This document shows positions 1 through 64,000 of a DNA stretch of 64,000 bases, one piece after another. The notes under the pieces were generated by a model, which saw only the letters and a list, made by a program, of their open reading frames with translations, did not search any database and was not told the origin of the DNA. Positions within the stretch are counted from its first letter, which is position 1, and each line of letters starts with the position of its first letter. Position numbers and translations under genes: made by a program. Source of the stretch: Macrostomum lignano (lineage: Eukaryota); NCBI GenBank assembly GCA_002269645.1, contig NIVC01000034.1:1-64000 (forward strand). Reading direction: 5' to 3'.

Positions 1-14
1 TTTGGTGCTTGAAA

Positions 15-699
15 ATGCAGCAGCCATACAATATGCAACTAGCTCACGATTCTACATTTATTATTGCTGGACCTTCAAACTCGGGTAAAACTGAATGGAC
101 GTTGCGTTGTTGACTGAACGAAAGAATTATTTGATAAAAACCGTGCCGTCTTGTTTGGTGCCATGGATCAAGTTTGAAACCAGACGATCAACAACGAATT
201 AGAACATGCTGGCAAAAAAGCGGTCTTGACCCTATTGTTTTTGTACCGAATTCACACCACAGATGATTAATCGTTTTTACCACACGATTTGGTTGTTGTT
301 GACGACTTGCAAAGCGAGATTGCTAAGTTGCCAGAATTTACTAGTATGTTTACAAAGCATGCGCATCATATCCCTTTGACTTGTCTGTACCTTTGTCAAG
401 GTCTTTTTAACAAGTCTGATCCAGAAGCACGCATGCGAAGTTTATCAGCTAGTTATATTTGTCTAACTCGTAGTGTGCGCGATCGAACCACAGTTGAACA
501 TCTCGGTCGACAAATGTATCCGCGTAATAGTAGGTTTCTAGTGAATGTGTATGAAGACGCAACAAATAACAAACCTTTTTCATATTTATTCATTGACCTG
601 CGGCAAGTGACACCAGATTTTTTACGATTGAGAACAGGAATATTTTCTGGTGATGAACAAGTTGTCTATACTCGTGAATGTGATGCAAAGTTTGTGTAA
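15..699 (+). pseudogene. A32/FtsK-like DNA packaging ATPase, frameshifted
   Basis: ATG at 15 gives MQQPYNMQLAHDSTFIIAGPSNSGKT (Walker A, 69-92), then a stop at about 111. Walker B VVVDDLQ and the YLFIDL motif are in ORF 289-699. The intervening segment needs frameshift(s). Confidence 0.85.
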
Positions 700-756
700 T
701 ATTATTATAAGCAAATTATAAACTGTTGTCAATATTAGTTTGTGTTTTATTTCAAA

Positions 757-1746
757 ATGAGTTTTTACGTTTTTTTGCCGTCAAACGATATCAGTTACGA
801 AACCAACTCGCCTAATGAATTTCGAGTGCGACTAACTGAACCAATAAATTTATTGAACGGATTCTTCGAGGTTGCACTAGTTGAATTACTGTGCCATGGA
901 GCAATTACGACGCCAAATGCTCATCGTGAGCGTCGATTTGAAGTTCCATATTTTGCGGACATTGACTCAATAATACGATTAAAGAAAAACTATTGGGGTC
1001 GTGTTTGGGCAGAGGCAGACTTGGATGCTTACGTTTCCTGGCAACCGTCTGGTACAGATGAAAAATTTGCCTGGCTTTTACGAAATTCAGGCGAAAAAAC
1101 TATTGGATTAGAACTACCAGTTACATTTATGGACGCTTTCAAATTTGACTCTTGGAAGAAACTTTCTGGACTTGTCTCGGAAAAATTATCAAAACCTGCC
1201 GCTGGTAGTGTACAACCACCGGATGGTTCATACTTGGATTTGATAAAAAGTCTCGACAATACTCTAGCGCTAGTACCTGAGAACTATTATGTTTTTTATT
1301 GTGTTCTATCGCCTGGTGAAGCTATACGACTTGTTTCGCATGGAGACTATCTTCGAAAAACGGAAGGAGAAGTGTACATCAAAGTACACCAATATTGGTT
1401 GAGAAATCGTGTTTGGCGCATTAACAAAACCTACTTGGATGCTGTGCTACCTTCTCCGATGCCTAGTAAAACGGTTTACATGTACTGTTACACAGATATA
1501 ATCGAGTATCAAGCAGTGGGAAGTACATCAGTACCGTTGCTTCGAGTTGTGGAACTCCAACAAAAGAAAAACGGAGAACTTATACGCGATAGCAGTGCAT
1601 TGCAAACACCCTACTACTTGAAAACAAATCGACAACAAATTCACGAGATTTCGATTCGACTATCGGACCAGCGCGGAAAACCGTTTAATTTTGATCCGGG
1701 AGCACACGTTGTTGTCGTACTGCATTTTAAACATAGGTCGGACTAA
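757..1746 (+). CDS. Polinton minor capsid protein (penton, single jelly-roll)
   Basis: N-terminal MSFYVFLPSN...NEFRVRL...FEVALVEL and C-terminal YCYTDIIEYQAVG..VPLLR...ISIRLSDQRG...VVVLHF are typical of Polinton pentons. Confidence 0.85.
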   Translation: MSFYVFLPSNDISYETNSPNEFRVRLTEPINLLNGFFEVALVELLCHGAITTPNAHRERRFEVPYFADIDSIIRLKKNYWGRVWAEADLDAYVSWQPSGTDEKFAWLLRNSGEKTIGLELPVTFMDAFKFDSWKKLSGLVSEKLSKPAAGSVQPPDGSYLDLIKSLDNTLALVPENYYVFYCVLSPGEAIRLVSHGDYLRKTEGEVYIKVHQYWLRNRVWRINKTYLDAVLPSPMPSKTVYMYCYTDIIEYQAVGSTSVPLLRVVELQQKKNGELIRDSSALQTPYYLKTNRQQIHEISIRLSDQRGKPFNFDPGAHVVVVLHFKHRSD

Positions 1747-1802
1747 TTTATAAGCAAAGATTAATTGTGTAATAGAAAATTTTGTGAATTTGTTTTGTAA
1801 GA

Positions 1803-2231
1803 ATGAGCGAACTAACAGAAAAAGGAAAACAAAATGCTCGCTCATTGTGTCAGTGTGCTTTTTTACTACAAATTGTTTATCGGCTAAAGCATCCAAAGCA
1901 GAGAAAAAGTTTTTTACAAACACTTTCAGAGTCGGAGATACGATGTCTAGTAGACTTTCTGTTTAATATTATTAGTGGACGTATTAAAATTAGTAACTGT
2001 AACAAAAGACGACTTGAGAAGCATCGCAGATATATACGCCAGCTTTTGGAACAGAAGACTCCAATTACTGCAAAAAGGAAAATACTTGTCCAACACGGAG
2101 GATTTTTACCTTTTTTGGCTCCAATTATTGCCGCTCTACCTGCTATAAGCACTGCGCTTGGGATAACGTCTGGAGTAGTTGGTACCGCCGCGGGAGCAGC
2201 GAATTTAATACGATCAATTCAACGAAAGTAG
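1803..2231 (+). CDS. Polinton small basic protein with adenovirus pX/Mu-like GGFLP motif
   Basis: Basic N-terminal half, then QHGGFLPFLAPIIAALPAISTALG, a hydrophobic helix following a GG protease-type site. Confidence 0.65.
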   Translation: MSELTEKGKQNARSLCQCAFLLQIVYRLKHPKQRKSFLQTLSESEIRCLVDFLFNIISGRIKISNCNKRRLEKHRRYIRQLLEQKTPITAKRKILVQHGGFLPFLAPIIAALPAISTALGITSGVVGTAAGAANLIRSIQRK

Positions 2232-2241
2232 TAGGAATATA

Positions 2242-2931
2242 ATGCGAACTAACGAGAGTAGTAGTTTTCAACGAATGTATCTAGTACCTGAATCTGTGTA
2301 TCAATCTGCATGTCAAGGTGCAGAGCAAGGATCGTCACCAACTGCTGAGACACCTCGAAAAACTGAAGTTTTAGACGCACCGCAAGATGCTCTGGCAAAA
2401 AATATGGTGGAAATGAGAGACCAAATGGATAACTTGGACAAGGAAATGGAAAAGGAGCCAAATTACACAGCTCAATTGAAACGAAGCAGATTGGAAGACA
2501 AACTTTTAAAATTGCGCAAAGTCTATCGCACTGGAGACGAGGACAATCTGTCACTTGTTCGCAAAGGGACTACTGTAAGAAGTTCATATGCCAGCGAATC
2601 AAGGGAAATTCCTAAAGTTTTTTTACCACGTTTCGAAGCTCTCGCTCAAAACCTATTTTCGGACATGGACAAGAATGCAGAACCAATGCTGGCTAATTTG
2701 ACTGATGCCGAGATACAAGATCTCATGGAATATGTTGTTCGAGACAGACCGCTTAAGCGACACGAGACTCAACCGCCTAGTGGACTAAAAACATTTTTAG
2801 ACTTTCTTCGAAAACGTGGAATCGCAGCAAACCAAATCGGGCGTCATGTACGAAACGAGCTAATGTCTGCTCCAAAAACTGTTGCAAAGGAGGATCTTAG
2901 TCTGTTTGAAAATTATCAAACACTGAATTAA
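2242..2931 (+). CDS. Conserved Polinton hypothetical protein
   Basis: 229-aa ORF in the module. The N-terminal RMYLVPES motif resembles that of uncharacterised Maverick ORFs. Confidence 0.55.
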   Translation: MRTNESSSFQRMYLVPESVYQSACQGAEQGSSPTAETPRKTEVLDAPQDALAKNMVEMRDQMDNLDKEMEKEPNYTAQLKRSRLEDKLLKLRKVYRTGDEDNLSLVRKGTTVRSSYASESREIPKVFLPRFEALAQNLFSDMDKNAEPMLANLTDAEIQDLMEYVVRDRPLKRHETQPPSGLKTFLDFLRKRGIAANQIGRHVRNELMSAPKTVAKEDLSLFENYQTLN

Positions 2932-3043
2932 GTTGTTTTAAAATTACAGATTACGTTTTAACAAAATTGATTCGAGCACTATAAGCTTTTTAAAAAGGTT
3001 AATTTTTTGTTTATGAAAAATATATAGTTTAATAAGACAAACC

Positions 3044-3232
3044 ATGTCATCTATCTTCCAAAAACTTTTGATTCGTCTCTGTGAGTTTTTTTGCATAAAA
3101 TCTGAATGTGTGCCGTTTCTGGGAAAGGAGCACAACGAGGATACTGACGGAGATTCGATCGAGGCTTCGTTCTTTTGTTGCAACTGTCAAACGACTAGCA
3201 TCAATCTAACTGATGATGAAGCGAGTGCGTAA
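3044..3232 (+). CDS. Small Cys-containing hypothetical protein
   Basis: 62-aa ATG-initiated ORF whose stop overlaps the integrase start. No recognisable domain. Confidence 0.3.
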   Translation: MSSIFQKLLIRLCEFFCIKSECVPFLGKEHNEDTDGDSIEASFFCCNCQTTSINLTDDEASA

Positions 3233-4373
3233 GGAAATTGAAGAATTTTTGACGGATGCTTTTTTTAACTTGAACAGGCCTACTTCATTTAGTGGTAACA
3301 AGACTATACTTGTTCGTGAAGTACGTAAAAAGTTTCCACAGATTACGAACAAAGTTGCAAAGCGCGAAGTTGATAATTGGGTGCGATCAACAAATGAGCA
3401 TCATTTATTTCGAAAAACACGACGAAACTTTCCAACTCCAAAAATTAGTGTGCCACCAGTTGCAAAGTTTCAGTTTCAAATCGATTTGGCAGATTTACCT
3501 CAATACAAGACGGAAAATCGAGGTTATCGTTACATACTTGTTCTTATCGACTGTTTTACTAGAGTTGTACGACTAAGACCATTGCGTACAAAGAAGCCTT
3601 CAGAAGTTAGTCAAGTATTACTAGAGATTTTTCGAAGTGGTTTTAAGCCTGTTTATTTACAAGGTGATGCTGGTATGGAGTTTCTCGGAAGAGCTACACG
3701 TCAAATGCTGAAACAGGAAGGAGTTCGATTTTTTGTTAGCCAAAGCAATTACAAGGCAAGCATGGCTGAACGATTTATCCGCTCGTTAAAGGAACGTCTA
3801 TTACGATACTTTCGAGCAAAAAATTTACCTCGATGGTTTGACATTTTACCGCAATTGGAAGATAATTTCAACTCTAGTCCTCATCGATCCTTGAGTGGAG
3901 AAACACCAAAACGGGTAGAGACAGACCCGCATTTACAAGGAATTTTGTGGGACAAAATGTTTGCGAAGTCGTACACTAAAAAGAATGAGAATAAATTTAA
4001 AGTTGGTGATTGGGTTAGAATTACACGACGTCGAGGAACATTTGAAAAAGGATACACTACGACTTGGAGTAATTCAAAATATCGCATTCATCGTGTACAC
4101 TTGACAGACCCGCCAATGTACGAATTAGTGGACCCTGAAGATGGATTTGAAGTGCTGAAAGGAAGGTTTAACCAAGCGGAACTAATGTTGGTAAACGAGA
4201 CAGATGAAACACCTAATGAAATTGAAAAAGTTATTGAAACTGATCGAGCGAAAAATGGAAGTCGTCTGTATCTAGTAAAATGGAAAGGTATGCCAATCTC
4301 AAGAAGTCAGTGGTTAAACGAAAATGATCTTGACGCAAAGACTGCTAAACTATTTTCTAAAGTGTATAAGTAA
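3213..4373 (+). CDS. Retroviral-like (rve) DDE integrase with C-terminal chromodomain
   Basis: FQIDLADL (D), LQGDAGMEF (D), SMAERFIR (E). C-terminal EIEKVIE...YLVKWKG..SQWL chromodomain. Confidence 0.95.
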   Translation: MMKRVRKEIEEFLTDAFFNLNRPTSFSGNKTILVREVRKKFPQITNKVAKREVDNWVRSTNEHHLFRKTRRNFPTPKISVPPVAKFQFQIDLADLPQYKTENRGYRYILVLIDCFTRVVRLRPLRTKKPSEVSQVLLEIFRSGFKPVYLQGDAGMEFLGRATRQMLKQEGVRFFVSQSNYKASMAERFIRSLKERLLRYFRAKNLPRWFDILPQLEDNFNSSPHRSLSGETPKRVETDPHLQGILWDKMFAKSYTKKNENKFKVGDWVRITRRRGTFEKGYTTTWSNSKYRIHRVHLTDPPMYELVDPEDGFEVLKGRFNQAELMLVNETDETPNEIEKVIETDRAKNGSRLYLVKWKGMPISRSQWLNENDLDAKTAKLFSKVYK

Positions 4374-4381
4374 CACATGAA

Positions 4382-4873
4382 TTGGGATTGCATGACGAAG
4401 AGAAGACTGTTGAAATGGATCCTATTTTTGCTTTTTATTCTGGTCCGAATAGATCTGCTGAAGGTGGAGGTGGATATGGCATTCCTGTTTACGAAGGTTA
4501 CGGTTTTTTGTCAAATTTGGCGGACAGATTGGTGTATCCTGTACTACGCAACGCAAAGAAAGATTTCTTGGATCGTGGTCTGGAGTATTTGAAAAGTGCG
4601 ACAGCAAAAATTGGTATGGGTCGGAAGCGTCACTTGGACACAGAATCGAGCGAAGAGATGTTTAATACAACTGCAGTTTCGAGACCAAAGCGAAGGAAAA
4701 GAACCAGTGGAGTGGCTATAAGCTTAGGAAAGAAGAAACGGCAAAAGAAACGACGAACAAGACAGTGTGGAAAGGGACGCGTGAACAAAAGAAAACGCAA
4801 GAAGACCGGTGGTATAGGAAAACGTCGAACTGCTACTGCAAGCAAGAAACTTTTTAGTCTGTTTGAAAAGTAG
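4382..4873 (+). CDS. Polinton basic core (pVII-like) protein
   Basis: EGGGGYGIPVYEGYGFLSNL Gly motifs followed by an extremely K/R-rich C-terminus. Confidence 0.6.
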   Translation: MGLHDEEKTVEMDPIFAFYSGPNRSAEGGGGYGIPVYEGYGFLSNLADRLVYPVLRNAKKDFLDRGLEYLKSATAKIGMGRKRHLDTESSEEMFNTTAVSRPKRRKRTSGVAISLGKKKRQKKRRTRQCGKGRVNKRKRKKTGGIGKRRTATASKKLFSLFEK

Positions 4874-4874
4874 C

Positions 4875-6196
4875 ATGAACCATTTGCTTGGACCTGATAT
4901 TGCTGCTCTTAAAAGTGAATTGTCGCTATTTGATCAAAGTCCTGTTCAGTTTAGTGTTTTGGATAATCGATATACTAACATTCAACCGCAACATGGTATT
5001 ACAAAAGGATCACCTATCGAATTTGAAGTTGTGCCTGCAGGCGATTTGTATTTGGATCTACAAGAAACTGTGCTCACGGTATGCTTCAGCGTTAGTGATA
5101 GTGAAGGTGAACCTATAGATGCAACGAAAAATTTTGTTTGTTTGAATAATTTGGTTATTGGAACATTGTTTGAGGACGTTCAATTTACTATTGGCGATAC
5201 TGTAGTTGAAGGTGGTAGTTTTATGTATCCATACAAGGCTATGCTTCTTACATTACTGGAATATGGACATACAGCTCAGAAGGCTGGTTTACTGCCGTGG
5301 GGGTTTTACAAGGATACAGCTGGTAAAATGAATGCAACAAGTGAAAACGATGGACGAACAAAGAGGCAGGCGCTCATTGCTAACAATAGGCGGTGCACTG
5401 TATCGGGCCGTTATTCTTGGATTTGTTTCGTCAGCCTCGGTATCTACTATCAAAGACACCACTACGGATCAAGCTCATACCGGCAAAAAGTAAATTTGTC
5501 CTGAGCGGGTCAACATTAGAAGCTGGTGCGGTTTTAAAAGACTATGAGATCAAGTTTTTGCGTGCAGAACTACGATTGCGGTTTGTTCAACCCTCGCCGA
5601 GTGTTATCAGTGCACATGCTCATGGACTTAAAAGTCACAATGCATTATATCCGCACCGAAGTCTAAGCCTTGGTACGTTTACTATACCCCGAGGATCGTC
5701 TAGCCATACGCATGAAAATTTGTTTCCTAGTGGGGTACCACGGCTTTTATTGATGGCAATCGTAAGCAACAAGGCATTCAATGGAAGCATGGACACAAAT
5801 CCGTTCAACTTTGAGCATGCAAATGTGAGCAGCATTGGTGTGTTTGTGAATGGAGACTCGGTACCATCGCGTCCGCTGCAGACAAACTTTGGAGATGATT
5901 GTGTGACAGAGTATAATTTTTTGCTACAACAGCTTGGAATCTATCTACAGGGACGAGATATTGGATTTAATATGCTGGATTACGCCAATGGTTACTCAAT
6001 TTTTGCATTCAGTCTTGGAAGTGAACCTGGTGTCGGACGGGGAGTGCAACTGTATAAGGAAGGAAATGTAAAACTAGAGTTACGCTTCAATGCTGCAACT
6101 AGTACCGTGTACAACGTCATATTTGGAGGTATATTTGACAAGCAACTGCAACTGACTGAACTTCGCGACATTGTTCCTGGCACAGTATGGAAGTAA
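4875..6196 (+). CDS. Polinton major capsid protein (double jelly-roll, hexon-like) with a 1-nt frameshift near 5400-5410
   Basis: MNHLLG...KSELSLF, PIEFEV, YLDLQET, YPYKA in frame 1. GPLFLDLFRQPRYLL, NPFNFEH, GYSIFAF, GNVKLELRF in ORF 5393-6196. The frames join by a -1 shift. Confidence 0.9.
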
Positions 6197-6750
6197 TTGA
6201 TTCTATCCTAGATCGTGGTGTAACAGATCGCTTCCTTCGCAATGTTGTATCGAAATTGTGCGCACATTTTTTAAATGTTGTATTTCTTGGTGTTTTTCCT
6301 CAAAACTTTGTTGGTGGACTTAGACGCTTACCTTTAGACGGTAAAGACTATTTTTTTATCGTTAATACTGACGTCTCCAACCTGCCCGGAAAACATTGGG
6401 TATGCGTTTGGGTTTATGGTCATCGAGCAGGTCGCGGTAGCAAACGACTTGGTGAATATTTTGATTCTCTTGGTCTAGTACCATTGCCAAGAATAGCAAA
6501 ATGGCTAGGAAAAGAATGTGGAAATTCGAAAAATTGGTGTTATAGTCGCTTTGCTATCCAAGACCCACAGAGTGGAAGTTGTGGATTTTGGGTAATTTTT
6601 TATATTTTTCATAAGTTGACTACCAGAGGAAACCTAGAGTGTTTTATTCGAAGCGTTTTTAAACGGAATATAATTCGCACTGGTTCGTTTCGATACTTGT
6701 ATGCTAAATTACGCAATTTTGTTTTACGAGTGCTGCCTCAATATTTGTAA
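6187..6750 (+). CDS. Adenain-like cysteine protease (virion maturation)
   Basis: IVNTD..PGKHW (His), YFDSLG (Asp), IQDPQSGSCG (Gln, Cys) catalytic motifs. Confidence 0.93.
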   Translation: MEVIDSILDRGVTDRFLRNVVSKLCAHFLNVVFLGVFPQNFVGGLRRLPLDGKDYFFIVNTDVSNLPGKHWVCVWVYGHRAGRGSKRLGEYFDSLGLVPLPRIAKWLGKECGNSKNWCYSRFAIQDPQSGSCGFWVIFYIFHKLTTRGNLECFIRSVFKRNIIRTGSFRYLYAKLRNFVLRVLPQYL

Positions 6751-6964
6751 ACTCGCTAATTTGTGCGTCAAATTGTGTTTGTATCTAGTTGAAATATACA
6801 ATACTGCTTGAAAAGAAGAATTTAAATGCGTTAAGTTATACGCGAAATAAGCTTTGTGTCAAATTGAATTTTGGTTGGGCTTGTAATTAGCTGCATTCAT
6901 TGCGGATAGAATTTAGGTGGATAGACAGGTGTTTGCGTAAAAGTGATTCAGCTAATTGGTTAAT

Positions 6965-8248
6965 TCATTGCGTAAAAGCTAGTTTGCGTGCACGGCAAAT
7001 TTCAGACTCTGCCATTTTTTTGGGCCTGTACTTACTATGTATTTCGCCATAAGGAAATCGGCTTTGTGTCAAAAAAACGTATACTACTGAGCCAAACGCA
7101 CCATTAGACTGCTCTGGGGCATGAGAATCGGCTGTGTTGTAATCTGCGGCAACCTGCTGGGCGGTGCCATCTTGCTGTTGAGTTCCCGCAGGTGGTGGCA
7201 GCTGCTGGGCGGTGCCGTCTTGCTGTTGAATTCCCGCAGGTGGTGGCAGCTGCTGGGCGGTGCCGTCTTGCTGTTGAATTCCCGCAGGTGGTGGCAGCTG
7301 CTGGGCGGTGCCATCTTGCTGTTGAGTTCCCGCAGGTGGTGGCAGCTGCTGGGCGGTGCCGTCTTGCTGTTGAGTTCCCGCAGGTGGTGGCAGCTGCTGG
7401 GCGGTGCCGTCTTGCTGTTGAATTCCCGCAGGTGGTGGCAGCTGCTGGGCGGTGCCGTCTTGCTGTTGAATTCCCGCAGGTGGTGGCAGCTGCTGGGCGG
7501 TGCCGTCTTGCTGTTGAATTCCCGCAGGTGGTGGCAGCTGCTGGGCGGTGCCATCTTGCTGTTGAATTGCCGCAGGTGGTGGCAGCTGCTGGGCGGTGCC
7601 ATCTTGCTGTTGAATGTCCACAGGTGCTGGCTCGCAGATGCCGGGAGGCTGCTCATTAATGATAGCAATGTCGCTGTCCTCAGTCTCCTCACCGGTTGGC
7701 ACTTCGTACAGTAGGCTGCCCGGACTGTCCATGCGAATCTGCTTTCCTCTGATAACCGGGAAATGTCTAGCCGACTGAGCAGCGAGTGGGCGTTGGAATT
7801 GTGGCTGCTGCTGCTGCTCAACAAAGTCATCATCGCTGTTACAGCCGTCTCTAATTACACCGTTTATTAATTGGCTGAGAGCCTGTCGTGCAGCGGTTTG
7901 CTCTCCGGCTATTTGATGTGCTTTCTGCATAACTATGCGTCTAAATGTTTTTATTCCATTGTCTCCAGTAGGTAGCTGCTGGTGTCCGCGGTGAGCTTTG
8001 AATTTTCCTATATTTCCTTCACGCTTTTTTACAACGCCAAACTGCCAACAAGCGCTAAAAATGCGCTTGTTGCACTCTTTTTGACAGCCAGTCTTTAAAA
8101 ATCCAACAACGCATTTGTTTCTCCATTGTTTCGGTGGAAGTGAGAATTTGGAAAGACTGCAGTTATTTTTTACCTCATTTATATACAACGAGGCCAACTC
8201 CTCCGTTGGCGGAGTGAGGGGATAGAACTCCCATCGCCAGAATTTCAT
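6965..8248 (-). CDS. Hypothetical Gln/Pro-rich repeat protein, probably a 5'-truncated Polinton gene
   Basis: 427-aa ORF. The first ~21 codons come from the Helitron-like repeat (same text at about 10843-10905). Contains 10 copies of QQQDGTAQQLPPPAGI. Confidence 0.5.
   Translation of the reverse strand: MKFWRWEFYPLTPPTEELASLYINEVKNNCSLSKFSLPPKQWRNKCVVGFLKTGCQKECNKRIFSACWQFGVVKKREGNIGKFKAHRGHQQLPTGDNGIKTFRRIVMQKAHQIAGEQTAARQALSQLINGVIRDGCNSDDDFVEQQQQPQFQRPLAAQSARHFPVIRGKQIRMDSPGSLLYEVPTGEETEDSDIAIINEQPPGICEPAPVDIQQQDGTAQQLPPPAAIQQQDGTAQQLPPPAGIQQQDGTAQQLPPPAGIQQQDGTAQQLPPPAGIQQQDGTAQQLPPPAGTQQQDGTAQQLPPPAGTQQQDGTAQQLPPPAGIQQQDGTAQQLPPPAGIQQQDGTAQQLPPPAGTQQQDGTAQQVAADYNTADSHAPEQSNGAFGSVVYVFLTQSRFPYGEIHSKYRPKKMAESEICRARKLAFTQ
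7153..7616 (-). repeat. 48-bp coding tandem repeat, about 10 copies
   Basis: Unit gcaggtggtggcagctgctgggcggtgccgtcttgctgttgaattccc = 16 aa. Confidence 0.95.
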
Positions 8249-10841
8249 TCCCCGAAACCATCAGCTGAATCCAATGACACGAATCCCATCGTCCAAATCC
8301 TCTCCAAATCCTATATTAACCTCCCAAAAACCATGTTGTTTTACCTGTGTGCAAAAATTGACTGCCTGCCATCGTCCAGACTGAGACTCTCGTCTGTCTC
8401 CTCTCTCCTCTTTGCTCTCTCATCTCTAATCTCTCCTATCTCCTCTCTGCTCTCTCATCTCTAATCTCTCCTATCTCCTCTCTGCTCTCATCTCCTCGCT
8501 TATCTATCATTTCTCATGTCTACTCTCTTATCTCTCCTCACTACTTTCTCCTCTCAACTTTTTCCTCTCTCCTCTTTTATCTCTTCTCTCTCCTCTCCTT
8601 TATCTCCTCTCTGCTCTCTCATCTCTCTACTTTCTCCCCTCTCCTCTCTCCCTTATCCTCTTGCTTCTCTCTCCTCTCTCTCCCCTCATCTCTACTAATT
8701 TATCTCTTCTCTCTCGTCTTTTGGCTCTACTCCCTCTGTCTCCTCTTTCTCCTCTCTTACCCCTCTCCTCTCTCCTCTCAATTCCTTCATCTCTTCTCTC
8801 GCCTTTATTCTCTTTTTTTCTTTTCTCTAATCTGTCCCTTTTAATTCTCTCTTTTCATGTTCTCTTTCATCTAATCTTTTATCTACTCTAGCCTTTTCTC
8901 TTTTCTCTATTCCCTTTCAATTTAACCATTTCATCCTCTCCATGAAACAGCTATCATCAAAATCCTCTCCGTTAAACTGCAATCTAGCTTGTATCATCCT
9001 CCTTCAAGCTACAATCCATCGATTTAAAAAAATACTATCTCTATCAAATTTCAGTCAATCAAGACTATGAAACTGAAGTCTATAAAAATATGATTTTTAC
9101 TTGTCTGGGTATACGTCAAAAAATCTTCCAAATCTTCCAAATCCTCCATAAAACCTCTGAAATATCATAGCATGTTTTCCCTGTTTACAAAAATTGACTG
9201 CCATCGTCCAGACTGAGACTCTCTCCTGTCGCCTCTCTCCTCTTTGCTCCTTTATCTAATCTCTTCTTTCTGCTTCCTGCTCTCCATCTCCTCTCTCATC
9301 TCTACTCTTACTTTCTTATCAATCACCTCCCATCTCTCATCTCTCCCCTCTACGCTCTCATCTCTATTTTCTCATCTCTATTCTCTCATCTTTCCCCTTT
9401 TGCTCTCTCATTTGTTTTTTCATCTCTCTCTTCTCTCCCTTCTCTTCTCGCTTCGCTCTCTCCCCTCTTCTCTCTATCTCTTCTCTCATGTCTTCTCTCA
9501 ATTCTCTCTATCTCTCCTCTTCTCTCTCATCTCTCATCTCTACTCGCTTATCTATCGCCTCTCCTCTACCCTGTCCTCTCTCTCTCCTCTTTTTTCTCTC
9601 TCGTCTCTCCTCTCTGCTCTCAATTCTCATACTCCTATTTTCTCTCTTACCCTCTCCCTCTTCATCTCTCATCTTTCCCCTCTTCTCTCTACCGTCTCCT
9701 GTCTCATCTCTCCTCTCTCTTCTCTCTCCTCTGTACTATCTTATCCCTCCTCTCTCCTCCCATCTTTCCTCCCTCCTTTGCTCTCTCATTTTCCTCTCTC
9801 CCCTCCTTTCTTCCCTCTACTTTCTCTTCTCTTCGCTCTCCCTCTTCATCATTCCCGCCTCACTCCCCTCTTCTCTCCCCTCTGGCTCTGTCGTCTTTAA
9901 TCTCTTATCTCTCATACGAGTATCTACTGTCTTTCTATCATCTTTCTATCCTCTCTTCTCCTTGAAATCTCTCTTCTCTTTACTCTCTTATCTGACGGAC
10001 TGAAAGCGCCGATAATCAAACCAATTGAAATTTGTTACCAGCCTCCTCCATTACTGAATTTACTCAAATGATAGCTGGCCTGAATTTGTGTACTCAACCC
10101 CCCCCCCAACTACAATCTTGGCAGAAATTTTAAAAGTATGGAATCGTTTTTTCAATGCTGTGCTTTTTGTTTTCATATTTAAAGCAAATAACTTACATCC
10201 CCGAATTCAGCGTTGCAAGATCCTTCCAGCAATATAAGTCTCTCCTCTCAAAGTTAAAAAAAGGAACAGTTAACGTCTGAACTTCCCGGTTCAAAGCATT
10301 AAGTATCGAGTGTACATTCACCTGCCTGCTGTTTATTCATTGAATTTCACTGCCCAGCTAATATACAGACAGGCTGCCTTTTGAAAGGCGCCGATAGTAA
10401 AACCAATTGAATCTCGACACAGTCCTATCTATCTGTTTACAATGTACATTGCTATGTACACTCAGCCCAAACCAACCCTCCGTTCTGGAGGGAAGCATTA
10501 AATTTAACTGAACCCCCAACACGCGGGGGTTTTATTAGCATTGAACCCAGAACACGCATCAACCACCCCTCCAATACACAGCGACCTGCGGGGGGAGGTT
10601 GGGGTGGTTGTTTTTACAATAATGCCACTGGAGAGGCAAAGTGGCCAAAGAAGGTTAAGAAAACAGTTTTTTGCTTTTTTAACGGACTTGAATTTTAATT
10701 TTTCAACATTAAAATAGCCTATTTGTTGCGTAGGAAAATTTTGAATTGATATATGTAAGTCCCGCATTTGAGCTGCCAGCCGTCTAGGAGGAGATACGCG
10801 TTAAACCCGGCCGGTCGATCGACCCACTCAGCTTTAGATAT
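8187..10841 (-). mobile_element. Non-autonomous Helitron/Helentron-like element, copy A (CT-rich core, internal duplication)
   Basis: On the minus strand it starts TTATATCTAAAGCTGAG and ends with hairpin CTCCG-CCAA-CGGAG (8201-8214) followed by GGCCTCGT(T). No TIR or TSD seen. Confidence 0.5.
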
Positions 10842-12285
10842 AACGAGGCCAACTCCTCCGTTGGCGGAGTAAGGGGATAGAACTCCCATCGCCAGAATTT
10901 CATTCCCTGAAATCCATCAGCTGAATCCAATGACACGAATCTCATCGTCCAAATCCTCTCCAAATCCTCTATTAACCTCCCAAAAACCATGTTGTTTTAC
11001 CTGTTTGCAAAAATTGACTGCCTGCCATCGTCCAGACTGAGAATCTCTCCTGTCTCCTCTCTCCTCTTTGCTCCTTTATCTAATCTCTTCTCTCTGCTCT
11101 CATTTCTCATACTCCTATTTTCTCTCTTACCCTCTCCTTTTTCATCTCTCATTCTTCCCCTCTCCTCTCTACCGTCTCCTGTCTTATCTCTCCTCTCTCT
11201 TCTCTCTCCTCTGTACTCTCTTATCCCTCCTCTCTCCTCCTATCTTTTTTTCTCCCTCCTTTGCTCTCTCATTTTTCCTCTCTCCCCTCCTTTCTTCCCT
11301 CTACATTCTCTTCGCTCTCCCTCTTCATCATTCCCGCCTCACTCCCCTCTTCTCTCCCCTCTGTCGTCTTTAATCTCTCATCTCTCATATCTACTGTCTT
11401 TTCTATCATCTTTCTATCCTCTCTTCTCTCTACTCTCTTATCTGACGGACTGAAAGCGCCGATAATCAAGCCAATTTAAATTTGTCACCCGCCTCCTCCA
11501 TTACTGAAATTACTCAAATGAAAGCTGGCTTGAATTTGTGTACGCAACCCCCCGCCGCCCAACTACAATCTTGGCAGAAAGTTTAAAAGTATGGAAATCG
11601 TTTTTTCAATGCTGTGCTTTTTGTTTTCATATTTAAAGCAAATAACTTACATCCCCGAATTCAGCGTTGCAAGATCCTTCCAGCAATATAAGTCTCTTCT
11701 CTCAAAGTTTAAAATTCGAGGAACATTTAACGTTTGAACTTCCCGATGTAAAGCATTAAGTATCGCGTGTACATACACCTGCCTTCTGTTTATTCATTGA
11801 ATTTCACTGTCCAGCTAATACACAGGGCTGCCTTTTAAAAGGCGCCGGTAATAAAACCAATTGAATCTCTCTGTTTACAATGTACTTTGCTATGTACACT
11901 CAGCCCAAACCCTCCCCCCCCTATTCCTGGGGAATCATTAAATTTTACTGCACCCCCACCCCAACACGCGGTTTTATTAGCATTGAACCCAGAACACGCA
12001 TCACCCACCCCTCCAAAACACAGCGACCCGCGGAAGGAGGTTGGGGTGGTTGTTTTTACAACTATGCCACTGGAGAGGCAAAGTGGCCAAAGAAGGTTAA
12101 GAAAACAGTTTTCTGCTTTTTTAACAGACTTAACTTTTAAATTTTCAACATTAAAATAGCCTATTTGTTGCGTAGGAAAATTATACATTGATATATATAA
12201 GTCTCGCATTTGAGTTGGCAGCCGTCTAGGAGGAGATACGCGTTAAACCCGGCCGGTCGATCGATCCACTCAGCTTTAGATATAA
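10842..12285 (-). mobile_element. Non-autonomous Helitron/Helentron-like element, copy B, head-to-tail with copy A
   Basis: Same termini and the same internal blocks (tctgacggactgaaagcgccgataatcaa; ggaggagatacgcgttaaacccggccggtcgatc). Confidence 0.5.
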
Positions 12286-12348
12286 GAAAGAGAAGATTTG
12301 CTGAACACGGAACACTAAATACAGAACCCTTCAATCTCCGTTAAACTT

Positions 12349-12960
<612 letters not shown>

Positions 12961-15077
12961 TCACCAACCCCAATCCAGTTCTTCCTCAAACCGACGAATC
13001 TCCTCCAATCACCATAAAATCTACATCGTGATTTATTTCCCACCAACCCCAATCCAGTTCTTCCTTAAACCGACCAATCGACCCCTCCCCAAATTTTTCT
13101 CTCCAAAAACTGTGTACACAGCGCAGTTGCTGTGAGACCTGGAACCCTGCCAGACTAGAATAATAACACGCCGACGTAATTCTGGCGCAATAACAAACTT
13201 TATGCTTAGACCCCAGACCGTTATCTATTAAAATTTCTCGCAATATTTTAGTTTATATTTATTGTGCTTCGTGCTGTACCATAAACCGCCTTTACAGTTG
13301 TAAAACTGAGATCAACGGAAAAGAAAACGGTGAGAGCGTCTGTTTTAAGAAAACCGGTTTGGGCGTCAATTTTTTTAAAGAACAAAAATAAGCATAAAAC
13401 TTACATACTATCAAAAATTCGTTTTTTTATTTTTTAACGATATTTGTTGCTGAAGCAGGTTATTTTTCTTAACTTCTATCCAACTAACTAATAATTATGT
13501 CGCCAATTTGTGAATAACGCTCGTACAAGTTCAAACGATTCATTTGAAGTTTTAAAGTTTGACAGAGTTAATGACAAAGTTTTAGTCTTAGTTACTCTTA
13601 AATTTAGTTTATTGAAAGCTTTATATATAAACCTGTCATTTGCATTGCATCTCTCTGCCCTCTTGAGTCCGCCTCTGCCCCCTTGAATTGGACACCCAGT
13701 ACAGTAAATCTCAATAAATTTTCGAAGCCTGACGAAAAATGTTCCTGGTCGATAAAATCCACAAACCAGACAAAATTAGGTGGGCAAGCGCAGAGTGGCC
13801 AAATGAGTGGAAAGGTGAGCAGGATAAATTATAGAAATCAATTCGCCTGATTAGTGAAAATTCATCATAATTTGCTATGCTGCCTACTTAATCTCATTTT
13901 CAGTAGTGTGTGCGACGACTTTGAATTTCGACTTTTTATGCAATTTCTTGTACCCGAAATTCACTGTAATCTATTGTTACTAAGTTTACTATTTTTTATT
14001 GCTTCACTTCAGCTACGACAACCTTCAGTAATAATTTTTTTGCGCATTGAAAGATTTCGCATCCTCAAGGTTTTAAATTCTCATTTTCAACTTTTATATG
14101 CTATAAAACTTTGCTATTCTTAGGAATTTCGAAGCCTATCATTTGTTTTAAATTTCTATAATTAAAAATAAGGAATTCAATCAGTTTGCAGACTGTGTAG
14201 TCAGCTTTATTATTAGTGGCCTCGCTTTCTAAGAATACACCAAATTTTTCCCTTGTGCAGACTCGTCAATCTTAATAACTCCTGCATCAACTGGAACCCA
14301 CTCGCTTATATCAGCGTATTGAAACCCTCAGCCGCAAGTGCAGTGCTTCTTTCTTTTAGTCGTGACAGGTCCGTATATAAACACGTCATCATCCTATCCA
14401 GACAGGCAGACCTTTGCCCGATAATCCTCGTGCCAATCCATTCTACTGTTCCAAACAGTGAACTGCCTGTAGAGCACTTGAGCCACTCAGCTACAAGTTG
14501 ATTACTTCGTCACTAATCCTTGAGAGTTTTCGGTCCTTTCTTTGCTGGACTCCCGCTGGACTACCTGTCTATCTATGCAAGATTTTGTTTCTGTTCTGAC
14601 TTGGCTACAAGACCATTCTACTATACTATCTGCTGTAGTTTTGTTCGTGAGCCGCCAATCTACACTTTGATGAAGTGGTGCCTAGTAAACACACACTAAA
14701 CAGAGGCTGTGGGAAATATTTGAAACTGATTCTACTGCCGAAACCGTAATGACAAATAAGCTGTGTTTGCTAGTCCGATGCCCGTTCGGCTACCGTGCAT
14801 TGAAAATGAATCTATGGACCCTATAGCTACTTGAATCTGGCGTCCACGTGTCCATTATCGATTCGCTTCGCTTTCTACAAATTGTATTATTGTACCCATC
14901 GATCTCTCGACTCTCATTACTTATGATTCATTTTAATTTCAGCTCAATGATGCCAAAGATAAAGCCATATATATTTCTAGTCTTGATAGGTGCTAGATTC
15001 AGCGTCTCTGTATCAAGTCTGGCGCTTCTTAACTATCTTTTACGGTGGAAGCAGGGCAGCTCAGCGATAAATGAAAC

Positions 15078-18000
15078 TGCGGCGCCAAAATGAGTGCCTG
15101 CGGCGCTTAAATGAGTGCCTGCGGCGCCAAAATGAGTGCCTGCGGCGCTTAAATGGTGTCTGCGGCGCCAAAATGAGTGCCTGCGGCGCTAAAATGAGTG
15201 CCTGCGGCGCCAAAATGAGTGCCTGCGGCGCTAAAATGAGTGCCTGCGGCGCCAAAATGAGTGCCTGCGGCGCTAAAATGAGTGCCTGCGGCGCCAAAAT
15301 GAGTGCCTGCGGCGCTAAAATGAGTGCCTGCGGCGCTAAAATGAGTGCCTGCGGCGCCAAAATGAGTGCCTGCGGCGCTAAAATGAGTGCCTGCGGCGCC
15401 AAAATGAGTGCCTGCGGCGCTTAAATGGTGTCTGCGGCGCCAAAATGAGTGCCTGCGGCGCTAAAATGAGTGCCTGCGGCGCTAAAATGAGTGCCTGCGG
15501 CGCTAAAATGAGTGCCTGCGGCGCTGAAATGAGTGCCTGCGGCGCTAAAATGGTGTCTGCGGCGCCAAAATGAGTGCCTGCGGCGCTAAATGAGTGCCTG
15601 CGGCGCCAAAATGAGTGCCTGCGGGGCTTAAATGGTGTCTGCGGCGCCAAAATGAGTGCCTGCGGCGCTAAAATGAGTGCCTGCGGCGCTAAAATGAGTG
15701 CCTGCGGCGCTAAAATGAGTGCCTGCGGCGCTGAAATGAGTGCCTGCGGAGCTAAAATGGTGTCTGCGGCGCCAAAATGAGTGCCTGCGGCGCTAAAATG
15801 AGTGCCTGTGGCGCTAAAATGGTGTCTGCGGCGCCAAAATGAGTGTCTGCGGCGCTAAAATGAGTGCCTGCGGCGCTAAAATGAGTGCCTGTGGCGCCAA
15901 AATGAGTGTCTGCGGCGCTAAAATGAGTGCCTGCGGCGCTAAAATGAGTGCCTGGGGCGCTAAAATGAGTGCCTGCGGCGCTAAAATGAGTGCCTGCGGC
16001 GCTGAAATGAGTGCCTGCGGCGCCAAAATGAGTGCCTGCGGCGCCAAAATGAGTGCCTGCGGCGCTAAAATGAGTGCCTGCGGCGCTAAAATGAGTGCCT
16101 GCGGCGCTAAAATGAGTGCCTGCGGCGCCAAAATGAGTGCCTGCGGCGCTAAAATGAGTGCCTGCGGCGCTTAAATGGTGTCTGCGGCGCCAAAATGAGT
16201 GCCTGCGGCGCTAAAATGAGTGCCTGCGGCGCCAAAATGAGTGCCTGCGGCGCTAAAATGAGTGCCTGCGGCGCCAAAATGAGTGCCTGCGGCGCTAAAA
16301 TGAGTGCCTGCGGCGCCAAAATGAGTGCCTGCGGCGCTAAAATGAGTGCCTGCGGCGCTAAAATGAGTGCCTGCGGCGCCAAAATGAGTGCCTGCGGCGC
16401 TAAAATGAGTGCCTGCGGCGCCAAAATGAGTGCCTGCGGCGCTTAAATGGTGTCTGCGGCGCCAAAATGAGTGCCTGCGGCGCTAAAATGAGTGCCTGCG
16501 GCGCTAAAATGAGTGCCTGCGGCGCTAAAATGAGTGCCTGCGGCGCTGAAATGAGTGCCTGCGGCGCTAAAATGGTGTCTGCGGCGCCAAAATGAGTGCC
16601 TGCGGCGCTTAAATGAGTGCCTGCGGCGCCAAAATGAGTGCCTGCGGCGCTTAAATGGTGTCTGCGGCGCCAAAATGAGTGCCTGCGGCGCTAAAATGAG
16701 TGCCTGCGGCGCTAAAATGAGTGCCTGCGGCGCTAAAATGAGTGCCTGCGGCGCTGAAATGAGTGCCTGCGGAGCTAAAATGGTGTCTGCGGCGCCAAAA
16801 TGAGTGCCTGCGGCGCTAAAATGAGTGCCTGTGGCGCTAAAATGGTGTCTGCGGCGCCAAAATGAGTGTCTGCGGCGCTAAAATGAGTGCCTGCGGCGCT
16901 AAAATGAGTGCCTGTGGCGCCAAAATGAGTGTCTGCGGCGCTAAAATGAGTGCCTGCGGCGCTAAAATGAGTGCCTGGGGCGCTAAAATGAGTGCCTGCG
17001 GCGCTAAAATGAGTGCCTGCGGCGCTGAAATGAGTGCCTGCGGCGCTAAAATGAGTGCCTGCGGCGCTAAAATGAGTGCCTGCGGCGCTGAAATGAGTGC
17101 CTGCGGCACTAAAATGAGTGCCTGCGGCGCTGAAATGAGTGCCTGCGGCGCTAAAATGAGTGACTGCGGCGCTAAATAGTGTCTGGGGCACTAAAATGAG
17201 TGCCTGCGGCGCCAAAATGAGTGCCTGCGGCGCTGAAATGAGTGCCTGCGGTGCTAAAATGAGTGCCTGCGGCGCTAAAATGAGTGCCTGCGGCGCTAAA
17301 ATGAGTGCCTGCGGCGCTGAAATGAGTGCCTGGGGCGCTAAAATGAGTGCCTGCGGCGCTAAAATGAGTGCCTGCGGCGCTGAAATGAGTGCCTGCGGAG
17401 CTAAAATGAGTGCCTGCGGCGCTAAAATGAGTGCCTGCGGCGCTAAAATGAGTGCCTGCGGCGCTGAAATGAGTGCCTGCGGCGCTGAAATTAGTGCCTG
17501 CGGAGCTAAAATGAGTGCCTGCGGCGCTAAAATGAGTGCCTGCGGCGCTAAAATGAGTGCCTGCGGCGCTGAAATGAGTGCCTGCGGCACTAAAATGAGT
17601 GCCTGCGGCGCTGAAATGAGTGCCTGCGGCGCTAAAATGAGTGCCTGCGGCGCTAAAATGAGTGCCTGCGGCGCTAAATAGTGTCTGGGGCACTAAAATG
17701 AGTGCCTGCGGCGCTAAAATGAGTGCCTGCGGCGCTGAAATGAGTGCCTGCGGTGCTAAAATGAGTGCCTGCGGCGCTAAAATGAGTGCCTGCGGCGCCA
17801 AAATGAGTGCCTGCGGCGCTAAAATGAGTGCCTGCGGCGCTGAACTGAGTGCCTGCGGCGCTAAAATGAGTGCCTGCGGTGCTAAAATGAGTGCCTGCGG
17901 CGCTAAAATGAGTGCCTGTGGCGCTGAAATTAGTGCCTGCGGCGCTAAAATGAGTGCCTGCGGCGCTAAAATGAGTGCCTGCGGCGCTAAAATGAGTGCC

Positions 18001-18185
18001 TGCGGCGCTGAAATGAGTGCCTGCGGCACTAAAATGAGTGCCTGCGGCGCTGAAATGAGTGCCTGCGGCGCTAAAATGAGTGCCTGCGGCGCTGAAATGA
18101 GTGCCTGCGGCGCTAAAATGAGTGCCTGCGGCGCTAAAATGAGTGCCTGCGGCGCTAAAATGAGTGCCTGCGGCGCTAAAATGAG
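15078..18185. repeat. 21-bp minisatellite (GGCGCTAAAATGAGTGCCTGC)n
   Basis: Direct reading. Explains the spurious MSACGAK/APQALIL ORFs. Confidence 0.97.
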
Positions 18186-20699
18186 GGCCTGTAGCCTCAA
18201 ATGATCGCTGACAGCACCGATTTTGAAAATAATGTACATGTAGGAATTTATTCATGTAACATGTACATATTTAGAATTCTCAGATTTGTCCCCCCCCCCT
18301 ACCATAAAATCCATGGCGACGCCCCTCGCTACGAGTAAATTTACGCCACACTACCAATTTCTGGTGGTTAGGCTTCTTCCCTAGCTTCATATTCTGAATT
18401 TGAACTACTGATTATTTTAAAAATATGATTCCATCAATTTCAATCAGTCAAATCAAAATCCCTACAGTGTTTTATTTTGGCAACTATTTTGTGATTCAAT
18501 CTTTTGCTATTTTTGTTTACATTTGGTTGATGTAATGTAACTGGCAACCACATCCGTTTTCACGCCTAGATACTAAATATAGTTGTCTAGTTAAGATCTC
18601 TAATGTGCATAGGGCCAATCTGTCACGAGCTAGTAGTGAAAGAAATATATCTTAGAAGGTTTCCTTTAAAAAAGTTACAAAAAGAATATTTCCTTGTCAA
18701 ACAAAACTACACAGCGGTGGTTTACAAGCTGGGAAATCTACTGGCAAAATCTTGTCGAAAAAATTAACTGAAGTTTCGTCAGTTTTAACTGACACCGCGG
18801 GGACCACCCTGACAAGGCGCGTCGGTCAAAGAACTGCTATGGTCATTTTTCTCATGGGCAGTTTGCTCCCACAGAAGAAGCGAAAGCCACGGAATGCTAT
18901 AGGCCTACTAATCTGGATTGAGAAATTTTAGACTTTCAGTCAATGAACATATTTTGTGCAAAGAATCTCAACTGTCGAATAGAATTCTAGTGAATTCAGA
19001 CCTGTTAACTATTTACCTCTTTAAAATCCAATTTAACTAATGCCAATTAGTTAAATAAAGTGGTCTGCCTTGCCGTTTAGTTCCTCTGCCACTGCTGACA
19101 GAATAGAGATCAGGTCTTCTAAGAAAAAGGGTTTACTGAAGAGAAAGAAGCAAAAATATATAATATCTGTAACTGGAAACAAACTCTTTAATATCATGCT
19201 AACGATGTTACGTAATACTGTCTAGCTGTTCACTAACGTTAATGGACTGAAGTTAAGACATTTTAGCTAACGGGTTAATGATATTGTGTTTGAAAATGCG
19301 TCATTGTTATTTGTTAACGATGTACGTGTATTATATAGCGCCAATTTTTTCCCGCAAAGAAGCGCCATTCCCACTGGCGCCAAGGCTAGATGGCAGACGC
19401 TATACTTATTTGGTGAAATCAGATAAATAGAAATAAATATAATTTAGTTAAATACAGTTTCAAGCAGCTTCAAAACAGTAAAATTAATAGCTATTTTGAA
19501 AGTTAAAGTTAACGGATTAACGTATGTTAATGTTTTACCGTTTATTTTTTCCCTTTAACTCCAACGATTAGGTCATTAACAGGGGTTAAGCTTTTAATTA
19601 ACGTTACCTGACACACTGTGTGTTAATCATTCCGTAAAAAATTCAGAAGTCTAATACCGGAATACTTTTCTTACAAAAAACCGGCATCACTAAACCAAGT
19701 TGTAGTTAAATTAGTTCTCCTTACTCTAGAGTTCCATCCATAGTTTCAGGCTTCTATGTTTTTTCTTCAAATCTCTCCATGGCGTCTCCTCTTTTTTCAC
19801 GGATGAGGTGCATGGGATGGACGGCGGGGCACAGCGGGTGGCGCTGGTTACCCGGACCAACATATCGAGATCAGCTACCGAAATCTTCGAGATTTCCTAG
19901 ATCTGCCGCCAGAGGGTAAGGCCGGTATATGTAGGAAGGTGTGAACGAAGGTGTCTTTGGTGCCGCGCGCGGTCGCAACTCGCAAGGGAATCGCCGGCCC
20001 CACCCGCCCCGCCTTTGCAGCCGACTGCTGGGCGATAATTTAGCAAAAAATACGAACAGAAAAAGAGTTCGGGGGCCGACCTGACAACCGGAGAATTTCT
20101 TTCTTTTCTTTGCTTTTTTCTCAGTAGATTGGTTCCGGCTTTGGACACGTCTCTGTTCGCTGTAAGGGTCCGTCCGGCCTTTAGAATTCGGCCAAGCGCA
20201 CTGCTTTTTAGTTTCGGGGATATTTATTTACGGAAACTCCCCGGGGCATCGCAATCGCATAGTGAAAATAGAGCTGCTGTTGTTGCCGCGAAGCCGCCGC
20301 GCCGCTGTTGCTGCTTCTAGTGGGAGGGGGGAGGGCGGGGCGAACCGCTTGGTCACTGAACGAACGGCCGGATTACTGAGGACCCTTGAGGCTTGGCTTT
20401 GGGGTCTTTTCAACTGATGTAAAGATAGAGGAACGAACGATATAGCATATGCATGCCTAGTATCAGGCTTTAGAAACTCCTGCGCTTGTATCGGTTTAGC
20501 TGCAGAGTCAGAGATATCCTGGATGTACATTACTTGGAAGCATAATAACTTTTAGCTGGTATTCAATTATTTTATTACTAGATTATTATTGGATTCGTGA
20601 AAAACAATTTTATCACTTCTTACAATCCTACTCTTAGAATTCTCAAACAATAATATCACGCTTCTCTCCCTTAATCCATTGGAGGTTCGCCTCTTTTTG

Positions 20700-20945
20700 A
20701 CCCGAAAATCTGGCCCTCTCTGACCCAAAAAATCCAACCTCTCTGACCCCAAAGATCCGTCTCTCTCTGAACCTAAAGATCCACCCTCTCTGACCCCAAA
20801 GATCCAGACTCTCTGAACCCAAAGATCCGCCTCTGAACCTCAAGATCCACCCTCTCTGACCCCAAAGATCCACCCTCTCTGACCCCAAAGATCCACCCTC
20901 TCTGGCCACAAAAATCCACCCTTTCTGCAACCCCAAAGATCCGCC
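20700..20945. repeat. ~22-bp degenerate tandem repeat (ctctctgaccccaaagatccac)
   Basis: Direct reading. Confidence 0.85.
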
Positions 20946-21849
20946 CCTTCTCCTCCCTATAATTCTAAGGCCTAAAAATCAGTTTCTCTGGTCCATGAGT
21001 TTTAGTGACTGCATTAAAATAAGCCAAATGTGTCCATTCAGCTTGCAGTTCTTAGCATTTCTTTCCAAAAACAGGCAAAATAGAGGATGGTGAAAACACT
21101 GCGAGAACAAACATTCTTGCCTATATTGGAAAAACTTCTAAACACGATTTTCTGCTTTTCCAGTTCCAGCAGCCAGCAGGTGGTACCAGGTGAATATCGT
21201 CCAAGTCAGATCTCGACAAGGGAATATCCGTGAGCCCGCGAAAGGCTACGACTGCCTCGTGTTAAAACATCTGCACGGAATTTTGTTTCCTAAACAGAAA
21301 AACGTTTTTTCTATTTAGAGACACTGACATTTCTTCAGAAAGTCGCGAAACACCTGCGTTTCCCTTGCCTAGTTACGCAAAATTTTCCAAAAATCAGCAA
21401 GGTGTTAATAGCGCATCGATCTGTGCCAACTTTGAAAAAATATTAACTGCATCTGCATCTATAGATGATTGAAGTTTGTTTAAGTTTCTTTCCTAGAATC
21501 GAAAAAAACGAAGGAGCTATTCGAAGATCGACTGCAAGAGAAAAAATAAGGTTGATTGAAAGCAAGCTATAGTTGGGCAATCATCCTTTTTTAAATGATT
21601 CGAGCGTTAGCAGGTGTGTTCTATATTCCTCAATCATTTTGCTAAAAAAATTGAAAAAATTGGAGAGTAACGCTCCTTTTTTACTATACACTATGTAGGT
21701 TTTTAAATTCCGAAAAAGTATAGAGTTGCTTGATCTAAAAGACATCCGAATCCATGCACTAAACATGTCTTAACAAAGCGCCCCACGAGCACTGCTCCAT
21801 CTCCTCCGAACAGAACGCCCCACCCAATAAATACAGTTCTAAAAACCAC

Positions 21850-22800
21850 GGTGCCCACCAACGCAGTGCCCCCCACACTGTGCCCCCCAGCACAGTGCCC
21901 CCCCCAACACAGTGCCCCCACACTGTGCCCCCCAACACAGTGCCCCCAGCACTGTGCCCCCAGCACTGTGCCCCCAGCACTGTGCCCACCAGCACTGTGC
22001 CCCCCACATTGTGCCCCCAGCACTGTGCCCCCACACAGTGCCACCCAGCACAGTGCCCCCCACACTGTGCCCCCAGCACTGTGCCCCCCAGCACTGTGCC
22101 CCCAGCACTGTGCCCACCAGCACTGTGCCCCCCACATTGTGCCCCCAGCACTGTGCCCCCACACAGTGCCACCCAGCACAGTGCCCCCCCACACTGTGCC
22201 CCCACACTGTGCCCCCCACACTGTGCCCCCAGCTTTGTGCCCCCAGCACTGTGCCTCCCAGCACCTGTGCCTTCAGCACTGTGCCCTCAGCACTGTGCCC
22301 CCCAGCACTGTGCCCCCAACACTAACCCCCAGCACTGTGCCCCAACACTGTGCCCCCCACACTGTGCCCCCCCAACACAGTGCCCCCCACACTGTGCCCC
22401 CCAGCACTGTGCCCCCAGCACTGTGCCCCCCAACACTAACCCCCAGCACAGTGCTCCTAACACAGTGCCCCCACACAGTGCCCCCAGCACTGTGCCCCCC
22501 AGCACGGTGCCCCCAACACAGTGCCCCCACCACACTGTGCCCCCCAGCACTGTGCCCCCAGCTCTGTGCCCCCCAACACAGTGCCCCCCCACACTGTGCC
22601 CCCCAGCACTGTGCCCCCAGCACTGTGCTCCCAGCACTGTGCCCCCCAACACTAACCCCTAGCACTGTGCCCCAACACTGGTCCCCCCCAGCACTGTGCC
22701 CCCCAACACTAACCCCAGCACCCAACACTAACACCCAGCACTGTGCCCCAACACAGTGCCCCCCAGCACTGTGCCCCCCAACACTCTGCCCCCCCCCTGC
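21850..22800. repeat. ~15-bp C-rich minisatellite (cactgtgccccccag)n
   Basis: Direct reading. Source of the spurious CAP/TVPP ORFs. Confidence 0.93.
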
Positions 22801-24199
22801 CAGACAGCACCCCAAGCAGAGAGCCCCGTCCCCCTTTTTGAAGGTCGTTTACCGCGGCAAAAACGGGCACTTTACTGTTTTCAAACTTGACTGGCCTCAT
22901 TCAGTTCTGTAAAACTCACGAGTTTCAAAGAAACGTCAACTTATCAAATCCAATACATACACTTCAAAATTAAATTTTGATAAAATCAATGTACTGGGAT
23001 GAAATTTACTCTGGAGTTGGTGTAACAGTGTCAAACAAAACCTATCCCCCATAAATTTGATGGGCTCCCATGCATGATGGGTTTCAGTATTTGTATTTCA
23101 AGGCAGAGCTATATAACCCGATATGGGCCCACCTCTTGATGTGCACAGCTGCGAGATGATAGCGCAACAGGTAGCGAGGAAACCAGATTCCAAGCACGAC
23201 GTGTCGGGAGTCTACGTGGCTCGCTCGATGCATTTCAAAGAAACAAAAAACAGTTCAACAATGGGTGGATGGGAGGATGATTCAGCGTGCAGTAAGTAAG
23301 TGAGTCAGGGAATCAGAAAATATCCAATTACTGTTGCAAATGACCGTTCGTATTGGAACACCCAACAAGGATAGCATGACTGGATCATGCCATGTAATAA
23401 CAATTTTACAATAATTCATTAGATTTCAACAATTCATTTGAACTGGATAATTTCTAACATTTCTTTATCTTTTTTAGCCCTTAATTGGAAATTTAGTGGT
23501 CCTTGACTTAAACAGTAGTTTAATATTGGGCGATATAAGCAGCATAACAGTGCAAACATGCTCTCGTATCGTCCAATTAATTCTATAACCAAAATTAATT
23601 CACCAGATTCCTGATTTATTTTTCCTATTTTTCAATTGGCTTATACATGCGGTATGGGGACTTCACTCGCTCCCTGAAAAGTGGCTATGATCGTAAATTA
23701 TGATTTTACCTGGGCGCCAAATCCCCTGTCATTGTACGAGTATGGGGCTTATATTGAAAATTAGTTAACACATGCAGGTGGATTCGGAAAACTCCGGCCC
23801 ACGAAGCCTCTCTATCCGGCCCTCGGGGTAACTTTGAAACTTCGCAATAGCAATCCGGGCCTATCCAGGCATGTGCTGTCTCTTCTCTGCTCTCCTCTCT
23901 CCCTTAGCTCGTATCTCTCCTCTCATTTGAACTCTAATCAGCGCATTGCATTGTCTGCTATACAGTTTGTCTCTGCAGGTTTGCTTTGAAAAGAAATTTC
24001 TTAATAAATTAATCTGAAAACGAGAATCTAACACCCTGCTATACTCGTAGACTCGAACAAAACCATTTTCGAGTGTTATTGGTTTTAGTCTATACGCAGG
24101 CACACACTCACAAAGGAGTGTACAGCGGCCCTAACTTTATTTATCGTTAGGCATGTACACTTCACTGCGCCTTGGGCTCATGGATTAGCCACAAATTAA

Positions 24200-25082
24200 G
24201 GGGGCGCTTCATAAGACCTAAATTTCACAACGCCTAAAGCACATGACTTCACATCACCTAAATTTCATAACGCCTAAACTCGAAAGTGCAGCCTCCTTCA
24301 CAACGCCTAAATTTCACATCGCCTAAATTTCACAACGCCTAAATTTCACATCGCCTAAATTTCACAACGCCTAAAATCAAAAGTGCTGCCTCCTTCACAT
24401 CGCCTAAATTTCATATTGCCTAAATTTCACAACGCCTAAAATATTTGCACGCTCTTTCACATCGCCTAAATTTCACAACGCCTAAAATATTTGCACGCTC
24501 TTTCACATCGCCTAAATTTCACAACGCCTAAAACCACCACACTTCACATCGCCTAAATTTCATATCGCCTAAATTTCATATCGCCTAAATTTCATATCGC
24601 CTAAATTTCATATCGCCTAAATTTCATATCGCCTAAATTTCACAACGCCTAAAATCTTTGCTTCTCTCCTTCACATTCAGTTTTAGGCGTTATGAAATTT
24701 AGGCGATATGAAATTTAGGCGATATGAAATTTAGGCGTTGTGAAGGAGGCTGCACTTTCGAGTTTAGGCGTTATGAAATTTAGGCGATGTGAAGGAGCGT
24801 GCAGAAATTTTAGGCGTTGTGAAATTTAGGCGATGTGAAATTTAGGCGATGTGAAATTTAGGCGATGTGAAATTTAGGCGATGTGAAATTTAGGCGATGT
24901 GAAATTTAGGCGATGTGAAATTTAGGCGTTGTGAAGGAGGCTGCACTTTCGAGTTTAGGCGTTATGAAATTTAGGTGATGTGAAATTTAGGCGTTGTGAA
25001 ATTTAGGCGATATGAAATTTAGGCGTTGTGAAGTGTGGCGGTTTTAGGCGTTGTGAAATTTAGGTCTTATGAAAGCGTCCCC
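24200..25082. mobile_element. Foldback-type non-autonomous DNA transposon with arms made of ~18-bp tandem subrepeats
   Basis: Inverted termini GGGG(G/A)CGCT(T)TCATAAGACCTAAATTTCACAACGCCTAAA. The tttcacatcgcctaaa repeats invert at about 24670. Flanked by AAATTAA on both sides (24193-24199, 25083-25089). Confidence 0.8.
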
Positions 25083-25167
25083 AAATTAATGCGACTGCAC
25101 TTGGAATCGAGCCTGAGCCGCTGGAAAACCATATTAAGGACTCCTTGGCTTCAGGAGCCAGACTGGG

Positions 25168-25215
25168 CCAATAAGTGCGCTCCCCAGTCTGCGGGCCCCC
25201 TGGCAGCCAATAAGA
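25168..25215 (+). promoter_or_regulatory. Two CCAAT boxes (GCCAATAAG) upstream of Six1/2
   Basis: CCAAT at 25168-25172 and 25207-25211, about 200-240 nt upstream of the ATG. Confidence 0.4.
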
Positions 25216-25406
25216 ATGCTCCAGCCGCCCATCTTCATCGGGCCGAATTCGCGAGTGGCGTTTGGGGTCGAAGAGGGGAGACATAATAACACGCAAAATA
25301 TCCCCCATCGATTTGCTTCAGAAACGTCACGATCAGGATGGCTATAAACGACTGAAATTTTTTAGTCTTCATACCCTGCATCGTTATAGACCTCAGCCTC
25401 TCATCC

Positions 25407-28400
25407 ATGCAGCTGTACCAGCTTCATCAGCAGCAGCCGAATTCGTTGCTGCCAAATTTGGCATTCGGATTCACCCAAGAGCAGGTGGCGTGCGTTTGCG
25501 AAGTTCTGCTTCAAGGCGGCGACGTCGAACGACTCGCCAGATTTCTATGGTCGCTGCCCAATGCGAGCTGCTGAAACGCAACGAAAGCGTCGTGAAAGCC
25601 AGCGCCACAGTGGCTTTTCATCGCGGCAACTTCAAAGAGCTCTACAGGCTGGTTGAGAGTCACAATTTTGCACCGCAGAATCACGCTCGAATGCAGGTGA
25701 AGAGCCATTTTTCGCTTAAAATGCCATTTTTATTAGGATACATATGCAAAAATTTATCGTTAAGGAAACTTTTAATTATGATTTGGCGCCATTTATGATG
25801 ATCTGGCGTCATCTTAGATTATTTAGCGCCAGCTTAGATGATTTGGCACCATCTTAGATGATTTGGCACCATCTTAGATGATTTGGCACCATCTTAGATT
25901 ATCTGGCGCCATCTCAGGTGATTCGGCGCCATCTTAGATTTTTTCGCGCCATGTTCGATGATTTGGCGCCATTTATGATGATTTCGTGCCACTTAACATG
26001 ATTTGGCGCTATTTATGATTATTTGGCGCCGCTTAAGATAATTTGGCACCTTTTTAGATGTCTTAGCGCCACTTAACATGATTCGGCGCCGTTTATAATC
26101 ACCATAATCTTGGTAAGCACTTATGCCCTCCCTCTTCGCAGGACCTGTGGCTGCGCGCTCGCTACACGGAGGCCGAGCGCCTACGCGGCCGTCCCCTCGG
26201 CGCCGTTGGCAAGTACCGGGTGCGCAAGAAGTTCCCGCTGCCGCGCACCATCTGGGACGGCGAGGAGACATCCTACTGTTTCAAGGAGCGTTCGAGAAAC
26301 GCCCTGAGAGACTGGTACTCCAGGAACCCCTACCCGGCCCCCAGGGAGAAGCGGGACTTGGCCGAGGCAACCGGCCTGACCACCACACAGGTGTCGAACT
26401 GGTTCAAGAATCGCAGGCAGCGAGACCGAGCAGCCGCCGCGGCCGCCGCCGCCGGGATTGGGCCGCCGGGGTCGCATAGCGGAGCTCGACCGATTCTGCG
26501 CGGCGTTGACGACACGGCTGACGATTTGTGCCAGGAGGAGGAGGCCTGTGAGGATGACACGAGCGATGCTGGAGCTGCTATGTGAGTGCAAGAGTGCAGA
26601 GAGGCTCTGTTGATGCTATAGAGGACAGAGCTATTTGAGGGGGTTTGAGGGTATTTTATATGACCTGTGGGTATTATTTTAGATCTGAGGGTATTCTTTT
26701 AAAACTGAGAGTTTTCTTTTGGAGCTGAGGGTGTTCGTTTGAAACTGAGGGTATTCTTTTAGATCTGAGGCTATTCCTTTGTATGTGAGGGTATTCTCTT
26801 TTATCTGAGGGTTTCTTTTGGATCTGAGGGTATTCTTTTGTATCTGAGGGTGTTCTTTTGGAACTGAAGCTATTCTTTTGGATCTGAGGTTATTCTTTTG
26901 GACCTGAGGGTATTATTTTGAAGCTGAGGGTATTCTTTTGGATCTGAGGGTATTCGTTTGAAACTGAGGGTATTCTTTTAGATCTGAGGCTATTCCTTTG
27001 TATGTGAGGGTATTCTCTTTTATCTGAGGGTTTCTTTTGGATCTGAGGGTATTCTTTTGTATCTGAGGGTGTTCTTTTGGAACTGAAGCTATTCTTTTGG
27101 ATCTGAGGTTATTCTTTTGGACCTGAGGGTATTATTTTGAAGCTGAGGGTATTCTTTTGGATCTGAGGGTATTCGTTTGAAACTGAGGGTATTCTTTTAG
27201 ATCTGAGGCTATTCCTTTGTATGTGAGGTTATTCTTTTGTATCTGAGGGTATTCTTTAAGATCTGAAGGTATTCCTTAAGATCTGAGGGTATTCTTTTGG
27301 ATCTCAGGGTATTCTTTTGGATCGGAGGGTATTCCTTAAGATCTGAGGGTATTATTTTAGATCTGAGGGTATTCTTCTGGACCTGAGGGTATTAGTTTGA
27401 AGCTGAGGGTATTCTTTTACTTTCTCTTATTCTTGGGAAATTCTCAAAATCTTAGGGGTGGTATATTTTTAGTGAGGCACTTTTGCGACTCAGGAGAATG
27501 CTAGAGTCCCTAATTTAATTGATTGATTTAACCGAAATTGTTTCATTTTTTTGTCAGAAAAAACATATCTCTGACAATTGATACTCTCAACCGAGAATAT
27601 CATATATTATTCTCCATGGGCATGGCACAGGGTGAGGGCACATACGAGAGTGTACATGGGCTGACCGATTAGAATGTCGGGACTGCTGTACACAACGTGT
27701 GAGCGTGCAGTGTATTAATGTGTGCCTGTGTACAGCATTGGCGCGCTTGTATGTACGAGGAGTCAGGAGTCAGCGGAATGAGGCAGAATTGCTGTCAACG
27801 CTGGTTGTTGTGCCAGGGTGTCACGGATGGGTCTAAAACTTATAGAGAGCTGCTTGGGGAAGAGTTTTTGACTTCCAGGGGCTCCCGGCTCATTCATGCA
27901 GAGTCCGAAATCGAGGCCAAGCAATCTGTGGGAACAAATGACGAATGCATCAAAAGGTAGCAGCAGACATATAGCTCGATATATGAAGCATGTTTTTGTT
28001 CTCACACATGTGGAAATATCCTATATTCCAACACCATCCATTACTATAACACCTTTCTTCCGGCTCGCATATACGAGTATATGTGCGCTATGGCAGTTGG
28101 CACCATCATCCATTGTTTGTTTGAATGCAACTTGACTTCCGGGCGTACAAAGAGAGAGAGAGAGAGAAAAATATTAATAACTGCACCGATTCTCGGACAC
28201 AAATGACACTTATACTTTGACAGTCATGACAGATCGACTGGGCACTAAGCTATAGTTAAATTTATTTGCGTTTTGGAACTTGGCTTGAATTATACTTGAC
28301 CTCGGAAGGAAGCATGGTTTCGTGAGGTTTCCTCTTAGGATCCCAGTTCAAGGAGCTTAGATCCAATGAAGACCCCAGTTCAAGGAGCTTAGATCCAATG

Positions 28401-31400
28401 AAGATCCCAGTTCAAGGAGCTCAGATCCCCTGAAGATCCAAGTTCAAGGAGCTTAGATCCAATGAAGATCCCAGTTCAAGGAGCTTAGATCCAATGAAGA
28501 TCCCAGTTCAAGGAGCTCAGATCCAATGAAGATCTCAGTTCAAGGAGCTCAGATCCAATGAAGATCTCAGTTCAAGGAGCTCAGATCCCTTGAAGATCCC
28601 AGTTCAAGGAGCTCAGATCCCCTGAAGATCCCAGTTCAAGGAGCTTCTAAAGATTCAATGAAGATCCCAGTTCAAGGAGCTCAGATCCCCTGAAGATCCC
28701 AGTTTAAGGAGCTCAGATCCCCTGAAGATCCCAGTTCAAGGAGCTCAGATCCCCTGAAGATCCCAGTTCAAGGAGCTCAGATCCCCTGAAGATCCCAGTT
28801 CAAGGAGCTCAGATTCAATGAAGATCCAAGTTCAAGGAGCTCAGATCCCCTGAAGATCCCAGTTCAAGGAGCTCAGATCCAATGAAGATCCCAGTTCAAG
28901 GAGCTTAGATCCAATGAAGATCTCAGTTCAAGGAGCTCAGATCCAATGAAGATCCCAGTTCAAGGAGCTTAGATCCAATGAAGATCCCAGTTCAAGGAGC
29001 TCAGATCTCCTGAAGATCCCAGTTCAAGGAGCTCAGATTCAATGAAGACCCCAGTTCAAGGAGCTTAGATCCCCTGAAGATCCAAGTTCAAGGAGCTTAG
29101 ATCCAATGAAGATCCCAGTTCAAGGAGCTTAGATCCAATGAAGATCTCAGTTCAAGGAGCTCAGATCCCCTGAAGATCCCAGTTCAAGGAGCTCAGATCC
29201 CTGAAGATCCAAGTTCAAGGAGCTCAGATCCCCTGAAGATCCCAGTTCAAGGAGCTCAGATCCCCTGAAGATTTCAGTTCAAGGAGCTCAGATCCCCTGA
29301 AGATCCAAGTTCAAGGAGCTCTGATCCCCTGAAGATCCAAGTTCAAGGAGCTCAGATCCCCTGAAGATCCCAGTTCAAGGAGCTCAGATCCCCTGAAGAT
29401 CCCAGTTCAAGGAGCTTAGATCCAATGAAGATCTCAGTTCAAGGAGCTCAGATCCAATGAAGATCCCAGTTCAAGGAGCTTAGATCCAATGAAGATCCCA
29501 GTTCAAGGAGCTCAGATCCCCTGAAGATCCCAGTTCAAGGAGCTCAGATTCAATGAAGATCCCAGTTCAAGGAGCTCTGATCCCCTGAAGATCCCAGTTC
29601 AAGGAGCTCAGATCCCCTGAAGATCCCAGTTCAAGGAGCTCAGATCCCCTGAAGATCCCAGTTCAAGGAGCTTAGATCCAATGAAGATCTCAGTTCAAGG
29701 AGCTCAGATCCAATGAAGATCCCAGTTCAAGGAGCTTAGATCCAATGAAGATCCCAGTTCAAGGAGCTCAGATCCCCTGAAGATCCCAGTTCAAGGAGCT
29801 CAGATCCCCTGAAGATCCCAGTTCAAGGAGCTCTGATCCCCTGAAGATCCCAGTTCAAGGAGCTCAGATCCAATGAAGATCCCAGTTCAAGGAGCTTAGA
29901 TCCAATGAAGATCCCAGTTCAAGGAGCTTAGATCCAATGAAGATCCCAGTTCAAGGAGCTTAGATCCAATGAAGATCCCAGTTCAAGGAGCTTAGATTCA
30001 ATGAAGATCCCCCAGTTCAAGGAGCTCAGATCCCCTGAAGATCCCAGTTCAAGGAGCTTAGATCCCCCGAAGATCCCAGTTCAAGTATCTTGAATCCCCC
30101 GAAGATCCCAGTTCAAGTATCTTGAATCCCCCGAAGATCCCAGTTCAAGTATCTTGAATCCCCCGAAGATCCCAGTTCAAGTATCTTGAATCCCCGAAGA
30201 TCCCAGTTCAAGTATCTTGAATCCCCGAAGATCCCAGTTCAAGTATCTTGAATCCCCCGAAGATCCCAGTTCAAGTATCTTGAATCCCCGAAGATCCCAG
30301 TTCAAGTATCTTGAATCCCCCGAAGATCCCAGTTCAAGTATCTTGAATCCCCGAAGATCCCAGTTCAAGTATCTTGAATCCCCGAAGATCCCAGTTCAAG
30401 TATCTTGAATCCCCGAAGATCCCAGTTCAAGTATCTTGAATCCCCGAAGATCCCAGTTCAAGTATCTTGAATCCCCCGAAGATCCCAGTTCAAGTATCTT
30501 GAATCCCCCGAAGATCCCAGTTCAAGTATCTTGAATCCCCCGAAGATCCCAGTTAAAAAATAGTTGAACGTCGGATTCAAAAACGCCAGATTTAAGAAAT
30601 TTCTTTTTTATAAAAAAATAACAAGACACTAAAGTTCATAAAGCTGACTTTATTCAGTTTTGTTTTCATGCCAGACACTCAAAATGCAGTTGACTCATCT
30701 AGCTCATGAAAACGTCTATGGAATAAACCGGGATTCTGCTTGCTTACATGCATTTCCGGTGTCCCTACAAAGTTTCAGAGTGAATCTTCACTCTTATACT
30801 GAATCAGACCGACGCATAACTATTTATTAGCTTCATATGATTTTTAATCAGTCAGTCGGTCTGGTATTTCGAAAAATTTCTTAGTTAAACTGATAACTCA
30901 CCTTCCGCGGAGCTTCACCTCAGACAGAGAGGCAAATAGCTTTGTATTTGGGATTCCCTATCGGGACACTGTTTCATGATTGAATGAATGGTCATACTCG
31001 TAATTCAACCCTTATATAGCTATACCTATCCAACCTGCATATTAGCTTCGAACAGTTGCAAACTAACGGGCATGTATAACACATAGATGCAACATAAAGA
31101 TATCCAGCGCTGTTTTTACAGAGGAGGGACTTCCTCTTTTCCCTTTCAACGTGGTGGCGTAAAAAAATTTTCTAATTCGCTTTCAATTTTATGATGTCAA
31201 ATTTTCGGGAGCTCGGGTACCGGTACAAGGGTACTTTGTGCGATGATTTGTTTTACAAATCTAACATGTATTATAAAGGTATGCGGTATTTATCAAAGCT
31301 TTGTAGACAGACAAGACTTTTAATTATGGGACTGTCTGTGTAATTGTGAACGAAAAGTGTCAAGAAAAGACGCGCTGGTTGTTAAATTAATTGTTACGGA

Positions 31401-32768
31401 GAATGTTAAAGGACGCCCATATTTAGCCATAACTGTAAGTGCCAAGTTTAGGTTGTAAAGCTAAGTTTTCTTTGTCGAAACCTGATCCTTTTTTGACTGC
31501 TGGACATCCGCTGTAGATAGCATGATTAATTATCATTAACTGTTAGATAGGATCATTAGCTGTTAGACAAGGATCATTAACTGTTAGATAAGGATCAGTA
31601 CTTTTTAGATAAAGATCATTAGTTGTTAGACAAAGATCATTAGCTGTTAGATAGGGATCATTAGCTGTTAGACATGGATCATTAGCTGTTAGATAAGGAT
31701 CAATAGCTGTCATATAGTCGTTAAATATCATCTGGGGGGTTTTTCTCGAAAATTGCGTAAGTTCTATGGTATGTTCGATCTTAAGTTAGAACTTTACGCT
31801 CTGCGTAAGATCAATTTCTGAATATTAAGCCAGTTTCTCGAAACTCGCTTAGACTTTGCGTGACTTACGCGATTCGTAAGTCTAGTTAAGTCGACAAAAT
31901 GTTGTTTATGGAAGAGAAGACAAAAAATCAAATCTAAAAAGCTAATTTTAATTATATGTATTTCTTGCTTTATTTTTTACCAACAGTAATTGCTAGACAA
32001 AGATCAATAGCTGTTAGATAGGGATCAAAAGCTGTTAGATAAGGATCAGTACTTTTTAGATAAAGATAATTAGCTGTTAGACATGGATCATTAGCTGTTA
32101 GACAAGGATCATTAACTGTTAGATAAGGATCAGTACTTTTTAGATAAAGATCATTAGTTGTTAGACAAATGTCATTAGCTGTTAAATAGGGATCATTAGC
32201 TGTTAGATAATTGGATCATTAGTTGTTAGACAAATATTATTAGCTGTTAAATAGGGATCATTAGCTGTTAGATAAGGATCAATAGCTGTCATATAGTCTG
32301 GTCGTAAATTTCATACGTAAATTTCATCTGTCAGACAAGGTTTATATCTGCGTTTATATTTGCGGACAACAAACCCTTATGGCAAATCGAAAACGTTTCA
32401 ATATATAATTTTACATGTGCCGATGCCTTATTAAACAATCGAGTCAACCCGTGTCATATTCTAGGAAATCAGATTCGTGCTGCAAGCTGGGCGGGTCTCC
32501 ACCGGCCCCGAAGGCGGAGCAGCCGGTGACAGCCAAGCTGAGTCTGTCTGTGAGCAGCTCGCACTACAATGTGCTCAACGCCTGCGCTAGCGGAAGCGGC
32601 GGATGCAGCGACACTTCGTTTTCCCCTCCGCAAGATCTGCACCACCAGCTGCTGTATCCGCACCAGTCTCCGTATTATCAGCACCAGCATCAGCACCAAC
32701 AACAGGCTCTTTACCACAGCAGTTTGATGAATGGCTATTTGCCCTTGCCAGCAATGGGTCAGCTCTAA
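25407..32768 (+). CDS. SIX1/2: Six1/2 (sine oculis class) SIX-domain homeobox protein; join(25407..25696,26142..26581,32465..32768)
   Basis: [18 protein letters not shown] domain and homeodomain beginning ETSYCFKE (diagnostic of Six1/2). GT-AG junctions are in phase. One C appears missing at 25557-25559. Exon 3 is inferred from phase-2 match and His/Gln-rich composition. Confidence 0.92.
25790..26100. repeat. 20-bp degenerate repeat (atttggcgccatcttagatg) in Six intron 1
   Basis: Direct reading. Confidence 0.85.
26640..27420. repeat. 20-bp minisatellite (gatctgagggtattctttt-like) with higher-order duplication
   Basis: Direct reading. Confidence 0.9.
28340..30555. repeat. 32-bp minisatellite (tgaagatcccagttcaaggagctcagatcccc), switching to a ...gtatcttgaatcccc variant at about 30070
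   Basis: Period 32 measured, e.g. 28691 to 28723 and 29881 to 29913. Confidence 0.95.
31540..32295. repeat. Two blocks of a ~20-bp repeat (gatcattagctgttagataa) separated by unique sequence
   Basis: Blocks at about 31540-31715 and 31990-32295. Confidence 0.8.
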
Positions 32769-33931
32769 ATCTTACTTATGGAGTACAACAATTGATAATA
32801 AGAGTTCAAAGCTATACTCGCAAATAGGCTTCACTCAGCTGTAAAAATGAATTTATTCAATCTTTTGTTGCTTATCCGTGTGGAAATTTTCAATCGCGTG
32901 GCCCTTGTTTTAGATTTGATGTGATTTTTTAGTACATGCAGCAAACCTTTTCTGGAGCTCACATGAAGCTTAATAAATCCATTTACCATCGTCCGATTGA
33001 AATTAACACTATTTATTGAGCTGAAGTGCTTGTTGTGCCTCGTAAATCAAATACTCGTAAAACATGATTGAAGTTTCGAATCTTAGGCTTTTGAATAATA
33101 TACGTTCTACTTTCACTCGGCTACTTAAATATTTGTCAAGACAATTAAGACTGGCACATGTCGATGTCGCCGAAGACAAACATCTATACGAGTAATTTTG
33201 AAATATGTTTGAAACTTCTTAATATCTGCAATTTCAAGTTTTCGATCGCTCTGTGAAAAACTGAAACGTGACTTTTAGCCCCAAACTTCGAGGTGCGAAG
33301 TGAACGGTAAAGGCCTTTGTTCCTCAAAATATAGCTTTTGTTGTTGATTTGAAAAGCGCCTCTCAGCTTTTAGCACAAACTATAACAAAGACTTCTAGTG
33401 GGCCAAAGAAGATGCATAAAGACCACCCATGCAGGCCCAGTAACAAGAAATCCATTCATTCAAAGATTTTAACACTTCACCACCTCCTATATTTATTATC
33501 GCTATGAGAGAGAGAATTTGGAAACTTCAGTGTCCCCTCCCTGTTGAAGTCGGAATCTTTTTAGAAAAATAAATCTCTCCAAAATTGGCAGCACCGATTC
33601 TGTCTACAGGAGTTGAATGGAGAAATTTAAACAAAATCAGTCTTGTGTCATCGGCAGCAGACAAACACAAGTCTGAATTTTCAATCTGAACAACAGATAA
33701 ACAGAAGAAGCTGGTGGGCAACACTTCTTCAATCGATATTTTACAAAACGAATTCATTTTAAAGCTGATAATGAATTCAGCGATGTGAAGTATCTAAGAT
33801 GTTGTGAAAGGAAGCATCCATTTTTTTAATTTTACAAGTGAATCAACTTTAACAGGAGAGACCAATTTTACGGATTGCAGTTCAACAAGCACTCACTGCG
33901 AGCTTTGGCATCAAAGCCGATCCTTTTAAGC

Positions 33932-34532
33932 CACGGGTTGGCAAACTTTCTACCAGAAGAAAGGGAGAGAGGAGAGGGAATAGAGAAGAGAAATAGGAGA
34001 AAGGGGAGACTAATGAATGAAGGAGAAGAGAGGAAAGAAGAGACGAGAGGAGAGAGGAGGGGAGGGAGAAGAGAGAGGAAAAGGGAGAGGAAAGGAGAGA
34101 GAGGAGGGAAAGGAGAGGAAAGGAGAGAGAGGAGGGAAAGGAGAGGAAAGGAGAGAGAGGAGGGAAAGGAGAGGAAAGGAGAGAGAGGAGGGAAAGGAGA
34201 GGAAAGGAGAGAGAGGAGGGAAAGGAGAGGAAAGGAGAGAGAGGAGGGAAAGGAGAGGAAAGGAGAGAGAGGAGGGAAAGGAGAGGAAAGGAGAGAGAGG
34301 AGGGAAAGGAGAGGAAAGGAGAGAGAGGAGGGAAAGGAGAGGAAAGGAGAGAGAGGAGGGAAAGGAGAGGAAAGGAGAGAGAGGAGGGAAAGGAGAGGAA
34401 AGGAGAGAGAGGAGGGAAAGGAGAGGAAAGGAAGACACAAACCTTGAGCAGGCCCGGATTGCTATTGTGAAGCTTTAAAGGACCTGAGGTCCGGATAGAG
34501 AGGCTTCGCGGGCCGTAGTTCACCGACCCCTG
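33932..34532. mobile_element. hAT-like non-autonomous element with GA-rich tandem core, copy 1
   Basis: Ends CACGGGTTGGCAA...TTCACCGACCCCTG. Shares ccttgagc..ggattgctattgtgaag..agaggcttcgcggg with 53591-54284. Confidence 0.55.
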
Positions 34533-35659
34533 ATTTTTAAGTCTTGGCTTAACCCCAACTTTTACTCTCTTCTTGCAGATGCCACTGATGCCTACTAACA
34601 AGTCCCTTGGCATCCAAGCAACCCACCCCCATGAGCCACGGCATTTCAGCGATTCTCCCAAATGAGCCTTGAAAGTTGTCTGAAAATGGTCGCGATTAGC
34701 TCCCAAGCTCCGATTCTAAGAAACAGAGGAAGTCCATAATAACTGCAGCCGAACACGCGACTAGACATTGTTGCAGTCCAGTTGGTCACGTGACATAAAA
34801 AGGAACCAAAACTAAGCCCCCTTCGCACGCGCGCCTATTGTTTTAAATCAACGTTTATAATAAAAAAACGCGTTACTGCTCTTGCATTTGACAAAGAAAA
34901 CCCTGAACTGGAGAAGGCATTGATCCATCTATCCATCCTTTGCATTGAGTCACTTCAAGCGTTCTCAAACTCAAAGCAGACTGATAATGATCATGCTTGG
35001 AGGACACGTGTCATAATCCTATCACATGGTGCGCTTTTTTGTATTTGAATTGACAGAATTTAGAACAGCTGTGCAGCAAACCTTAGCAATCTGATTCTTT
35101 TCTGAGATGCCTGCCTGTAATAGTTTCCCTAAACTTCTATAGAAACATTTTTTCAGACTTTTCTTCTTTAAAATTGATTACTCGCGCAATGATAGAGACT
35201 TTTTGAGTTGTTTTTGGGGAATGGCACGACAAAATTATTTTATTCTTCAAACAGCAAACCACATAAATGAATGGGCCGGTTTTTGTACAACCAACTACAT
35301 TATGCTATAATTGAGAAATGTGAAATTGAAATCAGCGCTTCTATACTCACTAAGAAATAACATCAAAAGTTCAAATCTGTTAGGAAAAACAACAATAGGA
35401 CTCATCAACACTGTGACCAGTTAGCAAATTATAAAGTATACATTATACTCCACAGCACAAAATGTAGTTAAATTGTAATAATTGATATCAACTATTGATA
35501 AAACCTAAACAGTAAGGACAAGATAAATAGGCTTGAATAAACTTGGATAAATTTGGCTGAAAAAATACAAATTGCACGACAAGCTGTGACTGCACGTTTC
35601 AATGCTTCATTAATTATTACTTCTTGAAGATACGAGTGTCACCCCTAGGTCATGAGGCT

Positions 35660-35972
35660 GGGGGGGGGGGTTGCAGCCTAGTGGTCAGACTCACAACTTG
35701 AAGGTCGGGGGTTCGATTCCTGATCCTACTCGGGGGGGGGGAACAATTTGTGTCATTAAGCAAGACACTTAACTCTGCATTGCTTCAGTTCACCCAGCTG
35801 TCAAATGGGTGCCAGCATTAGCTGGGGTAATTGAAGGTGTGTGTGGCGACCCCCCAGTCTTTGGACTGAACAGCCGTAGGCAGCCTTCAGATGTGCCGGG
35901 CAATAGCTGCGGCTGAGCTGTCGGTTGCACACCTGGCCATTAGGGCAGGTGTAATCAAACATTATTATTATT
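35660..35972 (+). mobile_element. tRNA-derived SINE with CORE-like domain
   Basis: A-box-like TAGTGGT, B-box GGTTCGATTCC (35710-35720), GTGTCATTAAGCAAGACACTTAAC...CCCAGCTGTCAAATGGG core, (ATT)n tail, possible ATGAGGC TSD. Confidence 0.7.
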
Positions 35973-36997
35973 ATGAGGCATTTCACGAGGCTGCACACTC
36001 ATCCTATTTTAAATAACATTTTATGTAAAGCAGTAATATAAATTTAGAAAACATTATTAAGACTTCAGGGTGTTAAAAAATAAACTTGATAAAAAATAGA
36101 ACATAAAAAAGTTATTGGAACACAATTTTGCTCAGTTATTACTGTTTATACTAATACACAGCAGTATAGCAGATTATCAAAATAAAATGAACACCTGCAG
36201 ATGCGAGCAGCAACTCAAACATCGCAATTAATGACAACTATGAAAACGATGCATTTTTATGGTTTCTAAAAGCTGATAAACATTTAAAACGGAATTTTTG
36301 TAAAATCAGACAGCAAAACAATTGTGTATGTTGTGTACCATTTAGTATGGACGAAGGGTAGAGCCAGAAAATACATAGGTGCTGTACTGCCTACTTAGAA
36401 ACAGTAGTGTTGTAAGCTTTTTGACTGATAATTCTCCTTGAAAGTGTCTCACTCAGTCATGCTAATTTTCTTGACTCTGATCCCAAGTGTGCACACGCTC
36501 ACAACGAAGATGTACATCCTACCCTCTTCGACTTTATCATCGTTACGGCTCGTAGTGTACACTCTTTGTGCCTTAATCATAATTTTTTCGCTGTACATTT
36601 AGAGACGTCAAAGTCAGGGACGGATCAAACTCAGCCAAGGGAGCAGGCCCAGCCTAGCTCAGCCAATGAGAGAGCAGTAAGGAGAGAGGGTCAAAGTCAG
36701 ACGGACGAAACCCAGCCTAGGGTGCAGGCCCAATCTGGCTCAGCCAATGAGAGAGCAGTAAGGAGAGAGGGTCAAAGTCAGACGGACGAAACCCAGCCTA
36801 GGGTGCAGGCCCAATCTGGCTCAGCCAATGAGAGAGCAGTAAGAAGAGACAAAGGTCAGCGGAATGGGAATGACACCGTGTTTTGCCTCTTCGCTGGCAG
36901 CGGGTGGACAGCCGCATTGATTCGCGGCAGCGCCCACAGCCCCCATCCAGCGAATTGAAACAAATTGACAAAAGGTACACAATAGAAAAAAGGCTAT

Positions 36998-37783
36998 TCA
37001 AGGCCATCTAACAGCCAGTAAGCCTCGCCAAGGTGTCCAATCCCACAGCCAGAAGGCCAACAGGCCCAACAGTGCAAAGCAGCACAGAGCGAAAATGCCT
37101 CTAGCAATGTGACGATTCTCACGGTGCATAGACGTCGATCTATTATCAAACCCTGTGGATTGACTACTGTGAGTAGCATTCTGAATATTATTATTATTAT
37201 TATGATTCCGTCGACGAAATGTCAATCTTTGAAACACGTTGGAACCGGTGCCGCTCTGCTGCTGCTCTTCACTGCCAACTGAATTAGCAAACCTGACCCG
37301 ATAACCACTGCTGGACATTGCTGGCAAAGTAGATCCCGTACTTCTCAATATGGATGTTGGACAGCCTTCGGCTAATCGACTGTCGATAGCTCGGATCAGC
37401 TGATCGGCGCAAGCTACCTCGGCGTTATAGTACATCTTCTCGGCGTGTAGGAACTCTTTAGCCGCTTGTAGATCGCCAGATTCAAACAGAATTTCGGCGG
37501 ACAGGCGCATCGCTCGAGGAGTTGCTAAGGCTAAACGGCTGTGCTGATGTTGCTGGTGGCTGTGACTCTGGTTCCCTGCATCATCAAGTAGGCTGGCTAG
37601 GAGACTCAGCGCTGCCTCCGGCTGGCCAGCAGCTCGAAGCGCCGCGGCTTGGCTAAGTCGATCTGTATCGTCGACTGAGTCAGCGGGTGCGGCGGAGGCT
37701 GCGGCAGCGGCGACAGTGGGGGACGGCGATGATGACGGAGGCTGGGGAGGCTGTGTTGTCGAGCCAGTTTGGGCCGAGTTCAT
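36998..37783 (-). CDS. Consortin-like tail-anchored protein with PP1-docking SILK/RVxF-type motifs
   Basis: Intronless 261-aa ORF: helical AKEFLHAEKMYY segment, SILR and RVRF motifs, C-terminal TM helix IFALCCFALLGLLAFWLW. Confidence 0.55.
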   Translation of the reverse strand: MNSAQTGSTTQPPQPPSSSPSPTVAAAAASAAPADSVDDTDRLSQAAALRAAGQPEAALSLLASLLDDAGNQSHSHQQHQHSRLALATPRAMRLSAEILFESGDLQAAKEFLHAEKMYYNAEVACADQLIRAIDSRLAEGCPTSILRSTGSTLPAMSSSGYRVRFANSVGSEEQQQSGTGSNVFQRLTFRRRNHNNNNNIQNATHSSQSTGFDNRSTSMHRENRHIARGIFALCCFALLGLLAFWLWDWTPWRGLLAVRWP

Positions 37784-37819
37784 GCCAGGAATGTTTGAGT
37801 TGGTGCTGAGCGTCAGGAT

Positions 37820-38310
37820 GCGAGTCAGTGCTGACAGAAAAGTGTCAGGGTGTGGGTCAGTGCTGACAGAAAAGTGTCAGGTTGTGAGTCAGTGCTGACA
37901 GTAAAGTGTCAGGTTGTGAGTCAGTGCTGACAGTAAAGTGTCAGGTTGTGAGTCAGTGCTGACAGTAAAGTGTCAGGTTGTGGGTCAGTGCTGGCAGAAA
38001 AGTGTCAGGGTGTGGGTCAGTCCTGACAGAAAAGTGTCAGGTTGTGGGTCAGTCCTGACAGAAAAGTGTCAGGTTGTGGGTCAGTCCTGACAGAAAAGTG
38101 TCAGGGTGTGGGTCAGTGCTGACAGAAAAGTGTCAGGGTGTGGGTCAGTGCTGACAGAAAAGTGTCAGGTTGTGGGTCAGTGCTGACAGAAAAGTGTCAG
38201 GTTGTGGGTCAGTGCTGACAGAAAAGTGTCAGGGTGTGGGTCAGTGCTGACAGAAAAGTGTCAGGGTGTGGGTCAGTGCTGACAGTAATGTGTCAGGTTA
38301 TGAGTCAGTG
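37820..38310. repeat. 32-bp minisatellite (gtcagtgctgacagaaaagtgtcagggtgtgg)
   Basis: Direct reading, period 32. Confidence 0.93.
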
Positions 38311-38762
38311 CCAACTGACAGATGGGTGTCAGTGTGAAGTTTATTAATAGCCTAATAAGTAATTAAAAAAACTATAAATATTTATAAAAATACAAAAATC
38401 ATCTCAATGCAACACGATAGTATTGTATTTCAATAAAATAAAAGTACATCGGTCAGGCATTTATTACAAATCCAACGAAAATAAAATCTATAACGAGTGA
38501 CGTCCTGAAAATATCCGATTATTTATTATTTAAATATTGAATATGATCCATGATATTACAAACGATTGGTGCTTGTATACAAATTTGTGCAAATAATTGC
38601 ATCTTTGATTTTAATTTCACCTGACGTGAGAATAAATCTACGAAATTCAAATCTGCGCGAGAGAGAAATATTATGCAGCGCAGCAAAAATAGCGAAACTA
38701 TTTCTTCAAATAATGAATTTTTATGAGTACTTATAGCTCGCATAATTAAGATATCTATAATC

Positions 38763-41145
38763 CTCACTGATAAGATCTGAGTGGAGTGCAGGCTCACTGA
38801 TAAGATCTGAGTGGAGTGCAGGCTCACTGATAAGATCTGAGTGGGGGTGCAGGCTCACTGATAAGATCTGAGTGGGGGTTGCAGGCTCACTGATAAGATC
38901 TGAGAGGGTTGCAGGCTCACTGATAAGATCTGAGTGGGGGTTGCAGGCTCACTGATAAGATCTGAGTGAGGGTTGCAGGCTCACTGATAAGATCTGAGAG
39001 GGTTGCAGGCTCACTGATAAGATCTGAGTGGGGTGCAGGCTCACTGATAAGATCTGAGTGGGGGTTGCAGGCTCACTGATAAGATCTGAGAGGGTTGCAG
39101 GCTCACTGATAAGATCTGAGTGGGGTGCAGGCTCACTGATAAGATCTGAGTGGGGTTTGCAGGCTCACTGATAAGATCTGAGTGGGGGGATGCAGACTCA
39201 CTGATAAGATCTGAGTGGGGTGCAGACTCACTGATAAGATCTGAGTGGGGTGCAGGCTCACTGATAAGATCTGAGGGGGGGGGGTTGCAGGCTCACTGAA
39301 AAAAAATGTGTGTGGGGAGGGGGGGTTGCAGACTCACTGATAAGATCTGAGTGGGGGGATGCAGACTCACTGATAAGATCTGAGTGGGGGGATGCAGACT
39401 CACTGATAAGATCTGAGTGGGGGGATGCAGACTCACTGAAAAGATCTGAGGGGGGGGGTTTGCAGGCTCACTGATAAGATCTGAGGGGGGGGTTTGCAGG
39501 CTCACTGATAAGATCTGAGTGGGGGGATGCAGACTCACTGATAAGATCTGAGAGGGGGTTGCAGACTCACTGATAAGATCTGAGAGGGTTGCAGGCTTAC
39601 TGATAAGATCTGAGGGGGGGGGTTGCAGGCTCACTGAAAAAAAATGTGTGTGGGGAGGGGGGTTGCAGACTCACTGATAAGATCTGAGTGGGGTTGCAGG
39701 CTCACTGATAAGATCTGAGAGGGTTGCAGGCTCACTGATAAGATCTGAGGGGGGGGGGTTTGCAGGCTCACTGATAAGATCTGAGTGGGGGTTGCAGGCT
39801 CACTGATAAGATCTGAGTGAGGGTTGCAGGCTCACTGATAAGATCTGAGAGGGTTGCAGGCTCACTGATAAGATCTGAGTGGGGTGCAGGCTCACTGATA
39901 AGATCTGAGTGGGGGTTGCAGGCTCACTGATAAGATCTGAGAGGGTTGCAGGCTCACTGATAAGATCTGAGTGGGGGTTGCAGGCTCACTGAAAAAAAAT
40001 GTGTGTGGGGAGGGGGGGTTGCAGACTCACTGATAAGATCTGAGTGGGGGGATGCAGACTCACTGATAAGATCTGAGTGGGGGGATGCAGACTCACTGAT
40101 AAGATCTGAGTGGGGGGGATGCAGACTCACTGATAAGATCTGAGTGGGGGGATGCAGACTCACTGAAAAGATCTGAGGGGGGGGTTTGCAGGCTCACTGA
40201 TAAGATCTGAGAGGGGGTTGCAGACTCACTGATAAGATCTGAGGGGGGGGGGTTGCAGGCTCACTGAAAAAAAATGTGTGTGGGGAGGGGGGGTTGCAGA
40301 CTCACTGATAAGATCTGAGTGGGGTTGCAGGCTCACTGATAAGATCTGAGAGGGTTGCAGGCTCACTGATAAGATCTGAGTGGGGTGCAGGCTCACTGAT
40401 AAGATCTGAGTGGGGGTTGCAGGCTCACTGATAAGATCTGAGTGGGGTGCAGGCTCACTGATAAGATCTGAGAGGGTTGCAGGCTCACTGATAAGATCTG
40501 AGTGGGGGTTGCAGGCTCACTGATAAGATCTGAGAGGGTTGCAGGCTCACTGATAAGATCTGAGTGGGGTGCAGGCTCACTGATAAGATCTGAGTGGGGG
40601 TTGCAGGCTCACTGATAAGATCTGAGAGGGTTGCAGGCTCACTGATAAGATCTGAGTGGGGTTGCAGGCTCACTGATAAGATCTGAGAGGGTTGCAGGCT
40701 CACTGATAAGATCTGAGTGGGGTTGCAGGCTCACTGATAAGATCTGAGAGGGTTGCAGGCTCACTGATAAGATCTGAGTGGGGTGCAGGCTCACTGATAA
40801 GATCTGAGTGGGGGTTGCAGGCTCACTGATAAGATCTGAGTGGGGTTGCAGGCTCACTGATAAGATCTGAGTGGGGTGCAGACTCACTGATAAGATCTGA
40901 GTGAGGGTTGCAGGCTCACTGATAAGATCTGAGTGGGGTTGCAGGCTCACTGATAAGATCTGAGAGGGTTGCAGGCTCACTGATAAGATCTGAGTGGGGT
41001 GCAGGCTCACTGATAAGATCTGAGTGGGGGTTGCAGGCTCACTGATAAGATCTGAGAGGGTTGCAGGCTCACTGATAAGATCTGAGTGGGGTGCAGGCTC
41101 ACTGATAAGATCTGAGTGGGGGTTGCAGGCTCAATGATAAGATCT
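38763..41145. repeat. ~30-bp minisatellite (ctcactgataagatctgagtggggtgcagg)
   Basis: Direct reading. Confidence 0.95.
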
Positions 41146-41260
41146 AAAAATCAAAGGTAAGCTTGAGAACAGTTAATGATCAAAGAATAAGCATACGGTA
41201 AAATCTAAACCAACAAGTCCGCAATAGAAAGCACCAAAGAGTTGACATATTAACATGTCT

Positions 41261-41874
41261 TCAAGCCTGCTCATCCGGCCCAGAGCCAACCTGAGCATGC
41301 CCGATCGAAGCAGCAGCCTCGCTAATAGAATCTGCGGCAGCTTTAGCCGCATCTAATTGACGTTTCTCAGCCTCTTGACGCTTATAATCTGTGTTAAACA
41401 TTAGCGTGTAGAGAATGGCCAACACTGCAGCCATACCAGCGAACACTAGACAGGCCAGGCTGTAGTCCATAGGAGGCGGTACAGCACATGCTGTCAGCGC
41501 TGTCGTGGCTGTAGGAGTCGCCAACACCTGGCCAGCGACCATGAGCACCACGGAGGCCAACTGACCAGCTAGCACAAGAAGGCCAGTGCTCACCGCCTCT
41601 CCAACAGGATGAGTAGCTTCTACGCCCAGTTCCAATGCTATCGGATAGAATGCGAAACCGAATGCGCCAAATGCCGCAATCGAGGAGACTACGGCAGCGT
41701 GAGAATTTGGCCGGCCAATCAAGGCGGCGAATGCGGCTGAGGTGGCCGCGGCCAAGCTGAAGGATACCTGAGAGTGGGGTTGGGGTGGGCCAAGGAATTA
41801 CAGCCCAGAAATCCCACTAATTGCAGAATGTCGAAAATTTCACCAATCACGGCTATCAACCATCTATCTGTCTG

Positions 41875-41920
<46 letters not shown>

Positions 41921-42092
41921 ATCTATCTATCTATCTGTCTATATATTTATGTATCTACCTATCTATCTATCTATCTGTCTATCTATCTATCTATCTAATC
42001 TAATCTATCTATCTATCTATCTATCTACCTATCTATCTATCTATCTGTCTATATATTTATCTATCTACCTATCTATTTATCTATCTATCTAA

Positions 42093-42135
<43 letters not shown>

Positions 42136-42172
42136 CCTATCTATCTGTCTATATATTTATCTATCTACCTAC

Positions 42173-42214
<42 letters not shown>

Positions 42215-42215
42215 G

Positions 42216-42250
<35 letters not shown>

Positions 42251-43149
42251 GTCTATCTATTTATCTATCTATCTATCTATCTACCAAAAACAAACCAAAT
42301 AGGTAACAAAAAGTCTACCTATATTTTCCGCTAAAAATCTACTCGGGATAAGCAAGAGTACTATTTCTGCAGCTGCAAATATTAAATGTACGACACTACT
42401 ACGACTACGACTACGATTACGACTACTACTACTCTACTACTACTACTTCTACTACTACTACAACAACAACTACTACTACTACTGCAACTACTAGTGCTAC
42501 TACTACTGACAATCTAGCTTCAACTGATCGGCAGTGCCCAGTCGCCTGTGACCAGGGGCTGTGCAGGCGGCGATCTGTGACCAGACGCCGCCAACTGCGT
42601 CTCTCGTGGCCTGTCTGGCTACCCAATTAATTACTGTATATGAATTCAATAGTTACATCTAATTATTTACACTTATTTATGCAAAGTTCTCAGTGCTCTG
42701 TATTAATTTAATATTTGTTTTTTTCTACGGGCGTAATTAACTTATTTGTTGAACTTTTCAAGATGCTTAGTCATACACTTCTACGCTTTAAATCTGGTTT
42801 TCTATAGCACCTAACATATTTATTTTTGTGCAAGGCTTTAGCTGCAAGACTTTAACCAATCAGCGTGCTTCAACTCACGTTTTTAACTAATTATACGTAC
42901 ACATCTTTACTCAACACTGCTCAGTGCACCCCCAAACGTTGCATGTATATATTGAAATTATGTTAAAATAACTTCACAGCCAATATATTTGTTTTTAAAC
43001 CCGAATAAATAAACCCTGACGAAGGCCCAGTCCGGGCCGAAATATCGGTTTCTGAATATTCGACAACTAACGTTCTTCAATATTTCCGTGTGTGTGGTTT
43101 GCAGTTTGAAGCTGCCTTTTGCATATCTATCTATCTATCTGTCTATCTG

Positions 43150-43184
<35 letters not shown>

Positions 43185-43194
43185 GTCTATCTAT

Positions 43195-43230
<36 letters not shown>

Positions 43231-43286
43231 TTACCTATCTATCTACCTATCTATCTGTCTATATATTTATCTATCTACCTACCTAC

Positions 43287-43348
<62 letters not shown>

Positions 43349-43349
43349 G

Positions 43350-43400
<51 letters not shown>

Positions 43401-43401
43401 G

Positions 43402-43432
<31 letters not shown>

Positions 43433-43457
43433 GTCTATCTATCTATCTATCTATCTG

Positions 43458-43529
<72 letters not shown>

Positions 43530-45067
43530 CAGTCGTCTCACCTTAGACAGTGTTATAAATCTCTTCGTATAGTCTGCAACAGCTCCGGCCACCCCGGCCC
43601 CAACCAGTCCAGCACCAATCAGCACAGCGCCGCAGATGCCAGCAAACTGATCTGAGTAACCATACGGACACAGAATCTGCTCCAGCAGGGCTGACAATGC
43701 CGTGAACAGGCCCATTCCAGCGCCTACGGCTAGCAACAGTAATCCGAAAGCTCGATTAGTTAAACAGGCACGAATACTCAACCAGAATGTGAGATGCTGA
43801 GCAGCAGCAGATTGATGCAGCTCAGATTCAGCAACACCTGGCGCTTGTCTAGTAAAAATTGACGTAACAACAGAGAACAGCAAAGCAGCTGCCGCAGCCA
43901 TAAAGTACACTAAACTGACTAACGGCAGGTCAGTTTTCGATTTCACTAGCAGAGGCGATAGGATATTAGTGAGCAGAATTCCCAATGGATTGGACATGCT
44001 GCCCAGTGTGTTAGCAGTAGCCCGCTGGCTGACAGGAAATTCTGACGCAACAGCAGTTGGAGAAAACATGAAGAATGGCTGAGCAATGGCAGCTGTAATT
44101 TGGCCAGCCAATGCCAGAGAGAATGATGGTTGAGCTAGTATGGCGCTAGCGTACCGCATGGCGCCACCAGATGCACTGAAAATGGCGCCAATTAGAAGAC
44201 CGGTGCGAACGCCAAGTCTGTGTTGTGGGGAAGATTATGGAGAGTTGGCTTCTGTTAATAGCAATTCCAGTGTCAGTCATAAAAATAATTTTCAATAAAA
44301 TGTACACAGGCATCAAATGGGAATTATTTGGATAGTTATGTGCTCAAGGGGAATTATTTGGATAGTCATGTGCTCAAGGGGAATCATTTGGATAGTCATG
44401 CGCTCAAGGGGAATTATTTGGATAGTCATGTGCTCAAGGGGAATTATTTGGATAGTCATGTGCTCAAGGGGAACTATTTGGATAGTCATGTGCTCAAGGG
44501 GAATTATTTGGATAGTCATGTGCTCAAGGGGAATTATTTGGATAGTCATGTGCTCAAGGGGAATCATTTGGATAGTCATGTGCTCAAGGGGAATCATTTG
44601 GATAGTCATGTGCTCAAGGGGAATTATTTGGATAGTCATGTGCTCAAAGGGAATCATTTGGATAGTCATGTGCTCAAGGGGAATTATCGAGATGGTAGTG
44701 TTCTTGAGGGGAATTCTTATGAAAGCAAATTGCTCCTCAAGGGTATTAGTCAAATAGACAATAAATAAATGATAAATTTTGCAAGTATTTACCTATCCAG
44801 ACAATATGCAGTTGGCAAGCCAAAAACCAGTGAAGCAAGAGGATAGACAAGAGCCAGCCAGTTAACACCATCAGCAGTTACATTATAGAACAACTGAGTA
44901 TAGTCAGCAATGGCTGAATAAGTTATCCATAGGGCAGCATTGGATACATTCAACAAACCCAATGTTAACACTAAGAACCAGCGATTAAAAAGTGTTCTAA
45001 TTGTAGCAGTATCGTTTGAGTCATTGCTGCTATGAACTAGATATACTGTTCCACTGTTGCTCTCCAT
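41261..45067 (-). CDS. SLC49A3: MFS transporter, SLC49 (FLVCR) family, SLC49A3/MFSD7-like; complement(join(41261..41767,43542..44217,44793..45067)), 485 aa
   Basis: [21 protein letters not shown]|LGVR, FSPT...[26 protein letters not shown]. All junctions are GT-AG and in phase. Confidence 0.85.
41865..42510. repeat. (TCTA)n microsatellite followed by (ACT)n
   Basis: Direct reading. Confidence 0.95.
43124..43528. repeat. (TCTA)n microsatellite
   Basis: Direct reading. Confidence 0.97.
44320..44690. repeat. 30-bp intronic minisatellite (tgctcaaggggaattatttggatagtcatg)
   Basis: Direct reading. Confidence 0.93.
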
Positions 45068-46361
45068 GCTTACTGACTGTGCTGCATAAAAAATAAATTT
45101 TTTATTATAAATTAAAAATTGATAAATAAAAATTTGAGTCTTTATGAAAATATAATTATTATTAAAAAGAAAATTTTTATTAAATTCACTTATGAACAAA
45201 GTTTTTTTAATCTTTTTATTGGTTATATATAATAAAGTTTTGCTATAACCAAAATTTTACAAGTGTATATTATATATCTATTTCTTAAGAGTTTGAAATC
45301 TCTAAGTATGTATTCTTTACAAAATTAAAAATGTTTTCCATTTTTGAACAAGTAGCAGCTGCTAATGTAATGAATCTATGGTGTTTGCCAAAAAATTTCA
45401 AACTTAGAATTAGACACATAGCTAATGTTCTTAAAGCTTTTAGATTGGCTAAAAGTCACTTGCTAAACCTCTCTTATTGGTTGCTATACTCAAATATTCT
45501 TTTGTCTTCTAACTCAATCTTTTCTCTAAATTAAGCACTAAATACAAGCCTATAAGCCTATAAATTCCCAAAAACTATCCAAGAAAATAAATGCATTTTT
45601 AAGAAAAATATTTATCTCTAATTTATAATAGATATCCATACTATTATCAAAACAATATTTCCATATTTTCTTTTTGCAGCATCAGGAAAGTAGATTAGAG
45701 ATTCATCCATGGCCTAATGCAACATCATTAAGATTAAAAGCACAACACTAACTTCACAAAGTACTAATTCATAGTAATAGTGGTACTCCAATTGACTGAC
45801 AGCATCTTGATAATCTTGTGAATTTCTAAAGTCTATAAACTGTAACACTATGCCTTTCGTAAAACTTAGTCTGTGCTTTTAGCAGAAGCTCGTCAAAAAG
45901 GACAAGATTTTCTGAAATTGGTGTTTACATTTGAATTGTGAAATATTCTGCTTTCTAATATTTAGCTTTTAGACATTATTTTTGTTTGGCACTTTACGAA
46001 TTACGCGTTTTATTGGTGATAAAATTTGTACTAGTGATTGATAAGGGACCACTAGATAGAAGGATCGTCTATAAAATTTCTGATGAAGTACAAACTAAAT
46101 TACCGCTGCAGCATACAAATACAGATAAGAAACAAGTGCAAATACAAATGCATGTTTATAGTTTATTATATAATAAGAAACAGTCTTTAATAATGAATGT
46201 TGAATACATAGTTCTATTTTTATACTTTAAAGTCTTCTTTGTTATGTTTTTATTGTTCTTTAAAAAGCAAAAATTTATATGTTTTTTTCTAAGATTTCTT
46301 TAGAATTCGAACTTGGGCGAATATGTGGCGCAACAATAAACAACTATGCTAGTCAGTAAAA

Positions 46362-46875
46362 GCCTGTCAACTTGAGCTTATAAAAGTGGAGCCCGAGTAA
46401 CCAATGTACTCAAATGATGCATCATTCCGTTCACAGTGTCATTAAGAAGCTTCAGCATTTAGCACAGCTGGAATCTCAGAATTTAGCGCAGCTGGAATCT
46501 CAGCATTTAGCACAGCTGGAATCTCAGCATTTAGCACAGCTGGAATCTCAGCATTTAGCACAGCTGGAATGGGTTTGGCTTTGGCAAAAAAATGACGAAA
46601 GTTGGACTTGAGATAGCCATAAAGGATAAAGGAGATCGGGAGAAAAAGCGAGGGGATAATAAGGTCAAGAACTCTACCCTACTTTATGAGCTAAAGTTGA
46701 CATAATTTTCCAAATTATTCCCTTGCTTGTTTTTCCTTATCCTAAGTCCAACTTTTGTCACTTTTTTTGCCAAACCTAGCTTCTTGGTGTCACTGTGAAA
46801 TGTGAATGTCAGAGATGTATCACTTGTGAACATTGGTACTTGGGCTCCACTTTATGAGCTTAAGTTGAAAGGCCC
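46362..46875. mobile_element. MITE, copy 1
   Basis: Inverted termini TGTCAACTT(G/A)AGCTTATAAAAGTGGAGCCC...GGGCTCCACTTTATGAGCTTAAGTTGA. Internal 24-bp repeat. Confidence 0.7.
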
Positions 46876-49177
46876 TTTGTATTTTCTCAGCTATGTGAGA
46901 ATGAAATTCTAACATTACAATTTAAAAAACCTAAAAATAGGTTTTGGAGTTATTTTTTATATCCAATTTTTATAAACATGTAGCCGCGATGTAGGCTGAG
47001 GCTAAGGGGCAAGACCTAGTAGGGCTAGGCCTACTTTGTGTCATTTGTGATTAGGTTAGGCTAGGCCAAGCAGCTTCCAGACAATCCGGCGACATTGACA
47101 AGATGATCCAGCGACAGACAAACTGGCAACAGTCAAATTGGCGATAGACGATCCAGGGACAGATTTTGTATTGTATATAGATTTTATAGATTTTAGATAA
47201 AAATTTATATATAAAACAAAACTTTACATGAACTATTCTAGTTTTCAATTTTATACGTAGAGATAAAGAATTCACCTTAGGACAATAATTATATCTTTTC
47301 TAATAAAAATTTTACATTATGTCCGTACTTCTGGCAGTTTAGGATATCACGACTAACATCAAACGCATTTTAGGCCCTAATATATCTGCAGATGATAAAA
47401 CTATACGTAGTGTGTGGCCATTAGTGAAAATATAAAAGAATGCTTTGATTTATTGCAGTTCCCCATTTTTAAAACAATACATGTATATGTATCATAAATA
47501 TAAGAAAACAAGCTATTGATAGTTGATCCAAATTTACACATTTTGAACCTGATAAATTCCAATTCTCTTAGTCTCAGTTATTTTTGCATACATTCTAATA
47601 AAAAAGTTAATAACAATTATAATAAAAATAATAATCATAATAGTTATAACAATAAAAGCTCTGTTTAATCTGTTTAAATAGCAATCACTGGCTTTCATGT
47701 AATAGCTTTTTACTATAAATTGTTGCCGGACCGGATTGACTGTCGCCGGATTGACTGTCACCATTTTGACTGTCGCCAGATTGTCTGTTGCCGGATTGAC
47801 TGGAAACCAGCCTAGCTATAGCCACCTAGGTCCATCTAAGCAGAGGACATAATATCTTTGTTGCATGTTGATGTTCTGTAAAATGCATTGCACTAGGCCT
47901 AGTTTAAATACTAATTTATAAAACTAAATTGACAATATGACTTAGTCTCGGCCTAACCTTAGCCTTAAATTATTATTTATTTTTAATTTTTAGAACTATC
48001 TTTAGCAACCCAAATTTAACATAGACTTATTATTAGACCCCCAACACTATACTCCACTCAAAGGCAGATTTAGAAATATACCCAACAATAGCCCCCCCCC
48101 CCTAGTCAAAAGTTCTAGTTCCTAGTTATTTCATTACCTGCCATTTTGTCATCTATGATATCTGGGGTGCTCACCTTGACTAGGCCTAAGGTCACTTTGT
48201 CATCTTAATTAGCATGCACTACCTGAAGAGAATCATTTTGTCAATGACCAATTATATTAGTTCTAATTTCCAAGTGAATTAATGTTGCAATTAAATATAT
48301 TTAGGCCTATTTAGAATCCTAATGATCCCAGTCAGTTTGTCATCTCTATTATAAAACCTATTAATTGATTGGTTCTGCTTACTGCAGCTTATAGTTTATA
48401 AAGGCAAAAATAGTTTCTACTAACTCAAATCTTACATAGATTGATTGGTTGATAATGAAATGTCTAGCATAACTAAATATTTGGTCACTTTGTCATCTTT
48501 TTTTTCAAAGCTACTTTGTTTCTAGTTACTTCATCATCCAATAAAACAAAATTGAATATATGACAGTCTGACTAGTGACCTTATCTACTAAGCAAACTAC
48601 CATTTCTATTTAGACTTTATGAATTTTCAATGAGAAGTTTTGTCTCTAACTAGGCCTGGCTATGTGCAATTTATATAGGTGCTATTTTTTATTAGTTGCA
48701 GGGGGTTGTGTGCACTTTAAGCCACATAGGCACACAACCAGCAAGAGGCATTACTGCCCATTCCGCTGACTCCCCTGAGCAGGCATACAAGTGTGTGGAT
48801 ATGTACGCTGGCACATACTAACATAGGATTTTCATAGAGAGAAGTTTCCCCTGCAACAATTTGGTGGCATAATTCAAAAAATAGGACTAAGCCCTATAAC
48901 ATAAGCTCTTGTTGAAAAGGATCCAAAATTTTATGTCTAAGACCTTGTTGACTTTGTAGAAATTGAAAAAAATAGCAAAGGAACAAAATTTTGACTGAGG
49001 ATTTGCACCTTTAAAAAGTTTCTACTGCCATAGAAACAACTTTTTCAATAAGCGCAAGGTGGAAAATAAGATAGTGGATATAAATGAACAATACTAGTAT
49101 AAAGAAAACAATAGCTGCTGGCTTGGCCAAGGAAATATATAACTATTTGATTTGTAGATAGTTAAGGGACTATTATA

Positions 49178-49427
49178 TGTCAACTTAAGCTTATAAAGTG
49201 AGCTGAGTCTTTTCAAACTGCAACTATAAATAACTAATTTTGCTAATTTGGTAACTAATAACTTATCTATCTAGAGTCTCTATAATTATCCCCTTGCTTG
49301 TTCTCTGTCCCAAGTCCAATTTTAGTCACTGCCAAACCCTGCTTCCTGGTATCACTGTGAGCAGAATGTATCATTTGTGTACATAGGTTACTTGGGCTCC
49401 ACTTTATGAGCTTAAGTTGACAGGGCC
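49178..49427. mobile_element. MITE, copy 2 (same family as 46362-46875)
   Basis: Same TIRs and shared internal blocks (cccttgcttgtt, aagtccaa, tcactgtga). Confidence 0.7.
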
Positions 49428-50175
49428 TTTAACCATGCATCATTGTGTAATATTACATTTAAAAAATCTGGCTCCCCAGTATACACAGCATTATATTGCC
49501 CAGGACCTTTTTTATATATAATAATTTTCTCAAAAAAGCAAAATTAGTTATTTATAGTTGTAGTTTTAAATTAGTTTTAGCTTTGATAAGATCATAATTT
49601 TATTCTTTATCTAGGTTTTATATGACTAGTTTTAAATTCAAGCTTTACTTATATATAGTATAGGCTAGAATTATTATTTATTCTAATTTTGAGTAGGTTT
49701 TCATGCCTTGTTTAAAGTTAGGGTTGATAAAAGCAATCATTATAAAAATCTTTATATCCTGAAACAACCCATTGACCATGCCCTAATGGTTGGCTATTGA
49801 CCATTTGGTTGGGTTAAGTTTAGGTTGATTAAATCAATTCTTATGAAAAATCCCCCATCTCAATACTATAGTTGTTGGCTTTAAGCTGAGTATTGGCTTT
49901 AAGCTGAACTAATTGCAGTCTGTAGTATGCAACTAAAACTGCCACTTATAAAGATCTGGCTAAGAGTGACCTGTAACTCATTGGCAGGCTATTATTACAC
50001 ACAGGGGTGACTATTTTGTTGGACAAATATAACATGATTTTTATATATTCTAGCTAATTATAGTTCATTAAAAGTACAAGAACCTTCTAAACGACCAGAT
50101 GCTATCTGGTTAATTGTCTGTCATTTTTCTACTTTTTTAGACAAATTTTCCAATGGATATTCCATAATCTCATTC

Positions 50176-56453
<6,278 letters not shown>

Positions 56454-57317
56454 ATCTGACTGTCCATTATTAATTAAAGATTAATCTGCTACAAAGAGCT
56501 ACAGAATTCTACAAAGTGTTACAGAGTTCTGTAAAGGGCTAAAGTGTTCTACAAAAAAACTGCATGGTGCTAAAAACAGTTACAACCAGCTTTGTAGCTC
56601 TTTACATTGAAAAACATGCCTTGCAGAATATTGTTGAGATAATTTTTTAAAGATTTGATTATTTTAATTAAAAAATAGTTAACTTTCTCTCATTAACACA
56701 CATCCGGTGCTTTCATTTTTTGTGAATTTTTCAATAATATTTTACAGATATTCGTAAATATAGTTTATATGTACAACAACTAATTGATTGCTTAGGTGAC
56801 TGTCACTGATTGCAATATTGAAATATTTTTTTCGAGGATTTTTTAGCGTAAAGTGCTAAGCCGTGCTTAATACCACGTTTTAGCATCTATAATGTTTTCA
56901 TTATTTTTCAAAGATTACTATGCTGTGCAAATTGCTATATCTTATTGCGCCCCATTGTATGCTTGAATTAATTGATAGAATTTTTCTAATTATATTTTCT
57001 GTTCAAAAAATACAATGAAAGAAATTTTATCTCGACGTATTGCTCTTTGTGTTTTTGATAAATTTATTTAATTTTTATTATAGCAAACAAGGTCTACTCT
57101 TGTGGATGATAGAATTGCCTCAGCGCTAGCGCTGTATTTGCAATACATCTGTCATTATGATAAATAGTTTAGATCATTATATCATATACCACCAGTTATA
57201 TTAATATCATAGTCATAAATCTTACCAAACTACCGGTACAAAACTTTATGCTCTTCAAGCAAATTATCTGCAAATAATTAAAAATTGTTCTAAAAAATCG
57301 ACTAGTAAACACCCGAG

Positions 57318-57387
57318 ATGTCTGCTTTAACTCCTCGAATGTCGGGAGCAATCGTCTGCCTCCTAGTGCTTATCGTCGGTGTACCAG
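57318..57387 (+). CDS. Leader (signal peptide) exon of the MAM-like variable-exon gene
   Basis: MSALTPRMSGAIVCLLVLIVGVP+G, hydrophobic core, strong donor G|GTAAGT, phase 1. Confidence 0.8.
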
Positions 57388-57463
57388 GTAAGTGCAACGC
57401 TTTCGTTGCTTATTAAAATTACCCAATCAAAATATGAAAGACTTTAAATAAAGTATTCAATAT

Positions 57464-57488
57464 TTGGCAAGGCTCGTTGCTCCATTCT
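57464..57488 (+). promoter_or_regulatory. Putative intronic docking site TTGGCAAGGCTCGTTGCTCCATTCT
   Basis: Reverse complement (AGAATGGAGCAACGAGCCTTGCCAA) matches the motif found upstream of each variable exon. Confidence 0.85.
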
Positions 57489-57813
57489 CTATATAGTTGA
57501 AAAATTGGCTAATATGATAAAATAATTTTTTTCGAATGAGTTGCCTGAGTAGTTTAAAAATATTGTCTTTAAATTTTTTTGAATGGGGCTAAGATGCGCA
57601 TTTTTTCACGAATTTGTGATTCATTGTAACAAAACAAAATATGATAATTAATTATCTAATTAATTTGCTTGAATTTATATTTAAAATCAGTAGCTTTAAG
57701 TTATTATAATGCGATTAGGAGTTAACGAGATTCTTTCATATCATACGCTCGTACATGATCAATGTGTTTGCAAAAATTGTTGCTCTAGCGTGCATCGATT
57801 GCGCCTACTCTAG

Positions 57814-58198
57814 GGGTGCAAAATTCACTGGCTGTTTTTGACGATTCGGTGTCAGTTTCGTGCGACTTTGAACAGCAACATTCTGCTGCTAGTAGAAGTT
57901 CGTCAAAAACTGATTCTCAGTTCTGCAACTGGGTAGATTTAGCCTGGAAACCGGGCAGTGCTTGGCAGATTCGCTATCTGACAGAGTTCAACACTCAGGC
58001 TGTCTGTCTGCACGGCGGCTCAGCCAGACTGCAGAGTCCCTGGTGGATTGATTCTGCTAGTAGCAATTTCAGGCGTCAGAGTGCTCAGTGCTTGTCGTTT
58101 GCTTATCACGTAACTCCTAACAATCAATTAGGAGATTCATCGAAGTCTTCTATCGAAACTGACTTACCTCAACTGGCTTTATTGAAGAATACTCACGG
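57814..58198 (+). CDS. Variable exon V1, MAM-like N-terminal part
   Basis: 385 nt, phase 1 to 2. CDFEQ..CNW..W..CL..ARLQSPW..CLSFAY..LLKNTHG. Weak selector GGAGTTAACGAG at 57718-57729. Confidence 0.82.
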
Positions 58199-58490
58199 GT
58201 AAGTTTAGGTTTTTATTAACTCAAGGGAAAAACGTCTCTTGCCAACAGCACAAACTCGTGCATCTTTCTAACGATAGAAATCACTTAGTCAATTGACCTT
58301 TTTTCTCGGAAAGCATCCCTGACGACATGCATTGTTAAAACATAACATTACCACCTCTAACAGGACTTGTGGCTTAGTTTTTTTAGTGATATCGCAATTA
58401 GTCCTTGTATAAGTTTATGGAGCAGCGAGTCTGCTCCGAGATTTCCTACATAAAGTCTACTGCTTATAATTATTAATATGCTTTATGCAG

Positions 58491-58881
58491 TGTTGGAGGC
58501 AGTTGCAGTCAGTACTGGAGCTAGTGTAATGGAAGAAGAGTCCCTATCAACGGATCGCTGGTCAAGCGACGGTTATAATCGGGAATTAGAATGGCGTCGA
58601 TTTGCTATTCATAGCAGTCTGAACGCTGGTTCTCCTGCCTCGTCAGTTAACGTTAGAACCGGATCTGCAATTACGAATAGTTGGTGCACAGCTGGATTGA
58701 TTCCTTCACCGTCGGTTGCTGTGTCTGGTCGGTTGTTAAGCGACTGGGTGCGCAGCGGCCGCGATAGCAGCAATGGACTCTGCTTGTCGTTTAGTTATCG
58801 TATCGACTATGGACCAGAACGACGGAAAAGCGATGTTGACGATACCGCCGCAGTGTTGGCTCTTCTAAGGCGATCGTCGGG
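58491..58881 (+). CDS. Variable exon V2
   Basis: 391 nt, phase 1 to 2, ends LLRRSSG|GT. Selector ATGGAGCAGCGAGTCT at 58417-58432. Confidence 0.8.
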
Positions 58882-59021
58882 GTTAGAAAAATGCTTTGAT
58901 TTATGTTCTGTTTTTTGCATTTGCTTAGCAACGAGCCTTAGCTTAATTGATTGTGTTCGTACTTAGCTTGGCTGGTAACTTGAGAAAATTATTTATAATT
59001 ACCAACGCTTCGATTGCGCAG

Positions 59022-59385
59022 CGAGTTCACTTTCGTCGTCTGGTAGTGCTAACCGAATGGTTATTAAACAGCTCACCTGCAGTGGTAGCGGTTTCGGCAG
59101 TAGTTCTCAATCTTGTAATTGGTTCAACGATATCGGCTATAATACTGAGGCGCATTGGAAGTTGGCTAGCATTGCCGATTCGGATGGTAGCGCTGCCACC
59201 GCTGCCACTTATCGAACCAGTTATTGCGCAGTTGTCACTGGCGGTGCTACTAGCGCACAGCTTGTATCGGCTAGATTTGTTAGCCTATTCATTGCTAGCA
59301 GTTCGGTCAGCGAAGGCTGCATGCAGTTCTCTTACCAGCTAGTTGATCGGCAGAGTCAATTGCAATTGTTGAAGCGCAATTCCGG
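59022..59385 (+). CDS. Variable exon V3
   Basis: 364 nt, phase 1 to 2, ends LLKRNSG|GT. Selector AGCAACGAGCCTT at 58927-58939. Confidence 0.82.
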
Positions 59386-59535
59386 GTATGAGAATTGAAA
59401 AACACTATTATAGCTATATAACTAGTCATTATTAATGTCCTGTTGCAACGAGCCTTGTAGAAAATTAGTCAGAATTGGGAGTTTAGCAGTTACACGATTT
59501 TACAGTGATTGATTGCTGCTTTCACTGTATTTCAG

Positions 59536-59878
59536 CCTTTGGTTTATCAAACAGCAGATTTAGTGGCTTTGACATTAAAGCTTTGCAATGTCAAAGCAAT
59601 GGCGCTGATACATGTCTATGGAGCGATGACAATGGCTACAATACAAAAGCGCACTGGAAGCTGGCTGCTGTGCAGTCTTCGCCAGACTCTCCGTTACACC
59701 GATCAGCTTTCTGCATGGTTCCAATAAATCCTAGCGTCACGGCTGCGACCTCAATTTCGGCTAGATTTGTCAGCTTATTTCTCTCCGAACCGATTGAGTC
59801 CGCCTGCTTGCAGTTTGTGTATCAGTTGGTACCTGCAGCCTCAGCTCCATCGCTCCAGTTGCTTAAACGTCACTCTGG
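59536..59878 (+). CDS. Variable exon V4
   Basis: 343 nt, phase 1 to 2, ends LLKRHSG|GT. Selector GCAACGAGCCTTG at 59445-59457. Confidence 0.82.
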
Positions 59879-59995
59879 GTAAATTGCACAGGATTCCCCT
59901 TTAATTTTTTTTCGAATAGGATGGAGCAACGAAACCTTGATTGACCAAAACTCTGTTGATAATTTAGTAAAATAATGGCTTGAAAAATAATCTAG

Positions 59996-60305
59996 TTACC
60001 GGTCTATCTGATGAAGCTGTAAAACAATTGCACTGCGATAGTGGATCCCGCTGCTATTGGCTAGATGACAGTTACAATACTGACGCCCACTGGCAGTTGG
60101 CTACTGTTACTGAGAGTTCTCGCTTTCAAACGCACTATTGCCTAATTAGAGATGTGTCGGCGCTTAAACGTGTAACTAAGGCTCGTTTTGTTAGCCGCTT
60201 TGTTACTGACAGCAAAGTGGGCTGTTTGCACTTTCGCTATCTGATCAGTCAGCAGGATGATGAGTTAAGTGGTGCGGATCTGCACCTGCTTCGACGGAAT
60301 CGAGG
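59996..60305 (+). CDS. Variable exon V5
   Basis: 310 nt, phase 1 to 2, ends LLRRNRG|GT. Selector ATGGAGCAACGAAACCTTG at 59921-59939. Confidence 0.8.
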
Positions 60306-60474
60306 GTATGGCGCTGGTTTCTTTTGTACTCTTAGTTATGATGCTGCATGATTACTTACTGTTATTTTAAACTTGTTCAAACAAACACGAGCAACGAGCC
60401 TTGACTAGCTTGCAGTTTCTTTATAAACTGATAATTATATAGTCCAGGTTATACATTAGATGGCTCTCTTGCAG

Positions 60475-60760
60475 CAACTAAAATAGATCTGCAGTGCACA
60501 GCTCGAGGTCACTGTGCCTGGCTCAACGACGTTTTCAATCGTCTGCACTGGACCTTGGCAGACGTTGGTGCAGTTGCTGGTGGTAACACTGGCCTGTGTC
60601 TTGTACCTCAGTCGGTGTCGTCATCTTCTGTTGGTAGCGATGCAGGCGGTCAATTTGTCAGTCCGACGGTATTTTCTAAAGTTAGCGGTCAGATGTGTCT
60701 TCAGTTTGTCTACTGGACTGCTGGTCGAGCTAAATTGAATCTATTAAAGCGCAGTTTAGG
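60475..60760 (+). CDS. Variable exon V6
   Basis: 286 nt (alternative same-phase acceptor at 60460), ends LLKRSLG|GT. Selector GAGCAACGAGCCTTG at 60389-60403. Confidence 0.8.
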
Positions 60761-60902
60761 GTATGATTTATCATTTTAGCGATGCTTGAACCGTCAAGAT
60801 ATATTTAGTTAATTTGATTTGATGCAACGAGCCTTGTCTAAAGTTTCTGTTTATAATAGATCTTTAACGACTACATTGACTCTTTCGGAAAATCAATTTT
60901 AG

Positions 60903-61257
60903 CCGGTACATTAGCTGCAGTGTCAGTACCCGAGTTAACGTGCATAAGTACGTCAGCTAGCCCTTGCACTTGGCGCGACGATCAAGATAATATTGACGCT
61001 CATTGGCGCGCCTCCTTGTATCCGTCGGCTGCATTTCAGTCACCGCGATGTCTAGTGCCGGAGCCAAGCGTTTTGTCGGGTTCTAGCTACTCTAGCTCAC
61101 GACCCTTAACCGTAGCTCGGTTTGTTAGCCAATGGCTTACTGGCAGACGTGGTGATATGTGTCTTCAGTTTGCCTATCGAATTGATCAACCGATGGCTAC
61201 TCGTAAAGAGACAACTGTTGCTGGTGCTGGATTAAGCTTGCTGAAACGGAGCAGAGG
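60903..61257 (+). CDS. Variable exon V7
   Basis: 355 nt, phase 1 to 2, ends LLKRSRG|GT. Selector GCAACGAGCCTTG at 60824-60836. Confidence 0.82.
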
Positions 61258-61415
61258 GTATGAGTTGGCTATAAAAATAATGCAAAAAACGTGAAATAAC
61301 TGGAGTAACGAGCTTTTGTCATAAAATTTCAGTTAGTGTCCTTGGAATTTTGGCTTAAATATTGTAAGAGATGCATGTCTAATTATTTAACTGCTAGACT
61401 GTTTTTCCACCTCAG

Positions 61416-61734
61416 CGACGCTTGAACAGTTGTCCTGCCACGCTGGCGGTCACTGCAGTTGGCGTGATGATTTCGACAATAAAGGCGCCCACTGGGTGTC
61501 CGCCCTGGATGCTGCAAGCGACGCGTCCTCGTTAGGCAGCGGCAGATCGCACCTGTGCTTGGTTCAGAGCGGACCTCAGCCGCACAGTTTAGTGACTGGT
61601 CGCTTTGAGAGTCACTGGATTGCTGCCACTAAATCTGATAATGAGCAGCAGTTGTCGCCATCTGTTTGCCTCACGTTCAGCTACTTGACGGCGCCGCGGG
61701 AGGTGTCGCTGAGTTTGCTCAAGCGAAACTGGGG
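61416..61734 (+). CDS. Variable exon V8
   Basis: 319 nt, phase 1 to 2, ends LLKRNWG|GT. Selector TGGAGTAACGAGCTTT at 61301-61316. Confidence 0.82.
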
Positions 61735-61847
61735 GTAAAAGAAATTGAGTTTAAATTTTGTTTACTTTGTGAGCAATGAGCTTTGCCATTAGTTATTGCT
61801 TGTATTTTAAAATTGTTTTTGTGACGCTTGCCTGAACATGAATTCAG

Positions 61848-62205
61848 CTTCTAAAATGGCTGACGAACGTCTTGCTTGTTCTTCGAGCACTTCGGCAATC
61901 TGTGCTTGGCGAAACGATCTTGACAACAAAGACGGCGCTTGGAAAATGACGCTGGAGCCGCCTGGCTTTAGCCGCGCAGCACTCTCGTCTTACTGTTTGG
62001 TTCCTATCAGGCGTCCAATGTCATCTGGCAGGAGTTCTGTCAGTCTAGTTGCTGAATTTCATAGCGCTTGGGTGTCTGGAGGGACGACAGGATCAGACCC
62101 TAGTGCTGGTCAATTGTGTCTTCAGTTTGCATTTAGAGTGAAGGATTCGTTCCATTCTTCTAGTGCCAGCGCGGCAAAACTGGTTCTGCTAAAACGCGTC
62201 TCTGG
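61848..62205 (+). CDS. Variable exon V9
   Basis: 358 nt, phase 1 to 2, ends LLKRVSG|GT. Selector GAGCAATGAGCTTTGCCA at 61771-61788. Confidence 0.82.
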
Positions 62206-62331
62206 GTAGGAGTTTTTGCATCATGTTTATTCCCGCTTCTTTAGGCGAGCCTTGCCAAGTTTATTGAATTTGATAGCACACCTGTGGTAGCTGAAATTGT
62301 AACCGTTTTTTATGTCTTTTTTTCAAATAAG

Positions 62332-62674
62332 TTACCCACTGCGTTTCGGTTGACTGCTCCTCAAAATTGCCAAATGTTTGCACATGGAGCGACGGTCAAT
62401 TCAATCGAGCTGCCAACTGGAAGGTCGCAATTGACTCCAATAGTCGCTGTGCTTCCTATTGCCTCGTTCCAAATAAGATTAGGTCTCAAGCGATGACGTC
62501 ATCACGTAGCTCTTCGGCACAGGCTTACACTGGAAGCTTTCTTAGTGGCTGGATTGTCGCTGAAGAGTCAAGACAGAATCCAATGTGTCTGCAATTCAAT
62601 TACAAGTTTGTTCTAGCAGAGCCAGTAATATCCAAGCCTGGATTGCAACTGGCTTTGTTAAAGCGTACATTTGG
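62332..62674 (+). CDS. Variable exon V10
   Basis: 343 nt, phase 1 to 2, ends LLKRTFG|GT. Selector GGCGAGCCTTGCCAA at 62244-62258. Confidence 0.82.
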
Positions 62675-62796
62675 GTATGTTTTTGGATTAAATTGGAGCA
62701 ACGAGTCTTATTAATCAATTTTTAGCTTGATAAAAAATGCATCAAGTTTAATTAGTATATGTAAAGCATCTAGAACTCGTAAATGCCCTCTTATAG

Positions 62797-63115
62797 CCGT
62801 CTCAATTGATTGCTCATCGACCTCGCCTACTTTTTGCACTTGGAGCGATTCACCTTTTAATCGGGCAGCCAATTGGAAGGCCGCAATCGATCCCAGCGTT
62901 CGTAGCGGTGGTAGAAGCGCGTCCTATTGCTTGATTCCAAATAGACCAGTAGCTACAGAAGACACTACTCACAGCGGTAGCTTTCTTAGTAATTGGATAA
63001 CCAAAACGAAAGAATCCGGTTCGCCAGAGCAGCAGATGTGTGTTCAGTTTGCGTACAAGTTTATTGGTTCGCCAATGACTAGAATGCATCTGGCTCTGTT
63101 AAAGCGTTCATATGG
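62797..63115 (+). CDS. Variable exon V11
   Basis: 319 nt, phase 1 to 2, ends LLKRSYG|GT. Selector TGGAGCAACGAGTCTT at 62694-62709. Confidence 0.82.
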
Positions 63116-63245
63116 GTAAGGTCTAAAACCTGTCAGGTAAAAGTGAGCTTTTTACAGTAGAGTTTCTTTGAGCAACGAGTCCTTGTGTATGCTGCTTTTT
63201 CATTTTTGCTATAGGTACGTTTGTACTTGTTTTATTGCGTTATAG

Positions 63246-63576
63246 TGACATGTCTTGCCTCTTCGATTAATTGCTCGTCCAATTCGCCTATGCTCTGCTC
63301 GTGGAGCGATTATCCATTCAATCGAGCCGCTAATTGGAAGGCAACAATCGATTCTAATAGTCGTTCGTCCTCTTATTGTTTAATTCCTAATGCGGCTTTG
63401 GTGATGCCTATTAATGCAGCGTCTGAACAAGGATTTGCGGCCAGCTTTATTAGCGGTTGGATCGCTGGAAAAAACCAACGCTCGATGTGCTTGCAGTTTG
63501 CGTATAAATTTTTAGTGTCATCTCAATTGCCTGAACGTAGGCAGTCTTCTCTGGCATTATTGAAACGTTCATTTGG
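63246..63576 (+). CDS. Variable exon V12
   Basis: 331 nt, phase 1 to 2, ends LLKRSFG|GT. Selector GAGCAACGAGTCCTTG at 63170-63185. Confidence 0.82.
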
Positions 63577-63872
63577 GTATGCTTTTATTTCAACTGATGC
63601 GATAAAAAAATGAGTACAAAAAGGTTCTGCTGCCCCCATAGATTAAAAAATTTCGTCAGGAGCGATGCATTGAAAAGCCTTAAAATGCGTCGTATGTTTG
63701 GTCATGAAGCTTTACTCCGGGCCTCTGTGAGACTGTATATTCGGGTGCAACAAAAAACTACTCCGTCTCTTAGAAGTAAAAGTTTTGAGATGGAGCAATG
63801 AGCCTTTATAATGTTAATAGAGTGGAAGTATGATGACGCATGATGCATTTTCTCTGAAAATAATTACTATAG

Positions 63873-64000
63873 CTACTTCGTCGACACATTTAATTGACTG
63901 CTCATCGAGCTCTCCTATGCTTTGCGCATGGAGCGATGATCCTTACAATCGAGCAGCCAATTGGAAGGTGGCCATCGACCCCAGAACTGGCCACTCGTCC
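63873..64000 (+). CDS. Variable exon V13 (runs off window)
   Basis: Phase-1 acceptor, ATSSTHLIDCSSSSPMLCAWSDDPYNRAANWKVAIDP. Selector ATGGAGCAATGAGCCTT at 63790-63806. Confidence 0.8.

What the first reader, a model, noticed from the sequence alone, without database searches (positions are those of the whole stretch)
57318..64000. Dscam-like hypervariable gene: at least 13 mutually exclusive MAM-like exons chosen by a docking-site/selector RNA switch
Seen: one signal-peptide exon, then 13 tandem paralogous exons (V1-V13, array continues off-window). The leader intron carries a single site, TTGGCAAGGCTCGTTGCTCCATT (57464-57486), whose reverse complement recurs once upstream of each variable exon (V1's copy is weak): 57718, 58417, 58927, 59445, 59921, 60389, 60824, 61301, 61771, 62244, 62694, 63170, 63790. 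Established: in the Drosophila Dscam1 exon 6 cluster, one docking site pairs competitively with a selector upstream of each variant so that only one is included. Inference: this locus uses the same competing-RNA-structure logic to generate many secreted or cell-surface MAM-like isoforms (self/non-self, immune, adhesion or reproductive recognition). The gene is not an Ig/Dscam gene and the animal is apparently not an arthropod, so this would be convergent evolution. I know of no prior description but could not search.
Basis: partly seen in the sequence, partly recalled or inferred. Interest (0 to 1): 0.97.

Follow-up and report, generated by a model that had tools for sequence, protein, structure and literature searches.

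The report
Flatworm MAM receptor with Dscam-style exon switch
A flatworm (Macrostomum lignano) membrane-protein gene builds its single MAM domain from one of 14 alternative first-half exons and one of about 15-20 alternative middle exons, and each exon array has a unique intronic "docking" sequence complementary to a "selector" before every alternative exon, the RNA switch so far described, as far as I could find, for insect genes such as Dscam1.

Summary
The window is Macrostomum lignano contig NIVC01000034.1, and the gene is BOX15_Mlig029915g2.

- **Exon array.** A 70-nt signal-peptide exon is followed by 14 paralogous V exons, 13 of them in the window. All have phase-1 acceptors, phase-2 donors and lengths of 1 mod 3. 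Each encodes only the N-terminal ~60% of a MAM domain.
- **Docking and selectors.** The docking site (57464-57486) is unique in the window. It pairs at -27 to -34 kcal/mol with one site in each of the 13 inter-V introns, against -13 for shuffled docking. All strong selectors cover the same docking core. The V1 selector is weak.
- **Second array.** Downstream, off the window, lies a second array of about 20 W exons with its own, unrelated docking site and selectors, and no cross-pairing with the first.
- **Strand signature.** Selector substitutions are biased to G·U-compatible transitions (26 against 3), as expected for selection on the sense RNA.
- **Transcript evidence.** The RNA-seq-based gene model contains exactly one V and one W exon.

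Homologous V arrays exist in trematodes and cestodes, but I found no docking site in Schistosoma haematobium. No description turned up in the literature searched. Actual exon choice remains untested.

The parts
57318..57387 (+). Constant leader exon (start codon plus signal peptide, 70 nt, ends in phase 1, donor CCAG|GTAAGT)
   Evidence: It is identical to residues 1-23 of PAA93052.1 / P0023.
57394..57409 (+). Perfect 6-bp hairpin GCAACG-CTTT-CGTTGC just after the leader donor. Its arms repeat the selector core and the docking core. Role unknown.
   Evidence: MFE fold of the start of the leader intron.
57464..57486 (+). Docking site 1 (TTGGCAAGGCTCGTTGCTCCATT), 77 nt downstream of the leader donor
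   Evidence: Unique in the window. Pairs with all inter-V introns at a mean of -30.5 kcal/mol, against -13.1 with cluster-2 introns. Nt 57466-57480 are covered by 10-12 of the 12 strong in-window selectors.
57717..57739 (+). Selector for V1 (degenerate: AGGAGTTAACGAGATTCTTTCAT)
   Evidence: -17.5 kcal/mol only. Aligns with the other selectors.
57814..58198 (+). Variable exon V1 (385 nt, 1 mod 3). It is the V used in the annotated transcript.
58416..58440 (+). Selector for V2
   Evidence: -32.6 kcal/mol.
58491..58881 (+). Variable exon V2 (391 nt). Divergent: it lacks the first two conserved Cys.
58926..58944 (+). Selector for V3
   Evidence: -27.0 kcal/mol.
59022..59385 (+). Variable exon V3 (364 nt)
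   Evidence: Pfam MAM positions 4-93, E 5e-5.
59440..59459 (+). Selector for V4
   Evidence: -28.4 kcal/mol.
59536..59878 (+). Variable exon V4 (343 nt; an alternative in-phase acceptor lies at 59506)
59919..59949 (+). Selector for V5 (with a bulge)
   Evidence: -29.5 kcal/mol.
59996..60305 (+). Variable exon V5 (310 nt)
60388..60409 (+). Selector for V6
   Evidence: -32.1 kcal/mol.
60475..60760 (+). Variable exon V6 (286 nt; an alternative in-phase acceptor lies at 60448)
60819..60839 (+). Selector for V7
   Evidence: -30.5 kcal/mol.
60903..61257 (+). Variable exon V7 (355 nt)
61300..61322 (+). Selector for V8
   Evidence: -31.3 kcal/mol. The two substitutions in the second genomic copy are U/C exchanges opposite G.
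61416..61734 (+). Variable exon V8 (319 nt)
61767..61789 (+). Selector for V9
   Evidence: -34.2 kcal/mol.
61848..62205 (+). Variable exon V9 (358 nt)
62243..62259 (+). Selector for V10 (pairs with the 5' half of the docking site)
   Evidence: -27.6 kcal/mol.
62332..62674 (+). Variable exon V10 (343 nt)
62693..62715 (+). Selector for V11
   Evidence: -29.2 kcal/mol.
62797..63115 (+). Variable exon V11 (319 nt)
63169..63187 (+). Selector for V12
   Evidence: -27.5 kcal/mol.
63246..63576 (+). Variable exon V12 (331 nt)
63788..63818 (+). Selector for V13
   Evidence: -32.2 kcal/mol.
63873..64000 (+). Variable exon V13, cut by the window end. In the full record it ends at 64221 (349 nt, 1 mod 3). 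Beyond the window, in record coordinates (which equal window coordinates): V14 selector ~64290, V14 64374-64719, docking site 2 at 65025-65059, W1-W20 65399-72470, constant exon ~72559, last exon (TM helix plus tail) to 73323.

Best explanation
This is the 5' part of a Macrostomum lignano gene for a single-pass type I membrane protein. Its only ectodomain is one MAM domain, assembled from three pieces.

- **Piece 1.** One of 14 alternative V exons encodes MAM profile positions ~1-93.
- **Piece 2.** One of about 15-20 alternative W exons (~50-68 aa) encodes the stretch from 'SC...' to '...DFK'.
- **Piece 3.** Constant exons encode the end of the MAM domain, the TM helix and a cytoplasmic tail of roughly 150 aa.

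This gives about 210-280 possible isoforms.

Exon choice in each cluster is most likely governed by competing RNA pairings of the Dscam1 exon-6 type. A single docking site lies in the intron upstream of the array. It can pair with only one of the selectors that precede each alternative acceptor. Pairing loops out the upstream variants and brings the chosen acceptor next to the upstream donor. Transcripts with two variants of one cluster would be out of frame, because every V and W exon is 1 mod 3.

Shown here: the exons, their phases, the half-domain coding, the unique docking sites, the per-intron selectors, their overlapping footprints and cluster specificity, the strand-asymmetric substitution pattern, and one RNA-seq-derived transcript with one V and one W.

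Inferred: that the pairing forms in vivo and determines the choice, that all variants are used, and that the isoforms serve cell-surface recognition.
For: - **Identity of the locus.** The window is identical to NIVC01000034.1. P0023 / PAA93052.1 consists of leader, V1, W3 and constant exons with a TM helix. It passes the Pfam MAM gathering score, 32.3 against 26.4 bits, at profile positions 108-158. V exons alone match profile positions 1-93.
- **Exon phases.** All 14 V exons have a phase-1 acceptor, a GG|GT phase-2 donor and a length of 1 mod 3. All W exons are also 1 mod 3.
- **Docking 1.** It is unique. It pairs with the 13 inter-V introns at a mean of -30.5 kcal/mol. Controls: shuffles -13.0 ± 1.4, other windows of the leader intron at best -16.2, antisense introns -10.8 to -19.0, and the best of 573 upstream tiles -26.0.
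- **Selector position and footprint.** Selectors lie 35-93 nt upstream of the acceptors. All strong ones cover docking nt 57466-57480.
- **Intron divergence.** Apart from the selectors the introns are unalignable, and the V exons share only 22-43% amino-acid identity.
- **Independent replicate.** Docking 2 (L001 17708-17742) pairs with all 18 short inter-W introns at a mean of -32.9 kcal/mol, against -18.0 ± 1.2 for shuffles. Docking 1 against those same introns gives only -13.1.
- **Strand signature.** Transitions within selectors are 26 G·U-compatible against 3 pair-breaking (p 1.5e-5 at 50:50, and about 5e-4 by my own hand estimate assuming 60% opportunity for compatible changes).
- **Second genomic copy.** In the copy with 97.8% identity, docking and selectors differ at 0.93% against 2.99% for the rest of the introns. 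Both substitutions are U/C exchanges opposite G.
- **Transcript basis.** The genome annotation is RNA-seq-based (PMC5730564).
Against: - There is no direct evidence that the V and W exons other than V1 and W3 are spliced in. Only one transcript model is in the databases.
- Older ab initio models stitch several V fragments together. These look like mis-predictions, but they show that the databases do not settle the matter.
- V1, the only V with transcript support, has the weakest selector.
- The homologous Schistosoma haematobium array (14 V exons) has no detectable docking site in its 11-kb first intron and no shared intron motif. The RNA switch is therefore not demonstrably conserved with the exon array, and cross-species covariation could not be obtained.
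- Synonymous against nonsynonymous differences between the two Macrostomum copies (5 against 14) are too few to show selection on individual V exons.
- Three W units have truncated reading frames.
Confidence: 0.75

Rival explanations
1. The repeated intronic element is a binding site for a splicing factor (an intronic enhancer or silencer needed by every V or W exon). The inverted copy upstream is incidental or binds the same factor, and RNA-RNA pairing plays no part in exon choice.
For: A conserved intronic motif at a fixed distance from each acceptor is also what a protein-binding element would look like. No docking was found in Schistosoma although the exon array is conserved there.
Against: - Two unrelated motifs in two clusters each have exactly one reverse-complement copy, placed upstream of their own array and specific to it.
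- Individual selectors match different, overlapping parts of the docking site rather than one fixed core-plus-flank.
- Substitutions are strand-asymmetric and G·U-compatible, 26 against 3. A protein site would not produce that pattern.
Confidence: 0.08
2. The pairings form but do something other than pick one exon. They might generally shorten the long effective intron, promote skipping of the whole array, or trigger editing or small-RNA production. Exclusivity would then be enforced only by frame incompatibility with nonsense-mediated decay, or by a repressor.
For: In the Dscam model, pairing alone does not explain the silencing of downstream variants (PMC6071210). V1, the exon seen in the transcript model, barely pairs.
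Against: One selector sits directly upstream of each alternative acceptor, and the footprints on the docking site are mutually exclusive. That is the specific geometry expected for selection, and it is found twice.
Confidence: 0.08
3. Only one V and one W are functional. The remaining units are decaying duplicates (pseudo-exons), and the motifs persist merely because the duplications carried them along.
For: There is a single transcript model. Three W units have truncated frames. Nonsynonymous differences exceed synonymous ones between the two copies.
Against: - The V exons have diverged to 22-43% amino-acid identity and their introns are unalignable. Yet all 14 keep open frames, the Cys/Trp framework, the acceptor, the GG|GT donor, the phase and a selector.
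- Arrays with the same exon design persist in trematodes and cestodes, with 14 open V exons in S. haematobium.
- Different annotated schistosome models join the leader to different V exons.
Confidence: 0.05
4. The inverted and direct repeats are DNA-level recombination signals for somatic rearrangement of the array, a V(D)J-like or invertase-like process.
For: One site in one orientation and many sites in the other is formally the layout of some recombination systems.
Against: - Recombination between inverted sites would invert the intervening exons rather than join them.
- The elements lie inside introns bounded by normal splice sites.
- The substitution pattern is strand-specific and G·U-tolerant, which points to RNA.
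- No recombinase is evident at the locus.
Confidence: 0.02

Closest known systems
Drosophila / pancrustacean Dscam1 exon 6 cluster (Graveley docking site-selector model)
   Same: - A tandem array of paralogous alternative exons, each encoding part of one extracellular domain.
- One docking site in the intron downstream of the preceding exon.
- One complementary selector upstream of every variant, with overlapping footprints, so only one duplex can form at a time (described in PMC6071210; found here).
- More than one variable cluster per gene, giving combinatorial isoform numbers.
   Different: - The animal is a flatworm, not an arthropod.
- The domain is MAM, not Ig. P0023 has no Ig or FN3 match.
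- The two clusters divide one single domain.
- The arrays are smaller: 14 and about 20 exons, against 48 in exon 6.
- Introns are very short (about 90-300 nt) and the docking sites are only 23-35 nt long.
- The docking and selector sequences are unrelated to those of Dscam, so the system is presumably of independent origin.
- No experimental evidence exists yet.
Insect 14-3-3zeta, Mhc, MRP1, srp and Dscam exon 4/9 clusters (competing RNA structures with a downstream or bidirectional docking site)
   Same: Mutually exclusive exons are controlled by competition of intronic selectors for one docking element (PMC6071210).
   Different: In those genes the docking site lies downstream of the cluster, or on both sides. 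Here both clusters have an upstream docking site, and no downstream partner was found.
Clustered protocadherins, UGT1A and chelicerate sDscam (variable first exons chosen by alternative promoters)
   Same: A tandem array of variable exons joined to shared constant exons gives many cell-surface isoforms.
   Different: In those genes each variable exon has its own promoter, start codon and signal peptide. Here one leader exon precedes the array, and every V exon has an acceptor site and no leader of its own.
MAM-domain adhesion receptors (RPTPmu/kappa, meprins, neuropilins, MDGA)
   Same: The protein contains a MAM domain (Pfam PF00629). MAM domains of RPTPmu/kappa mediate homophilic binding. 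That statement rests on my own knowledge and on the title of the reference (Zondag et al. 1995) as listed in PMC9258826.
   Different: Here the MAM domain is the only ectodomain. It is followed by a TM helix and a low-complexity tail with no catalytic domain. It has no close solved relative by sequence. Its sequence is diversified by alternative exons.

Membership tests
Docking site-selector (competing RNA structure) mutually exclusive exon cluster, Dscam1 exon-6 type | Tandem array of homologous alternative exons with identical splice phase | tested here: met
   14 V exons have a phase-1 acceptor and a phase-2 donor. About 20 W exons have a phase-2 acceptor and a phase-0 donor. All lengths are 1 mod 3.
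Docking site-selector (competing RNA structure) mutually exclusive exon cluster, Dscam1 exon-6 type | A single docking site in the intron upstream of the array | tested here: met
   Docking 1 is unique in the 64 kb. Docking 2 is the only outlier in the V14-W1 intron: median -27.2 kcal/mol against a background of -9.6.
Docking site-selector (competing RNA structure) mutually exclusive exon cluster, Dscam1 exon-6 type | One selector upstream of each variant, complementary to the docking site, with overlapping footprints | tested here: met
   13 of 14 V selectors are strong (-27 to -34 kcal/mol) and one is weak. All 18 short inter-W introns give -26 to -41. There is a shared docking core, and the two systems do not cross-pair.
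Docking site-selector (competing RNA structure) mutually exclusive exon cluster, Dscam1 exon-6 type | Evolutionary conservation or covariation of docking and selectors | tested here: inconclusive
   Selectors are conserved among paralogous introns that are otherwise unalignable. They are less diverged than the introns between two genomic copies, 0.93% against 2.99%. Transitions are G·U-biased, 26 against 3. No docking or selector was found in S. haematobium and none was evident in a Paragonimus contig. No closer Macrostomum species was available.
Docking site-selector (competing RNA structure) mutually exclusive exon cluster, Dscam1 exon-6 type | Exactly one variant per cluster in mature mRNA | tested here: inconclusive
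   The only RNA-seq-derived model has one V (V1) and one W (W3). No other isoform is in the protein collection. Junction reads could not be examined.
Docking site-selector (competing RNA structure) mutually exclusive exon cluster, Dscam1 exon-6 type | Disruptive and compensatory mutations change and restore exon choice | not testable with these tools
   This needs minigenes or edited worms.
MAM domain (Pfam PF00629) | Match to the family profile above the curated threshold | tested here: met
   P0023 scores 32.3 bits against a cut-off of 26.4, at profile positions 108-158. V exons alone match positions 1-93 below threshold, E 5e-5 to 0.27.
MAM domain (Pfam PF00629) | Beta-sandwich fold | tested here: inconclusive
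   The single-sequence AlphaFold2 model is unusable (mean pLDDT 42.3). No solved relative was found by sequence.
Dscam / immunoglobulin superfamily | Ig and FN3 domains | tested here: not met
   In P0023, Pfam finds only MAM plus a below-threshold DUF6479 match (22.8 against 25.4 bits).
Alternative-promoter variable-exon clusters (protocadherin / UGT1A / sDscam type) | Each variable exon carries its own start codon and signal peptide and lacks an acceptor site | tested here: not met
   There is one leader exon with the signal peptide. Every V starts at an in-phase AG acceptor and has no leader of its own.

The most novel reading that the evidence does not exclude
Flatworms independently evolved a Dscam-like hypervariable surface receptor. 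It would be a single MAM domain diversified combinatorially (about 14 x 15-20 isoforms) by two RNA-pairing-controlled exon clusters, with stochastic, cell-specific isoform choice providing isoform-specific homophilic recognition. Candidate roles are neuronal self-avoidance, tissue or allorecognition, gamete recognition, or immunity. The exon-array design is inherited across Platyhelminthes, including schistosomes, flukes and tapeworms, where the choice mechanism may have changed.
Probability: 0.3. Interest if true: 0.95.

Novelty: new variant of a known kind. Interest (0 to 1): 0.86.

Why it matters
**For splicing.** In the account I read (PMC6071210), large multi-exon docking-selector arrays are described for insect genes. 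Eight full-text searches found no flatworm or MAM example. An independent origin in a different phylum and gene family would show that this RNA-structure logic is a general, evolvable way to get one-of-many exon choice. The second cluster provides a built-in replicate.

**As an experimental system.** This would be a small, tractable model. Introns are about 100-300 nt and docking sites 23-35 nt. The animal is transparent and regenerating, and transgenesis has been established for it (PMC5730564).

**For cell-surface diversity.** It would add a third molecular scaffold, MAM, to the short list of hypervariable metazoan surface receptors (Dscam, clustered protocadherins).

**For parasitology.** Homologous variable-exon arrays exist in human-parasitic schistosomes, lung flukes and tapeworms. 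There they are currently annotated as fragmented or chimeric 'MAM domain-containing' or hypothetical proteins.

Tried and rejected
- **Word-indexed protein search with the V alignment.** It found nothing. The exhaustive HMM search was needed.
- **Exact look-up of a window ORF.** This was an attempt to identify the organism, and it failed.
- **Rfam and tRNA scans of the window.** Both were empty.
- **Other V-like exons.** None lie elsewhere in the window or on the minus strand, and the region has no minus-strand ORF of 90 aa or more.
- **Shared 11-mer in cluster-2 introns.** None was found. The docking-2 system only appeared in an energy scan, because individual selectors match different parts of the docking site.
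- **Selectors masking the upstream W donor.** I tested whether cluster-2 selectors act by masking the adjacent upstream W donor, since docking 2 contains a relic '...EDFK|GT' exon end. Local donor-intron pairing (mean -9.6) is no better than at V donors (mean -11.5). Rejected.
- **Downstream or bidirectional docking.** None was found for cluster 1 in the V14-W1 intron or upstream of the leader. None was found for cluster 2 in the long intron or after the last W.
- **Schistosoma haematobium.** I found no shared intron 10-mer and no seed complementarity between the first intron and the inter-V introns. No intronic family appeared among the 20 largest direct-repeat families shown. The duplex-energy scan gave no outlier: best median -18.3 against a background of -11.9. 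An earlier, heavier version of that scan timed out.
- **Paragonimus contig.** The repeat scan was uninformative.
- **Structure.** The single-sequence AlphaFold2 model of P0023 was too poor to use, so I made no fold search. The PDB sequence search found no relative.
- **Selection on V exons.** Synonymous against nonsynonymous counts between the two genomic copies were too few to interpret.
- **Literature.** Eight full-text searches combining MAM, flatworm genera, mutually exclusive splicing and docking/selector found no description.

Full report

With the bare 23-nt docking site the energies are -27.0 to -34.2 kcal/mol (mean -30.6). The controls are far weaker: -13.0 ± 1.4 for shuffled docking sites, at best -16.2 (mean) for other windows of the same intron, -10.8 to -19.0 for the antisense introns, and -26.0 for the best of 573 tiles of the upstream 57 kb.

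**2. Exon anatomy.** Twelve complete V exons and the start of a thirteenth lie in the window. At the homologous position each has an AG acceptor that leaves two bases to complete the leader's split codon. Each ends ...L-L-K/R-x-x-G with the donor GG|GT(A/T). Their lengths are 385, 391, 364, 343, 310, 286, 355, 319, 358, 343, 319 and 331 nt, every one 1 mod 3. Two V exons joined to each other would therefore shift the frame.

The V peptides share only 22-43% identity. They keep an invariant Cys/Trp framework. They match Pfam MAM (PF00629) only over profile positions ~1-93 of 158. A single V thus encodes an incomplete domain. All coding signal is on the + strand. Apart from the selector the introns cannot be aligned.

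**3. What the locus is.** An exhaustive profile search with the V alignment returned P0023. This is GenBank PAA93052.1, BOX15_Mlig029915g2, of the flatworm Macrostomum lignano. Its sequence runs as follows:
- leader, then V1;
- SCSQLKAV...TDFK;
- LIFEGTIPANNPNARICVDNITAYHRPC...;
- a TM helix (MVFIFIGALAFALIIAVSIFAI);
- a Pro/Ala-rich cytoplasmic tail of roughly 150 residues.

The whole protein passes the Pfam MAM threshold through its C-terminal part, at profile positions 108-158. Fetching the locus (L001) showed that the window is identical to NIVC01000034.1 and that window coordinates equal record coordinates. The annotation of this assembly was built from RNA-seq with StringTie, TACO, a de novo transcriptome and TBONE (PMC5730564). 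P0023 is therefore a transcript-derived model containing exactly one V. Older UniProt models (P0010, P0116, P0117) fuse the upstream aldolase-like gene with trimmed pieces of several V exons. They look like ab initio artefacts forced by the frame problem.

**4. The array is larger, and there is a second one.** In L001 the V array ends with V13 (63873-64221) and V14 (64374-64719). V14 has its own selector, GCGAGCCTTGCCAA, with a duplex energy of -30.0.

The piece 'SC...DFK' of P0023 maps to one member (W3) of a second tandem array. In the cluster-2 span there are 20 array units ending D-F-K|GT. Fifteen have the canonical acceptor ag|N-TCN-TGY (Gly-Ser-Cys) and intact frames. Two are atypical and three have truncated frames. 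All are 1 mod 3, with phase 2 in and phase 0 out. The MAM domain is thus assembled from V (one of 14), W (one of about 15-20) and constant exons, for about 210-280 combinations.

**5. A second, independent docking-selector system.** I scanned the V14-W1 intron for 24-nt windows that pair with the inter-W introns. One sharp outlier appeared at L001 ~17705-17742 (record 65025-65059), ATTTGGCAGCGGGGAAGACTTCAAGGTACCTTGCA. Its median was -27.2, against a background of -9.6. Every one of the 18 short inter-W introns contains a complementary site, at -26 to -41 kcal/mol.

The two systems are specific to their own clusters:

| Docking site | Cluster-1 introns | Cluster-2 introns |
|---|---|---|
| Docking 1 | -30.5 | -13.1 |
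| Docking 2 | -21.3 | -32.9 |

Shuffled docking 2 gives -18.0 ± 1.2 on cluster-2 introns. Docking 2 contains what looks like the 3' end and donor of a relic W exon (...GEDFK|GTAC). That fits an origin by partial duplication of the kind proposed by Ivanov and Pervouchine (PMC6071210). Neither cluster has a downstream docking partner.

**6. Evidence that the RNA, not the DNA or a protein site, is what is conserved.**
- Individual selectors match different, overlapping stretches of the docking site. All 12 strong in-window selectors cover nt 57466-57480, so only one can pair at a time.
- I compared the selectors with the perfect complement of the docking site. Transitions that keep a G·U pair on the sense RNA (C>T, A>G) number 26. 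Transitions that would break the pair (G>A, T>C) number 3. The binomial p is 1.5e-5 at 50:50. By my own hand estimate it is about 5e-4 after allowing for base composition.
- A second genomic copy is available (L004, NIVC01004926.1, 97.8% identical). There the docking and selectors differ at 3 of 324 positions (0.93%), against 2.99% for the rest of the introns. Both substitutions are U/C exchanges opposite a docking G.

**7. Mechanism proposed.** It is the Dscam1 exon-6 model (PMC6071210).
- The docking site, 77 nt into the leader intron, pairs with one selector.
- The variants in between are looped out, and the acceptor just downstream of the chosen selector is brought next to the leader donor.
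- The same happens between the chosen V donor and the W array, through docking 2.
- The 1-mod-3 lengths mean that any transcript with two V or two W exons carries a frameshift.

What silences the variants downstream of the chosen one is unknown here, as it is in part for Dscam.

The exons, phases, sites, energies and substitution pattern are shown. Pairing in vivo, its causal role and the use of all variants are inferred. V1 may be a proximity default that needs no selector. This would fit its weak selector and its presence in the only assembled transcript, but it is speculation.

**8. Relatives.** The V profile finds proteins annotated as hypothetical, unnamed or 'MAM domain-containing' in these taxa:
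- Paragonimus (three species);
- Schistosoma (several species);
- Heterobilharzia;
- Spirometra;
- Dibothriocephalus.

Those examined contain several V-like units, each ending L-L-(K/R)-x-x-G. Some are followed by W-like units.

The S. haematobium locus (L005) has 14 open V exons with the same GG|GT phase-2 donors. Its leader exon lies 11 kb upstream. Different models join the leader to different V exons. A Paragonimus contig has four V exons, one split in the frame, and three W-like hits. The exon-array design therefore seems to be old within Platyhelminthes.

The Macrostomum type of docking-selector system was not found in S. haematobium by k-mer, seed-complementarity, repeat or energy scans. 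There the choice mechanism may differ, may be too degenerate to detect, or may lie outside the 34 kb fetched.

**9. Comparison with what is known.**
- *How it works:* like the Dscam1 exon 6 cluster, with an upstream docking site. It is unlike 14-3-3zeta, Mhc or MRP1, where the docking site is downstream.
- *Membership:* the sequence-level defining features of a docking-selector cluster are met, twice. Cross-species covariation and one-variant-per-mRNA are inconclusive.
- *What it is not:* it is not a Dscam or Ig gene. It is not a protocadherin-type alternative-promoter cluster, because there is one leader and every V has an acceptor.

Eight full-text searches found no paper describing a flatworm or MAM-domain cluster of this kind. 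Subscription-only literature was not searchable.

**10. Verdict.** I rate it a new variant of a known kind of system: competing-RNA-structure mutually exclusive splicing, here in a new phylum, a new gene family and a new domain, with two clusters dividing a single domain.
- Confidence that RNA pairing governs one-of-many exon choice here: about 0.75.
- Confidence that the gene encodes many single-MAM membrane isoforms: higher.
- The recognition function remains a hypothesis.

Noticed in passing
window 742-6750 (+): A run of long intron-less ORFs. The ORF at 3213-4373 is an rve-type integrase with a C-terminal chromodomain (Pfam rve and Chromo). The neighbouring ORFs have no Pfam match. It is probably a mobile element inserted in this contig.
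   Followed up: partly
window 25262-25798 (+): An exon-like ORF with a SIX1 SD domain (Pfam PF16878, E 9e-12). It is a Six-family homeobox gene, and the first sign that the window is from an animal.
   Followed up: no
window 41261-44159 (-): Exons of an MFS transporter. The best hits are bird MFSD7 / SLC49A3 proteins at 41-43% identity.
   Followed up: partly
window ~50179-56453 (+): A Beta_elim_lyase (aldolase-like) gene lies directly upstream (L001 2862-9136). It carries the same transcriptional-unit name as the MAM gene (Mlig029915 g1 and g2). In the naming scheme of this annotation (PMC5730564) this suggests one precursor transcript cut by spliced-leader trans-splicing.
   Followed up: no
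window 57394-57409 (+): A perfect hairpin, GCAACG-CTTT-CGTTGC, starts 7 nt after the leader donor. Its two arms are the core of the selectors and the core of the docking site. It could be a competitor of the docking site or a relic of an ancestral stem-loop.
   Followed up: no
window exons V10-V13, e.g. 62383-62396, 62846-62858, 63303-63315, 63928-63940: The codons for C-x-W-S-D (CATGGAGCGAYG...) resemble the selector's 5' half. Docking 1 therefore also pairs moderately with these four exons, at -23 to -28 kcal/mol. This may be chance, an exonic auxiliary site, or a hint to the origin of the selectors.
   Followed up: no
L001 17705-17742 (record 65025-65059), beyond the window: Docking site 2 contains an in-frame '...GSGEDFK|GTAC', the conserved 3' end and donor of a W exon. 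It looks like a relic exon end recruited as a docking site.
   Followed up: partly
window 7100-7830, 9240-11450, 16775-18255, 21700-22910, 33870-34700, 43090-43655, 51850-52955, 53610-54300, 54912-55517: Many long tandem or low-complexity repeat tracts produce spurious ORFs in several frames on both strands.
   Followed up: no
L003 (NIVC01004127.1) and L004 (NIVC01004926.1): The assembly holds two further copies of the start of this locus, 99.96% and 97.8% identical. This is consistent with the known redundancy of the M. lignano DV1 assembly (PMC5730564).
   Followed up: partly
L005 (S. haematobium CM039143.1:68669047-68703080): The schistosome homologue is annotated as at least four separate small genes plus a chimeric two-V model. 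In fact it consists of 14 or more V exons behind one distant leader. The current annotation of this locus in parasitic flatworms looks wrong.
   Followed up: partly

What the first reader, a model, noticed from the sequence alone, without database searches (positions are those of the whole stretch)
57464..63806. Selector variation is almost entirely G-U wobble-compatible, the signature of RNA pairing
Against the perfect complement ATGGAGCAACGAGCCTTGCCAA, substitutions within the matched segments are C>T opposite G or A>G opposite U (58417 ATGGAGCAGCGAGTCT; 61301 TGGAGTAACGAGCTTT; 61771 GAGCAATGAGCTTTGCCA; 62244 GGCGAGCCTTGCCAA; 62694 TGGAGCAACGAGTCTT; 63790 ATGGAGCAATGAGCCTT), plus bulges or a mismatch at 57718, 59921 and 63170. 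The rest of the introns are unalignable, so this is selection on pairing in the sense pre-mRNA rather than duplication residue or a DNA-binding motif. Selectors use different registers of the docking site, which predicts different isoform frequencies.
Basis: partly seen in the sequence, partly recalled or inferred. Interest (0 to 1): 0.8.

Follow-up and report, generated by a model that had tools for sequence, protein, structure and literature searches.

The report
Flatworm exon-choice RNA pairing switch
A flatworm (Macrostomum lignano) cell-surface MAM-domain gene carries a Dscam-like "docking site plus selectors" RNA-pairing layout that should let each transcript pick one of 14 alternative exons. 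The selector variation is G-U tolerant as claimed, but the statistical support is moderate, not overwhelming.

Summary
The 22-nt docking site at 57464-57485 lies 77 nt after the signal-peptide exon. Twelve selectors in the window, and a thirteenth just beyond it, are complementary to it. Each selector sits 47-94 nt upstream of a tandem exon that encodes the N-terminal part of a MAM domain.

Duplex energies are -27 to -34 kcal/mol (z -4 to -8). The site at 57718 is no better than chance. With selectors masked, the introns are as dissimilar as shuffled sequence.

All 8 single substitutions flanked by at least 2 exact matches are C>T or A>G on the selector strand. Under a neutral model with the measured transition bias, P is about 0.0007 to 0.02. 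The stricter C>T versus G>A contrast gives 0.02 to 0.07. Two further C/T differences in a second genomic copy fit the same pattern.

Over all 22 columns only 25 of 85 differences are wobble-compatible, so the claim holds only inside helices.

The window is the start of M. lignano contig NIVC01000034.1, gene BOX15_Mlig029915g2. Downstream, the same gene has a second cluster of about 20 exons with its own unrelated docking/selector set, where the wobble pattern is not clean.

Verdict: a new, non-arthropod example of a known mechanism. RNA pairing is well supported by layout and only modestly by the wobble count alone.

The parts
57318..57387 (+). Constant exon 1: ATG plus signal peptide (MSALTPRMSGAIVCLLVLIVGVP), 70 nt, ends in phase 1
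   Evidence: Sequence. It matches the N-terminus of the annotated protein PAA93052.1 (P0128).
57464..57485 (+). Docking site A, TTGGCAAGGCTCGTTGCTCCAT, 77 nt after the exon 1 5' splice site
   Evidence: It is the only inverted copy of the selector motif. Unbiased complement scans of the locus pick out this spot; the 10-mer scan also flags a docking-like 10-mer in the V5 exon. It is identical in three genomic copies.
57717..57739 (+). Possible degenerate selector for V1 (AGGAGTTAACGAGATTCTTTCAT)
   Evidence: dG -17.5, z -0.9 against shuffles. Only its position, 75 nt before the acceptor, speaks for it. Not supported.
57814..58198 (+). Variable exon V1 (385 nt), the one used in the annotated mRNA model
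   Evidence: 100% tblastn match to P0128 residues 24-152. Phase and reading frame.
58417..58432 (+). Selector V2: 16-bp helix with 2 G-U pairs (A>G, C>T)
   Evidence: dG -32.3, against -22.6 for the antisense strands.
58491..58881 (+). Variable exon V2 (391 nt)
58927..58939 (+). Selector V3: 13-bp Watson-Crick helix, then a 1-nt bulge
   Evidence: dG -27.0.
59022..59385 (+). Variable exon V3 (364 nt)
59445..59458 (+). Selector V4: 14-bp helix (1 terminal G-U)
   Evidence: dG -28.4.
59536..59878 (+). Variable exon V4 (343 nt)
59921..59949 (+). Selector V5: 12-bp helix, AA in place of G (mismatch plus bulge), then CCTTG and CCAA
   Evidence: dG -28.2. It is the only selector whose antisense duplex is stronger (-29.6).
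59996..60305 (+). Variable exon V5 (310 nt; acceptor could instead be 60017)
60389..60403 (+). Selector V6: 15-bp Watson-Crick helix
   Evidence: dG -32.1.
60475..60760 (+). Variable exon V6 (286 nt)
60824..60838 (+). Selector V7: 15-bp helix (1 G-U)
   Evidence: dG -30.5.
60903..61257 (+). Variable exon V7 (355 nt)
61301..61316 (+). Selector V8: 16-bp helix with 2 G-U pairs (C>T twice)
   Evidence: dG -31.3 against -20.2 antisense. Genomic copy L019 has C at 61306 and T at 61313, both opposite a docking G.
61416..61734 (+). Variable exon V8 (319 nt)
61771..61788 (+). Selector V9: 18-bp helix with 2 G-U pairs (C>T twice)
   Evidence: dG -34.2 against -26.3 antisense.
61848..62205 (+). Variable exon V9 (358 nt)
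62244..62258 (+). Selector V10: 13 Watson-Crick pairs plus 2 terminal G-U; pairs with the 5' end of the docking site
   Evidence: dG -27.6 for the local duplex.
62332..62674 (+). Variable exon V10 (343 nt)
62694..62709 (+). Selector V11: 16-bp helix with 1 G-U, then a C-A mismatch and 4 more pairs
   Evidence: dG -29.2.
62797..63115 (+). Variable exon V11 (319 nt)
63170..63187 (+). Selector V12: 10-bp helix, a 1-nt U bulge, then CCTTG
   Evidence: dG -27.5.
63246..63576 (+). Variable exon V12 (331 nt)
63790..63806 (+). Selector V13: 17-bp helix with 1 G-U (C>T)
   Evidence: dG -31.0.
63873..64000 (+). Variable exon V13, cut off by the end of the window (complete in the contig)

Best explanation
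The region is the 5' part of M. lignano gene BOX15_Mlig029915g2. The gene encodes a single-pass membrane protein whose one extracellular MAM domain is assembled from alternative exons.

Proposed mechanism. After the signal-peptide exon comes an intron with one docking site, then 14 tandem exons (13 in the window), each encoding the first 95 or so positions of the MAM domain. In the pre-mRNA the docking site pairs with one selector at a time, because all selectors need the same central docking nucleotides. Pairing loops out the exons in between and brings the exon 1 donor next to the acceptor 47-94 nt beyond the paired selector. That exon is then joined to exon 1. Transcripts that include two variable exons are frameshifted and should be removed by nonsense-mediated decay.

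Why the variation looks as it does. Selector changes that keep pairing (C>U opposite G, A>G opposite U) are tolerated inside helices. Other changes shorten a helix or shift its register, which should tune how often each exon is chosen.

Shown: the sequence layout, complementarity, conservation, reading phases, substitution classes, and one annotated protein model with a single A exon and a single B exon.

Inferred: that pairing happens in vivo, that it activates the exon downstream of the selector, that unselected exons are held silent by weak splice sites or a repressor, and that pairing strength sets usage.
For: - One inverted docking copy and 11 periodic same-sense copies of the core.
- dG -27 to -34, z -4 to -8, for V2-V13. 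V14, just outside the window, gives -30.0.
- Masked introns are no more alike than shuffles, while exon proteins are only 19-57% identical. The selectors are therefore under purifying selection.
- All helices overlap docking nt 57474-57477, and most overlap 57471-57480.
- Every exon length is 1 mod 3, and joining neighbouring exons gives a stop within 2-19 codons.
- 8 of 8 internal substitutions are wobble-compatible, P 0.0007 to 0.02. The energy simulation gives P 0.003. Sense beats antisense in 11 of 12 selectors.
- Genomic copy L019 differs in a selector only by two C/T changes opposite docking G (plus one single-base gap outside the helix). Its divergence is 3/286 in selectors and docking site against 62/2095 in the rest of the introns.
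- Unbiased scans for a site complementary to many introns pick out the docking site; the 10-mer scan also flags a docking-like 10-mer in the V5 exon.
- Cluster B has its own docking site and selectors in the same layout.
- Annotated protein PAA93052.1 joins exon 1, V1, one B exon and the last exon, and passes the Pfam MAM cut-off at 32.3 against 26.4 bits.
Against: - There is no RNA-seq, structure-probing or mutational evidence.
- V1, the exon used in the only clean annotated model, has no convincing selector.
- The wobble signal rests on 8 events, 7 of them C>T, which is also the commonest neutral change. The strictest contrast gives P 0.02 to 0.07.
- In cluster B internal changes are mixed: 5 compatible, 2-3 incompatible transitions and 1-2 transversions. 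The antisense duplex is stronger in 4 of 18 B selectors.
- Pairing with the docking site does not explain how the chosen exon's donor skips the remaining A exons.
- No orthologous docking/selector was found in the partial Schistosoma bovis or Paragonimus loci.
Confidence: 0.8

Rival explanations
1. The pairing system is real, but the 'almost entirely wobble-compatible' pattern is mostly mutational bias plus ascertainment. C>T is the commonest change in these T-rich introns, and incompatible changes are scored as helix ends. On this view the pattern is not an independent signature of RNA pairing.
For: - 7 of the 8 internal events are C>T.
- Introns are 38% T.
- Over all 22 columns only 25 of 85 differences are compatible.
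- Cluster B gives 5 of 8-10.
- The C>T versus G>A contrast gives P 0.02 to 0.07.
Against: - The definition of 'internal' ignores substitution type, yet none of the 8 is G>A, although G>A is expected about as often as C>T.
- The energy simulation gives P 0.003.
- Both recent differences between genomic copies are C/T opposite a docking G.
- CpG observed/expected is 0.98, so there is no CpG hotspot effect.
Confidence: 0.15
2. The repeated motif is a binding site for a sequence-specific RNA-binding or DNA-binding factor that marks each variable exon. The single inverted copy is incidental or binds the same factor on double-stranded DNA.
For: The core GCAACGAGCCTTG is conserved far better than pairing alone would require in V3, V4, V6 and V7. 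No experiment separates the two ideas.
Against: - All 13 selectors are in one orientation, and the only inverted copy sits exactly where a docking site is expected.
- Selectors keep different sub-segments rather than one fixed core. V10 and V14 lack the 5' half; V2, V5 and V13 lack the 3' end.
- The substitutions are strand-asymmetric.
- Cluster B repeats the layout with a different sequence.
Confidence: 0.06
3. The motifs are non-functional leftovers of the tandem duplications that built the array, or have been homogenised by gene conversion.
For: Selectors probably did originate by duplication together with their exons (model in PMC6071210).
Against: Everything else in the introns is saturated and the exons are only 19-57% identical. 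A 12-18 nt island could not persist neutrally. Gene conversion would also homogenise the flanks, and it has not.
Confidence: 0.03
4. The inverted and direct repeats are DNA recombination signals for somatic rearrangement of the exon array.
For: There is a superficial likeness to arrays of gene segments flanked by conserved signals.
Against: Recombination between the inverted docking copy and a selector would invert the exons between them rather than delete them. All three assembled copies have the same order. The exons have ordinary splice sites and phases.
Confidence: 0.01

Closest known systems
Dscam1 exon 6 cluster docking site / selector sequences in insects and crustaceans (first description recalled from my own knowledge; described in PMC1431710, PMC3535345, PMC8791459, PMC12962786)
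   Same: There is one docking site in the intron right after the upstream constant exon. There is one selector in the intron upstream of every variable exon. The selectors are overlapping complements of the same docking site, so only one can pair. The array is made of tandemly duplicated exons encoding part of an extracellular recognition domain.
   Different: The gene family differs (a single MAM domain rather than Ig domains), and so does the phylum (Platyhelminthes rather than Arthropoda). This array has 14 exons, against 48 in the fly. Introns are very short (113-300 nt), so each selector lies only 18-217 nt from the previous donor. The first exon has no clear selector. No repressor, locus control region or balancer structures have been identified. 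Nothing has been tested experimentally.
Other arthropod competing-pairing clusters: 14-3-3 xi, Mhc and MRP1 (these three recalled from my own knowledge), srp (PMC4691838), PGRP-LC (PMC6191721)
   Same: Competing intronic pairings choose one exon from a tandem set.
   Different: Those clusters have 2-8 exons, and several use downstream or bidirectional docking. Both clusters here use an upstream docking site.
Vertebrate competing structures, for example ATE1 exons 7a/7b (PMC7797038)
   Same: Intronic elements compete for one partner to enforce mutually exclusive choice outside arthropods.
   Different: Those cases have only two exons and multi-element, ultra-long-range structures. They are not a large diversifying array.
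Duplication model for the origin of selectors (Ivanov and Pervouchine 2018, PMC6071210)
   Same: One arm of an ancestral stem duplicated together with the exon gives many selectors for one docking site. That fits the array here.
   Different: It is an evolutionary model rather than a specific locus. Here the flanks have since diverged to saturation.

Membership tests
Docking site-selector competing RNA structures (Dscam exon 6 type) | Tandem array of homologous alternative exons with the same phase, whose joint inclusion breaks the reading frame | tested here: met
   There are 13 exons in the window and 1 more beyond it. All complete exons have length 1 mod 3, and joining neighbours gives a stop within 2-19 codons.
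Docking site-selector competing RNA structures (Dscam exon 6 type) | A single docking site in the intron next to the constant exon | tested here: met
   57464-57485, 77 nt after the exon 1 donor. It is a unique inverted copy and the intronic site recovered by both blind complement scans; the 10-mer scan also flags a docking-like 10-mer in the V5 exon.
Docking site-selector competing RNA structures (Dscam exon 6 type) | A selector complementary to the docking site in the intron upstream of every variable exon | tested here: met
   Met for V2-V14 (13 of 14): dG -27 to -34, z -4 to -8, 47-94 nt before the acceptor. Not met for V1 (z -0.9).
Docking site-selector competing RNA structures (Dscam exon 6 type) | Selectors overlap on the docking site, so pairings exclude each other | tested here: met
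   All longest helices include docking nt 57474-57477, and most include 57471-57480.
Docking site-selector competing RNA structures (Dscam exon 6 type) | Docking site and selectors conserved while the surrounding intron is not | tested here: met
   Within the array. Between genomic copies, the docking site is identical and divergence is 3/286 against 62/2095. Across species nothing could be obtained: metagenome scan.
Docking site-selector competing RNA structures (Dscam exon 6 type) | Variation that preserves pairing (G-U or compensatory changes) | tested here: met
   Cluster A: 8 of 8 internal substitutions and 2 of 2 differences between copies are G-U compatible. Cluster B is mixed, 5 of 8-10. 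No true double compensatory change is available, because the docking site is invariant.
Docking site-selector competing RNA structures (Dscam exon 6 type) | Exactly one variable exon per mature mRNA | tested here: inconclusive
   One annotated model (PAA93052.1) has exon 1, V1, one B exon and the last exon. An older model strings together V2 with parts of V3 and V11 and looks like a prediction artefact. No RNA-seq was available.
Docking site-selector competing RNA structures (Dscam exon 6 type) | Disrupting the pairing changes exon choice, and compensatory mutations restore it | not testable with these tools
   Needs minigenes or transgenic worms.
MAM domain (Pfam PF00629) | Match to the Pfam profile above its gathering score | tested here: met
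   The full protein P0128 scores 32.3 bits against a cut-off of 26.4. Single V exons match profile positions 1-95 but fall below the cut-off, best 23.7 bits, as expected for part of a domain.

The most novel reading that the evidence does not exclude
Flatworms independently evolved a Dscam-like diversity generator. A single-MAM-domain membrane receptor has its domain assembled from two exon clusters, 14 by about 17-20, giving roughly 240-280 isoforms. Each cluster is governed by its own docking/selector RNA system. The arrayed gene family is present across Platyhelminthes, including schistosomes and tapeworms, so it could be an unrecognised variable surface-recognition system in that phylum.
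Probability: 0.35. Interest if true: 0.85.

Novelty: new member of a known kind. Interest (0 to 1): 0.62.

Why it matters
Large docking/selector arrays have so far been a hallmark of arthropod genes, above all Dscam1. A clean 14-selector array, plus a second cluster of about 20 exons with its own docking site, in a flatworm MAM-domain receptor suggests the mechanism arises readily wherever tandem exon duplication occurs.

It also gives a compact, short-intron system in a flatworm for which transgenesis has been reported (from my own knowledge), suitable for testing how pairing strength and register set isoform frequencies.

Multi-unit homologues annotated only as hypothetical MAM proteins exist in Schistosoma, Paragonimus, Echinococcus and other parasites. 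Their gene models are probably wrong, and their biology as possibly variable surface proteins is unexplored.

Tried and rejected
- A homology search with the V7 peptide found nothing.
- A metagenome scan for the docking 18-mer gave 15 single chance hits and no array.
- Rfam gave no match.
- Exact look-ups of four window ORFs found nothing on record.
- The contig carrying the near-identical integrase is only another copy of the retrotransposon, not this locus.
- Genomic copy L018 is almost identical across the array (3 differences), so it adds no information.
- My first masked-intron comparison was biased by shuffling the mask letters. I redid it properly.
- An energy scan for docking sites in the S. 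bovis and Paragonimus loci timed out.
- Faster complement scans recover the M. lignano docking site as a control. In the parasite loci they give only G/U-rich noise, and the best S. bovis candidate (L020 8456) failed on energy, z -2.4 to +0.7. Those loci are partial, so conservation in parasites remains open.
- Five literature searches found no paper describing this gene or a MAM-domain docking/selector array.
- I rejected CpG decay as the cause of ACG>ATG, because CpG observed/expected is 0.98.
- I rejected the idea that all exons are constitutive MAM repeats, because of the frameshifts and because each exon encodes only part of a domain.

Full report
**What is there.** No match within 3 mismatches was seen in 100 shuffles. 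Its 12-nt core, allowing 2 mismatches, occurs 11 more times on the plus strand between 58420 and 63804, about 470 nt apart. Chance would give 4.0 +/- 1.8.

Reading the sequence shows an ATG and signal peptide at 57318-57387, followed by GTAAGT. After that comes a run of open reading segments that each end in ...LLKRxxG|GTA. Choosing acceptors that keep the frame gives 13 exons of 286-391 nt, the last cut by the window end. Every complete exon has length 1 mod 3. Splicing two neighbours together gives a stop after 2-19 codons. Each exon matches positions 1-95 of the 158-position Pfam MAM profile, below the cut-off as expected for part of a domain.

**Where it comes from.** A retrotransposon integrase ORF at 3213-4373 is 98% identical to a Macrostomum lignano protein. 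A profile of the 13 exon peptides, searched against 1.8 billion representative proteins, found PAA93052.1, BOX15_Mlig029915g2, annotated as 'MAM domain-containing protein'. Its N-terminus is exactly exon 1 plus V1.

Fetching that gene gave locus L017, which is 100% identical to window 47318-64000. Window coordinates coincide with the coordinates of contig NIVC01000034.1 (assembly GCA_002269645.1), so the window is evidently the first 64 kb of that contig. The organism is a free-living flatworm, not an arthropod.

The full protein is signal peptide, one MAM domain, a transmembrane helix and a cytoplasmic tail. It passes the Pfam MAM cut-off at 32.3 against 26.4 bits.

**The selectors.** RNAduplex of the docking site against each intron gives -27.0 to -34.2 kcal/mol for V2-V13, which is z -4.3 to -8.0 against dinucleotide shuffles. 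The paired site always lies 47-94 nt before the acceptor.

A fourteenth exon just beyond the window has GCGAGCCTTGCCAA upstream of it, with dG -30.0.

Only its position speaks for it, so V1 has no credible selector.

The helices use overlapping but different parts of the docking site:
- V2, V5 and V13 reach its 3' end, and V8 and V11 come within one nucleotide of it.
- V10 and V14 reach its 5' end, and V9 comes within one nucleotide of it.
- V3, V4, V6, V7 and V12 are central.

All include docking nt 57474-57477, so only one can pair at a time.

**Is the rest of the intron unalignable?** Yes. With the selectors and splice-site ends removed, 2 of 66 intron pairs beat dinucleotide shuffles at p<0.05, against 3.3 expected, and the median p is 0.58. 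The only k-mers shared by many introns belong to the selector. The exon proteins are only 19-57% identical. The duplications are therefore old, and a 12-18 nt island cannot be neutral residue.

**The wobble claim.** I aligned each selector without gaps to the perfect complement. I defined an internal substitution without regard to its type, as a single mismatch flanked by exact matches on both sides.
- With at least 2 flanking matches there are 8, and all are C>T (7) or A>G (1).
- With at least 3 there are 6 of 6, and with at least 4 there are 5 of 5.

V5 has G>A plus an inserted base. V12, V3 and V8 have single-base bulges.

For a neutral expectation I used the intron composition (A .30, C .15, G .17, T .38). 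I estimated transition bias from two 97%-identical copies of the retrotransposon: 84 transitions and 45 transversions, giving kappa about 4. The expected share of wobble-compatible changes is 0.40.
- 8 of 8 gives P = 0.0007.
- 8 of 9, counting V5 against, gives 0.004.
- 6 of 7 gives 0.02.
- At kappa 10 these rise to about 0.02 to 0.06.

Redrawing the 8 substitutions under the same model and refolding gives a summed energy as good as the observed one in 0.3% of trials at kappa 4 and 1% at kappa 10.

The perfect duplex is -43.0 kcal/mol on both strands. The real selectors sum to -359 in the sense direction and -313 in the antisense direction, and sense is better in 11 of 12. CpG is not depleted here (observed/expected 0.98), so the two ACG>ATG changes are not a methylation artefact.

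**Limits of the wobble claim.**
- The sample is 8 events, and 7 are C>T, the commonest neutral change in T-rich introns. The cleanest strand test, C>T against G>A, is 7:0 or 7:1, which gives P of 0.02 to 0.07.
- Over all 22 columns only 25 of 85 differences are compatible. 'Almost entirely' is true only inside helices, and incompatible changes are what define helix ends.
- The replicate in cluster B is not clean (see below).

**Independent small replicate.** Two further assembled copies of the locus exist. One (L018) is almost identical. The other (L019) differs at 3.0% of other intron positions, 0.8% of exon positions and 1.0% of selector and docking positions, that is 3 of 286. The docking site is identical in all three copies.

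The only substitutions inside a selector are two C/T changes in V8, at 61306 and 61313. Both lie opposite a docking G, switching G-C and G-U in opposite directions.

**A second system in the same gene.** Beyond the window, tblastn with the annotated protein and a reading-frame survey show about 20 short tandem exons. Each ends in GAYTTYAAR|GT (...DFK) and encodes the next piece of the MAM domain. Seventeen have an intact SC...DFK frame of length 1 mod 3.

Their introns share TGAAGTCTTC and GCTGCCAA. These are complementary to one element, TTGGCAGCGGGGAAGACTTCAAGGTACCTTG, in the intron between the two clusters (L017 17708-17750, contig 65025-65067). Duplex energies for B2-B19 are -26 to -42, z -1.8 to -8.8, and sense is stronger than antisense in 14 of 18.

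The gene therefore has two unrelated docking/selector sets in the same layout. I regard this as the strongest single argument that the layout is functional. Internal substitutions in cluster B are mixed: 5 compatible, 2-3 incompatible transitions and 1-2 transversions. This is not significant on its own.

**Mechanism.** The most likely mechanism is the one established for Dscam1 exon 6. The docking site pairs with one selector, the intervening exons are looped out, and the exon just downstream of the paired selector is joined to the constant exon. Frameshift followed by decay acts as a fail-safe.

The layout, phases, complementarity and conservation are shown here. Pairing in vivo, activation of the downstream exon, silencing of the others, and the link between pairing strength and usage are inferred. 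How the chosen exon's donor skips the remaining A exons is not explained by anything I found.

**Comparison with what is known.** The layout matches the Dscam exon 6 type feature by feature (see the membership table). The exceptions are the missing V1 selector and the lack of transcript and mutational tests. Five literature searches found no description of this gene or of a MAM-domain docking/selector array. The duplication model of Ivanov and Pervouchine (PMC6071210) explains the origin of the selectors, so 'duplication residue' and 'selection' are successive stages and not alternatives.

**Wider family.** Gene models with several ...LL[KR]xxxG units occur in Schistosoma, Heterobilharzia, Paragonimus, Cichlidogyrus, Echinococcus, Hydatigera, Hymenolepis, Spirometra and Dibothriocephalus. 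The S. bovis locus has 7 tandem units and the Paragonimus locus 4.

Complement scans that recover the M. lignano docking site as a control found nothing convincing in those partial loci. Whether the mechanism is conserved there is open.

**Verdict.** The wobble pattern is real but statistically moderate. This is a new, non-arthropod member of a known mechanism, in a gene that may generate about 240-280 MAM-domain isoforms.

Noticed in passing
L017 17708-17750 (contig NIVC01000034.1 65025-65067, just outside the window) and L017 18000-25300: There is a second cluster of about 20 tandem exons encoding the next part of the MAM domain, with its own docking site and selectors. This docking site contains a copy of the B-exon end plus 5' splice site (GACTTCAAG|GTA) and the palindrome CAAGGTACCTTG. 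The B selectors could therefore also pair with, and mask, the donor of the exon in front of them.
   Followed up: partly
window 62384-62394 (V10 exon); also 59619, 62851, 63303 and 63930: The codons for the conserved W-S-D motif (ATGGAGCGACG / TGGAGCGA) resemble the 5' half of the selector. In V10 they would give an 11-bp helix with one G-U on the docking site. This may be an intron-exon 'balancer'-type pairing or a coincidence.
   Followed up: no
window 60178-60187 (V5 exon): AAGGCTCGTT, coding for K-A-R-F, is identical to 10 nt of the docking site. Selectors could therefore also pair with this exon. Related ARFVS codons occur in V3, V4 and V7.
   Followed up: no
window 57814-58198 (V1): V1 is the exon closest to the docking site and the one used in the annotated model, yet it has no convincing selector. 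It may be a default choice made without pairing.
   Followed up: partly
window 1-57000: The 57 kb upstream of the gene consists largely of minisatellites with units of 14-92 nt and arrays up to 3 kb. There is also a chromodomain LTR retrotransposon (integrase ORF 3213-4373), an SLC49A3/MFSD7-like transporter exon at 43515-44159 (minus strand), and a beta-eliminating lyase gene at about 50180-56450.
   Followed up: partly
P0114 (UniProt A0A1I8GW98) and flatworm models P0117, P0118, P0122, P0125: Public gene models string several alternative exons into one protein, or fuse the gene to its lyase neighbour. These look like prediction artefacts caused by the exon arrays.
   Followed up: partly
L020 9995-16377 (Schistosoma bovis); L021 5555-8786 (Paragonimus skrjabini miyazakii): Homologous tandem MAM-N-terminal exon arrays exist in parasitic flatworms. 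No docking/selector pair was detected in these partial loci.
   Followed up: partly

What the first reader, a model, noticed from the sequence alone, without database searches (positions are those of the whole stretch)
57814..63576. All 12 complete variable exons are phase 1 in, phase 2 out (3n+1), so tandem inclusion is frame-incompatible
Lengths 385, 391, 364, 343, 310, 286, 355, 319, 358, 343, 319 and 331 nt are all 1 mod 3. Each starts after AG at codon position 2 and ends GG|GT. Joining V1 to V2 gives a stop at 58522-58524. An ordinary multi-domain repeat protein needs symmetric exons, so this independently argues for mutual exclusivity, with NMD as a likely fail-safe.
Basis: seen in the sequence. 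Interest (0 to 1): 0.85.

Follow-up and report, generated by a model that had tools for sequence, protein, structure and literature searches.

The report
Frame-locked alternative exons, flatworm MAM receptor
A flatworm (Macrostomum lignano) cell-surface receptor gene carries a row of interchangeable exons whose lengths (3n+1) let only one of them per mRNA give a readable protein. This is a known safety logic, found here in an apparently undescribed Dscam-like exon-choice system.

Summary
All 12 exons have the stated lengths (all 1 mod 3), start after AG, end GG|GT and are open only in the phase-1-in frame. The V1→V2 join gives TAG at 58522-58524.

The window is Macrostomum lignano contig NIVC01000034.1. 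The fetched downstream sequence adds V13 and V14, also 3n+1. Next comes not a constant exon but a second array of about 17-20 short variable exons (W). These open in phase 2 as predicted, close in phase 0 and are also 3n+1. An 88-nt constant exon and a transmembrane/tail exon follow.

The RNA-seq-based GenBank model PAA93052.1 equals exon 1 + V1 + W3 + C1 + last exon exactly. One V alone is a sub-threshold half MAM domain. V + W + C1 gives a full-length MAM match.

Every V read after another V has 6-15 stops, so any multiple inclusion is nonsense. Each array has its own docking site and complementary selectors about 60-85 nt upstream of most members, a Dscam exon-6-type layout. V arrays with the same phase-2 donor occur in the sampled Schistosoma and Echinococcus loci.

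The frame argument is textbook and NMD is untested. I found no paper describing the locus.

The parts
57318..57387 (+). Exon 1: ATG plus signal peptide, 70 nt, ends in phase 1, donor GTAAGT
   Evidence: It is the first exon of PAA93052.1.
57458..57492 (+). Docking site 1 in intron 1 (core CAAGGCTCGTTGC, 57468-57480), about 70 nt downstream of the exon 1 donor
   Evidence: it is the only reverse-complement copy of the selector core in the window; duplex energy with cluster-1 introns averages -32.6 kcal/mol, against -16.4 (sd 3.2) for shuffled introns.
57814..58198 (+). V1, 385 nt, phase 1 to 2. It has no clear selector and is the V used in the annotated mRNA.
58417..58432 (+). Selector upstream of V2 (ATGGAGCAGCGAGTCT)
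58491..58881 (+). V2, 391 nt, phase 1 to 2. The exon 1 to V2 junction is used in UniRef model P0001.
58522..58524 (+). TAG, the first premature stop if V2 is read after V1
58927..58953 (+). Selector upstream of V3
59022..59385 (+). V3, 364 nt, phase 1 to 2
59445..59466 (+). Selector upstream of V4 (exact GCAACGAGCCTTG)
59536..59878 (+). V4, 343 nt, phase 1 to 2
59918..59939 (+). Selector upstream of V5
59996..60305 (+). V5, 310 nt, phase 1 to 2
60389..60403 (+). Selector upstream of V6 (exact core)
60475..60760 (+). V6, 286 nt, phase 1 to 2
60816..60841 (+). Selector upstream of V7 (exact core)
60903..61257 (+). V7, 355 nt, phase 1 to 2
61301..61328 (+). Selector upstream of V8
61416..61734 (+). 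V8, 319 nt, phase 1 to 2
61771..61788 (+). Selector upstream of V9
61848..62205 (+). V9, 358 nt, phase 1 to 2
62246..62266 (+). Selector upstream of V10
62332..62674 (+). V10, 343 nt, phase 1 to 2
62694..62709 (+). Selector upstream of V11
62797..63115 (+). V11, 319 nt, phase 1 to 2
63170..63185 (+). Selector upstream of V12
63246..63576 (+). V12, 331 nt, phase 1 to 2
63787..63806 (+). Selector upstream of V13
63873..64000 (+). V13, cut by the window end. The full exon is 63873-64221 in the source record, 349 nt, 3n+1.
   Evidence: locus L001

Best explanation
The 12 exons are members V1-V12 of a 14-member array of mutually exclusive exons. The gene is a Macrostomum lignano type I membrane protein (GenBank PAA93052.1, BOX15_Mlig029915g2) whose ectodomain is a single MAM domain.

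Shown:
- Exon 1 (signal peptide) ends in phase 1.
- Each V encodes the N-terminal ~60% of the MAM domain and runs from phase 1 to phase 2.
- A second array of short exons (W1-W20, outside the window) encodes the next ~50 residues and runs from phase 2 to phase 0.
- An 88-nt constant exon (phase 0 to 1) finishes the domain.
- A last exon gives the transmembrane helix and cytoplasmic tail.
- Every internal exon is 3n+1, and V+W+C1 together are 3n. The MAM module as a whole is an ordinary class 1-1 module cut by two intradomain introns.
- Only exon 1, one V, one W, C1 and the last exon in that order read through. Any extra V or W, or skipping an array, shifts the frame into stop codons that are present in almost every exon.

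Inferred:
- Choice of one V is made by competing RNA pairing. A single docking site sits just downstream of exon 1. It can pair with only one of the selector sequences that lie 56-87 nt upstream of V2-V14, as in Dscam1 exon 6. A second, non-cross-reacting docking site ahead of W1 does the same for the W array.
- The frame design is a second layer. Mis-spliced mRNAs with two V exons carry a stop at least three exon junctions upstream of the 3' end. They would therefore be NMD substrates or give truncated, signal-peptide-only products.
For: Lengths, phases and open frames.

Stops in both wrong frames of every V.

W exons have 4-11 stops when read after another W, except W2, which has none.

Exact reconstruction of PAA93052.1 from exon 1 + V1 + W3 + C1 + last exon. 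That annotation derives from StringTie/TACO assemblies of RNA-seq (PMC5730564).

Pfam: a V alone is sub-threshold and covers profile positions 1-93. V+W+C1 covers 1-158 at 34-50 bits against a cut-off of 26.4.

V paralogues have saturated synonymous sites (pS 0.65-0.92) but pN of only 0.25-0.5. They are therefore old coding exons under selection.

Docking and selectors. Cross-control: docking site 1 pairs with cluster-1 introns at a mean of -32.6, against -15.7 with cluster-2 introns. Docking site 2 gives -32.7 with cluster-2 introns against -21.3 with cluster-1 introns. Shuffled introns give about -16 to -18 (sd about 3.4).

Database models that string V exons together do not join them at the mapped V splice sites. 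P0001 enters V3 and V11 at internal positions, and P0111 ends many V segments short of the ...G donor. I did not map P0111 to its genome.

The GG|GT phase-2 donor is conserved in 14/14 V-like exons sampled in S. haematobium, in the six of eight S. bovis V-like exons that the script reached, and in the five V-like exons flagged in E. granulosus.
Against: Only one isoform (V1+W3) is documented by an RNA-based model here. No read-level data were available, so use of V3-V14 and the absence of Vn-Vm junctions are inferred.

V1 and W1 have no clear selector.

Only one docking site exists per array, so no covariation test is possible within this genome. A quick k-mer scan found no shared selector in the S. 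haematobium array.

NMD was not tested.

W2 has no stop in the frame used after another W, and W19 has none in the frame used directly after exon 1. The frame lock is therefore not absolute within every single exon.
Confidence: 0.85

Rival explanations
1. The 3n+1 design is only a by-product of duplicating a sub-domain exon that happened to lie between a phase-1 and a phase-2 intron. RNA pairing alone enforces single choice, and NMD plays no meaningful role.
For: The phase is inherited by tandem duplication and is shared by arrays in distant flatworms. The docking/selector signal is strong and specific. The literature notes that NMD cannot be the main mechanism for large clusters (PMC6071210).
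Against: This does not conflict with frame-incompatibility itself, which is shown. Stops occur in both wrong frames of all 14 V exons, so mis-spliced products are nonsense whether or not they are degraded.
Confidence: 0.35
2. Only V1 is a real exon. V2-V14 are decaying relics of old duplications and are never spliced in.
For: The single RNA-based GenBank model uses V1.
Against: All 14 V frames are open (about 2e-3 chance each) while the other frames hold 1-15 stops. pN is far below a saturated pS. Splice sites and 13 selectors are retained. Another gene model uses the exon 1 to V2 junction.
Confidence: 0.05
3. The V exons are included in tandem to make a multi-MAM-repeat protein, as many database gene models of the family suggest.
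For: Models such as P0001 (715 aa) and S. curassoni P0111 (1941 aa) concatenate many V segments.
Against: The real splice sites give a frame shift and early stops. P0001 keeps frame only by entering V3 and V11 at internal positions, and P0111 ends many V segments before the conserved ...G donor. Each V is only 60% of a MAM domain, and the missing C-terminal part exists once per mRNA.
Confidence: 0.03
4. Each V is an alternative first coding exon with its own promoter or spliced-leader acceptor, in the style of protocadherin or chelicerate sDscam.
For: M. lignano trans-splices many mRNAs (PMC5730564).
Against: The V exons have no initiator ATG or signal peptide of their own and start in mid-codon after an acceptor. 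The only signal peptide is in exon 1, whose phase matches all V exons. Docking and selector geometry links exon 1 to the V acceptors.
Confidence: 0.03

Closest known systems
Drosophila/arthropod Dscam1 exon 6 cluster (Graveley 2005 docking site/selector model)
   Same: A tandem array of homologous exons, each encoding part of one extracellular domain. One docking site lies in the intron after the upstream constant exon. One complementary selector lies upstream of each variant. All selectors compete for the same docking core. Two independent arrays in one gene give combinatorial diversity.
   Different: The domain is MAM, not Ig, and the phylum is Platyhelminthes, not Arthropoda. Two arrays build consecutive parts of the same domain. 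There are 14 x ~17 variants rather than 48. The first member of each array lacks a selector. No functional data exist, and no repressor equivalent to hrp36 is known.
FGFR2 IIIb/IIIc and other non-3n mutually exclusive exon pairs, where NMD removes double-inclusion or double-skip mRNAs (Jones et al. 2001, cited in PMC6071210)
   Same: Exon lengths are not multiples of three. Double inclusion or skipping shifts the frame and creates premature stops.
   Different: This is a large array, not a pair. The usual objection is that four 3n+1 exons restore the frame. It does not apply here, because each out-of-frame V already contains stops. NMD was not tested here.
Competing-RNA-structure mutually exclusive exon genes outside Dscam (14-3-3xi, Mhc, MRP1, srp, vertebrate ATE1 and dynamin 1)
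   Same: Intronic docking and selector complementarity controls the choice of one exon.
   Different: From my own knowledge, most of those are small clusters of 2-8 exons in conserved housekeeping or muscle genes. This is a large, fast-diverging receptor ectodomain array.
MAM-domain adhesion receptors (RPTPmu/kappa, meprin, neuropilin, MDGA)
   Same: The assembled V+W+C1 sequence matches Pfam MAM over its full length and, weakly, the meprin A MAM domain in the PDB. It sits in a type I membrane protein.
   Different: The protein has a single MAM domain with no other ectodomain modules, and that domain is hypervariable through splicing. Homophilic binding is only a hypothesis.

Membership tests
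Mutually exclusive exon cluster (criteria of Pillmann/Kollmar, PMC3228551) | Neighbouring exons that are homologous | tested here: met
   Alignment A1: 20-28% identity to V1 with invariant Cys and Trp columns. Closer pairs reach 49-61%.
Mutually exclusive exon cluster (criteria of Pillmann/Kollmar, PMC3228551) | Similar length, differing by whole codons | tested here: met
   286-391 nt, all 3n+1.
Mutually exclusive exon cluster (criteria of Pillmann/Kollmar, PMC3228551) | Same splice-site type and same reading-frame phase at both ends | tested here: met
   AG|...GG|GT, phase 1 in and phase 2 out for 14/14.
Mutually exclusive exon cluster (criteria of Pillmann/Kollmar, PMC3228551) | Transcripts contain exactly one member | tested here: inconclusive
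   One RNA-seq-based model contains only V1 and only W3 (PMC5730564). No read-level data for other members.
Dscam exon-6-type docking/selector system | Single docking site in the intron downstream of the upstream constant exon | tested here: met
   57458-57492 holds the only reverse-complement copy of the core in 64 kb.
Dscam exon-6-type docking/selector system | A selector complementary to the docking site upstream of each variable exon | tested here: met
   13 of 14 V exons (V2-V14), 56-87 nt upstream of the acceptor. Mean energy is -32.6 kcal/mol against -16.4 (sd 3.2) for shuffled introns. V1 has none.
Dscam exon-6-type docking/selector system | Selectors overlap on the docking site, so only one can pair at a time | tested here: met
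   All selectors align to overlapping parts of the same 35-nt docking sequence.
Dscam exon-6-type docking/selector system | Disrupting or restoring the pairing changes exon choice; evolutionary covariation | not testable with these tools
   Needs minigenes or transgenics, or genomes of other Macrostomum species. A k-mer scan of the S. haematobium array found no shared selector.
NMD-coupled mutually exclusive splicing | Exon length not a multiple of three, so double inclusion gives a premature stop | tested here: met
   Every V read after a V has 6-15 stops.
NMD-coupled mutually exclusive splicing | Double-inclusion transcripts are made and are stabilised when NMD is blocked | not testable with these tools
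   Needs RNA data and UPF1/SMG1 knock-down.
MAM domain (Pfam PF00629) | Full-length profile match above the gathering score | tested here: met
   V+W+C1 scores 34-50 bits against a cut-off of 26.4 over profile positions 1/5/8-158, in five combinations. A V alone gives 11.5-23.6 bits in five of the six V exons tested and no match in the sixth.
MAM domain (Pfam PF00629) | MAM fold (beta-sandwich) | tested here: inconclusive
   The single-sequence AlphaFold model was poor, with mean pLDDT 42. A PDB profile search hit only the meprin A MAM domain, E = 0.002.
Clustered alternative first exons (protocadherin, UGT1A, sDscam) | Each variable exon has its own start codon, signal peptide and promoter | tested here: not met
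   V exons begin mid-codon after an acceptor. The only ATG plus signal peptide is in exon 1.

The most novel reading that the evidence does not exclude
Flatworms possess a Dscam-like hypervariable surface receptor. A single MAM domain is assembled from one of 14 V exons and one of about 17 W exons, roughly 240 isoforms in M. lignano. Choice is made by two orthogonal docking/selector RNA systems, and the exons are frame-locked by a 1-2-0-1 phase ladder. The V array and its phase-2 donor are retained in free-living and parasitic flatworms (Schistosoma and Echinococcus shown here; Paragonimus, Spirometra and others by protein hits only). This suggests a phylum-wide cell-identity, self-recognition or immune code. 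Current annotations hide it because their gene models string V exons together.
Probability: 0.6. Interest if true: 0.85.

Novelty: new member of a known kind. Interest (0 to 1): 0.65.

Why it matters
The frame argument itself is standard. Non-3n mutually exclusive exons with NMD as a back-up are textbook.

What matters is where it is found. Large exon arrays that diversify a receptor by mutually exclusive splicing are, as far as I know, essentially an arthropod Dscam1 story. Here the same logic appears in a different domain (MAM) and a different phylum:
- tandem sub-domain exons;
- one docking site with many selectors;
- two independent arrays;
- a frame lock.

Relatives occur in major human and livestock parasites, where current annotations mis-assemble the gene.

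If confirmed, it gives a second, independent system for studying how RNA pairing picks one exon out of many. M. lignano is a suitable organism because transgenesis (PMC5730564) and, from my own knowledge, RNAi are available. It also gives a candidate flatworm surface-diversity molecule.

Tried and rejected
- Word-indexed protein search with V4 alone and with the constant region returned nothing. It did not return P0017 either, although that protein is in the collection. This looks like an index limitation, not absence.
- Look-up of contigs encoding P0001 returned none.
- A frame-blind acceptor rule (the AG ending the longest AG-free run) agreed with only 7/14 V and 9/18 W acceptors. It is too crude, so I did not use it as independent support.
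- The single-sequence AlphaFold model of PAA93052.1 had mean pLDDT 42 and is unusable.
- A k-mer search for a shared selector in the S. haematobium array found nothing convincing.
- I first read the cluster-2 selectors as lying downstream of each W. In the two long introns after W16 and W17, where the two readings can be separated, the selector stays about 60-80 nt upstream of the next acceptor. The long intron after W5 does not fit: its selector lies 14 nt from the W5 donor. On balance I read them as upstream selectors, as in cluster 1.
- Eight literature searches combining MAM, mutually exclusive splicing, flatworm/Schistosoma/Macrostomum, or the gene name found no description of this locus.
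- I considered an exact look-up of ten hypothetical isoforms in the protein collection. I did not run it, because the prior was low and a negative result would say nothing.

Full report
**Observation**

I re-derived the 12 exons from the sequence. With the donors at the conserved ...GG|GT and the stated lengths, all 12 are preceded by AG and followed by GT. All are 1 mod 3. All are free of stops when the last base of the upstream exon is prefixed.

The upstream exon is 57318-57387. It holds an ATG and a hydrophobic signal peptide, is 70 nt long and has a GTAAGT donor, so it ends in phase 1.

The V1-V2 join gives TAG at 58522-58524. Extending the test to every exon:
- Read after one other V (phase 2 in), each V has 6-15 stops, the first 4-55 nt into the exon.
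- Read after two V exons (phase 0 in), each V has 1-8 stops.

Any multiple inclusion is therefore nonsense. This answers the usual objection that in big clusters four 3n+1 exons restore the frame (PMC6071210).

Stop triplets make up 5.2% of positions here, so a 115-codon open frame has about a 2e-3 chance per exon.

**What the locus is**

A search with the concatenated V translations hit one protein. It is a Macrostomum lignano UniRef model (P0001) that fuses the upstream Beta_elim_lyase gene to exon 1, V2 and truncated pieces of V3 and V11.

A profile of the V exons was then searched against 1.8 billion representative proteins. It found P0017, which is GenBank PAA93052.1 (422 aa, BOX15_Mlig029915g2).

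Its encoding contig is NIVC01000034.1 of assembly GCA_002269645.1. The fetched locus L001 (record 47318-83323) is identical to the window over the 16,683-nt overlap. The window is therefore record positions 1-64000, and L001 shows 19 kb beyond the window end.

**Downstream structure** (record coordinates, which equal window coordinates)

- V13 is 63873-64221 (349 nt) and V14 is 64374-64719 (346 nt). Both are 3n+1.
- A second array of short exons, W1-W20, runs from 65399 to 72470. Each starts AG|N-TCN-TGY (reading G|SC...) and ends GAYTTYAAR|GT (...DFK|). They run from phase 2 to phase 0, and the intact ones are 133-205 nt, all 3n+1.
- Some W members look degenerate. W10 and W14 have no in-frame acceptor and appear frame-shifted. 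W6 is only 91 nt. W8 needs an alternative acceptor. W20 is atypical.
- Constant exon C1 is 72565-72652 (88 nt, phase 0 to 1).
- The last exon is 72758-73323. It encodes the transmembrane helix and a Pro-rich tail.

Exon 1 + V1 + W3 + C1 + last exon translates exactly to PAA93052.1. The GenBank annotation of this assembly comes from genome-guided assembly of RNA-seq with StringTie and TACO, not from ab initio prediction (PMC5730564). This model is therefore RNA-level support for three things: the V1 boundaries, skipping of V2-V14, W1-W2 and W4-W20, and a phase-2 opening of the next exon.

The next exon is not constant but belongs to a second variable array.

**Why one V and one W**

A V alone matches only positions 1-93 of the 158-position Pfam MAM profile. 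Five of the six V exons tested score 11.5-23.6 bits, below the 26.4 cut-off, and the sixth gives no match. Five arbitrary V+W+C1 combinations give a full-length MAM match at 34-50 bits.

A profile of such ectodomains hits only the MAM domain of meprin A among PDB sequences, and weakly (E = 0.002).

V+W+C1 is a multiple of three (633 nt for V1+W3+C1) and is flanked by phase-1 introns. From general knowledge of exon-shuffling rules, the whole module is the usual class 1-1 extracellular module. The 3n+1 exons are sub-domain pieces of it.

This is independent structural support for one V and one W per mRNA.

**The V exons are functional**

Between V paralogues, synonymous sites are saturated (pS 0.65-0.92) while pN is 0.25-0.5. 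dN/dS is about 0.25 where it can be computed. Old relics would not have stayed open.

**How the choice is probably made (inferred)**

Cluster 1:
- The 13-mer GCAACGAGCCTTG, or a close variant, lies in the intron upstream of V2-V14, 56-87 nt from the acceptor.
- Its only reverse-complement copy in the 64-kb window is at 57468-57480, 80 nt downstream of the exon 1 donor.

Cluster 2:
- A second docking sequence lies in the V14-W1 intron (TTGGCAGCGGGGAAGACTTCAAGGTACCTTGCA, record 65027-65060).
- It pairs with TCTTCCCCGCTGCCAA-like elements in the introns that follow W1 to W18.

The two systems do not cross-react:

| Docking site | Cluster-1 introns (mean kcal/mol) | Cluster-2 introns (mean kcal/mol) | Shuffled own-cluster introns (mean, sd) |
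|---|---|---|---|
| 1 | -32.6 | -15.7 | -16.4 (3.2) |
| 2 | -21.3 | -32.7 | -18.4 (3.6) |

This is the geometry of Dscam1 exon 6. V1 and W1, which directly follow the docking sites, have no clear selector.

I did not test function, and no covariation test is possible with one docking site per array.

**Role of the frame**

With 14 and about 17 alternatives, decay of wrong products cannot be the primary mechanism. It can only clean up errors.

A double-V mRNA has its stop in the second V, with at least three exon junctions downstream. By the general exon-junction rule it would be an NMD target. This is established knowledge about NMD applied by inference, and I did not check the flatworm NMD machinery here.

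Skipping an array is also out of frame, because exon 1 ends in phase 1 and the W exons open in phase 2. The lock has small gaps: W2 has no stop when read after another W, and W19 has none when read directly after exon 1.

**Other flatworms**

The V profile finds gene models made of strings of V-like segments in:
- trematodes: Paragonimus, Schistosoma, Heterobilharzia, Calicophoron;
- cestodes: Spirometra, Dibothriocephalus, Hydatigera, Echinococcus, Hymenolepis;
- a monogenean: Protopolystoma.

I checked splice sites in three species:
- S. bovis: eight V-like open frames. The six the script reached before it stopped all end GG|GT.
- S. haematobium: 14 of 14 V-like exons end GG|GT. The one V with an annotated acceptor is 403 nt, which is 3n+1.
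- E. granulosus: the five V-like exons flagged end GG|GT.

The phase-2 donor is therefore conserved in these species.

The concatenated models are not joined at the V splice sites. P0001 enters V3 and V11 at internal positions. The S. curassoni model P0111 (1941 aa) ends many V segments before the conserved ...G donor. This is what frame-incompatible exons would force on a gene predictor. I did not map P0111 to its genome.

I found no shared selector in the schistosome array with a simple k-mer scan. I did not look for a W array there.

**Comparison with what is known**

The criteria used to predict mutually exclusive exons are homology, similar length, and the same splice sites and frame (PMC3228551). 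All are met here.

The idea that non-3n mutually exclusive exons are policed by NMD is established (Jones et al. 2001, cited in PMC6071210). The finding as worded is therefore a correct application of known logic.

Eight literature searches found no paper on a MAM-domain exon array, on mutually exclusive splicing of such a gene in flatworms, or on Mlig029915. The library covers open-access papers only.

**Verdict**

- The agreements are not independent.
- The next exon is variable, not constant.
- NMD is untested and can only be a back-up.

The phase rule alone is ordinary. The locus it belongs to is a new member of the Dscam-type class in a new domain and a new phylum, and it deserves follow-up.

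Noticed in passing
L001 18082-25153 (record 65399-72470, beyond the window end): A second array of about 17-20 short variable exons (W1-W20) encodes the middle of the MAM domain. All run from phase 2 to phase 0 and are 3n+1. With the 14 V exons this would allow roughly 240 isoforms.
   Followed up: yes
L001 17710-17743 (record 65027-65060): Docking site 2 contains GAAGACTTCAAG|GTACC, which looks like the 3' end and donor of a W exon (...DFK|GT). It may be a relic exon turned into a docking site. That would fit the tandem-duplication origin of competing structures proposed in PMC6071210.
   Followed up: partly
window 57501-57813 and L001 17403-18081: The first member of each array (V1 and W1) has no clear selector. 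The only annotated mRNA uses V1, so the first exon may be the default choice.
   Followed up: partly
L001 19675-19765, 20199-20361, ~20869-20964, ~21883-21993: Several W members look degenerate. W6 is truncated to 91 nt. W8 is frame-shifted relative to its close paralogue W9. W10 and W14 have no in-frame acceptor.
   Followed up: partly
window 50179-56453 (+), upstream neighbour: A Beta_elim_lyase (threonine-aldolase-like) gene ends about 870 nt before the MAM gene's ATG. UniRef model P0001 fuses the two, and the locus tag ends in 'g2'. They may be one transcriptional unit cut by spliced-leader trans-splicing, as PMC5730564 describes for about 7% of units.
   Followed up: no
L002, L003/L004, L005 (S. 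bovis, S. haematobium, E. granulosus): Homologous V-exon arrays occur in parasitic flatworms. Public gene models split them or string them together (for example S. curassoni, 1941 aa). These loci probably need re-annotation.
   Followed up: partly
window 742-6750 (+): A run of long intronless ORFs includes an integrase with a chromodomain (3213-4373; Pfam rve and Chromo). It is probably a mobile element. The other ORFs had no Pfam match.
   Followed up: partly
window 7084-8248, 16775-18255, 21703-22912, 33868-34706, 43088-43655, 51849-52955, 53610-54299, 54912-55517: Many long minisatellite-like tandem repeats give spurious ORFs open in several frames.
   Followed up: no
window 41261-44159 (-): An exon of a Major Facilitator Superfamily transporter gene lies on the minus strand (Pfam MFS_1 for 43515-44159). 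A neighbouring minus-strand ORF at 41261-41755 had no Pfam match.
   Followed up: partly
L001 25441-26006 (record 72758-73323): The cytoplasmic tail of the receptor is Pro-rich and contains PPPRY (a PPxY-type motif) and PAPPVP. This hints at WW or SH3 adaptor binding.
   Followed up: no
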